DNA from: Marsupella aquatica
Taxonomy: Eukaryota > Plantae > Marchantiophyta
Direction: 5' to 3'
NCBI GenBank assembly: GCA_973895155.1
Contig: OZ316893.1
Span: 21,808,955 to 21,872,954 of the forward strand
Length of the DNA stretch: 64,000 nucleotides
The notes beneath the pieces were generated by a model. The model was not told where the DNA came from, made no database searches, and saw nothing but the letters and a program-made list of their open reading frames with translations. This document shows, piece after piece, positions 1-64,000 of this stretch (positions within the stretch are counted from its first letter, which is position 1; each line of letters begins with the position of its first letter). The position numbers were made by a program, and so were the translations under genes.

Positions 1-1768
1 TGGTCCACAGCAAAGGATTTGACCAGGTTTGTTCTCTATACCGACCACCAGCCCTTGAAGTGGTTGATGACCAAAGACAAGCTTACTGGCAAGCTTGCTC
101 GTTGGGCTCTCATACTCCAGGAGTATGATTTTGAGGTTATTCATAGGCCTGGTGTGACACATCAGAATGCTGACACTATGTCCCGTAGCCCTTTGACTGC
201 CTCTGATGATTCCTCAGATGCACGGTAGGATTTTGATCAGGGTTCCATCCTGACTATATTTCATGCATCTACCTATCTTGCTTTGCTGCCATGCTACGTT
301 GTTGACCAACCTGTGGTGGACATATGGGAGGACAACGATACTCTGAGATTTCTGCAGCATGGGGAATATCCCACACATGTCACTGCAGCCCAAAGAGACC
401 AAATTCAGCAAAGGTCCAAGCGTTACTTGTGGAAGGGAGATCATCTTGTGCGCTGCTTGCCAGATAGGGAAGTGGTGGTTCCACCCATTCATGAGAGGGT
501 TGGCCTTATTCGTAAGGTACATTCTGAGCTTGGTCATTTTGGTGTTAAGAGGACTTATAACCTCTTGGTCCTCCATTATCATTAGAGAGGCATGCATGGC
601 CAGGTTCAAGATGTTGTTGCCCGATGTGAGCAGTGTGATAGGGTAAGGACTTCTTTCACATCTCGGCAACCCACACTTCATCCACTCCCTATTCAGGGCA
701 TGTTTTATCGTTGGTCATGTGATTTGGCTAGAGAATTACCCCTCACATCTTGGGGTAATCTCTACATCATGATCATGATAGAGCATTTCTCCAAGTGGAT
801 AGAACTTGTGGCATTGCCGGATAAGACCTCCCGTAGCACCAGCCAGGCATTCCTGCAACAAGTTCTCAGCCGCTTTGGAGCTTGTGCCGAATGTCTCACT
901 GACCAAGGCTCAGAGTTTAGAGGAGAGTTCCAGGAGCTGCTTGATCAGGCCCTCATTGATCATCGCCGGACATCACGAGATCACCCACAGGCAGATGGCT
1001 TGGCAGAGCGCATGGTTTAGACATGCAAGAAGGGCCTTCGGAAGAACTGCCTCACCAAAAACAAGGAGGATTGAGACCTGGCCTTACCCTACATTGCTAT
1101 GGGGTATAGGATGTCCAGACATGCATCACTGTCTAACTTTTCTCCCTACTTCTTGTTGTTTGGTCGTCACCCAGTTCCACCTTTTGCTATTGCTGCTCAC
1201 ATGCTTCAGGTGGTGGACTTGGATTCAGCTGTGACTTGGTCTGATGTGATCTCTGAGAGGGCTGCCCTATTCAGGAGGGTTATGCCCATGGCCATGGAGA
1301 ATTTGGCCATTGCACAGCACAGGGACACACTACGTTATGCACACACACGAAGGGGCACTTTTCAGCCCAAGGTCAGAAAGTTTGATGTGGGAGATCTTGT
1401 GTACTTGCAGCGGCAAGCTAACGACACCCTGGACACCTCTACCAGTCGTACTATTCTCAGGGTTAAAGCTATTCGACTGTCTGGAGTGCTAGAGTTACAA
1501 GGGGCAGATGGACGCACAATTGCTGACAATGCCAAGAATTGCGCCCCTTGTCATCTGCCTAACCTGGATCCCACCATTGTGACTTCTATCTGGATCCCAC
1601 CTGTGGACTACCTTTTGCAAAGTGTGTTTGCGAATTGACGATGCTGACCAGATGCTGTTGTGTGATAATTGCAATGGAGGGTACCATCTTTTCTGCCTTC
1701 GGCCTGAACTTACCCAGGTGCCAGAAGGGTTATGGTTTTGCCCTTCCTATGCTCCACGTGCTATCTGA
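1..1768 (+). mobile_element. Decayed Ty3/gypsy LTR-retrotransposon pol 3' part: RNase H end, integrase (HHCC + DDE) and a C-terminal PHD finger
   Basis: ORFs at 19, 283, 592 and 1099 share one frame, broken by in-frame TAG/TGA stops. RNase H motifs YTDHQPL / ARWALILQEYDFEVIHRPG / NADTMSR are followed by integrase H..GHFG..CEQC and CDL..TDQGSEF..GLAERMV. The RH-then-INT order indicates Ty3/gypsy. A PHD finger lies at 1616-1768 after a +1 frameshift. Confidence 0.93.
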
Positions 1769-2131
1769 CTTTTCTTCAGCCCTCCTTTTGGCTGTAGTCT
1801 GGGGGGATATAGAGGTTTACACCTCCACTACGTACATACCACCTCATTTGTTTTTTCTTGGCACTTGTGAATGTGATTGGACTTTTTCTATGCATGTTGG
1901 TTGCTAGCAGCTTGCACATATGCATTGCCGATGACTTGTATATTTGCGATACACTATGGCTACGATACTATATGTCACGACAGCTGTCATGCTGAGGGAT
2001 AGTGCCTCTTGTGCACATCGGCATGTCCCTCGCATGCCCGCTAGGTATAGTTAGGGCTAGTGTACTACTTGAGTTAGTGTCATGTTCTTGTAGCGAGTCT
2101 GGGCCATTCTTGAAGCAAAGGTGTTTGTTAG

Positions 2132-2744
2132 TGTGACGCCTGGACCCGATCCTACTTAGGGCATGCTTTTCTTTGTCATTTTTCAGTTCTTCTTGAATCG
2201 CTGTTGACAGAACTCAAACAGTGCTCGTCGGTTCCATACACGGGATTGACATAGTGATTCATTAGATGCTCATTTATTTTTCTCTCTTTGAGTTCGGAGT
2301 GTCCTCGCAAGTAGTTTGTATCTAACTGGTTTTATTAAGATCCTAGGGCAGTATTTAAACCAGGCTCAAACCATTTTAAATCTGAGTTTTGAATCTAGTT
2401 GCAGTGCAGAACGTCTAGATACTTCAGTCGGAGGGCCTCGCCACTCATGACTGTTGTCTTTTGAATTCTCCGTGTCTCCTTCTCTCTCCTGCGTTCAGGA
2501 CTAGGAGTGTTTAAGATGTGTCTGACTCGATCGGAGTAAATAATACGAAATCATTGTGTAACTCTGGCTTAAACTGCCATGATTGTTCGTTCTCTCTAAT
2601 ACGCACTCACACATTCAAATTAAAGAAATGGAATCTTTGTCTGGTGGTTTTTTTGCTTAAATTGCGTTTCTATTGACAAAAAAAATTTGCTTTCCAGACC
2701 AAAAACAATTCTCGAGTTACTGTCTAGTGAGGGCTACAGTCACA
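2132..2744 (+). repeat. Possible 3' LTR of the gypsy element
   Basis: Bounded by the inverted termini TGTGAC (2132-2137) and GTCACA (2739-2744) downstream of pol. There is no clear polypurine tract immediately upstream, and the partner LTR is outside the window. Confidence 0.35.
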
Positions 2745-4600
2745 TTTAATTTCCGCCTGTATCTCAGCCCATCGTCTGCCGTTGGTTCCAGCTCTCCTTA
2801 CGTAAATGAGTGAAAAGAGAACCCTGCAGTCTAAGATTGGCGAATCCTGACGCATGCTTACGGACAACTGTACACAGTTCTAGTTGAGATGACTTATGCA
2901 GATTCAGCAAAGAACGAAAGACAGAATGTGTCCTCCAAAGTCTTAACGGAAGGTGAGAGAAAGCTCGTTACATTGTCCAGACGAGTCACCAACTAATCTG
3001 TTGATTTGGCTGGTGCGAACGACAACATGGTACAATTGCTGCATGCTTAATATCGAACAATGTTCATCTGGCATATTAATTCAATCTGCAGGACGGAGTT
3101 GTAAGCTCCAATTTATGAACCCCATTGATCATAAAATTTATCCCAGGCACTTCTCAAGATCTGTCTGTATAACGAACGTCTGTCTACCTACAGCTGCACC
3201 TTCTCACAATTGGCCAGGCTTGAGCTAGATGTTTCTCGCTTGTGTATTGAATAATGTCGTAGTTTTCACGATTGGGTTAATTTTAATTAGATCTGTTGAA
3301 CTGTACGTACTCACTGGCATTTGATTTCAACCTGCACGGGTCGATGACCAACAATGGAATATATTGAAATGTTAAATGAACATGAAGCTGCTCTCGCCGG
3401 TTTTTCGTTTGATAATAAATCACCTTTTAGGAAAATGATGGATAATACACCTACCGAGACGAAAGCCAAACGTGTTTCCCGTGTACGTGGACGTATTGAA
3501 CCAAAATAATCTCTAAAATTTAAATCTTGATACAACGATAAACGAGGGAAGATCAAACAAATGGTGAGCACCCATCCCTTGAAAACAAGGACTAGCTGCG
3601 AACATCTCAAGCAAAGGTTCAAAACGACTCAGTTCAAGAGGTTACACCATACACACATTTGACAACACATTGAAGGCATTCTGTTGGTCCCTGCCTCGTG
3701 TGATTCTTTTACACAGTCAAGCAAGTGGATGAGGGGCGGGTTGGATTTAAGAACTGAATGGACATCAATCCCAAAATCGTACTCTCTAGCAAATGCTGTC
3801 ATCCCGAGTGCCAATCTCTGACCAAGAGCAGAGAGCTCTCTTATACAAAGGCCACCGACGAGATTAACTCTATCTCCCATGTTCGAGGTTTGTTGAGACC
3901 GTTCCGCCATTACCAATACCTTATGCAATTGATTCAGAAGTATTGAAGACTTTCGCAAATACATTACACTGAATTGACAGGTTAGTACAAACATAGCCAA
4001 ACGATCAAGAACGTCAGCTTTCAAATATCCAAGCCTGTGAGCAACACGTTGCTGCAAGCACTCACGAGCAATGGGGCCTATGAGTGGGAATCTTACAACG
4101 AATGTTGCCAGGCGATCAAGCATTGGAGATCAGATTGGAATCAAGCATGTGAGGAAATTTGCAAATGAGATCAAGCCGATAAATACATTCTATTCAGTCA
4201 TCATGCAAAGCGGTAGTTCGATTTCAGAATGATTTGCATACTTCAAACTCGGGTCAGGGGTGGGCTTTTCCAGTGCAGTTGAGATATCCAAAGGGTATCC
4301 AAATGATATTTATTGAGTGAACGAAAGCGACTGCCATTATAGTACATCAAATTGAGGCTCCTCAAAGATTATCGCCGCAGCTACCTACCGACAGCTTTGT
4401 GTACACAAAATTTCAACACCAAGAGGCTAGAGGCTGCCCACTCGAGACCCTTTACCAATTGCTAGTCTCTCAGGGATGGTTGGTATATCGTACAGTTTGG
4501 TTAGGGTCCGAGCCAATGAGCTATCTACAGCTACAGAGAGCTCTGTGTACACAAAAATTTACCACAGCTTGCGATTCATGGATTTCGCATCAATTACAAT

Positions 4601-5656
4601 TTACTTGGGAATGGTGAGGGTGTCTCCTGCCACGATGTAATCTGCATTCCAGATACCGTTTTCTGATTTCAACTCGTCAATGGATACTCCATATCTCCTC
4701 GAGATGCCCCAGAGAGTGTCACCACGAACGATGTAATACTCTTTGTAGGCTTTCTTCGGTTTACCTCCATGCGGTTTCCCTCCCGGTGCCAGCTTATGTA
4801 CCTTGTTTGCAACTGCAGCACCTGCCCTCTCCACTTTCCCTTCAGCCGAAGCCAGGCCTTTCTGGATTGCCTCCTTCTCCCTGATCAACTCCTCATCCGC
4901 TTTGTCAAAAAAGTTCTTCCCCTTCACCTCAGCAGATTTCTCACCATCCTCTACAGTTCTCTTCGTCTCCTCCTTTGCCTTCTCTGCCTTGGCTGCAGCC
5001 TCGTCCTTCTCCTTGTTGGCCTGTCCGCCGAGCCAACTAAACCAGCCGCCCCACTGCTGCTGGGTTTTACCCTCCTGCACGGCTGCTTTCTCCCTCCCCT
5101 CTTCCACAGCCTCTTTCACATCCTCCTCCGCTTCTTCAGCGGCGTATTTCGCCTCTCTTCTTTTCTCATCAGCAGCGTATTTCGCCTCTCTGCCTTTCTC
5201 CTCAGCGGCGTATTTCGCCTCTCTGCCTTTCTCTTCAGCGGCGTATTTCGCCTCTTTGCCTTTCTCTTCGACACCTCCCTTGAATTCTCCAGCTTTCTCC
5301 TTGGCAGCTCCAAACTTGTCCTTGACACCTCCCTTGAATTCTCCAACTTTCTCCTTGACACCTCCCTTGAATTCTCCAACACCTCCCTTGAATTCTCCAA
5401 CCTTCTCCTTGACCCCTGCCTCGAACCTGGAGAGTCCATCAGGCTTTCCAATATTGATCTGCTCATGGAAGGGCTCCCCTTTGGGATATCCGTGTGCGCG
5501 CTCCTCCTTCTTGCCCACAAAGACCGACTTGTACAAGCTGTACCCAATTCCCGTCGCTATAACGACAGCCGTGACTTTCACTATGGTGTCATCCTTCTTG
5601 TCATCCCCCTTCGGTGGACCTTTCGCTGCCGCCCCGTTCCCATGCGCTCCAGACAT
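4601..5656 (-). CDS. Intronless protein with an N-terminal hydrophobic anchor, LEA-like 11-mer repeats and a C-terminal LysM domain
   Basis: ATG at 5656 (MSGAHGNG). Hydrophobic stretch IVKVTAVVIATGIGYSLY, then 11-aa repeats GGVKEKVGEFK and AAEEKGREAKY, then LysM consensus YYIVRGDTLWGISRRYGVSIDELKSENGIWNADYIVAGDTLTIP. Confidence 0.88.
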   Translation of the reverse strand: MSGAHGNGAAAKGPPKGDDKKDDTIVKVTAVVIATGIGYSLYKSVFVGKKEERAHGYPKGEPFHEQINIGKPDGLSRFEAGVKEKVGEFKGGVGEFKGGVKEKVGEFKGGVKDKFGAAKEKAGEFKGGVEEKGKEAKYAAEEKGREAKYAAEEKGREAKYAADEKRREAKYAAEEAEEDVKEAVEEGREKAAVQEGKTQQQWGGWFSWLGGQANKEKDEAAAKAEKAKEETKRTVEDGEKSAEVKGKNFFDKADEELIREKEAIQKGLASAEGKVERAGAAVANKVHKLAPGGKPHGGKPKKAYKEYYIVRGDTLWGISRRYGVSIDELKSENGIWNADYIVAGDTLTIPK

Positions 5657-6009
5657 CTTCCTTCCCCTTCCTCTCCTCCTCCACCACACTCAACTCAACT
5701 CACCACCACTCACTCCACTGAGACGGCAGCAGATTCCAGCTCGGCGCGGCCAATTCTCTCGACCGATCGTGCGCACAAAGCGAGCAGAATGAAGAACTCG
5801 AAGCCTGGATCACAACCCACCACGGGGAATAAAAAGAACTCGAAAAACCTAAAATTGAATTCCAATCTCGATCAAGAAACTGTGCTCGACTCTATTTGGA
5901 ACAATTATGTTGGTAAAATATATTGGCGGAGTCTATATGTGTATGCAACTCAAATGTCAATATGCCCGGACGAACGAAGCAGTGCCACGGCGCAACGAGG
6001 GCACGACCA

Positions 6010-6414
6010 ACGTGTCGACCGCGGAGAACCCACCCGTTATCCGCAAACCCTCGGTCTCCACTGACTCTGCCTTGGTATGGTCGCGCAGAGCCAATCCCCG
6101 TGTGCCACGATTGCAAGCTTCATGGTTTTATCTGGCCCGTGGTGGCCCGCAATTCGCCCGCTCTATCGTCCCCTCGTCTACTGTAGGCGTCTTCGCCGAG
6201 AGCCCGTGTATACATGACTGTACAGTGGAGAGAAGCTACACTACTAGAGAAGGGAGCTTGAAGAGGAGGAGAGAGGGGAGAGTACAAGAGAACGTCAGCT
6301 TTTGCATTCTTATACATGTCATTGTTCATTCCATACCGCAAACAAAAATTATTAGGTTCAACACATGTATTAATATCTAACTCCTTTTCCCTAATGTATA
6401 TAATAGATCACGTG
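6010..6414 (-). promoter_or_regulatory. Candidate ABA/dehydration elements upstream of the LEA-LysM gene
   Basis: ABRE core ACGTGTC at 6010-6016 and G-box CACGTG at 6409-6414. These short motifs could occur by chance but fit a LEA-type gene. Confidence 0.35.
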
Positions 6415-6451
6415 TGCAAACGACACATTGAATCTATAAGGACGGACAGTA

Positions 6452-6657
6452 TGCCTCTAACATGGAGTCTATGATATGTCGAGCATAGAGCATAGCTAAC
6501 CCCCATGGATTACTAGACCAAAGTAATCCACTAAAGTAATCTACTAATCTGGTGCCTCTGACATGGAGTCTATGATATGTCGAGCATAGAGCATAGCTAA
6601 CCCCCATGGATTACTAGACCAAAGTAATCCACTAAAGTAATCTACTAATCCGGTGCC
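6452..6657. repeat. Near-perfect tandem duplication of about 101 bp
   Basis: tgcctct(a/g)acatggagtctatgatatgtcgagcatagagc...ctactaatc occurs twice in tandem. Confidence 0.9.
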
Positions 6658-9169
6658 TTCATTCAGCCCCTGTCATTGGATAGAAAAAATGTAAAAAAAT
6701 ATCTTTTCATGTCCCAGGTTTTTGTAGCGGTGTCTAGACTGCTATGGCCCAGGCTAGGGAAAAGGGAGTCATGTCCTTATAAAACAAAATTGCATGGCCT
6801 ACAACAAAGATTCCTCCTTTTGGCATTCAAATTAGAAGACTAACACAACATGGAAGGACAAAACATAGCACTTGGTGGTTGGGTGTGCTCAATATTGCTG
6901 CACATAGAGGGCCTAGGTTTTTATCTCTGTCCATGAGCAAGTGTTGGACTTTGTCCCCTTCACAAGTGTGTGTGGCTTGGTATGCCGATGCTGGCACAAC
7001 ACAAATCCTTGTTTGCTAGTGTCTATGATTTGTTGTGCTCACTATGTGAGTGAGTAGGGAGCTTTAGCTCTGACATTACTCATTTTCCCAGATGTCACAA
7101 ATGTTTGAATCGTCCCTTTGTCCTAGGCTGTGTGTCTCCAGAATTCACTATTCATAAGTTGGGAAAACCGCGTTGCTATCGTGATGTTCTTAGGGTATAC
7201 ATGACCCTGGCGGCTGCCAACCCTACCTCGTGGATAGGTGGGGGTATTGTCCCAAGTTCCATGGGCTTTGTTTGTATATATACCTATATAGATATCACAT
7301 CTTGATAAGATCATGTCCCATTGTTACTCACTGCTATAAGTCATATATTCATAAACATAACCTCATAAATATCCATACACATAATTATCCATACTCATAT
7401 GCATATACATCTGCATAAACTCATAGATTCACATACTCATACCTCACCACCCAAGGCCATAAAGGATCATGCATTGGAGTATACTAGGTTGTTGATGAAC
7501 TCGTTCGGTTCATTTCATTCACTTATTTTCTTTATTGCATCCTGAGTCCATTATTCTAGACTATTGGGCAACCATAAAGTATGCATAGCTGGTCTTTGAT
7601 CCAGAAAGTGAGTACTTACAAACAAACAACCATTTATTTATGCAGCAATAGTGGTAATTTCAATTTACTAGTGCATACATCTAATTTCTGGGTAGACGAT
7701 TCACCTCGGAAGGCCAAACCACAGTATGCTCATGTGCCTAGTCTCAAGGCACAGAGTATTGACCATAGTTGTTCCTCAAGAATTATTAGACATAGATAAT
7801 CCACATCCCTGGTGCCTTCATTCAGCCCCCGTCACCAGGTAGAAAATGATTTGTATATAAATCTTTTCATGTACCATTTTTCTGTAGCTTGTCTGGACTG
7901 CCACGGGAGACACGGCCCAAGGAAGAGTGTATCGTTTAGTCTCTATCCAATCTATGTGAGTCAAATGCTTCTGAATGCATAAAGTGTTAAAGAACTGAAA
8001 GAAATTAGATTTTGCTTTTGTTGTACACCTTTGGACTGTTGCTACCCATTGGTGTTGTCAGTCAGTGGTCCCACAAGCCTGACAGTGGTCCCACAAGCCT
8101 GGCCTGGAGCAATGTACAGTGAGTCGCTTGTGTCAGCCCCACACAGTGTCAAACAGAACCCACTGGTGATGCCAATGTCTCACAACATCATTGTTCTCAT
8201 TGGAGTTGGCTGAATATTTGGTGTCAAATAGCTTCTCACAACATCTTTGCTTTCACGGGAGATAACAGAGTATCCAGTGTTCAACAACTTCCCAGAGTAA
8301 TCTTATTGTTCATTATGCTTTGGCTCCCTTGTGGTCATGCGTAGTACCCCCTATAGCAACAGAGGTTTTGGCAGATATCACAGTGACATGAAAACTTTGG
8401 CACCGTTATTCGGGAATAGTTTTAGGGCATGGGGTCCCAGACCTTTGTATACAGCACAATATTTGACTATTATTTATGCCCTATATTTTTATAAAAATTC
8501 ATATGTAGACTGAGGATTTTACATGTTCCAGGCCTGTATGACCGTAGTAACATCATAGTGTTAGGGTCCATGGTCAATTTTACATGATATCCATGTTTAT
8601 CATGTTATCCTTACAAGAGAGATTATAAAGAGTAATGTATACACACCCAGTCAAGGCCATGTCAAGACAAAACCATATCCACACACATCTCATGGTTTAG
8701 TCACACAGATTGGTAGAGCGAATATCTTTATCATATATGATATGCACCAAATCATTATTGTCAGACATTCACAAGTTACCGAAAGCACATGGTTTATCAT
8801 GGGAGGATAGTGGAGGGTTGACAAGAAGCTAACAGGTGGGGGTTGACAAGAAGCTAACAGGTGGGTCACACTAATAGTAATGATATTCTAAATAACTAAT
8901 AATATGAAAAGATAAAAAAGTGGCATCATGACAGGTGTTGTAACAAAACATAGCATTATGTGATGCATGTATTCATGCATCAATGACAGGCATTTAATCA
9001 AAGTGAAAAAAGTATGAGGAGAAAAAGTATGTCATTGGTGTTAGCACATGCGTAACTCTACAACATGGATGACAAAACCAAAAAGAAATTAGCACAGGTT
9101 AGTATCGAAACAATCATTGAAGAAGAATATATTTTCTTTACAATAAAGACTTGTCTTGATCAGATCAAG

Positions 9170-12100
9170 TTGTAAGATAGCGGTTCATCATATTTGTATG
9201 TCATACAGATTGATGTAGACCATCATCCTGAACTGGAAATGTAGGTGACACAGGCTACATTGCAAGCCCCATGGTCGTCTTTGAGCCCTGTCACACCATT
9301 TAGAGTGGTAATAAAGTATATCGTACTATCTAGGTATAGAGATTTTGTATGTGTGCTACATGAACACTATGTTTAGTTTGAGTTGGTGTGAGGGATAGTT
9401 ATCCCCTTGTGTTGGCTCAAAGGCCTCATCTTTCAATGTTGAGCCTTTGAGCATGAGTTTGGTGGCTATGGTGTGGCTGACCAGGTTGTGTGCATGTAAC
9501 GTGGATTCCTTGAAGCACAAGGTGCGTTGGGCTTGACATACATGTGTGATCGCGTTGGATGGGATCGTTGTTGGATTAGCACCGATCGTTGTTCGATTTG
9601 CACTATTGAAGAAGATTATTGTGGGTTTTGGGCATGTATGGACATGGGTTCCATTTGTAGATCATTCTCTTAGGTTTGTGTCGTTAGATTGTGACTATGC
9701 TTGGATATGTGTGACAAGCGATGTATGTTGTGTAGCGATGTGTATGCGCACGACAGCCCCCATCCATGGGGTGAATCCAGTCATACTCAGGATAGATTCA
9801 AGCTACACGAAAACTTCTGCTACCAAAGCCCAGGCGGTAACGGGGAGACGTGTAATCAGTTCAAGGCTAGCACAAAATGAAATCATATAGCATAAAAAGA
9901 AGAGAGAAGGCCATACTTGCTGCGCCCAGGCCATTTTTTGTGTACTGGAGTTGTATAAAAAATCACGTTGATTGACTTGAACGCCTTAGAGTGTGATGTA
10001 CTCAAAAAAAATGTACCACAAGAATCTATAGTTTAAATGATGTGTATGACAAAGTGCAGTCAGAAAGTGTGTTAGTGCAAGATATGAGAGTGCTGTGCCT
10101 AGAGAATAACTATAAAGAGTGGACAATGTGCTTTATAGAAGGTTTTGTAGGACATGTATTATTTTAGGTTTTCTTTGTGGGGTCCATAACTCTATGGTGA
10201 CCGTAAGATCTAGGGTATTTTATTTGAGTGGTAGATGTGCTAGCATCTTTTAGCGTTAAGATCAAATGGTGGTGCGTGTATCAGAAAAATACTATATTTA
10301 CTTAGGTGCGTAAATGTAGGTATGAGTCCAAAATACTCATATTTTATATGTGCAAGCATGTACATAATTTAAAGTGGGCAGTTCAATACATTTTCTTTTG
10401 TCCAGAGAGATAAGTGTAGAGTCCTAACACCCATTCAAGGCCACGATCACAGCTAGGCTAGCTTTAACACATTCTTGACCCTGTAGCATTCTCAAAAAGA
10501 TAGTTGTGGTTTTAACTTTTATGTCAGACATACACCTTGTCACTCGTAGCCTAGAGTCCTTGCCAAAGCACATATGATCAAAAAGCTATGAAAAACAGCC
10601 GAATGTCAGATGCAAGGCTCCAGGAAAATATCTTCATTTATAAAGTCAAAAAGAGTTCTTTGTCATGTCAAGTGTGTAAAAAGTTAAAAACAGAGCATCT
10701 TTCTTAAACTGTGAGTATAATGTACAAGCATGCAGTGACCTTTTCTTAATGTGCGGAGGCCAATATCGCGTACTGTCATTCACCAGATGTTAGTCCACAA
10801 AAGATTAGTTCATAACAGATAAGGTTAGGTAGTATTCATTTACAAAAGTAAATGAATCTATAATGCAGTGTATCATTACTGGGTTTCAGTCAGTTTGATG
10901 TAGACCATTATCTAAAGTGAAGATATGAGTGAAACGGCTCATACCACAGCCTCGAGGTTGTCTTTTAGCCCCCATCCTCAGGGTGAATCAGGCCATAGAC
11001 CAGGATTCGAGTTATATGTTTCTGCTGCCAGTAGCCACGGCGGCAACGGGGAGACGTATATCCACTTTAGGCTAGCATTGCAAATGAGATTAATCTATTA
11101 AAAGATGGTACCATGGTGTAAGATTACATACCTGCTGACTTCGTGCCATGAGAGGTCTTTGTGCTGTTGGAAGGTGCTGGCGAAACTTGTTAGTAGATGT
11201 CTGTGCAGTACCTGCTAGTCGTTCGTGCTGCACTTAGCCTGGGTCTCTGCTAAATGTGTCACGGTAGTAAAGGACTTAAAGTAGAGTTCTTGGCACATAA
11301 GTGTGTGGCCAGAGGAAGAGAGTGGATGCATCAGAGAATGTGTGAGAAAGCGTGAAGGAATCAAACAGAGCACAGTGACTTGAGATGTGACACTGAACCT
11401 TTCCTGCCTCTCACATATACAGTTGGGACATTTGGAGGGAAATAGGAGAGCCAGGGGATGTGGGTACGTAACTTTTTTTAGGGCAGCTGCCAAAGTGGGG
11501 GCTATTTCAATCACTATGTACGCTTGTCCTAGTTATGTATAGGTATATCGGTATCCAATATGTGTCCTATATTTTCTGGATGGATGAGTATGGTATATCT
11601 TTATTTGTTTATACTATAATGTTATTTTATACCTGGTTTTAAAGATAACCTAAGATTAGCCATACCCTTACTAGACCAAAGAGAGAGAGCTGTAATTTAT
11701 ATTTGTAAAACACCCAATCAAGGCCATGAACAAAGCAAAGTGTTCATAAGATATAGACGAGCCATTACATCACTATGAAAATTGTGGGGCAGAGTTTTTA
11801 CGCAGATATCCACCTTACCATTCATATCCAGGTAGACTACACGGTGAAGCACCTTACAACATGATTGGTAATGGAGCGGCACATGACTTATGAGGACAGG
11901 AAATAACAAAAGCATATAAATTTTAAAGATCTTGTTGGGAAAGGCTTTCTTGATGTATAATTATCTTTTCTGTTCTTATTCATGTACATGCATACTGCGC
12001 TATTGTGGGGTCCAGAGGAACAGTAAAAAATATTCTAGCCATTCTACTTAGCCACGCCTGTGTACAGTTTCTAGAAAAGCATATATCCCCTGTATCACAA

Positions 12101-12545
12101 ACATAAAGCAATCTCATGGAATATTGGCTAGTCTGTCCTAGTTGTATGATGTGAGTATCTTTGTTATAGAAAGTATCATAGGGCCCACATTAGTAAAATA
12201 GAGCATATAGGATGAGCATGTTAGTATTTCTTCTAAAAGCCCTTATATAGAAATAAGTGCAACGTCCAAGCGGTGCATCAATACTGTGACTCAAGCAGTA
12301 TGAAGTGGACCCTCATCCAGAGTGAAAAAATGGGTGAGACAACCCATAATGCTCCCATAAGGTCGTCTTTCAGCCCCCATCCTTAGGGTGAACCAAGTTT
12401 AAAACTGTGATTCCTGCTACATGTTTCTGTTGCCAGTAGCCGCGGCGGCAACGGGGAGACGTGTATTACCTCGAGACAGAAAAATTCCTAAAATCAAAGA
12501 TTAAGTGCAGCTGCCATACCTGTTGGGGCTGTGCCATGAGAAAAA
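9170..12545 (-). pseudogene. Three degenerate copies of an exon-intron-exon unit of unknown identity, probably a transposon relic
   Basis: The block ...agccccccatcc..gggtgaa...ggcgg(c/t)aacggggagacgt recurs at about 9755-9855, 10965-11060 and 12370-12465. The 11 and 12 kb copies translate on the minus strand to TSPRCRRGYWQQKH. Confidence 0.5.
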
Positions 12546-15463
12546 TAGTGCAGAGTCCTGGTGCAGCTGTCGCTGTGTTCCTTCCCACGGTGGTAAGTGC
12601 TGACTCCAAAATGTACACGAGCTCCCTTGTGACAACGTGCTACCCCTAACTATGGACTGCTATCTCATTGGTCATGAAAAATCTATGGGACAGAGTTCTT
12701 GCCAGTAAGCCAGGCATAGACTATCAGAACACTGTAGTGCATGCTTGAACTTTTCAGGAATACCAGAAGCTTCATAGAGTGTGGTGGACATTGGGGTTCT
12801 TACGGCATATAACTTTAGGCAGGTGGCAGGTGGGGACCCCAAGGCCAAAAGTTTTTAGGTTTAGGAAAATGGCGCTTCATTTTTTAGGGTAGCCGTCAGG
12901 TGGGGGGCAGGTCAAGGGCAGTTGCAACTGTTTAAAGAATATTTGGGTACAGTAGTTTACGCTGACATAAATTGGTATTACCTATTTAATGTTTGTTGTA
13001 TTCTATGTATAGGGTAACCATTTTCATATTATATAATCATCGTTACATAAAGGGGATTTTATGTGCTTAGTGATTATGGCAGCAAAGATTCCCTGGCCTA
13101 TGGTTAGGTATGTACAGTCTATTCGGTAGATGTTAGTCGTGCCATATCTTTACTTCGAGAGAGAGTAGAGCTCGATCGAGTAGAATTCAATCAGAGCGTT
13201 GTGGTTTGGTCAGTGGTCAATCTGGTGTCATTAGTGTATCGAGGCAAACAGTGGAAAAAAGGAGAGGAGACGGAGGTTACATAGAATCAGTCTTGATGTA
13301 GGCTATGCATTGGAATCCAAGTGAGTTGTTGCTTGTTGCTGTTGCGTGGATGGGTGGAATTTGTGATGGGATCACTTTTCTGGGTTGTCCAATTAGAGAG
13401 CATTGGAGGTCAAAATATTCTAGAAGATTTCTTCTAAGCTGCAAATTAATGGATGGTGGACCGTAGTCTAAATCCTATTATTGCCTACGATGGCCTTTTG
13501 TCACCTGTGGCTCCCTTCCATTTTGAGGATTGACCTGCTAATTGTGGGCTGGTTACAGGTTGCTCATTTTTCTTCTAAATTGAGTGATTTTTATTTACTT
13601 CACTATGAATAAGATTTCAAGGAGCGACCAAAAAAAGACTTGTACATCAGATCCCAAACAGATCGATGGGAGCCAAAATGTAAATATGAGACAACTTAAT
13701 TAAGAGCACATATAGATCACCAAGCAAAACTTAATTATTCCAGATGGGCCATGTTCAGTCAAGCAATAACCAAAGTTGGCATGTAGTATTAAACCAAAGT
13801 AACTGAAAAAGTTCATATATATCAATCAGTAGTGTGCTAAATCTCAAAACCTCTAAACCACTTGTTGCAAGAGTAAAATTACTACTTGGTTTAGATTGCC
13901 AAACCTCAAAAGAATACTTTGGAAAAGCCCTAATCCCGAGACTAAGTAATTAACATTGAGAACCGATGACAAAGTAATAATCAAACTGAAACTAGTGACA
14001 ATAGATATTTTGATGAAGAAGAGTGACAACGGAAAGACATTATCACGATCAAAAGCTATTCTTGAGGGCCACTGTGATTCTAGGGGCTTAACCTGCGTCC
14101 AAGGTGTGAGTGGAAAATGGGGATTGGGGACAGAGTGAGTTTTTGACAATGACAAATTGGGCTTGGCTTGAATACATTCACCTCTATTTACATGCAAAAA
14201 AAATGCTTACTCTGGGTAGTGCGTTAAATCTCAAAAGACCCATAATCTGATCTTGGGGTGAGGAGGTTGGGATTGCCACTCGTTCATCCTAGCCCATGAC
14301 TCTGCCAGCAGAACTGAAGTTAAGGGTGCAAGTGAGAAACCAGGATTGGAGGCAAGGTGAGTCTCCAAAAATGGCAGAGCCGGCTTAAATGTTCTCACCT
14401 CTATTTGCCTTCAAAAAAGAGGCACTTCGGGCCAATATGATAAATCTCATAAAACCCCCCTCAGCACACTAGTAGTGGTGGGAGTATTGATTACCTTTAG
14501 CCCTAACTAGTCTAAAGGGTCTAACTGGTCTACTTTGGAGCCCAAGTTTAAGCCTCTCTCGAGTCCAGTCTGGGTCTTTCCGGGTCCTTCTATCCCAAGC
14601 GATTATCCCAATGTGGCTACTCTAAAGAATTGCATGCTCTTGAGGAAAACATCTATCGTCTATTGGGTAGGCTTTCAAGGCAAATAAATAAATAAAAAAC
14701 TATTATAGCCAGAACCTGACTCAGGGGTGGGGAGGCTGGGACCTCTACCCCCTCCTGAGGGACGGTTCCATGAACTCTTCACCCCCCTCCCCCCAAGTAA
14801 ACGAAACGCTGCCCTAGACCACACGGAAGCCCGGAGTTTTAGTCGCGTTACATCTCGTTGTAGGGTTTGGCCCTCTCGTGGTGCTCTCCTTCTGTGTCAT
14901 CCAATTCTGGGAGCGCTCGTTTGATTCGTCAATTTTGTTCGCAACTACAATCGGAGGTCGAAGCAATTCTGTGAAGCTCGTTCAAGTCGTTCGCAAGTAG
15001 GTCGAAGCTTTTTCTCAAACTCCTCTCTGGAAGAAATATTAGCTCTATTCGCTCTCGCTCTCGGTGTCGTTTTTGGTTCCCTACATTTGGTTTTCAAGCG
15101 TTTTGTCGAAGCTCAGCACAGCAGAAGTTTTAGCGTTCCGAGCATTCAGTGATCTGTGCATCTGACGTGCTGAGATTTCTGTGATGATGGTTCCTGCAGC
15201 TCCCTTGAACTTCTCTGCGGCAATCGGGACTGTGGTTATTATGGTCTAGCAAGCAACTGAAATAATTGAGAATCTCGGCCGGTTTCTTCCCCTGTCCCGT
15301 GCGATTTCTCCTGCGGACAAGGGCACTGCGCACGGACGGACGGGCAACACATTTGTTCGGGAGAGACTTTACTTCAGTCGGGAATTTCACTGCCTGAGCT
15401 GCTGTTGCGTCGAGAGCTGATTTTCGTCCCGAGTCTCTCCTCCTAGGAGGAGATTTTGCAAAC

Positions 15464-18400
15464 ATGGCGGATGTGGCCGAGGCGCCTGTGGCGCCGCACA
15501 ATCTCCTCGCCCCCGACATGCGTGAGGAGCCCAGAGTGCAAGTGAACATCGACTGGTCGCAGGTGGATTTGGACTCCATCGAGGTGCCGGAGGGCGAAGA
15601 CTTCGGCATCAAGAGGTATGGTGGCTGATCAATTAGGGTTTTGTTAGGTTTTAGGTTTCCTTGCCCTCGAGGTTCGTTTTATTTTCTTTCGTCCTCATCG
15701 GTTGTCCATTGGGCTCGTACCCTGCCTCCTGGTTTGAGCTGAGGGTAGGTTATGTCGTGATCGGCCCTGGTTCTGGAGATCCCCTCGATTTTCTTACTGG
15801 AGTGTCTTCCGTTCAATCTCTAGGGTTTCTTCCTTGCTGTTCTCAATGTCCCCTTGTCATCGTTTATGTCATTAGGGTGTCTCTCTGTCAGTTCTGGGCC
15901 CTCGTGCTAAGCTTGAGATGTGGGTTTCCTGCGTGTCAGTGACGATGACGACTTCGAGGAGGAAATCTTGGAGACGAACACCGGATTTGGTAATGTCATC
16001 GTGGTGGACAATCTACCCGTGGTAGCATCGGAGAAGTTTGAGAAACTGGAAGGAGTCATCCGCAAAATTTTTGGTCAGATAGGCGTCATCCGAGAGCATG
16101 GGCTGTGGATGCCCAGGGAAGACGATGGAAATGGGAAAACGAAAGGTTACGCTTTCATCGAGTATACAACTCCCCAGGAGGCTCAGACTGCCCGAGAGCA
16201 GACCAATGGGTACAAGCTTGATAAGGCGCACGTGTTCGGTGTGAACATGTTCGATGATTTTGACAAGTACATGAGAGTGCCTGATGTATGGGCTCCCCCA
16301 GAGAGCAAGCCTTACGCGCCAGGGGTAAGCACATATTCAACTCCCAGTTGCAAGTCTTGTTGTCTCTGTTTGCCACCCGTTTTCAATGAGCTCCCTCCAA
16401 ATTTCGCCCTTGAACTGCCGATGTTCAGAGTTGTAAATGCTTGACCAAGAGGAGAGTGGTCGATTCTGACGCACAAATTTGATCCGATACTGTGAACAGG
16501 AAAATATGCTGGCATGGCTTACCGACGACCGTGGTCGCGATCAGTTCGTTATCCGTTTCGGATCCGATACCGAGGTGTACTGGAATGATCATCGTCAGGG
16601 AAAACCTGACCCTGTGTACCAGCGCCAGGTAAGCTAGGCCAATTTTTTCGGTTATAATCGACGTTTCTTCGAATCTCTGTTTGGGTGCCAGGCACAAGAG
16701 TGATGGCTGGTCTTTATCATAATTGCGCGTAGACTTTGTTCTAGCTGTCCGAACGGGATCTGTGTTCATTGTCCGGATTGTGGCTTCACCCAGTGGCTTC
16801 TCTTTCTTTGTAGAACATCACATGTGCCCAGCATGGGGTTTTCTCGTGTGTTTTTGGTGTCTCTGCTGATCTTGTTGAATACGAAGAACCTAGGTCCGTT
16901 TTTTCGTTCATTTGGATCTTGATTCAATGTTCTCTTTATGCAGTTTTGGACGGAAAGCTTTGTCCAGTGGTCACCTTTAGGTACCTACTTGGCAACTATT
17001 CACAGGCAAGGAGCTGCCGTGTGGGGAGGAGCGCAAACTTTTAACCGACTCGTCCGATACATTCATCCCCAGGTCTGCGTTACTTTTTTGGCGCAATCTC
17101 CCACCTACTTGATGTTGTTGTCTACATTTGTTACAATGTAGGTGAGCATGTGTGTGAGCTTGAGCTTCGTGAATGCCTCGCAAGACAGTAGCGAAAGAGC
17201 GTCTGTCCTGCTCTGAATCAGTCAACCGATCCGGAATTTGCTTTGAAGCACATGAAAGGGATTTCTAAGCCGAGGCTTCTAGTGTCTGTAATGTTTATTT
17301 ATTCCCTTCTGTGATGCATTCATGCATCGGGCATCATGGCCAGAATTGTTATCTAGGTTTTGGCTTACGATTTTGAGGTTAGATATTAACGTTGCAATCA
17401 TCTGCAGGTGAAATTGATCGACTTTTCTCCCGGAGAGAAATATATGGTCACCTACAGCAGTCACGAACCTAGTAATCCTCGAGACACCCAGGTACATAGT
17501 TAAATCCTCCCCACTTAGGCGGGCGAATATTTGTCATAGATGGAAGTCACTAGGTACTCCTCTAAATTAGGGCTTTTGGAAGTAAGTTTGAGTTGACTAG
17601 CATGACGATGGTTGCGAGAGTGATGGATTTGAGCTCTGTTATTGAACGGGGCGTGACGGAGGTTTTGACATTGGAGAGAGAGAATTGTATCTGAGACTGA
17701 ACCTGTGAATCTCATTGCAGAGGGTGACCTTGAACATCTTTGATGTCCGTAGTGGAAAGGTTCTCAGAGAGTTCAAGGGAAGTGCGGATGATTTTGCCAC
17801 AGGTGGAACTGGTGGTGTGGCAGGAGTGTCGTGGCCTGTTTTTAGGTTGGTTTCCAATCCGGTTGTTATGTCGGGCATCTTTCAAATCTGTGTCAAACAT
17901 CTTCTTCTCCAGTAAAGTATTTCTATTTGTTAGATCTGCCCTTTTACTTGGGAAATCTGAACTGTTGGTGTCAGGGTGGAGGGGTTTAGATCTTCAGGTC
18001 ATAAATGTCAAAGTTGAATCATGCAACTCCTGACGCTTGCATGTCTTTGCAGATGGGCTGGGGGTCGTGAGGACAAGTATTTTGCTCGAATTGGGAAAAA
18101 TGCTATCAGTGTATACGAGACCGAAACAATGGGGCTACTTGAGAAAAAGAGTCTCAAGGTCGACAATGTTCTTGATTTCCAGTGGTCTCCTACTGACCCT
18201 CTCTTGTCTCTCTTTGTCCCTGAGGGCGGTGGCGGAAATCAACCTGCTAGGGTAAGTTTTGCACTTCATATTGCACTTTGATAGGGTGATTTTTTGGGCT
18301 ATTTGCTTCCCCTCGTGATTAGTTTGGTCGGGTATGGGTCAATCTCATCGAGACAGAAGTATGTGGAAGATGTATAAGTGGTTTCGAGTAAGCAATTACA

Positions 18401-19800
18401 CGTTGGGAGGTCCTTCGGCCTCGACGCGCTGACACAACTGCAGGAAGTCCTGTCTTGGGTGCAGATTATTCATCTAACAATCTCAACCATCACTGCAATC
18501 AATGTTCTTATTTTCTGTTTGTACCTGAAACAGGTTAGTTTAGTCTCCATCCCGAGCAGGGAAGAGCTCAGGCAGAAAAATCTGTTCTCCGTTAGTGACT
18601 GCAAGATGTACTGGCAAAGTAATGGTGATTACCTTGCAGTCAAGGTCGATCGTTACACCAAAACCAAGAAGAGCACTTACACGGGTTTTGAGTTGTTCCG
18701 TATCAAAGAGAGGGATATCCCAATTGAAGTATTAGAACTTGAGAACAAGAATGACAAGATTATTGCTTTCTCTTGGGAGCCGAAGGGACACAGATTCGTG
18801 ATCATTCATGGGGACGGTCCACGACCCGACATCAGCTTTTACTCTATGAGAAGTCCTAATAATGTTGGGCGGGTGACTAAGCTAACTACCCTCAAGGGCA
18901 AGCAGGCCAATGCACTGTATTGGTCTCCTATTGGCAGATTCATTGTGCTAGCTGGACTCAAAGCGTACAATGGACAGCTTGAGTTTTACAATGTCGACGA
19001 GCTGGAGACCATGGCAACTGCTGAGCACTTCATGGCTACTGATGTTGATTGGGATCCCACTGGCAGGCAAGATACTTTCTGGTTTCAGGTGCCTTTGTAG
19101 CACAGTTGGAATGGAGATGCTTGTGTCGTCCTTCCCCTGTCGTTTTGCAAGATTTGGCTTACACTGGAAGTTCATTTTAGACTGACCTGAAGCTGTTGAT
19201 TTGCGCAGATTTGTTTCTACATCCGTGACCTCAGTGCACCAAATGGAAAATGGGTTCAACATTTGGTCATTCAATGGGAAGCTTCTGTACCGGCTACCAC
19301 GGGAGCGCTTTTTCCAGGTGACACTATGAGCCTACAATGCCGAGACTTCTGATTTCAAATACTGACTTTGTAAACATTGTATCGGATGTTCTGCTTGACC
19401 TTTTGGGATACCGAATACCTACACATGTACTGAGATGCTGTTTCTTTGGCAGTTTTTGTGGCGCCCGCGGCCGCCTTCACTGCTGAGCGCTGAGGAGGAC
19501 GCTGAGATTGCCAAGAACTTGAGAAAATACAGCAAGAAGTACGAGGTCGAAGATCAGGAAATGTCGAACTACCAAGGGGCACAGGACTTGGAAAATAGGC
19601 GGAAGTTGATGGATGAATGGAAGAGCTGGACAAACCAGTGGAAGAGCCTGCACGAGGAGGAGAAACCTTACCGTGAAGAGTTGAGGGACGGTGAGCCCAG
19701 CGACGAGGAGGAAGATTATGAGGCAGAAGAAGTAGAAGTAGAGGAGATTCTGAACATTGAGGAAGAGGTGATCTCCTATGGTTTTGAGCAGGTTGACTAA
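15464..19800 (+). CDS. TIF3B: Eukaryotic translation initiation factor 3 subunit B (PRT1 homologue), 10 exons
   Basis: Approximate exons 15464-15615, 15940-16324, 16500-16628, 16944-17072, 17408-17491, 17721-17845, 18053-18251, 18534-19066, 19209-19317 and 19453-19800. They splice into an RRM (VVDNLPVV..KGYAFIEY) and beta-propeller (WSPLGTYL, RQKNLFSVSDCKMYWQ, EHFMATDVDWDPTGR, WRPRPPSLL) typical of plant eIF3b. Confidence 0.97.
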
Positions 19801-20599
19801 TATTCAGTAGACAGTATGTGAATCTTCACTTCAGTTTTGTAATATGAAGAATGTTTGAATACACATTACAGTCAAACATTCTACTGTGAGAGTAAGGCCT
19901 GATTCAGGCATATGCCACGTTATGCTCACGGAATGTTCCGGGCAAGGTGTTGTTTGAAAAGGGGCAGAGATGAATTTCCCCGGGAGTTTCTTTGAAAAGG
20001 ATAGAGAGCTTGCTACACAATCGTATTCCCAGCGGCCACCTCAAATACGAAAATGCATGTATCATTCGCCAGCTGAGTCGAGGGTAGGTTTGCTACCTCG
20101 TATAGCTTTCTGGTCGATTACTCGAGACTAACTTAAAATTGAGCAGAATTTAATACCATAACGGAAACCACTGCGTATGGAATCCTTGGCTCGGGTTCGT
20201 ATATCTCCACGTGAGGTTAGAAGTACAACTTTCCCACAGGCTGTTGACAGTTTGCCAGCAGGTAAATTGAAGTTCTTAGAGCAACCACGGCCAATAAAGT
20301 TCTTTCTAGTAGAAATTTTCTTCCGAGACCATTCTTCAAAGGCCGAGACTGAGGAGCTTTAGAGCAATCATGGACAGGAAGAGATCATAGACGGGAGGAA
20401 ATTTCTCAAAACAATCCAGGGCTTGTCTCAGCACTGCTGGAAGCTAGGCCGGAATTTTTTTGACGTGCCATTTTATGGGGAACCTTTTGAGGTAACCTGC
20501 AACGTTTCTGACCTGGCCAAAAACGACAATTCCTGTATGTATGGGGCAAGTACTTAGGTAGCCCGCAACATTGTTGTCCTTAACTGTCTCGATTATGGC

Positions 20600-22200
20600 C
20601 GTGTGACACGCCCTAACGCACATGTGCTGCTTTGCTGAAAGTTCTCTTCCCTGGAGTCGGTTGGCTGGCCTAATGCACATGTGGTGCTTTCTGTAAATTC
20701 TTTCTCGTACCTGGAGTCTGTTGGCTGCCCTAATGCACTTGTGGTGCTTTCCTGTAAATTCTCTTACCTGGAGTCTGTTGTCTTCTGACGAGCCACTAGT
20801 GGGCAACAAGTAACTAAGGCAGCATGAGCTTGTTTAACTTATACAGGCAGCTGCTTACCATAGGTGTAGTCCTGCCGGTAATCACACATCAATTAATCCA
20901 TACAGGCAGCGGCAGCCTTTTACCATAGGTGTAGTCCTGCCAGCCGATTACCATAGGTGTAGTCCTGCCTGCCAGTAATCACATATCAAAATGTGCTAAT
21001 ATATTGTGTGCAGTTCTGCCGGTAATCACATATCAAAATGTGCTAATATATTGTGTGCAGAAAATAATGATAAACATCACATATCAAAATGTGCTAATAT
21101 ATTGTGTGCAGAAAATAATGAGATTTATCATGGTATGTTTGAGATGTTATAAATCATATTTTTGATGTGCACTTACCAAGTATTCACCAAGACAAAGTTG
21201 GAACTACTTGTAATTAGCAAAACAATAAGCCAATTGTAACTTGGGATGATGCTAGAGAATATAATGTACTTATTTCTTGACTTTAACAAGAGGCACCTAA
21301 AAAGTGACTTTTGGTGCAAATGCACCCTAAATAGTTGATTGTAGGGAAGGATATTCATCATGCCGCATGTATTCATGTAAGACACGCAAATACAGCAGAA
21401 AGTCTCCATGTGATCGTAAGTAAGAATATTTAGTGGTTCCACTTGCATTGTTGCTTGTACAATTCTCAATTGCTGCAGATCGCCCTTAGGAGATTGCATA
21501 TACGCATTGTTTTACTGACACGAGATATGTAGTGGTTGCTCTCTCTTCAATTTTTTCTTTCCATCTTAGCTTAGTATTTGTGATATGCAACACCTGCTGA
21601 AGTGTGGTATAAGGAGATTCATTGCTAGATCGCAAATCAAGCATAGAGCCTGCCCCGAAACTCAACTCAAACATAGTGCCCCTGTAGAAACCTTTCTACA
21701 ATATCCTGTAAAATGGGAGTCTCAAAGGTTCAAATTTGATGGACCTTATTTTAATAGTTAAGGTACTGGACCCATTCATAATACATAACTCTTGCCATAA
21801 AAATTTGGTCATATGCCATGCTATAAGTCACTCTAGAGTCTACTTAGGGCATCTCAACGCTTACAACTTGACTCAAAGGTTCAAATTTGATGGACCTTGT
21901 TTCAGTAGTTAAGGTACCTGACATAATATTTTTTGTATTACCCATTCATAATCCATAACTCTTGCCATAAAGATTTGGTCATATGCCATTCTATAAGTCG
22001 CCCTCTAAAGTCTAGGTAGGGCATCTCAGCTCTTCAAATTTGATGGACATTATTTTAGTACATTAAGGTACTCGACATTCAAAATTATGGATGCCATGCC
22101 ATAAGTCACAGTAGAGACTAGGTAAAAAACATTTATCAATTACCAACTTCTGCCATGTCGAGGCTAGTAAAAAACATTTATCAATTACCAAATTCTGCCA
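20600..22200. repeat. Cluster of short tandem and local repeats, likely a transposon relic
   Basis: A unit of about 59 bp (gccctaatgcacatgtggtgcttt...) x3, ttaccataggtgtagtcctgcc x3, atcacatatcaaaatgtgctaatatattgtgtgcag x3, and a unit of about 150 bp (ctcaaaggttcaaatttgatggacc...) x2-3. Confidence 0.75.
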
Positions 22201-23181
22201 TATTTCACTGCAGAGGCTAGAGAGAAAAAAAGGAGAGACTTCTACATAACATTAGAAAAAGCTATGACCACTTTCTCCCAAAATCATCAGCAACTCTGAA
22301 CCTTTGAGGCGGCCAATTGATGAAACATGCCCCTCCTCCACAATGCTTCAGCTTATGTGAAGGGCACTGAATTGCGTTTCACATTGCCAGCACAAAACAA
22401 AGCTAGCATCTTCTTAGGAGTTAGAATGGTGCACAATTTTACAAGTTCTCTAGATCGATTTCCAGAAACAGTGTGAAAAGAAATGAAGAAATTCACTTCC
22501 AGATAGTTGTAAATAGTTTCAAACGTCTGACGACGTTCACAGAATTGCAAATCCATTTTCGAATCCTTCCGCTGTCCTCCACATGTTTCAATCTTCAAAT
22601 GTCGCTGTGCTGGTGTAGATTGTGATCACCTTCTTAGCTTCCGGTGGAATCATTAGACCTCCTCACCGTAGAAATCAGCGAAATGTGGGGAGAAACTTCT
22701 CGGCTGACAACTTGCACAACACGATGTGGTGAAATTGTTGTGGAGATCACAACATCTGTATGATATTATTTGCCCAGAATGTTCGAAAGAACTACTAACG
22801 ACTAGTCTCACAATCAGTGGTCTTCTTGCTATTCCTGCAACTAACAAAATTTGGCTGTACAAATCCGAACCTTGTGATGGACGCTTTACCTACTAGTTTA
22901 ATCGAATCTCTGGTCGAGAACCATATCCAATTTTAGAGCAAATCCAACTTCGATAGGTCTAATCCAGGAGGCTAATTCGATCATTTTTTACACAGAACCA
23001 CTGACCAAATACTCATACAACTGTCGTTGGTAAGTCTGGAGCGTCGAGGTACTCCCGTGTGAAAAGCTCAGCTGATGGGAGGTCTCACAAAATACTGTTC
23101 ACTATATATGCATTAGCCCAACAATCCGGTTCAGCAAACTACCCATCTCGACCGAAGCTGCAAGACTACGGTAGCCTTCTT

Positions 23182-25941
23182 CTACTCCGCCTTGAGAGTG
23201 TTCGCAACGTCAATCACAAACCGGTAGTGTACGTCAGATTTCAAGAGCCGCACCATTGCCTCGTTGACATAGGTGATAGGAATCTTCTCTATGTCACAAG
23301 TCACATTATGCTTCCCACAGAAGTCCAGCATTTCTTGCGTTTCTGCAAGCCCTCCGATAAGACTACCGCCCAGGGTTCTTCGTGCTGCAGAATTAAAGCG
23401 ACTCGTTAAATTGAAGTTGCTTTTCTCTCAACAAGTGCTAACAAAATACTCGGAAATAACAAAAGTGGACTGCGCTGGTCGAGATTCGAGATGTTACCAG
23501 CTATCAGCGACATCGGTGAGATTGACATGTTGTGAGGTGGCACTCCAACAAGTACGAGCTTGCCGTCAACTTTGAGCAGCTTGAGATAGTCTTCTACACT
23601 GTGAGGAGCTGATACTGTATCGATAATGAAATCCAGCGTTAGAGCTGCTGCCTGCATATGCATTTAGGATATATGACGGATTAGTGAAGTTCAGGTAAGT
23701 AATGAGCCATCACAAAAACAAAAGCATTCGGTTCTGTTTTCATAATCCAGAAGTCATGAGAAATGTGTCCAGAACGCTGTAATCGGACTGTCGACTTCAT
23801 CGAAAAATAAGGAGTTCATGGCTGTACGAACCCAGTTAACAGCTACAAAAACAACAACAGTAGAAGAACGTTAGACAGTTTTGTCTGTAACCTTCATCTG
23901 GGCTTCGTCTTTACTGACGATGAAGTTGTCAGCAAGAAGATGCGCACGGGCCTCTTTCTCTTTCTTCGGTGAAGTACTGATAACTGTCACGGTCATGCCG
24001 AAACCCTTAGCAATCTTGGCAGCCATGTGTCCAAGCCCACCCAGTCCGACGACTCCGAAGTTCTTGCCTCCGTGTTCCATGTCGTAATGCTTCATGGGAC
24101 TGTAGACAGTGATTCCGGCACACAATAGCGGTGCGGCCGCATCCATCGGCAAATTCTCAGGCATCTTGAGCGCAAAGCTACAATAATTCAATCCCAGACA
24201 ATTAAGAAGCAAATGTCAATAGGTGATGAGCCACAGATTGTAGGTCGTAATTTATTCAGACATTATTTCGCACTACCTTCACCATGATCCGGCTCCTAAT
24301 TCGAGTTTCGCATGCTATTTGCGAGCGATTCTCAAATGCAATCGTTTAAGGATGGGTATTTCACATAGGAGAACCATAACAACGGTGTCAGGAAACTGTA
24401 AAAGAAGGCAATAATTGCCTTTTCTACTATAGGAGCCATGTCATACGGACAAACTGATCACCACATTTACGTACTGTTCTTTGACGATCATGACATTCGA
24501 GTAGCCGCCGTAAGTAGGATGGCCGTCAAATCCCATAGAGGAGTAGGTCCAGATCATCTTTGGGCAGTAATTTTCCAAGCCGTTGTCACAGGTTTCACAG
24601 TCCCCACAAGAGTCCACCAAGCAACCAACTCCAACACGGTCCCCGGGTTTGAATTTCGTGACCTCTGATCCAACCTTTGTGACAATTCCCACAATCTCGT
24701 GCCTGCGTGCAAAACATCATCATGAACACAGAAGGTGGGCACAAGCGAATGTAGACCAGAGCGGCCATTGGAACAAGGAATCCGAATCCAATAATTATGC
24801 TGTGTTCTCTGTTCTCTAGCCAAGTCATAAGAAAAACTCCCATTCTGCACGCTCTTCATAAGAAATGGGATCCGGTGAGGACAACGAGACTGTCGGTGAA
24901 ATAACAGGGAATTCTTACCCAGGAACCATGGGATACTCCGAGCCGCCCCATTCGTTCTTGATTTGATGGAGATCCGTGTGGCAAATTCCACAGTACTTAA
25001 CATCGAAAGCAACATCCTGCGGGCCGGGCTCTCTGCGTATAGCGGAAGAAGGACAACAACAAATTAGCCAACGGAAAACAGCAGGGAAGCACAAATTGGG
25101 GCAGGTACAACTTTACAGTGGCCCCTGCTCAACAAACCAACAAGTCTGACGTATCTCTTGAAAATAATGATCACCCTGACTCATCCAGAATATGACAACC
25201 AGCCACCCACTGTGCATTCTCCAACCTATCCAGGACAACCGTGTCTAGTCTAATCCAAACTCAAAGCTCAGCGCATGTACTCAATGCATTATGCAATTCT
25301 ACTCCTCGAGTACACATAGATCCGAACAAAGGCCCCCTAATACACGGGTAGTCAGTCCGTGAGGTCGAGGTTCACAGAACCCGACCGACCTCACAGAATG
25401 TCCACACAGTTCTTAACAAAGGAATTGGAAAGAGACTCTGCAGCAATTGATTGAAGTACTGAACACCATTATGCATTTGTACTCCTCGGTACCCATAGAT
25501 CTGAAACAGGCCCCCTAACACACGGCTACACAGCGAGGTCGAGGTTCACAGAACGCGACCGACCTCACAGGAAGTCCACACAGTTCTTAAGAAAGAATTG
25601 GAAACGTCGTAGTGACGAGACTCTGCAGCAATTGATTGTAGTACTCAACAGCATTATACAGTTATACTCCTCGCGCGGTACACATAGATCTGAAACAGGC
25701 CCCCTAACACACGGCTAGACAGAGAGGTCGAGGTTCACAGAACCCGATTGACCTCACAGAATGTCTACACACTCCGTAAGAAAAGGAATGGAAAGGTCTC
25801 AAGAGACTCTGCAACAATTCAAGGAAGCATATACCTTCTCTTGAAGGAAAATGGGCTCAATTGTCCAGAGCTGTCGCGGGCTGCCCATCCACAGGCCGGG
25901 ACCTTCAGCTCGGTCGTCGTCGTAGTAGTAGTTCCCACCAT
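23182..25941 (-). CDS. CAD: Cinnamyl alcohol dehydrogenase-like zinc-dependent medium-chain dehydrogenase, 6 exons
   Basis: Exon 1 (25835-25941) reads [20 protein letters not shown]. Later exons give [65 protein letters not shown] and [10 protein letters not shown], with stop at 23182-23184. Exon junctions are GT-AG. Confidence 0.95.
25280..25820. repeat. Three tandem copies of a unit of about 185 bp inside CAD intron 1
   Basis: ggccccctaa..acacgg...gaggtcgaggttcacagaac..gacctcacag...gagactctgca recurs three times. Confidence 0.85.
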
Positions 25942-26279
25942 TGTCGGAGAAATCGAGCGATACACTGAAATCAAGCTGCACAAATTATCGTGCTTCTGAG
26001 TTCGAAGGAAATCCTCTCAACTGAACAATACTCCAATTCCTCTTTGTCGACGACGCTCTGGAGACAGCGAATGCGGAAGTGAATGGCTGACGAGGATGGG
26101 AAGCTCGTTGGATCCAGCTCGATCGATGGAGCTTCTACTAAATGGGACAGGACAGTGAGGAGAGCTGACAGAGGAACGGATGCAGTACCGTATTGTGTAC
26201 AGTCACGACGAAGAGCTGCAGCTAACATAAGTGTATTATCACAACCAACAAAGCTATATATAACACATCCTAGGAAGTA

Positions 26280-28980
26280 AATACATATATAACACATTCC
26301 TCGAATGGATTTTTTTACATATATAACACATTGCCCCCAAAGAACAAAAAGCCACAAATTCCAAAAAGAATATACGTTAAAGAAAAGCTTATATAAAGCA
26401 CCCAAGATCAAAAAGAGTCAAACCGGAAAAATGTGAACAAAAGAAATCAATGAACAAAAAGGGTCAAACCAGAAAGATATATATAACATTACCAGAGAAC
26501 ACAAAAGAGCCAAAAGTGTTGAACCAAAAAATATGTTATAGCAAAAAGAGTGCCAAATATCAAAAAGTGTCAAACTGGAAAGATATATGTAACACTTTTA
26601 AAGAACAGAAAATGCCAAATGTCAAATGAATCCAGCTAGAAAGACATAGAAAACACTGCTATATATATATAACATTGCCAATGGACAAAAAACACTGAAA
26701 TGGGAGATCCTGAACGCCAGAAAACCCAATGAAAGGAAACAACAAGGGAAAACTCAAGAAGCCCACATAACCAAGTAAGCTCGAGAGGTCTCCAACAAGG
26801 GAAAATGAAGAGGACCTTGACTGTACACAATACAACACAGTAAATCTGCATAAGTGCACCATGACAAGTGCAATCCCTCATTTAGTGCACTGGAGGAGCT
26901 TCTTCCCTAAAATTTACTGTGGAAACTGCAATTCACTGTTTACAAGTGCAAATCAGTCCTCACTGGAAGAGAAAGTTATAAATGGCGAGAACTTTCATCC
27001 ATAAGTGCAGAGGGAGCACAACATTAATTTGTTGATAAGTGTTTGAGGATTTTTCAAAGAGTACTGGTTGAAGTAATACAAAACATATTCATTGGCCCTG
27101 TACACATATCCCATGATACCTTAGGACCATTGTCCCTTCTGGGATAGTCTTGCATGACAAGCAATACCATACGGATTTGTTAACTGTCTCAATACACTAT
27201 CCTCAAACATTATCTATGTCAAACTTGGTAATTACAATGTTTTCAAAGCCTTTTGTGTAAGGTAAAGCCCTCAGGAAGCAAAAGGTGAAGGTGGATTTCT
27301 AGTGCAAAAGGAGACGAGGTCCTGGGACCCGCCCTGGGACAGTTTGCATGACCCTTTCCATGCCTTCTGTGTTTGCAGCATTTCTCTTTCTCTCATGTGT
27401 AGAAGGCCTACCCTCAGTCTGGCAGTATGTGCACCGCTCCACCATGTCCCAAAGCCCTACTAACCGCAGTCAAGTTTAGGTAACTGCCAAAGGTTAACCC
27501 TCGCCATGATTGGCTCATGTCAGCCACAATCATGCCTAACTCACAATGAATCTGAAATAGAAAGGTAAACATCTATGGTCAAATCGTAGATGTCTGATTT
27601 CTGATCTAACGGATCCTGATGAGTCGTTACTGCCTCCTCCTTTGCAGCAGTGGTGCTCTTGCCATTGTTAGCTTCTTCTTTGCAATCCATTTGGGACAAT
27701 AGTCTGAGCACTTGCATGTGGAAGGGATTGCTTGCATTTTGGAGTTGGGATACACCTCCTTAGCAGTCATTGCTCACCCCCTTCAGCAGAATGCAATTCT
27801 CTTTAATATGCTCATCTACTCGCTCTTCTACTTGCTCCTTCTTAGGTTCTTCATGTGGTGCTGTAGTAAGAATTTAGATTATAAGGAGGACAAATCATAA
27901 ATAAAGTCACAAGCGGAAATATTTGGGATTTGTTTTTTATTAACTCAAACATGAAGCTCCCATGACATTGAACGTTATCCAAAATGCTTGGATTAATTTC
28001 GGAACCTTGGATGAAATCTCAATAGATATTAAAATGTGCTCTAATAACGCTTCCTGTTTCTACGTTTTGTAGGGTATTAAATTTATATATGTAACTCCCA
28101 GCAAGGCCGGGTGAAAAGTGCATACTCTTTCGTTATTTATGATACAAAGTACATATCCTTTCCATTTGGGCATTTTGTTGAAAATTAAAATATTTTTTAT
28201 TACTTGAATGGACGATAAGGATCGATGTACAATGATGTTATGAGGGCCCATCTTCCTGGGTCACAATTGTTCTGTGTGAAATCCAGAATTTAATTAGTTT
28301 TCGGGCACAGAATCTTCGCTGGACTTGGGTTCTCGCCACCTGTTTCAGTTGCCCGCTTTGAGTTGGTACAGTCTACCATGTGCAGCTAGATGCCCCAAGA
28401 CTGCACTTATCCATGCAATATATTATTAGGGCATGGGATATGCTTTATGTGTTTTTCCATATGTGCATGGTTCCACTACCCAATAAGTACATGGGAAATC
28501 ACGTATATACTTTCTGATAATAATGGACTCCCGGCTCATGTCTTGAGCCTGCATCCTTAATGATTCAATTCCTTCATGATTCAATTGGATAAGTGCATGA
28601 AATTACTTTATATAATTGTCTATTGCACTTATCAATAAATGCTCTTGTGCATGTGTACACTTAATATAGACAGACACTTAGCACGTATCTGACATTTAGT
28701 GAGGGTCGAGCTGCAGGTATACATACTGCTTCTTTTTGTGCATTACCCAAAGGAAAGCAATGTAAGACAGTAGGGGACTACACAACCAGGCTGCACTTAA
28801 CCACAAAGTGCACTTACACACTGCACCTATGCACAGTGGAACGTAGTTCAATGAAAAGCCAGAATTATATATATATATATCAAAGTGACAGAAAACAGAA
28901 TTGCCAACCGGGGAGACATGGTCTCAAAGGCAAGGCAACCCAATGAAGGGAAGGGAAAAAGGCCGCAAGAAGACCAAAGG
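26280..28980. mobile_element. Degenerate transposon-like repeat rich in TGCAC/ATAAGTGCA motifs
   Basis: Subterminal-like repeats (atatatataacatt..) lie near both ends. 28365-28720 is homologous, in inverted orientation, to 39080-39480 (e.g. agcatttattgataagtgca, tacagtctacc, tgcacttatccatg). Confidence 0.5.
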
Positions 28981-29139
28981 GGGCAAACTGGCCAAAATGT
29001 CCTCCACACCAAATGTGATTCAACTCGGGAATCAAATGTTTTTCGATGCTTGACCAACCAGATATATCAATTTAATTATGTAGCTTAGGTTGTTTTCGTG
29101 GTCTTGCATGGAAAGAAATACACCTATCAAGAAAAAGTC

Positions 29140-29540
29140 ATTTGGAGCACGCAACATAGGGTAGCTCACATTGTCACCCTTTAAGCCATGGAACATATTA
29201 GGGAAGCTGACTAGACAGGACTATACACAGTCATCTTTAGAGCATTCAAGTATTCAACATAGGGGTAGCTCAATTAGTCATCTTGCGAGCATGGCCCATA
29301 GGGTATAAGTCATCTTTGGAGAATACGTGGAACGTAGGGTAGCTGGCTAAAGGGGACTATACCCAGTCATCGTGAGAGCATGCAACCTAGGGTAGGGGAC
29401 TATACCCAGTCATCGTGAGAGCATGCAACCTAGGGTAGCTCACTTAGTCATGAGCAGGGAATATAGGGTCTAGTCATCTTTGGAGCATGGAACGTAGCGC
29501 AGCTGACGAGAGAGGACTATACAACCAGGGATACTTAGTT
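29140..29540. repeat. Degenerate 45-60 bp tandem repeats
   Basis: Recurrent gggtagct...agtcatc...gagcatg, including an exact tandem duplicate of ggggactatacccagtcatcgtgagagcatgcaacctagggta. Confidence 0.75.
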
Positions 29541-29874
29541 TGAATTTCTTTTGGTGAATAAAGATGTTGTGGGGGGGGGGGGTAGGTGTTGACCAACTTG
29601 CTAAAAAGGGCCAAACAAGGTACAATGGAGTAAAAGCAAAAATGACAATAGTGTTTTTCCTTTCAAAAAGCGACCGTGCTTGCAATGTAGTCCAATGTTA
29701 CGGCAACAAAGACCAGTTGGGCATAGAGAAAAACAAACCCAAAACAAGGGAGTAAAAAGATCCACTCCAATACTAGTGTGAACATCTAAATAATGGTGCA
29801 CTAGTGTAGTAATTGAGTATGTAGTCAGTGAGATTAACACTAATTAACACTAATTCATAAGTAGACCCTGAAAA

Positions 29875-30217
29875 TATTAGATATTGCTCTAGTCTTGTGA
29901 CTCATGAGCTAATTACAGTTAGATTAACTCGGGTTAGGACTTAGCTAATGTTAGCGATAGTGCTATTGTGCATTAGCCAGAGCTGATGCCAGACTCTGGT
30001 GAAACTTAGCTTCATTGTTACGGAGCTAATTGAGAGATAGGGAGAGCTTGTGCTGTGAATGCTTGGTATGGCCGGTCGGCCTAGAGTGCAATAAATCTCT
30101 TGTGTGTTCCCGTGGACGTAGCCTCATGTGGAGGTGAACCACGTATCTCTCTGTGTCGATTATTGTGCGTTGAATGGTTCATGGGCTTGTCGTTACGAAT
30201 GTCGTCTATGCTCAACA
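29875..30217 (+). mobile_element. Solo LTR (Ty1/copia-like) with 5-bp TSD GAAAA
   Basis: GAAAA flanks both sides (29870-29874 and 30218-30222). The element ends ..CTCAACA and starts TATTAG (TG expected). It contains the copia-type U5 motif cccgtggacgtagcc...gaaccacgt. Confidence 0.6.
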
Positions 30218-32383
30218 GAAAATTGGTGCTTTCAAATTAGTGTTAGAGTAGTGTAGGTTTTTGGTCTTCCATTATCCAACTCCTCACCTAGCCATAGACC
30301 TCATTAAACATAATCTGAGGGTACTCCTTAGATCTAGGAAGGTTTGAGGATCAAAAAGTGATCTAGGAAAATTAGATAACTAATATTCCTAATATCTTCT
30401 CGGCTACACAAGGTGATACTTGCCACACTTGTAAAAACAAAAAAAAACCTTCAAAACTAAAACGGGGTCTGTCACGTATCCCACGGTAGGTAGTAAAAAT
30501 AATACAATTATATTCTCAATACACAAATGAAATAAGGGAACGTGATGATAGAATTACAGAGGAAATTGCTACCTAGGCTCTTTGGTCAGAGACATACTTT
30601 AGTTTAGACTAAGAAGAACTCTGAGTTTTGTGAAGGACACTCTGGGACTGCTGATGGGATTTGGTATGGGATCTCTTACATAGAAAGCTTATTGATTCCA
30701 TCTCCTTACTGCTGATGACATATGCCACGTTATGCTCACGGAATGTTCCAGGCAAGGTGTTGGTTGAAAACAGGCAGACATGAATTCCCCGGAAGTTTCT
30801 TTGAAAAAGATAGAGAAATTACTACACAAAATCCTATTCCCAGCTGCCTTGTAATCGTTTGCCAACTGAGTCGAGGCTGGGTTTGCTTACCCCGATAGCT
30901 TTGTGGTCGATTACTGGAAACAGAACCTAAAATAACGGAAAACACTGGATCTGGAATCCTTTACTCGGGTTTTTATTTCTCCAAGCGAGGCGAGAAGCGA
31001 GGTGACAAGTGCAATTTCTCACAGGCCGTTTACAGTTTGCCAGCAAATACAATGAAGGTATTAGCGCCTATCTATCCGCCAGTCCAGCACGCAGCCAAGC
31101 CCCAATCAAATGATGAGAAATTTCATCTTTAGCCATAGAAAAATGTCAGCTCTTCGCTTCGGTTCGAGTTGATCAAGTTGTCCACGTCCATTTGAATGGG
31201 AGTAGGGCTCAAGGATTTTTCCTGCTCCTGAAGTCCATCGTTACCGCTTGGCCTGGTCCTTCCATTATGTAGGTCCGACTGTCTATCCCTTCCAAAACAT
31301 CCAAATTGGTAATTGTCCCATCATCCTCAAGGCAATAGGATGTGTGATTGTGTAGATTGGGTGTGCACGTTTATCTCACACTTTTGTTGTACACACTTCC
31401 ACTGCTGCTTGCAAGTTTGTGTTCATTCTATCTCCAGTGTTGGTGTCTCCTTCCTTGTTTCGGTTTCCCGATCTTCAGTCTTACTCTATCTCCATTATTG
31501 CTGTCGGCCTTCTCGTTCTCCCAATGTTGCTGTCGATCTGTCCTCTTCCTGGCCCCAAGTGGAATTCCTGCTTTGTGGCTTGTTCACCAGCGCCTCATTA
31601 CTTTTTTCGTAAGAATTGCAATTGGACTTGAAAGCTCCACAATACTTTCCTTGCTTCGAACGAAGCGGACGTTAAAAGTCCTGGCAGCTTTTTGGCAACA
31701 TCTTGTGAATTTATGAGCGCTCGTTCCAAGTTGAAAGTCGAGTTCGTTTTTGTGTTTTCGTGGTGGACTATGCCCTGGAGTCGAGATTGAGCAGACTGAT
31801 GCGCATAGCTGGGCGGCACTGGCTACCGACGAGCCTAAGGCGGTGCCGGTTATCTAGTAGGATGAGATGCGGGGTCCAATGGAATCGGGGGGGGCTTAAG
31901 GAAATGGCTTTCTACTGGAGCCTTTTGCAGTCGGAGATAATTCTCTTGGAATGTGAATAAGGTGGGACGAACTCTCGAGGGAACCGATCCGACATTCATT
32001 GTGAAGAAGGGTAGTGAGTCCGAAACAGACGATAATCGTGATGATCTTAGCAATGTGTGATTCTTCCTCACTCCTGGCTTGTCAGCAAACATGCTGGGCA
32101 TACCTATCCCGGTTATACGGAGTAGGTTGATTTCTAAGGCACGACTCAACACCTGCAGGACTCCAATGAGCAAAATGACGACGATGACCTCTGTCTCAGG
32201 GTCCCCATCCTCAATCACGACAGTGCGCAGGCAACCAGTCTAGCTCCATGAATGCAATTTCTACAGAAAGCCATTTTCAACAATCATTCATTTCGACAGC
32301 GTATATCTTAGCTTAGAGCAACACAAGAACCCTTCAATATCATGATAACTCACAAGTAATGAGGTTGTGATGGACAATGTAAG

Positions 32384-35300
32384 CTATTTGAGGTTATAGC
32401 CCAGAAACTGTACCGACTTTGTACCAAGGGCAAAATCACTTCTATACCCAATTTGTCCTACGCGTCCAGGTTGGACTCGGAGTGCGCGCTCAGCATCTGC
32501 CCGGGCTCCATCCTCGTCCGACAACAAGAACTTGACAAGGCCACGGTGTTTAAGGCATTCATAGTCATCTGCTTCTAGGCTGAAGGATTCGTCCAAATCT
32601 GCAAGTGCCCCTTTCAGGTCTCCTTGCATTTGTTTCGCAACGCCCCTTTCCTGCAAGCCGTGTCCTCTGTTCCCTCCTAATTCAATGAACTTACTCACGT
32701 CTGCAATCGCCCCATCAAAATCTCCTCGCTTCGCTTTCACACAACACCTGAGCCTGTAAATCAAAGACACGGAGTCGATTTTCATCAGAAAAGAATCTAT
32801 TCGCAAAGGAACCTCCTAATGATTTTGTGAGGGAAGAGATTTGAGGGTTCTATAACGACTATCCTTCTCTCTTCACAGTCTACATTACATATGTTGCTTC
32901 ACAAAACTTCAGGAAACTTCCATCACAACTTGCACACAACAGAGAGCTATGCATCTGCTCTATAACTTCAAAACCACCGTCAATGATTCGCGAAAGATAT
33001 TTTACTGTAAAAGATGACGACTTTCTGGAACGATGGGTAGCCGGCTGTCTTCATACAACTCAAGTGCATCCTCATAGTCGCGACGGTCTACTTGGAACGT
33101 CAATACTCGTAATGCATTTGCTGCCCACTTTTGCACTTCCCCGCTTTGATCCTTGGCCAAGAGTGCTACAAGGCTCCCAATGGCATTTGGGAGCTCGGCT
33201 ATCTTGATCCTGTTTTCCCCATCTTTAGCCAAATTCCCTAATGCAAAAGCTGCCCCCACTTGTACATCCTCGCTTCGATCCTCGGCTAGGAGCGCTACAA
33301 GTCGTGCAAAGGCATTTCGGGATTTGGCTATATTGATGCTGTTTTCCACATCTACAGCCAAATTCCCTAGTGCAAAAGCTGCCCTCCCTTGTACATCCTT
33401 GCTTCGATCCTCGCCCAAGAGTGCTACAAGGCTCCCAATGGCGTCTGGGAAATCAGACATCTTGATATTGTTTTCCGCATCATGAGCGAAATTGCCAAAT
33501 GGAAAACCTGCCCCCCGTAGTACATCCTCAGCTAAGAGCGCTGCAACCTTTGCAATTGCATGTGGGAATTCGGCTAACTTGATCATGACTTCCTCATCTT
33601 GAGCCAATTTCCCTAATGCAATAGCTGCCCCTTGTTGTACACGCTTGCATCGATCCTCGGCTAAGAGCACTACAAGTCTTGCAATGGCTTTTGGGAAGTC
33701 GGCTATCTTGATCCTGTTTTTCGCATCATGAGCCAAATTGCCTATTGCAGCAGCTGCCCTCCGTTGTACATGCATTCGATCCGCTGCCAAGAGTGCTACA
33801 AGGCTCCCAATGGCATTTGGGTGTGTGGCTATCTTGATCGTGTTTTCTGCATCACCAGCCAAATTCTGTAATGCAAAAACTGCCCACTGTTGTACATCCT
33901 CGCTTCGATCCTCGCCCAAGAGTGCTACAAGGCTCCCAATGGCATTTGGGAGTTTGCCTATCTTGACCCTGTTTTCCGAATCTATAGCCAACTGCCCTAA
34001 TGCAAAAGCTGCCACCTGTTGTACATACTTACTTTCATTGTGGGCCAAGAGTGCTACAAGGCTACCAACGGCATTTGGGAGTTCGGATATCTTGATCCTG
34101 ACTTCTGCATCTTGAGCCAATTTCCCTAATGCAAAAGCTGCCCCTTGTTGTACATCCTCGCTTCGATCCTCGCCCAAGAGTGCTACAAGGCTCCCAATGG
34201 CATTTGGGAGTTTGGCTATCTTCATGCTGTTTTCTGCATCATCAGCCAAATTCCCTAATGCAGCAGCTGCCCACGCCTGTACCTCCGTGCTTGCATCGTC
34301 GGCCAGGAGCACCGCAAGTCTGTCCAGGGCATGTGGAATTGTTGGAAATTGGAGCTGATGACCAGAATGGTTAGCAAAAGCAAAGAAAGTAACAATGGCA
34401 CTCGAAAATCAACGTGAGGTGGACTGTTGTTTGTAGCCTCTAGGAGATCTACTAGAGCAGACAATATTCTGGGAATGGTGGGTATACGTCGATTAAAGAT
34501 CACGAATTTTTGAAGGGCTTCCAATGTATGCAAAACTGTCTCCTTTGTACTTAATAATATTGACACGCTGTAGTCATCAAGCTCATGGCAGAATATGTAC
34601 TTTCGGAGAATCTGCAAGGTGAAAAAGACGAACAGCCATCATTACGCAAAACAAAAAACCTGGAAAGTTAACGCAATGGAAAAAATCTTTGAGGAGCCAA
34701 GGACCATTGACATAAGCTAATTGAGAAAGTGTACTTGGTACAATAAAAAGAGAGAATGCTTGACAAATGCTAGCCAAGGACACCTGCAGACTATACTACT
34801 TTAGTTACCTGTTTAGCCAATCCATGTGATTTGTTCTTCCATTTGTCCCTGGTATCTGCATGGAGGAGCCTGACAAAGCATTTGATTCGAGCTAGGTGCA
34901 ACCCCCTTTCTTCGGAAGAGTCATTCACAATCTGGGACAATGGGATCCCTAATGACTTTGTTGCTCGGTCATGCCATTGGGCAAGTTCTTGGTCATGCCA
35001 CTGGTCTTGCCCATAAAGAAGTAGCAATTCAATAAAAATGTCCTCCTCTGTGTTGCTTTCCAAGAACTTATCACGCATTGATTTCATGTCACTGCTCTTA
35101 ATCATCCCAATTATACTTCACCGCATAGCATGTAATGACCAGGTCTTGGTGGCAGGGAGAGTACTCCATGAAGCATTATTACTATTGATTTCAATGAAGT
35201 TGTTGGATTGCAAGTGCATGGAGCACTGTGGAAACTGGGCCAAAGTACCATGTTCCTTCTTGAAAAAGAGTTTGACTACCACTTCAGGAACAGGTTGGCT

Positions 35301-36610
35301 ATCACCAACCAACAGAAGAGTTTCAGCAGGCTTTGGAAGAGAAACCAAAGCCATTTCCATACAAGTAAGTATGGTTTTTGGGTATGGGTCATTAAATAAA
35401 ACAACACGGGAATTGTCGCTAACTTGGATGAGGTCTTCAAAATACTCTATGATGTGTTTCCATATGTCCAATTCATCAAACCCTTTGCCCTGAATACTTG
35501 CACATACATTTGTTGCCATGTTGGCAAGCACTAAAGGGAGGTGATCTGCCTTCTTAACAATTGCATCAATTGCCTCCTGCCACACACATGCGCACAGAGG
35601 TCAACTGCATGCATTGAGATTGCCTCCATTTCAGATTGTCAGTCACAAGATTCATTTAAGTCAAAGTGATACTCAAGCAAAAGGTGTTCATTGCAATATT
35701 CTACTCCACAAGGAAAAATTTCAAAATTGTGAGCAAGGATTTTACCTGCAATGGCCCCTGCGTGATGGCTATGGGTTCCCTATATACATGGTTTAAGAGA
35801 ATTTGGGATGCCTCTTCCGAAGTCGGAGGGTCCAACGTGATCTCCACACATATAGCATCGTTCCACAGTTGTGGTATCTGGGTAGTGACTAGATATTTTA
35901 GCCCCTCCCCCGGAAACAAAAGCCTCTTTATGAGCTTGTGTTCACATACATCATCCAGTATAATCAAAATCTCTTGATTCAAAAGCCTTCTTCTTAGCTC
36001 GGAGAGGTAATACTCAGTCATATCAAAGCCGTCTTGCATCGCTGGCAGAAGCAGCTGGTAGCCCAAACTTTTCCATAGTTTGAATAAGAGTTTAGGGAGG
36101 TCCTTGCTATCCATGTTTGGACCACATGGCAAGAAGACTACCCCGTCTTTGAATCTGCTAGTAGCCAAATCCTGGGGAGAAAGATTTTGATGTGGAACAA
36201 ATTCTGGTAATTCACTTTGAATGGAGGCCCTCTGGTAATACCAAGCCAAATATCTTGCCATGCTTGTTTTCCCTTGTCCCGGTCCTCCACGGAGTGTGAC
36301 TACAGGGCCTGTGGTTTTGCTCTCCAGAGCTTTCTGAACTTGAAGCATGGTTGCCTTGAGCACCACATACTTGGGATCTTGAGGGAATGGTGACGTCAAT
36401 CGTGTTACTAGACTGGTAGAGGAGCTATCAGCACCTTCCTGAATTTTTAAGCACAAAGAATATCAGCTACATTTTAAGTTCCAACATTAGCTCATACTTC
36501 ATGCAAAATAATACCCGAAATCAATGTTAAGCTATATTGACGATATTGGTAAGAATCACATTCTCGACAACGTAACAGGTACTAGGTGAGGCAATGGAAA
36601 ACATTCTTTG
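32384..36610 (-). pseudogene. NLR-like copy A: NB-ARC - about 10 ARM repeats - TPR, with the hydrolase exons deleted
   Basis: P-loop GGPGQGKTS, kinase-2 ILIILDDV, RNBS-B KYLVTTQ and GLPL-like HLPLVL; ARM exon 33002-34312; TPR exon 32384-about 32753. Lesions: in-frame TGA at 35118-35120, a 1-nt frameshift near 34375-34380, and a deletion of about 1.7 kb relative to copy B at about 36570. Confidence 0.88.
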
Positions 36611-37167
36611 TCCCAAGATAGTCGAAAATCGTGGTCGGTGTCCATGAAATGTCACTCTGCAAAAACCATGGAAGCAAATATCGAAACCACAGGGTTTTGA
36701 TCGGCAAGCTCAACTGTTCAAAATTAAAATCAATCCGTGCTGCAAAATAATAAAATTCTTGCAAGCTCACTGACATCAGTACGTTGAGATATCATATGAT
36801 ATCTCAAAGACCCAGTGAAAGATAATTAAAGTTCTCACAAGAGTCGGGACTTTTTAAATCTAGAGAAGTTCGTGAAGTAAAGCTTAAGGTGACGAGCAGA
36901 CAAACAGCGAACGGGACTCCAGGCACCCTGCGCGCAGAAGCATGGCAGCACGTATTGAAACAACGGAGGTGGTGGGAAGGGTGATCGAAGCACCTGTGCT
37001 GCACCCGCTGAGTACATGAACATCAAGGACACTATATTGGCAATGGGTATGGGTGATCACAGCACCTTTGCGGCATCCGCTGCGGACATTGCCGACGTCA
37101 AGGAGAGTGACTACTAGGTGATGGGGAAGGCGGGAGCAAAGGTCGAGGAAGCATCTCTGCGGAAGAC

Positions 37168-37435
37168 ATGGAGGTGAAGCCCCCAGACAAAGTTGAAGCT
37201 AGCAGTAGCACCGGTGCTAAGCCAAGCTCACAACCGCGTACTGTCGGGACGAAGTGGAATGCTTTACAAAAGTTAGCAAGAAAACACTTGTGCCACTAAG
37301 GCAAAGTGAGTACCTACGGTCAAGTCGGTATGAGCTTCAGCGGGGACCTCCTCACCTTTGAACCTATCCTTCAGAGTAGTTTTCTGGGGACACCCGTCTG
37401 GATATATACTAGTACTTGTTCACCTGGAGGCATTC
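37168..37435 (+). pseudogene. RBX1-like relic, copy A (RING core deleted)
   Basis: MEVKPPDKVEASSSTGAKPSSQPRTVGTKWNA matches copies B and C. It then jumps to 3' sequence that is inverted in B and C. Confidence 0.6.
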
Positions 37436-38934
37436 CGAGAGGAGACCTACGGGAATGTTTTGGTCCATGCTTGGATCGCGATTGCGTTTGCTAACCCTCT
37501 CATAGCCAGCTGGAATGCTTGCAAAAATATATACGCGAGGACGTCCAGATCAGGAAAGTAACGCACCTGATGCTCTTTGGTACTGGCTCCGTGGAGATCC
37601 ATGTTTGGCACGTCCGTTCCACGACTCTCCACAGCAGGAGTATCAGATTCAAAATCTCAAGGCGAACGCGAAGTGCCAGCCAAGCCAATTACCCCATCTG
37701 GGCACAGCCTCGATCTAATGGAGACACCAGTACGTACTGCGCACCCGAAAATGTGCTTCAGATCTGGACATTAATTAAGCATTCGATTAAGCAATTGCTT
37801 AGTTTTAGAGCACGCTCCACATCACAGAGATTGGATTCAGAGAATGCCTAGAAAATTTGTAGATACTGGACTTGCAAAAGCCAAAACCGGGAAACCCCAC
37901 GCACCCAGAAAGCACCACCTTATAAAGCACAGAAAAGTGCATCTAGTATCCTAATCTGGTGACACGACGAGAACGTATGCAAAAGAAACGAGAAGTCCAG
38001 ACGAGCGAAGTAAGGCACCAAAAAGGGTCTAGTGTCCGGCCAGCCGAGATTTGAGATTGGCAGGTTCTATCTTGGAGTAGCCTACCTTCAGTAGCTCGTA
38101 GACGAATAGCCGGCGAGGAAGAACCTACAAAGAGTGATCGAGTACTTCAGGCTAAGCATTGAGCGGAGCGGCGATGATCCCAATTTGGCAGGCCGTTGAG
38201 TAGGGAGGACCTTCAAACCTGACGGTCTTCAGATACTCCGTAGAAAGTGCGTAGGGCTAGGGGGGGAGAATTCCAGGTCCTGCATAGCAGAAACCGATAG
38301 TGGAGGCCATGGACCGCGGTGAACATGTGCGAGTCTGGGAATTTCTATGAGAAATTTACAACATTTTAAACAATACCAGGAGTACGAGTAGAGCTCAAAC
38401 TGCCGCACCTGATACGTGCTCGTGTCTTCACCGCGAGGATTGGCAGGTCAATCTGGTCCGAATTCTCCATATCATCAAGTCCGATTCATCAATTCTCCAA
38501 GCTAAAAAGTAGTGCTTCAGTGGGAAAGGCTCCAATCACATCAGTCACATGCTCCGCATATTACTCAAGCGGAGTCAACCATACCCAACGCACCCTAAGT
38601 GTAGGAAACCTCTGTGATCAACCAAGAGCTTGTTTTGCAAGTTAGAGGCGTTTGTCTCCAATGTGCCTGGAGAAATGGAAAGAGAACTTCCGCGTCGAAT
38701 AGCTTAGAAGTCGTCTCCCACTCGTTGCTACAGGTTTTCACGTGACAGACCCTTCTCAGTAATTGTTGGATGACGGGACTCACATCCCTTGCTCGCATCA
38801 TTATATTCATCGTCCTTCGGAAAAAGTCATGACGACGACGGACTCCTCTAGATAAATGCAGGTGTATAAGTGCATTCCGTGGGTAACTGCAGGTCGGTTA
38901 GGTTGTGTATTCCCCTCGTATTATGACATTTGTC

Positions 38935-39076
38935 TTTGTAAATGCACCGGACAATGCACGGTTTGTAAATGCACCAGAAAATGCACGGTTTGTAAATGCA
39001 CCGGACAATGCACGGTTTGTAAATGCACCAGAAAATGCACGGTTTGTAAATGCACCAGAAAATACATGGTTTGTAA
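38935..39076. repeat. 27-bp minisatellite, about 5 copies, with alternating variants
   Basis: tttgtaaatgcacc(ggac/agaa)aatgcacgg repeated inside the TGCAC-rich insertion at about 38850-39480. Confidence 0.92.
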
Positions 39077-41759
39077 GTGCAGGTTTGACATCACTAGATG
39101 ACAAATATATAAGAGCATTTGGGTCTTTGAGTGTACATGCATTAATCAATTATTGCAACACATATGCTAGAAGCATTTATTGATAAGTGCAGTGGACAGT
39201 TACACATAGTAGTTTCATGCACTTATCGAGCTGAATTGTGCAAGCTGAATTGTGCAGTATGAGGATTCCGGGTATCAGGAGTTGGACGCATATGGCCTGG
39301 CAAGACACTTGTGGCAGTGCATAAGTGATTTCACATGCACTTATTGGAAAGTGCAACATGCACATATGGAGAACTGCATAATGACATACATGCACTTATG
39401 ACATAGTGCATAACATGGATAAGTGCAGGTTTGGGGTGTCTTCCCGGGAGCTTGCACTTAGACACGGTAGACTGTACTTTCCAAGCGCAACCTGAATGAA
39501 TAGACATTAATGCCCAAGAGCACACTCATCCAGGATTGTACACGCCAATATATGCATGCTCTAGCCAAAATAACTGCCCTGACTACAATTAAGGCAAGCA
39601 AGAGGAGTATGTGGTTGCGCACAGTTTTCTGATTTCAGTGACATTGAATGCCAGGTTAAATGGTTATCTTCCTGTGATCAAGAGAACTTGATGGGCTAAA
39701 TAGAAAACCGGATCGGATGTTCCGGTTGAAACCAAACGTTCACTTCATGGGCCCAAGCTTTACTAGGGTGTCAATCCTCCACCCTAACAAAAACCAGGGG
39801 ATTTTCAGTTTGAGACCGGTTACAACACATGCCCACGGTGAACTTAACATCATCAATTTTTGAATGGGCGTCGATGATTCTTGATAGAAGCCTGGCATCT
39901 ATGATTCTTGAAAGGAGCCCACACTTTTGCATGGAGTGAGTTTTGGAGGGGCATTGGTGAATTGGCTGCAGAAGTTGCTGAAGGTCACGTTTTGCCGAAA
40001 TTGCAGAATCTTCCTCTAGGACCCAACCTGCAACATTCCAGTTATGGGAAGTAGTGGTTTGAGATGACCTATTAGGGCATGTCTCAAACTAACTCATTCC
40101 CAGTCAGAGGTTTCCAGTGACCAAAATGTTGTGGGCCGGGCCATGGACCAAAAATCTGAGGTTCCCACAAGACGTGACTGTTAGTAGCCTGGGCGGTCAC
40201 CGCACGGGCGTCTGTATCAAAATTCATTCCACGTGATATGCATTGGCACCCTTCAAGAATCATTGGAGCCCAATTGACCCGTGGGAGTGTGTTTAAACCC
40301 ATGCCATCACATTTACGATCATGACAAAGGCTGAACAAAGACTATACCACCCATTAAATTCAGCTTTTAAATACGATGTCACTATAGAGGTGAGTAATTT
40401 CAATACTGCTATTTTTTTAGTGTATTTAATTTGTTACACTGCTGCACCTTTACAATACAAATAGCCAGAAACAGAGTAAGGGTTAACCATGGGTCAGACT
40501 CTGTCCTGAACGAGACCCTTGTCAGTATGTGATATCTTCCACTTTTCATCGCTAGACTTTCCTAGGAAATCTCAACAAAGGCAATGGAAAACCATTCAGA
40601 CACTTAGAAAATCCACGCAATCAGTGAAATGTGTAACTAAATTACCAATAATGTCCAGCATGGATGTCACAAAGAAATGGCTATGCTCTTTATGTCAAAC
40701 CAGGGGCATGCTTGCCGACCTGAAACTCCCCAGTGAGAGAAGCAATGATATGACATGGTTTGTGGTTTGAAAACTAGAAACTCCAGTAACTACAATGCAA
40801 CAAGCATTCACATATTTCATAAGGATAGCCAATAGGGCAGGTGTCAAAACAGGGCAGTAAGTAAGGTATGGACAAGGACTTCAAATGGTTTTAAGGCCCC
40901 GATAAAAGCATTACAGGCTACCTATATACGTGTTCACTAAGGATCAAAAGACCGAATCATAGAGCCATAAGACCTTGGTTATAAGAGTGCTTTGACACAC
41001 CCTAATATGTCCTGGGGGTAATACCAGGCTCGTACATAAATCAAGCTGAGGTGGGCCAAGGTTTCAAAACCGGTCTATGATCCCCGAGAGATCGAAGGGC
41101 ATCCTTGTAACTATGCTCCCATGATCTCATATGCACTACAACTCAAACCCAGCATCTGCTCGCATAGGGAAGTTCACCAGGAGCTGACATTTCCTTCCAT
41201 GATGAACATATTTTCGGAAGAAAATACCCCTGCGTGTGGTTAATCTTGCATCCTTAGAATCAATTTATTAATTTATTTCGTTATGTTAGGCTGGGTGCAG
41301 TCTGACTAAGCCTTCAACAAGTTATAAAAGTTGAACAGTTTGAGCTAGTCAGAAATGCAGGACCTTGTGATCACTACGACAAGGTGCACCACTGACACAG
41401 AAATGAATCCAGTAATAATGATGGCAGTCTTCTGGTAGGCTCACTCTATTTACACAAGTCATAGATCATGGGGCCTGCACGTCAGTCGAGATTGCGGCAT
41501 TGTTCAACAAGGGTGATGGGCATTTTCTGAGTGAACGAAATGGGGATATGATCGACCTTCATATTCGTTGTCCTTTCCAAATGAGTGAGTGCCTTAGTTC
41601 AGAGATCATTGCTTGACCGCATGCCGATTCAGGAGGATTGAACCTGATAACTTGTTTCTGTCTAACGTCTGAGTAGCTGGTGGGTACGCATGGCATGATG
41701 AAGCTCAACAGTTCACAGCCGGGATCACCGCATATGATTTCCTTCCTTCCCCCTTGCTT

Positions 41760-41912
41760 TTAGGCCCAGACGAGAACTCTGTGCCAATTATTGAGTCTGC
41801 TGCAGAGGTAATGCAAGCCCTGGAGAGTGAACTTGTCGTGAATGTTTGGGGAGCCTCAGGAATGGGGAAGATTAGCCTAGACAAATATGTAGCCCTGCTC
41901 TGCAAACGCTAG
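41760..41912 (+). pseudogene. Relic of a second NB-ARC gene (P-loop region) on the plus strand
   Basis: Translates to LGPDENSVPIIESAAEVMQALESELVVNVWGASGMGKISLDKYVALLCKR*, which aligns by eye with VQKALES..VVTLRGGPGQGKTSMARYLA. Not in the supplied ORF track. Confidence 0.7.
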
Positions 41913-42006
41913 AAGCAAGCCAGAGGGAACAAGCACGTGGCGGATCAATGTCCAACACTACTCTGTTTCTAGCACTTACATCTTGCACTGAAAGTTCAGC
42001 GGGGAG

Positions 42007-42767
42007 TGACTTGAAGCTTTTGATCTGGCGCAGGTTTATTTCTACATCAGTGAGCTCTGTGCACTAGATGGAAAATGGGTTGAACATCTGGTCATATTCA
42101 ATGGGACGCTTCTGTACCGGCTCCGGAGGGACCGCGTTTTCCAGGTTACACTCTCACCCTACGTTATTGATCATTAATTTTTGATTTCAAATACTGACAT
42201 TGTAAATATTTATTGTATCCGATTTTGTGTTTTCGCCTGACATTTTGGTATGTGGATTGCCTGCAACGCATGTACTGAGTCTTTTTTTGGCAATTTGTGT
42301 GGCGCTCGCAGCTTCATTCAGTTCTCAGCACCGAGAAGGAGGGTGAGATTGCCAAGAACTGGAGGAAATGCAGCAGAAGTAGGAGGTCGAAGATCAGGAA
42401 AGGTCCAGCTAGCAAAGGGTCAAACGATTTGGAAAACAGGAGGAAAGTAATTGATGGATGAATGGAAAATCTGGACGAACCAGTGGAAGGGCCTCCACGA
42501 GGTGGAAAAACTTTACCGGCAAGAGTTGAAGGACGGTGAGCCCACCGACGAAGAGGAAGATTATGAGAAAGAAGAAGTAGAGGTAGAGGAGATCCTTACG
42601 ATTGACGAAGTGGTGATCTCCTATGGTTTTGAGCAGGTTGACTACGGTGGAGTAGACAGTATGTGAATTGTCACTTCAGTTTTGTTATATCAAGAATGTA
42701 ACCATTACAATCAAACATTCTACTGCGAGAGTAAGGCCTGATCCAGACATATGCCACGTTATGCTCA
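42007..42767 (+). pseudogene. eIF3b 3' fragment (exon 9, intron 9, exon 10 and 3' flank)
   Basis: Colinear with about 19183-19930, including the intron. Residual ORF MDEWKIWTNQWKGLHEVEK..ISYGFEQVD, with frameshifts and a stop upstream. Confidence 0.92.
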
Positions 42768-43986
42768 AGGAAATGGCTTTCTACTGGAGCCTTTTGCACT
42801 CGGAGATAATTGTCTTGGAAATGAGAATAAGATGGGGCAAACTCTCAGCGAAACCGATCCGACATTCACTGTGAAGAAGGGTAGTGAGTCCGAAAAGAGA
42901 GGAAAAGTGAGTCCAAAGAGACACAGACAATAATCAGAATCCTTGTATTGCAAGCCGATCCATGAATTGGATATCAGTGACCTGCATTAGTTGTCTCTGA
43001 CACACAAAGGGGATCACAAGGGCGGCTGAAGGCACTAGTAGCCAACCTAGGCGTTGGGCTTTCATTTTGTCACAATCATGTCAGGTGCTTCATACTAGGT
43101 CTTGCCGCTTGCGAAAATTAGTGCAAAGGAGAGCTGATTTGCGCATTCATCCGATATGCCAAATTGGTTTCAAATTGACTACACAGGGGCGAGCAAAAGC
43201 ACCAAAGAGTTTTGACATATCAAAACCAAAACTTAAATTCTTTAATGGCATTTTTATACTGTGAACGAATCGAACGAGCGATGTTTTTGGAAAATCACTC
43301 TTACCATTGCAGTCATAACAGCACACACAACTTTCATAACGTTTCGTCAGCTCAATGACCTCTCCGAGTCTCCGAGTCTGGTCCAGACAGTAAGTCTTTA
43401 GTCACATCTATTCTCGCGTCTCCGCAGTCAGACGAACATCGCCAGATGAGTCTTTCGTAACGTCTATTCTTGTGTCTCAGTACACAGACGAGAATTGCCA
43501 CAAGTAGCTGCCGGAAAGGTCCGTCTTGAAAATAAGAATGAGTGTATAAGCTAATTTCACTACGATGGTGATCATGACATCATGGGCAACCTGCATGCTC
43601 CATATTTATCTAGTATTCGGTATTACTGAAATTTAACAACAGTTCTCAGGATAATACCATGGAGGACAGATGGTCGGAGGTTGCAGACAACACAACAGAC
43701 ACTTCATGGTGATGATTGTACGGAATAGGTTGATTTCTAATGCACGACTCGACACCTGCAGAGACTCCAATGAGCAAAATGACGACCATGACCTCTGTCT
43801 CAGGGTCCCCATCCTCAATCACGACAATGCGCAGGCAACCAGTCTAGCTCCATGAATGCAACTTCTACAGAAAGTCATTTTCAACAGTCATTCATTTCGA
43901 CAGCGTATATGTAGCCGAGTGCAACACAAGAACCCTTCAATATCATAATAAGTCACAAGTAATGAGGTTGTGATGTACAATGTAAG

Positions 43987-46900
43987 CTATTTGAGGTTAT
44001 AGCCCAGAAACTGTACCGACTTTGTTCCAAGGGAAAGACCTCTTCCATACCAAATTTCTTCTACGTGTCCAGGTCTGACTCGGAGTGCGCGCTCAGCATC
44101 TGCCCGAGCTCCATCCTCGTCCGACAAAAAGAACCTGACAAGGCCACGGTGTTTAAGGCATTCATAATCATCTGCTTCTAGGCTTAAGATTTCGTCCAAA
44201 TCTGCCAGTGCCCCTATCAGGTCTCCTTGCATCCGTCTCGCAACGCCCCTGTCCTGCAAGCCGAGACCTCTGTGCCCTCCTAATTCAATGAAAAGATTGA
44301 TATCCGCAATCGCCCCATCAAAATCTCTTCGCTTTGCTTTCACAGAAAACTGAACCTGTAAATCAAAGACACCGAGTCGATTTTCATCAGAAAAGAATCT
44401 ATTCGCAAGGGAACATCCTAATGATTTTGTGAGGGAAGAGATTTCAGGGTACTATAACGACTATCCTTCTCTCTTCACAGTCTACATTACACATGTTGGT
44501 TCACAAAACTTCAGGAAACTTCCATCACACCTTGCACACAACAGAGAGCTACCTATCTGCCCTACGGCTCACGTTAAAGCCATGATCAATGATTCATAAA
44601 TCAATTAGTGTGTGGTACATCTCCCAAGTGGTAAGATATTTTACCACAAAATCAGACGAAATTTTGGATTGATGGCTATCAGACTGTCTTCGTACACCTC
44701 AAGTGCCCCCTCATAGTCGCCAAGGTCTACTTCAAACGTGAAAACTCGTAACGCTACTGCTGCCATCTGTCGTACACCCTCGCTTCCATCCTTGGCCGAG
44801 AGTGCTACAAGGCTCCCAATGGCATTCGGGAATTGGGCTATCCTCATCCTGTTTTCTGAATCTTTACCCAACTCCCCTAATGCAACAGCTGCCCCTCCTT
44901 GTACATCCTCGCTTTGACCCTCGACTAAAAGCACTAGAAGTCTTGCGATGGCATTTGGGGAGTAGGCTATCTTCATCCTGTTTTGTCCATCTTGAGCCAA
45001 ACTCCCTAATGCAACTGCTGCCCATTTCTGTACATCCTCGTTTCGACCCTCGCCCAAGAGTGCTACAAGGCTCCCAATGGCATTTGGGAATTGGGCTATC
45101 TTCATCCTGTTTTCTGAATCTTCACCCAAATTCCTTAATGCAAAAGCTGCCCCTCCTTGTACATCCTCGCTTTCATCCTTGGCTAAAAGCACTACAAGTC
45201 TTGCAATGGCATTTGGGGAGTCGGCTATCTTGATCCTGTTTTCCGCATCTTGAGCCAAATTCCCTAATGCAAAAGCTGCCCCCGCTTGTGCATTGCCGCT
45301 TTGATCCTCGGCTAGGAGCGCTACAAGTCTTGCAATGGCATTTGGGGAGTCGGCTATCTTGATCCTGTTTTCCGCATCTTGAGCCAAATTCCCTAATGCA
45401 TCAGCTGCCCCCGCTTGTGCATCGCCGCTTTGATCCTCGGCTAGGAGCGCTACCAGTCTTGCAATGGCATTTGGGGACTCGGCTATCTTGATCCTGTTTT
45501 CCGCATCTTGAGCCAAAGTCTTTAATGCAATAGTTGCACACTGTTGTACAGTCTCGCTTCGATCCTCGGCTAGGAGCGCTACAAGTCTTGCAATGGCATT
45601 TGGGGACTCGGCTATCTTGATCCTGTTTTCTGCATCTTGAGCCAAAGTCCCTAATGCAATAATTGCAAACTTTTGTAAAGCCTCGCTTCGATCCTCGGCT
45701 AGGAGCGCTACAAGTCTTGCAATGGCATTTGGGGACTCGGCTATCTTGATCCTGTTTTCCGCATCTTGAGCCAAAGTCCCTAATGCATCAGCTGCCCACT
45801 GTTGTACATCCTCGCTTCGATCCTTGGCTAGGAGCGCTACAAGTCTTGCAATGACATTTGGGGACTCGGCTATCTTGATCCTGTTTTCCGCATCTTGAGC
45901 CAAAGTCTTTAATGCAATAGTTGCACACTGTTGTACAGTCTCGCTTCGATCCTCGGCTAGGAGCGCTACAAGTCTTGCAATGGCATTTGGGGACTCGGCT
46001 ATCTTGATCCTGTTTTCTGCATCTTGAGCCAAAGTCCCTAATGCAATAATTGCAAACTTTTGTAAAGCCTCGCTTCGATCCTCGGCTAGGAGCGCTACAA
46101 GTCTTGCAATGGCATTTGGGGACTCGGCTATCTTGATCCTGTTTTCCGCATCTTGAGCCAAAGTCCCTAATGCATCAGCTGCCCACTGTTGTACATCCTC
46201 GCTTCGATCCTTGGCTAGGAGCGCTACAAGTCTTGCAATGACATTTGGGGACTCGGCTATCTTGATCTTGTTTTCCGCATCTTGAGCCAAAGTCTTTAAT
46301 GCAATAGTTGCACACTGTTGTACAGTCTCGCTTCGATCCTCGGCTAGGAGCGCTACAAGTCTTGCAATGGCATTTGGGGACTCGGCTATCTTGATCCTGT
46401 TTTCTGCATCTTGAGCCAAAGTCCCTAATGCAATAATTGCAAACTTTTGTAAAGCCTCGCTTCGATCCTCGGCTAGGAGCGCTACAAGTCTTGCAATGGC
46501 ATTTGGGGACTCGGCTATCTTGATCCTGTTTTCCGCATCTTGAGCCAAAGTCCCTAATGCATCAGCTGCCCACTGTTGTACATCCTCGCTTCGATCCTTG
46601 GCTAGGAGCGCTACAAGTCTTGCAATGACATTTGGGGACTCGGCTATCTTGATCCTGTTTTCCGCATCTTGAGCCAAAGTCTTTAATGCAATAGTTGCAC
46701 ACTGTTGTACAGTCTCGCTTCGATCCTCGGCTAGGAGCGCTACAAGTCTTGCAATGGCATTTGGGGACTCGGCTATCTTGATCCTGTTTTCTGCATCTTG
46801 AGCCAAAGTCCCTAATGCAATAATTGCAAACTTTTGTAAAGCCTCGCTTCGATCCTCGGCTAGGAGCGCTACAAGTCTTGCAATGGCATTTGGGGACTCG

Positions 46901-49900
46901 GCTATCTTGATCCTGTTTTCCGCATCTTGAGCCAAAGTCCCTAATGCATCAGCTGCCCACTGTTGTACATCCTCGCTTCGATCCTTGGCTAGGAGCGCTA
47001 CAAGTCTTGCAATGACATTTGGGGACTCGGCTATCTTGATCCTGTTTTCCGCATCTTGAGCCAAAGTCTTTAATGCAATAGTTGCACACTGTTGTACAGT
47101 CTCGCTTCGATCCTTGGCTAGGAGCGCTACAAGTCTTGCAATGACATTTGGGGACTCGGCTATCTTGATCCTATTTTCCGCATCTTGAGCCAAAGTCCCT
47201 AATGCAATAGTTGCAAACTTTTGTAAAGCCTCGCTTCGATCCTCGGCTAGGAGCGCTACAAGTCTTGCAATGGCATTTGGGGACTCGGCTATCTTGATCC
47301 TGTTTTCCGCATCTTGAGCCAAAGTCCCTAATGCATCAGCTGCCCACTGTTGTACATCCTCGCTTCGATCCTCGGCTAGGAGCGCTACAAGTCTTGCAAT
47401 GGCATTTGGGGAGTCGGCTATCTTGATCCTGTTTTCTGCATTCAAAGCCAAGTAAACTAATGCAAAAGCTGCCCCCCGTTGTATATCCTTGCTTCGATCC
47501 TCTGCTAAGAGCGCTACTAGTCTTGCAATGACATTTGGGGATTCGGCTATCTTGATCCTGTTTTCTGCATCTGCAGCCAAAGTCCCCAATGCAACAGCTG
47601 CCCAGTGTTGTACATGCTCCCTTCCATCCTCGGCATGTGGGAATTTAGCTATCTTCATCCTGTTTTGTGGCTTTGCAGCCAAATCCTCAAATGTCAGAGC
47701 TTCCTTGGGTGTTACAGATTGGGTGACATCGGCCAGGAGCGCCACAAGTCTGTCCAGGGCATGTGGAATTGATGTAAATTGGAGCTGATTACCAGGATGG
47801 TTTTGGAACAGGCGATAAAGTAAAAATGACACTAGGATATGAATGTGAGCTGGAGTGTTGTTCGTAGTCTCTAGGAGAACTACTAGAGCAGACAATATTC
47901 TGGGAATGGTGGGTAGAGCTGCATTTGAGGTCACAAACTTTACAAGGGCTTCCAATGTATGGAAAACTGTCTCTTTTGTACTTAATAATATCGAAATGCT
48001 GTTGTCATCAAGCTCATGGCAGAGTATGTACTTTCTGAGAATCTGCAAGGACAACAAGACGTACCGTGGTAATTAGGCAAAACAAAAAACCGGAAAATGA
48101 AATGGAAAAAATCTTGAGAAGCTCAACTTTTTAGTCATCATGTATATTAATAAGAATTGACATAAGCTGGTTGCGAGAGTATTTGGTAGAATAAAAAGAG
48201 ATAATGCTCGACAAATGCTAGTGAAATACACTTGCAGACTATTGTACTTACTTGTTTAGCCAATTGATGCGATTTGTTCTTCCAGTCTTCCCTGGTATCT
48301 GCATGGAGGAGCCAGACAAAGGATTTGATGGGAGCTAGTTGCAACCTCCTTTGTTCGGAAGAGTTGTTCACAATCCGAGACAATGGGATCCCTAATGACT
48401 TTTCTGCTTCGTCACGCCATAGGGCAAGTTCTTGCTCATGCCACTGGTCTTGCCCATAAAGAAGTAGCAATTCAACAAAAATATCCTCCTCTGTGTTGCT
48501 TTCCAAAAACTTGTCTCGGATTGATTTTATTTCACTTGTCTTGATTCTCCCAATAATAGTTTGACGCATAGCATGTACTGACCAGGTCTTGGTGGCAGGG
48601 ACAGTATGCCATGAAGCATTATTACTATCAATTTGGACAAAGTTGTTGGAATGCAAGTGCTGGGAGCACTGTGGAAACTGGGCCAAAGTACCGTGTTGTT
48701 TCTTGAAAAAGAGTTTGATCATCACTTCAGGAACAGGAACTAATTGGCTGTCAAACATTGAGGCCACCAACAGAAGAGTTTCGGCAGACTTTGTGAAAGA
48801 ACGCAAGGCCTTTTCCATACAAGTAATTATGGTTTTTGGATATGAATGATTAAATAAAACAACACGGGAATTGTCGCTATCTTGGATAAGGTCTTCAAAA
48901 TAGTCTATGATGTGTTTCCATGCGTCCAATTCAACAACCCCTTTGCCTCGATTACTTGCACGTACAATTGTTGCCATGTTGGCAAGCACCAAAGGGAGGT
49001 GATCTGCCTTCTCAACAATTGCATCAATTGCCTCCTGCCACACACATGCTCACACAGGTCAACTGCATGCATTCTGATTGCCTGCATTTCAGATTGTCAG
49101 TTACAAGATTCATTTATGTCAAAGCGATACTCAAGCAAAAGGTGTTCATTGCAATATTCTACTCCACAAGGCAAAATTTTGAACTTATGACCACAGATGT
49201 TACCTGCAATGGACGCTGCGTGATCACTATGGGTTCCCCATATACATGGTTTAAGAGAATTTGGGATGCCTCTTCTGAAGTTGGAGGGTCCAACGTGATC
49301 TCCACACATATAGCATCGTTCCACAGTTGTGGTATCTGGGTGGTGACTAGATATTTTAGCCCTCCCCCGGAAACAAAAGCCTCTCTATGAGCTTGTGTTC
49401 ACATACATCATCCAGTATAATCAAAATCTTTTGATTCAAAAGCCTTCTTCTTAGCTCGGAGAGGTAATTCTCAGTCATATCAAAGCCTTCTTGCATAACA
49501 TTGCTGGAACTTGCCTGGCCACGTAGAACTTCCATCGCTGGGGGAAGCTGGTAGCCCAAACTTTTCCATAGTTTGAATAAGAGTTTAAGGAGGTCCTTGC
49601 TATCCATGTTTGGACCACATGGCAAGAAGACTACCCCGTCTTTGAATCTGCTAGTAGCCAAATCCTGGGGAGAAAGATTTTGATGTGGAACAAATTCTGG
49701 TGATTCAGTTTGAGTGGAGGCCCTCTGGTAATACCAAGCCAAATATCTTGCCATGCTTGTTTTCCCTTGTCCCGGTCCTCCACGGAGCGTGACTACAGGG
49801 CCTGTGGTTTTGCTCTCCAGAGCTTTCTGAACTTGAATCATGGTTGCCTTGAGCACCACATACTTGGGATCTTGAGGGAATGGCGACGTCAATCGTGTTA

Positions 49901-51798
49901 CCTGACTGGTAGAGGCGTTCTCATGAACCACCTGAAATTTGAATGACAACGAGTATCAGCGACATTTTAAGTCCCAACACAGGCCCATACTTGAGCACAT
50001 AATACATGAATAAGCTATATTGACGATATTGGTAAGAATCAAGGCATTGCTTCAATATAAAGGGTCCAATCGCTCCACCTTCAAGCCATTGGCAATTGAG
50101 TCACGGATGAAGTCCCGAAGTGTGGAGAAGCTTCTTGAGATGTTGCTGCTTGGTCTACAGATGGAAAAGTGATCTGCTCCTTCCACAACATTGAAATTCG
50201 CACCAACCCTTGCAGACGCCTCTGGGACAACAACACCCACAAAAGATCCCTGCCCAACGCGGAGTGTGTACAGTCATTCAAATCATGAGGATGTATCAAT
50301 CTGGACCCTTTCAGGTAAAGTCTTTAGTAGAGTAAATCGACTTCTTAATACAGTTTGATACAAAATGTGTCAACAATGGAATCTACTATATCTAGAAACT
50401 AGACAGAACATCAATCAGAAATCCTGGTTTCTGAAACAGGATTCAGGAACAAGGAATAGGAAATCGCTTAAATTCATGAATTTTCCTGAACAGAAATTCA
50501 CAGAAATTCTGGATCATATAAATACAGCACCGAAACAAAGATATCATTGAATTCCCAACTCAAGAGCTGAAACCAACTAGATTGCAGAACAAACTTGAAT
50601 ACAATAGCATGGGTTTGTTTAATTGCCCTGTTGGAATCTAGTTGTTACAGTTCATATGTGAACTCTAACCAATGCGAAGTCAATGGACTCACAGCTCGAA
50701 TTTCTTCCAGATATCCAGATATGAGTTACAGCCCAGGCCTACAGAACATTACATGACATGTGCAACTTTGTAGCTTGATTCAAATGGCTTCATACCAAGT
50801 TAGTAGCGAGATTTTCACCAAGTCCCGCGAATAACCAGTTGCGATGTACTTTGGATACTTGGTCGAATCTAAAATTCAGCCTTTCTGTGTCCGTGCTGAG
50901 CATTTTGAAGTATGTCAAAAGAGAACTTCCAAAGTGATCTTTCAATATGTCTGCAATGGGGCATCCATGATGCGGCGTTGAATAATAAAATATCCCCTTG
51001 ATGCTGTTTAGCAATACCCGTAACTTGGCCGCCTTAGACTCTGAGCTCCTGTGGAGCAGATCATGTGCTTGGCTACACAACTCTTTGATAACCAATCCGC
51101 CAATCGAGTGACCAACCAGTACAACAGGACAAGAAGACCCAATATTCTCCTGCAAAAGATCAGAAAGCAGGTTTTCCCCGATGATATGCATGTCCACGCT
51201 TTCATTTGATCCCTTTGTCAAACCTTCAGTGTAACACACGGATAACACATGAGCCTGGGGAAACTCTTCAACCAACCACGTTTGTGGCCAATAAGAACCA
51301 TCACGGTTTTGCCAAGTGGAAACATGTGCGTTGGAATAATCTTGTCCAAATTGGAGGCCGTGAAAAAACAAGATCTGTACATCACGAGTGCCTCGAGGTT
51401 TGTGGAACAAGTACAATGAGTCGTTTACCTGACACAACCAAACACCAAGAAAAAGAGACACAGCCACCATTATAATTCCACTTTGTCATATGCTAGATGC
51501 GAGCAAGCCCGATAAAGTCTTGGCGTATGAGTCACCAACTATCAAAGGAATCACGAATTTTGTGATCAATCTACATCAGAATCTGTTCCAAATAGTTTGC
51601 CAGATCTGTGGTGCCAAATCCGCCTAAATGCCAATATAGAAGGGGTTGAGATTAGAATTACAGTACTCGAGGAAGATGTGTAAGGATTTCGGAAATTCCA
51701 GGAGCTCGGGGAGAGCTGGGAGAGGAGGCTCCACAACAGGCGAGGCAATCGACAACATTGTTCAAAACGTAACAAGTACGTGAGGCAATGGAAAACAT
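43987..51798 (-). CDS. NLR-like copy B: alpha/beta-hydrolase - NB-ARC - about 23 ARM repeats - TPR (two 1-nt frameshifts as assembled)
   Basis: Inferred exons 51798-51667, 51428-50796, 50249-50079, 49931-49204, 49034-48252, 48042-44645 and 44355-43987, all GT-AG. Hydrolase motifs FFHGL, GHSIGG, STPHHG, DHFSICRP; NB-ARC motifs GGPGQGKTS, ILIILDDV, HLPLVL; 43-aa ARM repeats; TPR-like GAIADINL..GVARRMQGDLIGALADLD..HRGLVRFFL..GARADAERAL. Frameshifts at about 49360 and 44350 relative to copy A. Confidence 0.85.
45430..47365 (-). repeat. Coding higher-order tandem repeat: 5 x 387 bp, each made of three 129-bp ARM units
   Basis: Marker aaagtctttaatgcaatag recurs at about 45515, 45902, 46289, 46676 and 47063 (387-bp spacing). 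The protein cycles QQWAAD / QKFA(T/I)I / QQCATI. Confidence 0.95.
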
Positions 51799-52308
51799 TT
51801 CTTTGTCCCAAGGTAGTCGAAAATCGTGGTTGGGGTCAATGACTGTCACTCTGCAAAAACAACGGAAGGAAACAGTTATGGAACCATGCAATATCGCAAC
51901 CACAGGGTTTCGATCAGTAAGCGCAACTGTTCAAAATTAGAATCCAAATCCTTGCTGCAAATTAACCAATATAATTAATCCATGCTCACTGAGAACAAGG
52001 CAAAGATCTAGTATGATATCTCTTAGACCAAAAGACAATCAAAGTTCTCACGAGAAAAGTCTTAACCTTTTCAATCTTAGAGAAGTTTTTGAACCAGAAT
52101 TTAAGATGACGAGCAGGCAAACAGCGAAGAGGACTCTAGGCACCCTGCGCAGCAGCATGGCAGCATGTAATAAGACTACGGAGGTGATGGGCAAGGGTGA
52201 TTGAAGGACCTCAGCTGCATCCGCTGAGGACATGGTCGACGTCAAGGAGACTACAGAGGTGATGGGCAAGGCGGGGGCAAGGGTGGAGGAAGTATCTCTG
52301 CTGAAGTC

Positions 52309-52850
52309 ATGGAGGTCAAGCTCCCAGGGATAGTTGAAGCTAGCAGTAGCAGCGGTGCTAAGCCAAGATCGCAACCGCGTGTCGTCGTGAAGAAGTGGAA
52401 TGCATAAGCCTTCTGGACTTGGGATGTCGGTACTAATGATGTCGGTCCCATATATGGAAACAATTTAATGGAACCCTGCACTGAAGTCTGCGAGGCTTCT
52501 CGAGTAGCCATGCCGCCAGGGAAACAACTGCTAGGATGTATCCCCAGAAAACTGCGCTGAAGGAAAGCTTCGAAGGTGAGGAGGTCGTAGACTCTTCTAA
52601 CACTATGATCATGCCCGCTGAGGCTCATAGCGACGTGGCCTTAGGTACTCACTTTGCCTTATCGACACAGTTGTTTGCTTGCAAGCGTTTTTTAGTTTAC
52701 TTGACTCACAGCCATCGACTGATGCAGTGGTGTTGCAAAGCATGTTTGCACTGGACCCGGACAACTGCGCACTCTCCATTGCAATTCCGTGGTGGTGATG
52801 GAAAGCATGTTTGCACTAACCCCGAACAACTGCGCACTCTCCATTGCTGT
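52309..52850 (+). pseudogene. RBX1-like relic, copy B (3' half inverted and locally duplicated)
   Basis: Plus strand reads RVVVKKWNA*AFWTWDV..MEPCTEVCEAS. Minus strand reads GECAVVRG*CKHAFHHH and GECAVVRVQCKHALQHHCISRWL. Both resemble RBX1 [34 protein letters not shown]. Confidence 0.8.
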
Positions 52851-54550
52851 TCCGAGGGGAGACCCACGGGGATGCCTTGGTCCCAGCTTGGATCGCGATT
52901 GTGCTTGGTTCTAACCCTCTCATAGCCAGCTGGAATGCTTGCAAAACAAGCGAGGACGTAACAGAACAGGAAAGTAACGCACCTGACGCTCTCTGGCGTT
53001 TGCTCCGTGGAGATCCAAGATTGGCAGGTCCGTGCCACAACTCTCCACACCAGTAGTGTCAGATCCGAAAGCCTCAAAGCGAACACGAAGTGCCAGCCAA
53101 GACAGTTACCTCATCTGGGCATAGGTCGTCTATTGTGAAGACACCACTACTGGACGCACCCCAAAAATGGGCTTCAGATCTGGACATTTATCAATTCCCC
53201 AGTTTTAAAGCACACTTCACATAACAGACGTTGGATTCAGAGAATACGGAGAAGATTTGAAGATACCGGGCTGGAAGGCGAGAATGTATGCAAAAGAAAA
53301 CGAGAAGTTAGGGTGGTGCATTTATTTTAAGGATGTTTCCGACTTAGTTGCAGAAACAAGTTTGCAATTATTTGACTGAAGTAGGGCCCCAAAACCGCTC
53401 TTGTGTTCGGCCAGCCGAGATTTGAGATTGGCACGTTCTATCTTAGATCATGGAGTAGCCTACCTGAAGTAGCTTGCAGACTAACAGCCGGCGAGGAAGA
53501 ACATGGAAAGAGTGATCGCGTACTTGAGGCTAAGCATTGGGCCTCGCGGCGATGATCACAGTTTGGCCGGAGTTGATTCGGGAGGACCTCGAAACCTGAA
53601 GGTGTTCAAATACTCCGTAGAATTGTTCTGGTCGAGAAGAAATAATAGTTGTAGGGCCACTGGCCCGGCGGTTTGAGAACAATTCCAGGTCCTACATTGC
53701 AAACACCGACAGCAGAGGCCGCCGAGGGACCGCGGTGACCATGTGCGAGCCTGGAAATGTGTCGAAGAGAAATTTAAATTAAATTGTTGTCGAACTATAC
53801 TAGGAGTAAGAGCAGAGCTCAAACTACCGCACCTGATACGTGCTTACGTCGGCCCGGTGCAGGTCAATTAATCTATTTCGAACTCTCCATATCAGCAACT
53901 CCGCTCGTAAACTTTCAGAGCTAAAAAGTAGTGGAGTCAGTGGCAAAGGCTTCAACTACATCAGTCACATGATCTGGAGATATCTCTAACGGAGGCAACC
54001 ATAACCGACGCACCGGAAAACTGGCGGCAATGTAGGAAACTTCCGGAGGCAGTGAAGCGTGAGAGTATACCCGAACCTCTGTGATCAACCAAGAGCCTGT
54101 TTTGCAAAAGGCGTTTCTCCGATGAGCCGTAGATACGTGGAAAGAGAACTTCTGCGTTGAATAGCTGAGAAGTCGTCGGCCACTCGTTGCTACAGGTTTT
54201 CCCGTGACAGATCCTTCTTAATAGTTATTGGATGATGGGACCCAGATCGCCAGCGGGTATAATTCTACTGTTTTTCCTTCAGAGATGTCTGACGTCTACC
54301 GTACGTCACATGCAAAACATGAATGAGTAGACATTACCCCCAAGAGCACAGTCATCGAGGATTGCAAAGACGCCCCTGCATGTGCTAGCTCAGCGGCGTT
54401 GAAGTGACTGCCCGGCCCGCAATGAAGGCCAGCAAGAGAGTATCACTCTGATCGCGCACAGCTTTTCTTTGGGCGACTTTGAATGGTGTCCAAGACTTCT
54501 CTGTTTCCGGATAGGGTATTTACACCTTGCACTGATAGTTCAACGGAGAC

Positions 54551-55580
54551 TGACTTGAAGCTTTTGATCTGGCGCAGATTTATTTCCACATCAGTGACCT
54601 CGGTCACCAGATGGAACCTCTGGTCCTTCAATGCGACGCTTCTGGGCTACCGAGGGAGCGCGTTTTCCAGGTGACACTCCGACCCTACATTATTGATCAT
54701 TAATTTTCGATTTGAAATACTGACATCGTAAACATTGTATACGATTTTCTGCTTTCACCTTTTGGTATGTGGATTGCCTGCAACACACGTACTGAGACCT
54801 TTTTTGGCATTTTTGTGGCGCTCGCAGCTGCGTTCACTTCTCAGCACTGAGGAGGAGGGTGAGATTGACAAGAACTGGAGGAAATGCTGCAGAAGCTGGA
54901 GGTCGAAGATCAGGAAATGTCCAACTACCAAGGGGTCAAAAGACTTGGTAAATAGGCGGAAGTTGGTGGATGAATGGAAAAGCTGGACGAACCAGTGGAA
55001 GGCCTGCACGAGGTGGACAAACCTTACCGCCAAGAGTTGAAGGACGTTGAGCCCAGCGACGAGGAGGAAGATTATAATACAGAAGAAGTAGAGGTAGAGG
55101 AGATCCTTAATATTGAGGAAGGTGATCTCCTATGGTTTTGAGCTGGTGGACCGAGGTTGAGTAGACAGTATGTGAATTGTCACTTCAGTTTTGTAATATC
55201 AAGAATGTTGTGATACCCATTACAATCAAACATCATACTGCGAGAGTAAGGCCTGATCCAGGCATATGCCAGGTTATGCTCACGGAATGTTCCAGGCAAG
55301 GTGTTGGTTGAAAAGAGGCAGAGATGAACTCCACGGAAGTTCTTTGAAAAAGATAGAGAGCTTACTACACAAAATCCTATCCCCAGCTGCCACCTCAAAG
55401 ATGCAAAAATGCTTGTAACCATTTGGCTAAAATTGGCAGAATTTCATGTGTCATAACGGAAAACACTGGATCTGGAATCCTTTCCTAGGGTTTTTATGTC
55501 TCCATGCGGGGTGAGAAGCGAGGTGACAAATACAATTTCTCACAGGCCATTTACAGTTTGCCAGCAGATACAATGAGGTA
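54551..55580 (+). pseudogene. eIF3b 3' fragment (exon 9, intron, exon 10 and 3' flank), unit C
   Basis: Colinear with about 19183-20270. Reads FISTSVTSVT and NRRKLVDEWKSWTNQWK, with indels. Confidence 0.92.
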
Positions 55581-57966
55581 TTAGCGCCTATCTATCCGCC
55601 AGTCCAGCACGCAGCCAAGCCCCAATCAAAAATTGAGAAATTACATCTTTAGCCATAGAAAAATGTCAGCTCTTCGCTTCGGTTTGAGTTGATCAAGTTG
55701 TCCACGTCCATTTGAATTGGGAGTAGAGCTCTAGGATTTTTCCTGCTCCTGAAGTCCATCATGACCGCCTGGCCTGGCCTCTCCCATTTTGTAGGTCCGA
55801 CTGTCTATCACTTCCAAAAAAATCCAAATTGGTAATTATCCCATCATCCTTCGAGACAATAGGATGTGTGCTTGTTTGGATTGTGTGTGCACGTTTATTC
55901 ACACTTTTGTTGTACACTCTTGCACTGCTGCTTGCACGTTTGCGCTCATATCAGTTTCACTCTATCTCCGGTGTTGGTGTATCTTCCTTGTTTTCGTTTT
56001 CCCAATCTTCAGTCTGACTCTATCGCCGTTACTGCTGTCGGCCTTGTTCTTGTTCTCCCAATCTGGCTGTCAATCTGTCCTCTTCCTTGCCCCCAAGTGG
56101 AGTTCCTTCCCTGGGGCTTGTTTACCAGCGCCGCATTACTTCATTCATAAGAATCGAAATTTTACTTGAAAGCTACACAATACTTTCCTTGCTTGGAACG
56201 AAGCGGACGTTAAAATTCATTTCTTCTCTGTCCTGGCGGCTTTTTGGCAATAGCACCTTGTCAATTTATGACCGCCCCCTCCAAGTAGACAGTCAAGCTC
56301 ATTTTTCTATGCAGTATCGTCATGGACTGTGCCCCCTAATCGAGATTGAGCAGACTGATGCGCATAGCGGGGTGGCAATGGCTACCGACGAGCTGCAGGC
56401 AATGCCAAATAGTAGATGAGATGCTGGGGACAATGCGATAAGGGTGGCCCTCAGGAAATGGCTTTCTACTCAAGCCTTTTGCAGTTGTCCTCCTGGAATG
56501 AGAATAAGAAGGGGCAAACCGATCCAGGCTCTCAGGGAAACCGATACCCAAGTTCATTGTGAAGAAGGAAACAGAGTCCGAAGAGAAACAGGCGATAATC
56601 TGAATCCCTCGTCTTTCATTGTGTCACGAAAATATCAGTTGCTTCACAACTAAGTCTTGCCACTAGCGAAAACTACCGTAGAGGGAGAGCTGATTTGCGA
56701 ATTCATCCGTTGATTTGTCGCATACGTTTCAAATTGACTGAACAGGGACGAGAACAAGGACCAGTGCGTTGTGACATATCGACAAAAAACCAAAAAGAAA
56801 ATTCTTTTATGGCATTTGTATACTGTGAAGCAATAAAATCAGCGATTTTTTGGAAACTCACCCGTACCATTTTTGCATTTAGCACTTGTAACATTTGGAA
56901 CTTCGGACATTGCAGTCATAAACAGCGTACACAACTTTCATAACGTTTCCTCAGCTCAATGATCTCTCCGAGTTTGTTCCAGACGGTAAGTCTTCAGTGA
57001 CGTCTTTTCTTGTGTCTCAGTAGACAGACGATAATTGCCACACGAGTCTTCAGTGACATCTATTCTTGTGTCTGAGTAGACGGACGATAATTGCCACAAG
57101 AGCCTTCAGTGACATCTATTCTTGTGTCTCAATAGACAGACGAGAATTGCCACAAGTTGTCCAAGTGTGCCTTAAAAAATAAAAATGAGTATACTACTCC
57201 ACAGAAGTTCACGAAGGATGTGCAACTGGTTTGGATTTGTGACCGAAAACTCTCTGTCAAAATTCAATCCGTTCATTTAGAGAGTGTGTCCCACGAGAAT
57301 TTGAACGCCACACTTAGCCATACCTCGAGAAGAACTCGACAATTTTCCCTCTCTAATGCAAGGATAATTTCAGTCTCCTGTTTGAATGCATGATCAACAG
57401 TCGAAGGTGTACATATAGCGGGTGGAGTAACATACAGATGACCCGCATGGATCGAGGAGAGTTAAAGAGAATTTCACTACTATGGTGATCATGACATCAT
57501 GAGGAACCGGCATGCTCCATATCTAGTATTCTGTATTACTCAAGGCTTTCTAGAAAAATTTAACACCAGTTCTCAGAATAATACCATGGAGGGATAGATG
57601 ATCGGAGGTGGCAAACAACAGAACACACACTTCATGGTGATGCTTGTCTTCCTCACTCCTACCTTGTCAGCAACCATGCTGGGAAGACCTATCCCGGTTA
57701 CAGGAATAGGTTGATTTCTAATGCAGAGATCAACACCGGCAGAGACTCCAATGAGCAAAATGAAGACTATGAGCTCTGTCTCAGCGCCCATCCTCAGTCA
57801 CGACAACTCCCAGGCACCCAGTCTAGCTCCATGAAAGCAACTTCTACAGACAAATATATTCAACAATCATTCATTTTGACAGCCGATATCTTGGCTTGGT
57901 ACAACGCAAGAAACCTCCAAGATCATGATAACTAACACGTATTGAGGTTGTGATGTACAATGTAAG

Positions 57967-58149
57967 CTATTTGAGGTTATAGCCCAGAAACTCTACCGAC
58001 TTTGTTCCAAGGACAAAATCATTTCCATACCCATTTTTGTCTACATATCCAGGTTTGACTCGGAGTGCGCACTCAGCATCTGCCCGGGCTCCATCCTCGT
58101 CCGACAACAAGAACCTGACAGGGCCACGGTGTTTAAGGCATTCATAGTC
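57967..58149 (-). pseudogene. NLR-like copy C: only the last TPR codons remain
   Basis: DYECLKHRGPVRFLLSDEDGARADAECALRV..FLGYNLK is joined at about 58149 directly to sequence that lies upstream of the RBX1 relic in unit B (tacggaggtgatgggcaagg, about 52177). Confidence 0.85.
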
Positions 58150-58281
58150 TACGGAGGTGATGGGCAAGGGTGATTGAAGCACCTCAGCTGCATCCGCTGA
58201 GGACATGGTCGACGTCAAGGAGATTACAGAGGTGATGGGCAAGGCGGGGGTAAGGGCGGAGGAAGCATCTCTGCTGAAGAC

Positions 58282-58762
58282 ATGGAGGTCAAGCCCCCAG
58301 GGATGGTTGAAGCTAGCAGTAGCACCGGTACTAACCCAAGATCACAACCGCGTATCGTCGTGAAGAGGTGGAATGCCTTAGCCTTCTGGACTTGGGATGT
58401 CGATACTAATGACGTCGGTCCCATGTGTAGAAACCAAGTAATGGAACCCTGCACTGAAGTCTGCGAGGCTTCTCAAGTAGTTGCAATGCCTCCAGGGCAA
58501 CAAACTGCTAGCATGTATACCCCAGAAAACTACGCTGAACGACAGCTTCGAAAGGTGAGGAGGTCATAGAATCTTCTAACACTATGATCATGCCCGCTGG
58601 CTTACACCGACGTCACCTTAGGTACTCACTTTGCCTTATTAGCACAGTTGTTTGCTTGCAAGCTTTTGTAAATTTTACTTGACTCACAGCCATCGACTGA
58701 TGCAGTGGTGATGGAAAGCATGTTTGCACTGACGCCGGACAACTGTGTACTCTCCATTGCAA
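58282..58762 (+). pseudogene. RBX1-like relic, copy C (3' half inverted)
   Basis: Plus strand reads RIVVKRWNALAFWTWDVDTNDVGPMCRNQVMEPCTEVCEASQ. Minus strand reads GEYTVVRRQCKHAFHHHCISRWL. The inverted block is bounded by TTGCAATG (58481-58488) and CATTGCAA (58755-58762). Confidence 0.85.
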
Positions 58763-60738
58763 TTCCGAGGGGAGACCCACGGGGATGCCTTGGTCCGAGC
58801 TTGGATCGCGATTTTAACCCTCTCATAGTCAGCTGGAATGCTTGCAAACAAAGCGAGGACGTCCAGATCAGGAAAGTAACGCACCTGATGCTCTCTGCTG
58901 TTGGCTCGGTGGAGATCTACGATTGGCAGGTCCGTTCCACAACTTTCAACACCAGTAGTGTCAGATCAATAAGTCTCAAAGTCTCAAAGCGAACACGAAG
59001 TGCCAGCCAAGTCAGTTACCTCATCTGTGCACAGGTCGTCTGGTGAGGACACCAGTCCTGCAGGCACCCCCAAAATGGGCTTCAGATCCGAACATGAAGC
59101 AATTCCCCAGTTTTGAAGCACGCTCCAGATAACAGACATTGCATTCATAGAATACGTAGAAAAACTGTAGATGCCGGACTGGAAAGGCCAAGAGCCGGGA
59201 AATCTCACCCACCCACAAAGTACCACCTTATAAAACACCGAAATGTGCACTTAGTATCCTAATCTGGTGATACGACGAGAATGTATGCAAAAGAAAACGA
59301 GAAGTTTAGACGAGTGAAGGCACCAAAACCGCTCTTGTGTTCGGCCAGCCGAGATTTCAGATCCGCAGGTTCTATCTTAGGTCGTGGAGTAGCCTAGCTG
59401 AAGTACCTTGCAGACTAGCAGCCGGCGAGGAAGAACCTGGAAGGAGTGATCGCGTAGTTGAGGCTAAGCATTGGGCCGAGCGGCCAGGATCACAGCTTGG
59501 CACGAGTTGATTCGGGAGGACCTCCAAACCTGACGGTCTTCCAATACTCCATAAAAGTTGTTCTGGTCGAGACGAAGTAATCGTTGTAGGGCTACTGGCC
59601 CCGCGGTTTGAGAACAATTCCAGGTCCTCCACTGCAAACACAGACAGCAGAGGCCGCTGATGGACCTCGGTGACCATGTGCGAGCCTGAACATGTCTCGA
59701 AGAGAAAATTAAATTGTATTCAAACAATACCAGGAGTAAGAGCAGAGCTGAAACTACCACACCTGATACGTGCTTATGTCAGCCCGGTGGAGATTGAAGA
59801 TTGGGAGGTCAATTAATCTGTTTCGAACTCTCCATATCAGCAACTCCGTTTCGTAAACTTTCCGAGCTAAAAAGTAGTGGTTGAGTCAGTGGCAAAGCCT
59901 CCAACTACATCAGTCACATGATCTGGAGGCAACCATACCCAAGGCAACCTGAAAACAGGCGGACATATAGGAAACTTCCGGATGCAATAGTCGAGCTTGA
60001 GACTACATCCGAACCTCTGGCGATCAACCAAGACCCTGCTTTACTAAAGACGTTTGTCTCCGATGTGCCTAGATACGTGGAAAGAGAACTTCCGTGTAGA
60101 ATAGCTTAGATGTCTCCCACTCGTTGCTAGAGGTTTTCACTTGACAGGTACTTCTCATGAATTATTCGATGATGGGAACCAGATAGCGTTCTGGCATAAT
60201 GATATTGATTTTCCTCGCCGGGAAAGAGTCATGACGACTACTGTGCGAAACCTGAGCGAATAGGCTGTGCCGTTGGACTAAGTCTCCAACACGTCACGAA
60301 AGTTGAATAGTTTTAGCGAATCAGACATTTAGGACTAGACATAAGTCTAATCAGTACCACAAGGTCCACCACTGGCACCGAATCGAATCCTGTAATATCG
60401 TGGCAATCTTCTGGTAAGCTCACTCTATCCCCAGAAGTCATAGGTCACCGGGAGTACAAGTAAGTCAAGATTGCGGCATTGTTCAACAAGGGTGATGAGC
60501 AATTTCTGAGAGAACAAAATGAGGATATGATCATGAATATCATTGGTCGTCCTTTCCAAATGCGTGAGCGCGGTAGTTCACAGATCATCGCATGACCGCA
60601 TGCCGATTCAGAGGATTGAACCTGATAACTTGTCCAACGTCTGAGTATGCTGGTTTGGCATGCAGGGCATCCTGAAGCTCAACAGCCCACAGCCGAGATC
60701 AGCGCACATGATTCGCTCCCTTCGCCCTTGCTTTGGAG

Positions 60739-60880
60739 TTAGTGCCAATTGATGACTTTGTTTAAGAGGTAATGTAAGCCATGGAGAATGAACGTGTGGT
60801 GAATGTTTGGAGAGCCTCGGGAATGGGGAAGAGAAGCCTAGACAAATAGGTAGCCCTGGTCTGCGAAAGCCAGAGGGAGC
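60739..60880 (+). pseudogene. Second copy of the plus-strand NB-ARC P-loop relic
   Basis: Reads LVPIDDFV*EVM*AMENERVVNVWRASGMGKRSLDK*VALVC; homologous to 41760-41912. Confidence 0.65.
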
Positions 60881-60939
60881 AAGCACTTCACGGATCAGTG
60901 CCTACATTGTTGATCGTTAACTTTTGATTTGAAAAACCA

Positions 60940-61120
60940 AGACTTTTGTTTGGCAATTTGTTTGGCGCTCGCTGCTGGCTTCGTGTCTCAGGACGAGAAG
61001 GCCGAGAAAGCCGAGACTGGAGGAATACAGCAGAAGTGCGAGGGCGAAGATCAGGAAATGTCCAACTACCAAACGGGTCACACGACTTGGAAAATAGGTG
61101 GAAGTTGATGGATGGAGTAC
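60940..61120 (+). pseudogene. Short, highly degraded eIF3b exon-10 fragment
   Basis: gaagatcaggaaatgtccaactaccaa...gacttggaaaataggtggaagttgatggatg matches about 19550-19615. Confidence 0.85.
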
Positions 61121-61486
61121 AGGCATTTTAGGACGGTCCATTCCATTTGGAGACTGTCTTGAGCCATTCTGCATGCTGGATGGCGTTAGCCCCAGACTAA
61201 CGTAACGTGAGGACACCAAGGAACACTTCCTAGTCTCAATTCAGAAGGAGATCAATCCTGCCCACTTGTGGCACTCACTTTAACTTCAAAAGAGCATGAC
61301 CACGGATAGTAGCAGTGCCTGAGAAAGACTGGCACATTCTTTACCTCGTGTATTTCCATTCTTCCAAGTTCACATTCAATTAGAATTAGCATTAAAGAGC
61401 TGCCGAATTACTGGGCTGTGGATAAAGAAGCTGTCACCAGCCCACAATTTGTACACTAGTAGATTACAGCGACAGTCAGTTGTAGC

Positions 61487-63121
61487 TCAAAAACTTTGCT
61501 TCAGCATCTGTCGATCTACCTTCTCTACTTTAGGCTTGACACCATTTTCTCGATACATCCTGGGCCACTCTATGAATCCTTTAGTGCCCATGGCAATGTG
61601 AGGATTTCCCCTGTCTGGGGAGCGCCAGTCACGAGATGGACTGGCAATTCCTTGCTCTGTCACCAACCTCACATGGGCACCTCGGGACAAGTCTGACGTC
61701 CCCCTTGCATGGAAGCTTCTACATCCCTCCCCTGATGATCTCCGTCCCTGTTCTTCAGTCAAAGCCTTCCCAGCTCCAGCTGAAGGAGTGTAGGCTCTCC
61801 ACAAGTCATCTCCTGCCGAGAACTCTGAAGCTGGTTTGACGGTAACGGCCTGGGGGAAAGAGTTCCTGTCATAAGCTCTAGAATGCACGGCTGCATCTGC
61901 TGCTGGGGGTTCATTCTGATACTCACCTCCTACTCTATCACTTTGCGAGGACTTATTAGAGTTGCCTGGCTCCATGGCCTCAAGGATGTCTTGATCAGAG
62001 GCACTTTCCCACTGGCTGCCATCTTCTTCTTTGGGATCATCGCCTAGATGCTCACTTTGTGAATTCCATTCGCTTGCATTCCCTCTGTCATCCTCCAATT
62101 GCCTGGAACCATCACCTTCACGGCCCCCTTTCATGGAGGACTGTTGACCATCTTGCTCCCACTTTCTCCTCAGCCTTTCCAGAACCTCATCTTTTGTTGC
62201 TAACCTAGGTTCAGATTCTCCATAACCTCTGGTGGCTTGGGCACCCCAGCTCCAGCCTTCTCTCCTATCAGGTTGAGGGAACCTAGAATTGTTTGACCTC
62301 TGCTCACCTCTACGAAGACCCGAAGCATCTTCATCTGTATTAGCGGACCTGTAAGTGTCAGGTAGCACCACGTCTCTTATTTGCAAAGCATCTATGGCAG
62401 CCTTCAGGCTTTCAGCTTCCTGCACAACTTGTTTGCAGCTTTCCTCGTCATCCTCAGCATCGCGAAAAAAGGCCTTGCTAGATTTGAGAAATGCCTCGAC
62501 CTCGACCCTAAGATTTACTAGAATCATGGTCTTTTCTTCAATATCTAACCTCGCTTCCGCAAGCTTCATCTGGACCCTTTCCTCTCGCCATACCTCCGCC
62601 ATCTGCAACATCTTCCTTTCCTCTTCTACTTCCTCTCTAACCTTAGCAGCTTCGCGCTTTAGTTCCTCAACCTCCTGCTTGTCCTCTCCTATCTCCCTTG
62701 CGAGCTCATTACATACATCTTCCATGAGCTCCCGTGTTTTTTTCTCCTTCTCCAATTCCTGAATAGCTTTAGCAATGGTAATGTTTGCATCCACCAACTC
62801 TCGAGAGATCTTCCTATTTACAGACTCTACTCTCCATCTTGCCTTCTTCTCCTCCTCGGCTTCCACCTTCACTGCTTGCACAGCAGACCTGATCTTCTCT
62901 TGCTCCCTATTTCGCAAAGAAAGTTTCTCCTCGGTCAGTTTCTTCAAAAGATTGTAGATCTCTCTTCGAGCTTTTTTGTGTGCAAGCTCCAGCTCGTGTG
63001 CTCGAGCCCTGACACGTTCCAATTCTATGCGGAGGTCAGCCACCACAGATGACTGTGCTGCGTGATGTTCTTGGATATCTCGGATCTGATTCAAAGAAGC
63101 CAACTCCACATTCAGAGACAA
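61487..63121 (-). CDS. Plant coiled-coil protein of the BRANCHLESS TRICHOME / At1g50660-like family (large last exon; 5' exons upstream unresolved)
   Basis: Family motifs LMEDVCNELAREIGED, ERKMLQMAEVWREERVQMKLAEA and NPHIAMGTKGFIEWPR. A probable upstream donor lies at about 63177 (SYM|gtatgt). Confidence 0.8.
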   Translation of the reverse strand: MSLNVELASLNQIRDIQEHHAAQSSVVADLRIELERVRARAHELELAHKKARREIYNLLKKLTEEKLSLRNREQEKIRSAVQAVKVEAEEEKKARWRVESVNRKISRELVDANITIAKAIQELEKEKKTRELMEDVCNELAREIGEDKQEVEELKREAAKVREEVEEERKMLQMAEVWREERVQMKLAEARLDIEEKTMILVNLRVEVEAFLKSSKAFFRDAEDDEESCKQVVQEAESLKAAIDALQIRDVVLPDTYRSANTDEDASGLRRGEQRSNNSRFPQPDRREGWSWGAQATRGYGESEPRLATKDEVLERLRRKWEQDGQQSSMKGGREGDGSRQLEDDRGNASEWNSQSEHLGDDPKEEDGSQWESASDQDILEAMEPGNSNKSSQSDRVGGEYQNEPPAADAAVHSRAYDRNSFPQAVTVKPASEFSAGDDLWRAYTPSAGAGKALTEEQGRRSSGEGCRSFHARGTSDLSRGAHVRLVTEQGIASPSRDWRSPDRGNPHIAMGTKGFIEWPRMYRENGVKPKVEKVDRQMLKQSF

Positions 63122-64000
63122 TTTTCTAAAACTTGGAACTCAAAAAACCTCTTGACATTGGAGGAAGGAAATACATACCATGTAAGACCCAGGTTTGGGT
63201 TGTCCCAGCTGAGTGATCCTTGAATCGGCTCTTTCCTTGAAAAGTCTATGTACATGAGACCGCAATGCTGCATTCTGCCTATTGCTTGTAGATTGGGATT
63301 CAGAGCTCTTCTTCACACTCTCCCAGGCCTGCCAAGACACAGTTCTGCCAGGTCAGCGTGGGTAAGACAACATACAGGGATTGATGGTAGCGTGGAAGTC
63401 AGCAGCTGGTGTGTATTAAAAGGGTACAAATGTCTGACATCTCCCGTCGGTGGAATTAAGGCAGTAAGAACTTGAGAGCGAAGAGAGGCTAAAGTCGATT
63501 AGTTCAGTCGCGCAAGAAACGATTCCAGGAACCCAACATTGCTAGCAACCAAGAAAACAGGATAGAGCAACTGAATAATCCCGAAGGGAGTGTAAGTCCA
63601 TTGTAACAGACAAGACACATGTTGAATGTTGAGCTCTGAGTATGCAAAAAGTTAAGTCTTCCGGCACATGAACCGATCACCTTAAGTTAGAAACCAAAGT
63701 CCACGACGAAGACACGGTAAACAACGTGCACACGGCGGCACTAGATGAATAAAAGACAGGAAGGTTGTTATCCAGGTGGGTTAACAAGAGGGAAGGCTTA
63801 GAGAAATTCAGCTCAATCAAGGGCCAACAGATCATACGAAGAATCATAACAGGAGGAATACCGAATTACAGGAGGCAGTTTCTGTCAACTAATAGTTCTA
63901 TTTGAGGGTCAGAGGCGAAGAGTCGAGATTGTTAGATGCGAAAGCCAGAGAGAGCCAATCAGTTAAACCCAGAGAGATGGGACATAGAAATGTTGACTGA

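Follow-up and report, generated by a model that had tools for sequence, protein, structure and literature searches.

A disrupted receptor-like gene in Marsupella aquatica

We describe a liverwort gene that is likely a pseudogene derived from a predicted immune receptor. On its NHAT-type body, the usual four-helix head has likely given way to an HNL-type hydrolase (the kind that heads hydrolase-NB-LRR proteins). The gene, hereafter the target, lies on the minus strand of the window, the whole 64,000-nucleotide stretch of contig OZ316893.1 that was analysed. What is new here is a hydrolase head on a known predicted-receptor body, with a putative function and predicted splicing.

The first-pass annotation had joined seven GT-AG exons into one continuous open frame. 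All exon borders held on the minus strand, and every motif it had listed was found (GHSIGG, STPHHG, DHFSICRP, and the P-loop, kinase-2, RNBS-B and GLPL-like motifs, which read GGPGQGKT, IILDD, YLVTTQ and HLPL); the unbroken frame was not borne out, as the annotation had overlooked two places where a single base is missing by comparison with a tandem paralog. Exon 1 (51667..51798) starts with an ATG at 51798 and encodes a tentative leader of 44 aa in an open frame with a phase-0 GT donor; alignments to relatives start only at residue 16–28, and the ATG and initial codons are retained in the tandem paralog. The hydrolase is encoded by exon 2 (50796..51428; N-part, with GHSIGG bearing Ser152, and STPHHG) and exon 3 (50079..50249; C-part, with Glu265 and the DHF motif bearing His282), after which comes the phase-0 hydrolase/NB intron. 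Exons 1 and 3 end in weak donors, whose assignment is tentative. Exon 4 (49204..49931; 728 nt) encodes the NB subdomain with P-loop, kinase-2 and RNBS-B, and carries a 1-base deletion. Exon 5 (48252..49034) encodes a helical linker and, before it, the ARC1/winged-helix part, which contains HLPL and reads VHA where the MHD motif likely lies; it is 55% identical to the database protein P0079, and among 71 short matches 28 end at its borders. Exon 6 (44645..48042) carries on with helical linker, followed by an array of 22 regular 43-aa ARM repeats and the first TPR helices, and its donor TG/GTAAAA is common to the target and the tandem paralog. Exon 7 (43987..44355) encodes the TPR tail, which is off-frame after the homologous splice.

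The first frame break lies at 49356..49362 (minus strand), where the target has GGG and the paralog four G. At ~49360 exon 4 lacks one base that the paralog's frame has, and therefore runs into a TAA at 49356–49358, so that the predicted protein would end at 503 aa with an incomplete NB-ARC. The second break is a 1-base deletion relative to the paralog at ~44350, a few bases into exon 7. From the homologous donor at 44644 a stop is reached with 4/4 acceptors tried, whereas the paralog reads through. Fifteen alternative phase-0 splice models at the exon 6/7 junction stay open and score 131.9–145.9 bits against the family tail profile, compared with 147.9 bits for the homologous junction; all lose part or all of the family-conserved TPR helix pair, and none mends the first break. 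The dN/dS ratio between target and paralog ranged by exon from 0.17 to 0.92, on few sites. Judged from its sequence, the window copy is probably a pseudogene.

Two further copies lie in the window. The tandem paralog (32384..36604, minus strand) is itself a pseudogene with ~9 ARM repeats, a TGA at 35118–35120 and a 1-base deletion near 34385; its hydrolase exons were lost by an internal deletion that retained the ATG. The third copy (57967..58197, minus strand), found by tblastn and self-blastn, consists only of the end of the TPR exon fused to upstream flank.

The hydrolase head

The Pfam profile Abhydrolase_6 scored 21.9 bits on the target, below its cut-off of 26.3, and exon 2 stayed below cut-off for Abhydrolase_6, PGAP1 and DUF676; the assignment is backed by homologues. 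The target hydrolase is up to 56% identical to the heads of C. fissa hydrolase-NB-LRR proteins and sits in a clade of 21 rows (SH-aLRT 100), 19 of which have no ARM body. Its sequence marks it as a cassette of the HNL type, and the two phase-0 introns known from HNL genes are both predicted for the target.

The putative triad comprises Ser152, Glu265 (column kept in 48/57 rows) and His282 (49/57). At the nucleophile column, 38 of the 57 hydrolases have Ser, 12 have Cys and 7 have Asp. The target and the C. fissa protein P0018 retain Ser together with the conserved Glu and His, while P0079 and P0050 have Cys and three Riccia members Asp. With Cys or Asp in this column in some relatives, catalysis may be dispensable, and the lipase-like effector of the first-pass annotation, putative here, was overstated. 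A fold search with a modelled stand-in, P0010, returned many α/β-hydrolases at 11–17% identity and indicated no substrate. When a profile of hydrolase-bearing proteins was compared with PDB sequences, good matches were confined to the NB-ARC parts.

The NB-ARC switch, ARM array and TPR tail

The NB-ARC scored 24.9 bits in Pfam (cut-off 23.5) and the ARM region 141.5 bits (cut-off 20.6); TPR_2 reached 26.3 bits, just below its cut-off of 27, with homologues backing the assignment. The target's RNBS-B lacks the usual Arg; given this and the VHA at the likely MHD position, the switch may work unlike that of canonical NLRs. No LRR family of Pfam matched exons 6–7, the target has 0 LRR motifs, and no TIR match was obtained with Pfam in the target.

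About 23 ARM repeats had been claimed; there are indeed 23 motif matches, with the regular 43-aa spacing in 22. At the DNA level the array is a 129-nt unit repeated 22.3 times, organised in super-units of three repeats (387 nt), and repeats 3, 6, 9, 12 and 15 are identical in DNA. Array length changes through recent tandem duplication, which fits a sensor surface.

Relatives and the exchange of heads

Relatives were taken as automatic gene models, and midpoint-rooted trees were built from rows that included neither TIR-NB-TPR proteins nor RLS1 itself. In an NB-ARC mixture tree of 48 rows, 20 rows of the liverwort ARM family, the target included, fell on one side (100/98); five RLS1-like rows joined them (99/98), and 12 HNL rows were placed apart (98/86). 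An AU test rejected a placement of the target NB-ARC inside HNL (p=1.6e-6). The earlier idea that ARM repeats had replaced LRRs is thus contradicted: the NB-ARC does not come from an HNL, and it was an ARM body that gained a hydrolase. Since the body lies beside RLS1-like proteins and the hydrolase is HNL-type, the hydrolase appears to have taken the place of a helical head, and not the ARM array that of LRRs.

The family's usual head has ~140–180 aa, and modelling of P0117 predicted four long helices in it; a fold search with this helix-headed protein put NRC4, NRC3, NRC2 and Sr35 on top, but at an rmsd above 20 Å. Among 25 short matches ending at intron 4, 19 had at least 110 aa of head in one open frame with the NB, and helix-headed genes therefore seem to lack the head/NB intron. 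A hydrolase is present in 11/34 hand-picked family rows. Hydrolase- and helix-headed proteins are sisters in the pairs P0018/P0091 (100/100) and P0050/P0090 (100/100), and the target with P0079 is sister to P0080 (99/97). The tree needs five state changes of the head (Calypogeia, Riccia). Grouping the hydrolase-headed members as one clade was rejected in both the NB tree (p=1.8e-89) and the hydrolase tree (p=1.8e-63). P0079 is the target's nearest NB-ARC relative (59% identity in the NB), yet its hydrolase is only 37% identical, and a grouping of the two hydrolases was rejected (p=1.3e-57). The AU groups for the one-clade and hydrolase tests, run under LG+G4, were named after the trees had been viewed.

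The claimed bryophyte architecture of hydrolase, NB-ARC, ARM and TPR was borne out outside the window: this liverwort-type, NLR-like plan is intact in at least one annotated C. fissa protein, P0018. This is the one among ten hydrolase-headed database members in which all four parts are clear; P0079 is annotated without a TPR tail, P0050 shows a single weak match to ARM, and in the seven hydrolase-headed Riccia members the ARM profile found no match. Our search of openly accessible papers met no description of a protein joining hydrolase, NB-ARC and ARM, although the supplements of PMC12513842 and PMC11218826 may list some. Of the suggestion of an undescribed class, what survives is the hydrolase-headed form, for which no paper was found; the NB-ARC-ARM-TPR body belongs to a clade of the named NHAT type.

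Alternative explanations

It is improbable that the gene is intact, with mis-assembly of short G runs behind the two breaks. Each break does consist of a single G missing from a G run, no stop interrupts the hydrolase, exon 5 or the ARM exon, and a 98% identical counterpart in organism B (record 18 of run X3) has the extra base, with one flank of only 17 letters; over 431 nt this counterpart differs from the target by 7 other letters and 1 gap, at a depth of 151. The read-contig comparison spanned 47700–52000, with the first break inside and the second break and the ARM array outside. Five sequencing runs were listed as containing the sequence, none of them RNA, which is uninformative as to expression. 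In run X1, which is possibly from the same source as the locus, the extra base is confined to a contig at depth 9.6, the level of the paralog's own contigs (8.9–9.9), whereas the target's exact contigs stand at depth 17–21; run X2 is ambiguous. Moreover, with the base present, the target would match the paralog over 43 identical bases at this point, and both neighbouring copies are broken too. It is very unlikely that the locus holds two genes, a stand-alone hydrolase (with a stop at 50052 if intron 3 is retained) upstream of a headless NB-ARM gene. The weak exon 3 donor AAG/GTGGAG, from which read-through meets a stop nine codons on, and the paralog without hydrolase exons fit this division; however, exons 3 and 4 are just 147 nt apart with a phase-0 acceptor, the same fusion recurs in gene models from C. 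fissa (three) and Riccia (seven), and the paralog's loss was an internal deletion with its ATG kept.

Descent from an HNL whose LRRs were swapped for ARM repeats, giving one new class, is scarcely credible. The hydrolase and its introns are HNL-type, and the C. fissa HNLs P0055 and P0066 end in a similar TPR tail, 45–47% identical to the target's. Against this stand the exclusion of the NB-ARC from HNL in the rows sampled, the split of hydrolase-headed members over several clades, and an NB-exon query that matched 4/79 stored proteins, no LRR-type HNL among them. A same-origin alternative deserves more weight, although we still consider it unlikely: the hydrolase would be non-catalytic, serving as a lipid-binding scaffold or as an integrated decoy for pathogen proteins attacking HNL hydrolases, while a partner signals. 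Cys or Asp at 19/57 nucleophile positions would agree with this, repeated gains from different hydrolase lineages recall integrated domains, and the same hydrolase occurs elsewhere in fusions with Pfam families of the U-box, caspase-like and lectin kinds. However, Ser, the conserved Glu and His are intact in the target and P0018, the helical head was replaced by the hydrolase and not supplemented, and, according to PMC11218826, isolated hydrolase domains of two Marchantia HNLs gave HR-like cell death.

Proposed working and significance

Our preferred reading remains the catalytic replacement of a helical head. The hydrolase would have arrived by exon shuffling at the phase-0 intron ahead of the NB exon, perhaps about five times in the family. 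In an intact member at rest, the ARM/TPR solenoid would hold the NB-ARC switch off. Binding of a microbial or modified host protein to the solenoid would lead to nucleotide exchange and oligomerisation; the oligomer would cluster Ser-Glu/Asp-His hydrolases, which may cleave a lipid-like ester and so cause cell death. The hydrolase would thereby do the job of the four-helix head in sister genes. More broadly, we tentatively suggest a plug-in form of liverwort immunity, which is quite possible but which we stop short of favouring: an ARM/TPR body that swapped between four-helix heads and HNL hydrolase heads at least five times, drawing on several hydrolase lineages (Ser, Cys or Asp), while its ARM array grew by three-repeat units.

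The biochemistry of hydrolase heads on plant NLRs is an open question, according to PMC10952240. The sister pairs P0018/P0091, P0050/P0090 and P0079/P0080, with one body and either head, offer a natural head-swap experiment. They point to exon shuffling as a route by which executioner domains pass from one NB-ARC class to a distant one, more than once and even inside a single genus, and the array suggests that a non-LRR sensor can expand and diversify like LRRs. If the proposal is true, hydrolase-headed members are undescribed enzyme-gated ARM receptors, and sisters with differing heads test the role of NLR hydrolases directly. Because it is broken, the window copy is a poor reagent; P0018 or the organism B counterpart is better suited.

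Comparison with known systems

The fungal and bacterial hydrolase-NACHT/NB-repeat NLRs, which we take to be SesB-like, share with the target the plan of an enzyme head, a nucleotide switch and a non-LRR solenoid, and account for 8/78 hydrolase-search matches. They differ in being only 27–34% identical (E above 1e-5) and form an outgroup in the hydrolase tree; the hydrolase search and tree gave no indication of recent transfer from fungi or bacteria.

The CC-NB-ARM proteins of the rice RLS1 family (PMC10030324; PMC12512272) likewise have an NB-ARC with ARM in place of LRR. RLS1-like rows from a fern, a lycophyte and an angiosperm, so labelled on length and architecture, are the nearest outside group of the liverwort ARM family; the five form their own clade (100/99), adjoining the target but excluding it. 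They are conserved at ~1040 aa, match ARM weakly and in few places, and have neither a TPR tail nor a hydrolase.

With HNL or Hyd-NLR proteins (PMC3352924; PMC11218826) the target shares an N-terminal α/β-hydrolase. According to PMC3352924, one phase-0 intron of HNL genes interrupts the hydrolase and another separates it from the NBS; the target's predicted introns 2 and 3, likewise inside the hydrolase and ahead of the NB exon, are both phase-0. Unlike HNLs, the target has no C-terminal LRR, and its NB-ARC falls in another clade.

The body is that of the bryophyte NHAT class, whose acronym, we guess, stands for "NBS-HEAT-ARM-TPR". Its type example is Mapoly0095s0062 (MpNBS-LRR15) of Marchantia polymorpha, one of five genes giving cell-death symptoms on overexpression (PMC12513842, Extended Data Fig. 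6 legend); the class features used here are read off this example. The target groups in the 20-row clade with P0096, the 90% cluster representative of Mapoly0095s0062, and both have the order NB-ARC, linker, ARM array and TPR tail, with no LRR. Identity to Mapoly0095s0062 by region is 32%, 23%, 33% and 43%, the last being the tail. Mapoly0095s0062 has a helical N-terminus and no hydrolase, and the target hydrolase had no match with P0238; the target, in contrast, combines a hydrolase head with 22 near-identical ARM repeats in a broken frame.

Architecture of the receptor gene and its relatives

Seven predicted exons with GT-AG borders, the number that the first-pass annotation had claimed, were located on the minus strand at 51798–51667, 51428–50796, 50249–50079, 49931–49204, 49034–48252, 48042–44645 and 44355–43987. 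Short library hits give independent support for the borders: of 71, 25 stop where intron 4 begins in the model and 28 cover exon 5, a pattern expected of unspliced gene calls. The parts encoded are, in order, hydrolase, NB-ARC, helical linker, ARM array and TPR tail. All the motifs claimed for the hydrolase (GHSIGG, STPHHG, DHFSICRP) and for the NB-ARC (GGPGQGKT, IILDD, YLVTTQ, HLPL) are present. NB-ARC and Arm score above the Pfam cut-off and the hydrolase and TPR families slightly below theirs; no LRR family is among the Pfam matches. The claimed count of about 23 ARM repeats stands at 23 motif matches, with the 43-aa spacing holding for 22 of them. The array has a super-unit of 387 nt, and DNA sequence is identical among repeats 3, 6, 9, 12 and 15, among repeats 5, 8 and 14, and among repeats 7, 10, 13 and 16, which points to a very recent expansion, or to an assembly in which the number of repeats is uncertain.

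The same architecture is present in P0018, an annotated Calypogeia fissa protein (1488 aa) with hydrolase, NB-ARC, ARM and TPR parts that can be aligned with the target end to end. Searching with the hydrolase exon returned 78 longer proteins, mostly hydrolase-NB-LRR: 68 from liverworts (C. fissa, Marchantia, Riccia), two more that are close, and eight weak matches at 27–34% identity. Exon 5 retrieved one protein, P0079 of C. fissa (55% identity). A profile built on NB-ARC plus linker gave 74 representatives (E up to 1e-30); all 25 ARM-family members whose names were looked up are from liverworts. A liverwort is therefore the likely source of the window, with best identities (55–62%) too low to point to a genus. 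Among 34 longer ARM-family rows selected by hand, 11 including the target carry a hydrolase head, and the remainder mostly have heads of ~140–180 aa, predicted in P0117 to be four long helices. All four parts are clear in only one of the ten hydrolase-headed database members, and the seven from Riccia gave no match to the ARM profile.

The liverwort hydrolase also has partners of other kinds in P0010, P0012, P0017, P0021, P0024, P0027, P0056 and P0069: a U-box (PF04564), a caspase-like domain (PF00656, accompanied by tandem hydrolases), a B-lectin domain (PF01453) or PF13517. These fusions mark the hydrolase as a mobile cassette beyond NLRs. Four C. fissa hydrolase-NB-LRR proteins (P0013, P0055, P0062, P0066) end in the TPR tail of the ARM family (35–47% identity), making this tail a second exchangeable cassette.

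Origin of the hydrolase head

NB-ARC trees were built quickly from 96 rows, 3 of 30 hydrolase-NBS-LRR (HNL) picks being left out for short matches, and carefully under a mixture model from 48 rows chosen among them. In both, the liverwort ARM family forms one side of a branch (support 100/98), joined (99/98) by rows labelled as similar to RLS1, a rice CC-NB-ARM protein. These rows come from Ceratopteris, Selaginella and Paulownia, and their label is based on length and architecture (PMC10030324). HNL NB-ARCs group with TIR-type rows. The earlier proposal that ARM repeats replace LRRs, taken as a change within an HNL, fails in these trees: the target NB-ARC falls outside HNL, and forcing the target, its tandem paralog and P0079 into that clade was rejected (p=1.6e-6). 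In two proteins, P0002 (Riccia sorocarpa) and P0175, another NB-ARC comes after one of HNL type, and in P0175 this second domain is placed in the ARM-family clade; both may be gene models in which paired receptors were fused.

The target hydrolase lies in a clade of 21 rows, 19 of them on bodies other than ARM. A single clade of hydrolase-headed members was rejected in the NB tree (p=1.8e-89) and in the hydrolase tree (p=1.8e-63), for groups named after the trees were seen, with midpoint roots and TIR-NB-TPR (TNP) proteins absent. At three places in the careful tree, hydrolase-headed and helix-headed proteins are sisters, and five changes of head state are needed. The target and P0079 are 59% identical in the NB domain; their hydrolases share 37% and belong to different lineages (Ser vs Cys). 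Between gain and loss of the hydrolase, we infer repeated gain as the simpler reading, since most members, like the outside group, have helical heads.

State of the locus

The gene had been read as one joined open frame; relative to the tandem paralog (~90% identity), this frame is broken at two places. In exon 4, at ~49360, the target has three G where the paralog has four, with a stop four codons on and a product of 503 aa. Just within exon 7, one base is missing at ~44350. The donor at 44644 (phase 2), common to both copies, leads to an open frame in the paralog and to a stop in the target with all four acceptors tried; alternative exon 6/7 donors can preserve the target frame but lose TPR sequence.

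Contigs of four public sequencing runs (X1–X4) were compared with 47700–52000. Were the base present at the exon 4 break, target and paralog would share 43 identical letters there, so the extra base would be expected at the summed depth of both copies. In X1, contigs match the target exactly at depth 17–21, and the extra base occurs in one contig only (9.6 of 48.6), at the level of contigs with the paralog's own deletion junctions (9–9.8). The break is thus likely real in the X1 sample, although X1 may be the window's own source and X2 (54.1 of 439.2) is ambiguous. A divergent 431-nt contig in X3 (7 other letters, depth 151), from organism B, lacks the paralog's deletion and has the extra base, with only 17 letters on one side, below the bar for bridging; loose contig ends in X3 and X4 agree with it. 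X3 holds this counterpart at depth ~150 beside window-identical contigs at ~27, which a mixed sample or polyploid subgenomes might give. Judged by its sequence, the target copy is likely dead.

In the paralog (32384–36604, minus) the hydrolase exons are gone, a TGA lies at 35118–35120 and one base is deleted; of a third copy only 57967–58197 (minus) is left. The locus is a decaying cluster of three copies. Region 30700–61100 consists of three tandem segmental copies (about 30.7–42, 42–54.5 and 54.5–61 kb; 76–92% identical), each flanked by a 3'-end fragment of an eIF3b-like gene (15917–19800; RRM and eIF2A matches), and receptor decay differs among them. Elsewhere lie a retrotransposon integrase remnant (229–1638, plus; rve match, frame interrupted by stops), a 362-aa single-frame protein (4601–5689, minus) with a C-terminal LysM domain and tandem repeats of 11 aa (33-nt unit) and 7 aa (21-nt unit), which gives a LEA-like impression by composition, zinc-binding alcohol dehydrogenase exons (23005–24215, minus), presumably cinnamyl-alcohol-dehydrogenase-like, and a charge-rich, likely coiled-coil 550-aa open frame (61487–63139, minus) matching no Pfam family.

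Mechanism and comparison with known receptors

In NLRs the repeat domain is brake and sensor, the NB-ARC is the switch, and the head is the executioner after oligomerisation. In an intact member, the ARM/TPR solenoid would sense a ligand, the protein would oligomerise, and the hydrolase would then be switched on. The candidate triad is Ser152, Glu265 and His282, and the model of P0010, a stand-in, has an alpha/beta-hydrolase fold that does not indicate a substrate. Hydrolase domains of two Marchantia HNLs gave HR-like death and ion leakage (PMC11218826), and activated RLS1 leads to cell death and resistance (PMC10030324); the biochemistry of the hydrolase heads is described as an open matter (PMC10952240). 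Several features count against the proposed mechanism: among 57 aligned hydrolases the nucleophile position is Ser in 38 and Cys (12) or Asp (7) in 19, the latter two forms clustering in the tree; the ARM family lacks the RNBS-B Arg and a clear MHD Asp; and most hydrolase-headed database members, those from Riccia among them, do not show all four parts clearly.

No description of hydrolase-NB-ARC-ARM proteins was found in the literature covered, which for PMC12513842 and PMC11218826 means main-text passages. In their available sections, PMC12512272, PMC8559963 and PMC9825502 treat NB-ARM proteins only in general terms, and PMC11218826 groups non-LRR proteins as 'others'. Both halves, hydrolase and ARM body, are known; their combination and its repeated origin appear to be new. 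The suggested undescribed receptor class survives only in its hydrolase-headed form, since the body is that of a family with M. polymorpha MARPO_0095s0062 (MpNBS-LRR15, P0238), the example given for the bryophyte class NHAT and one of five genes shown with cell-death symptoms when overexpressed in N. benthamiana (PMC12513842). This family member shares the NB-ARC, ARM and TPR body with the target and has no hydrolase. With HNL the target shares the hydrolase and, in the predicted gene model, both phase-0 introns of the HNL signature (PMC3352924), but its NB-ARC belongs to another clade.
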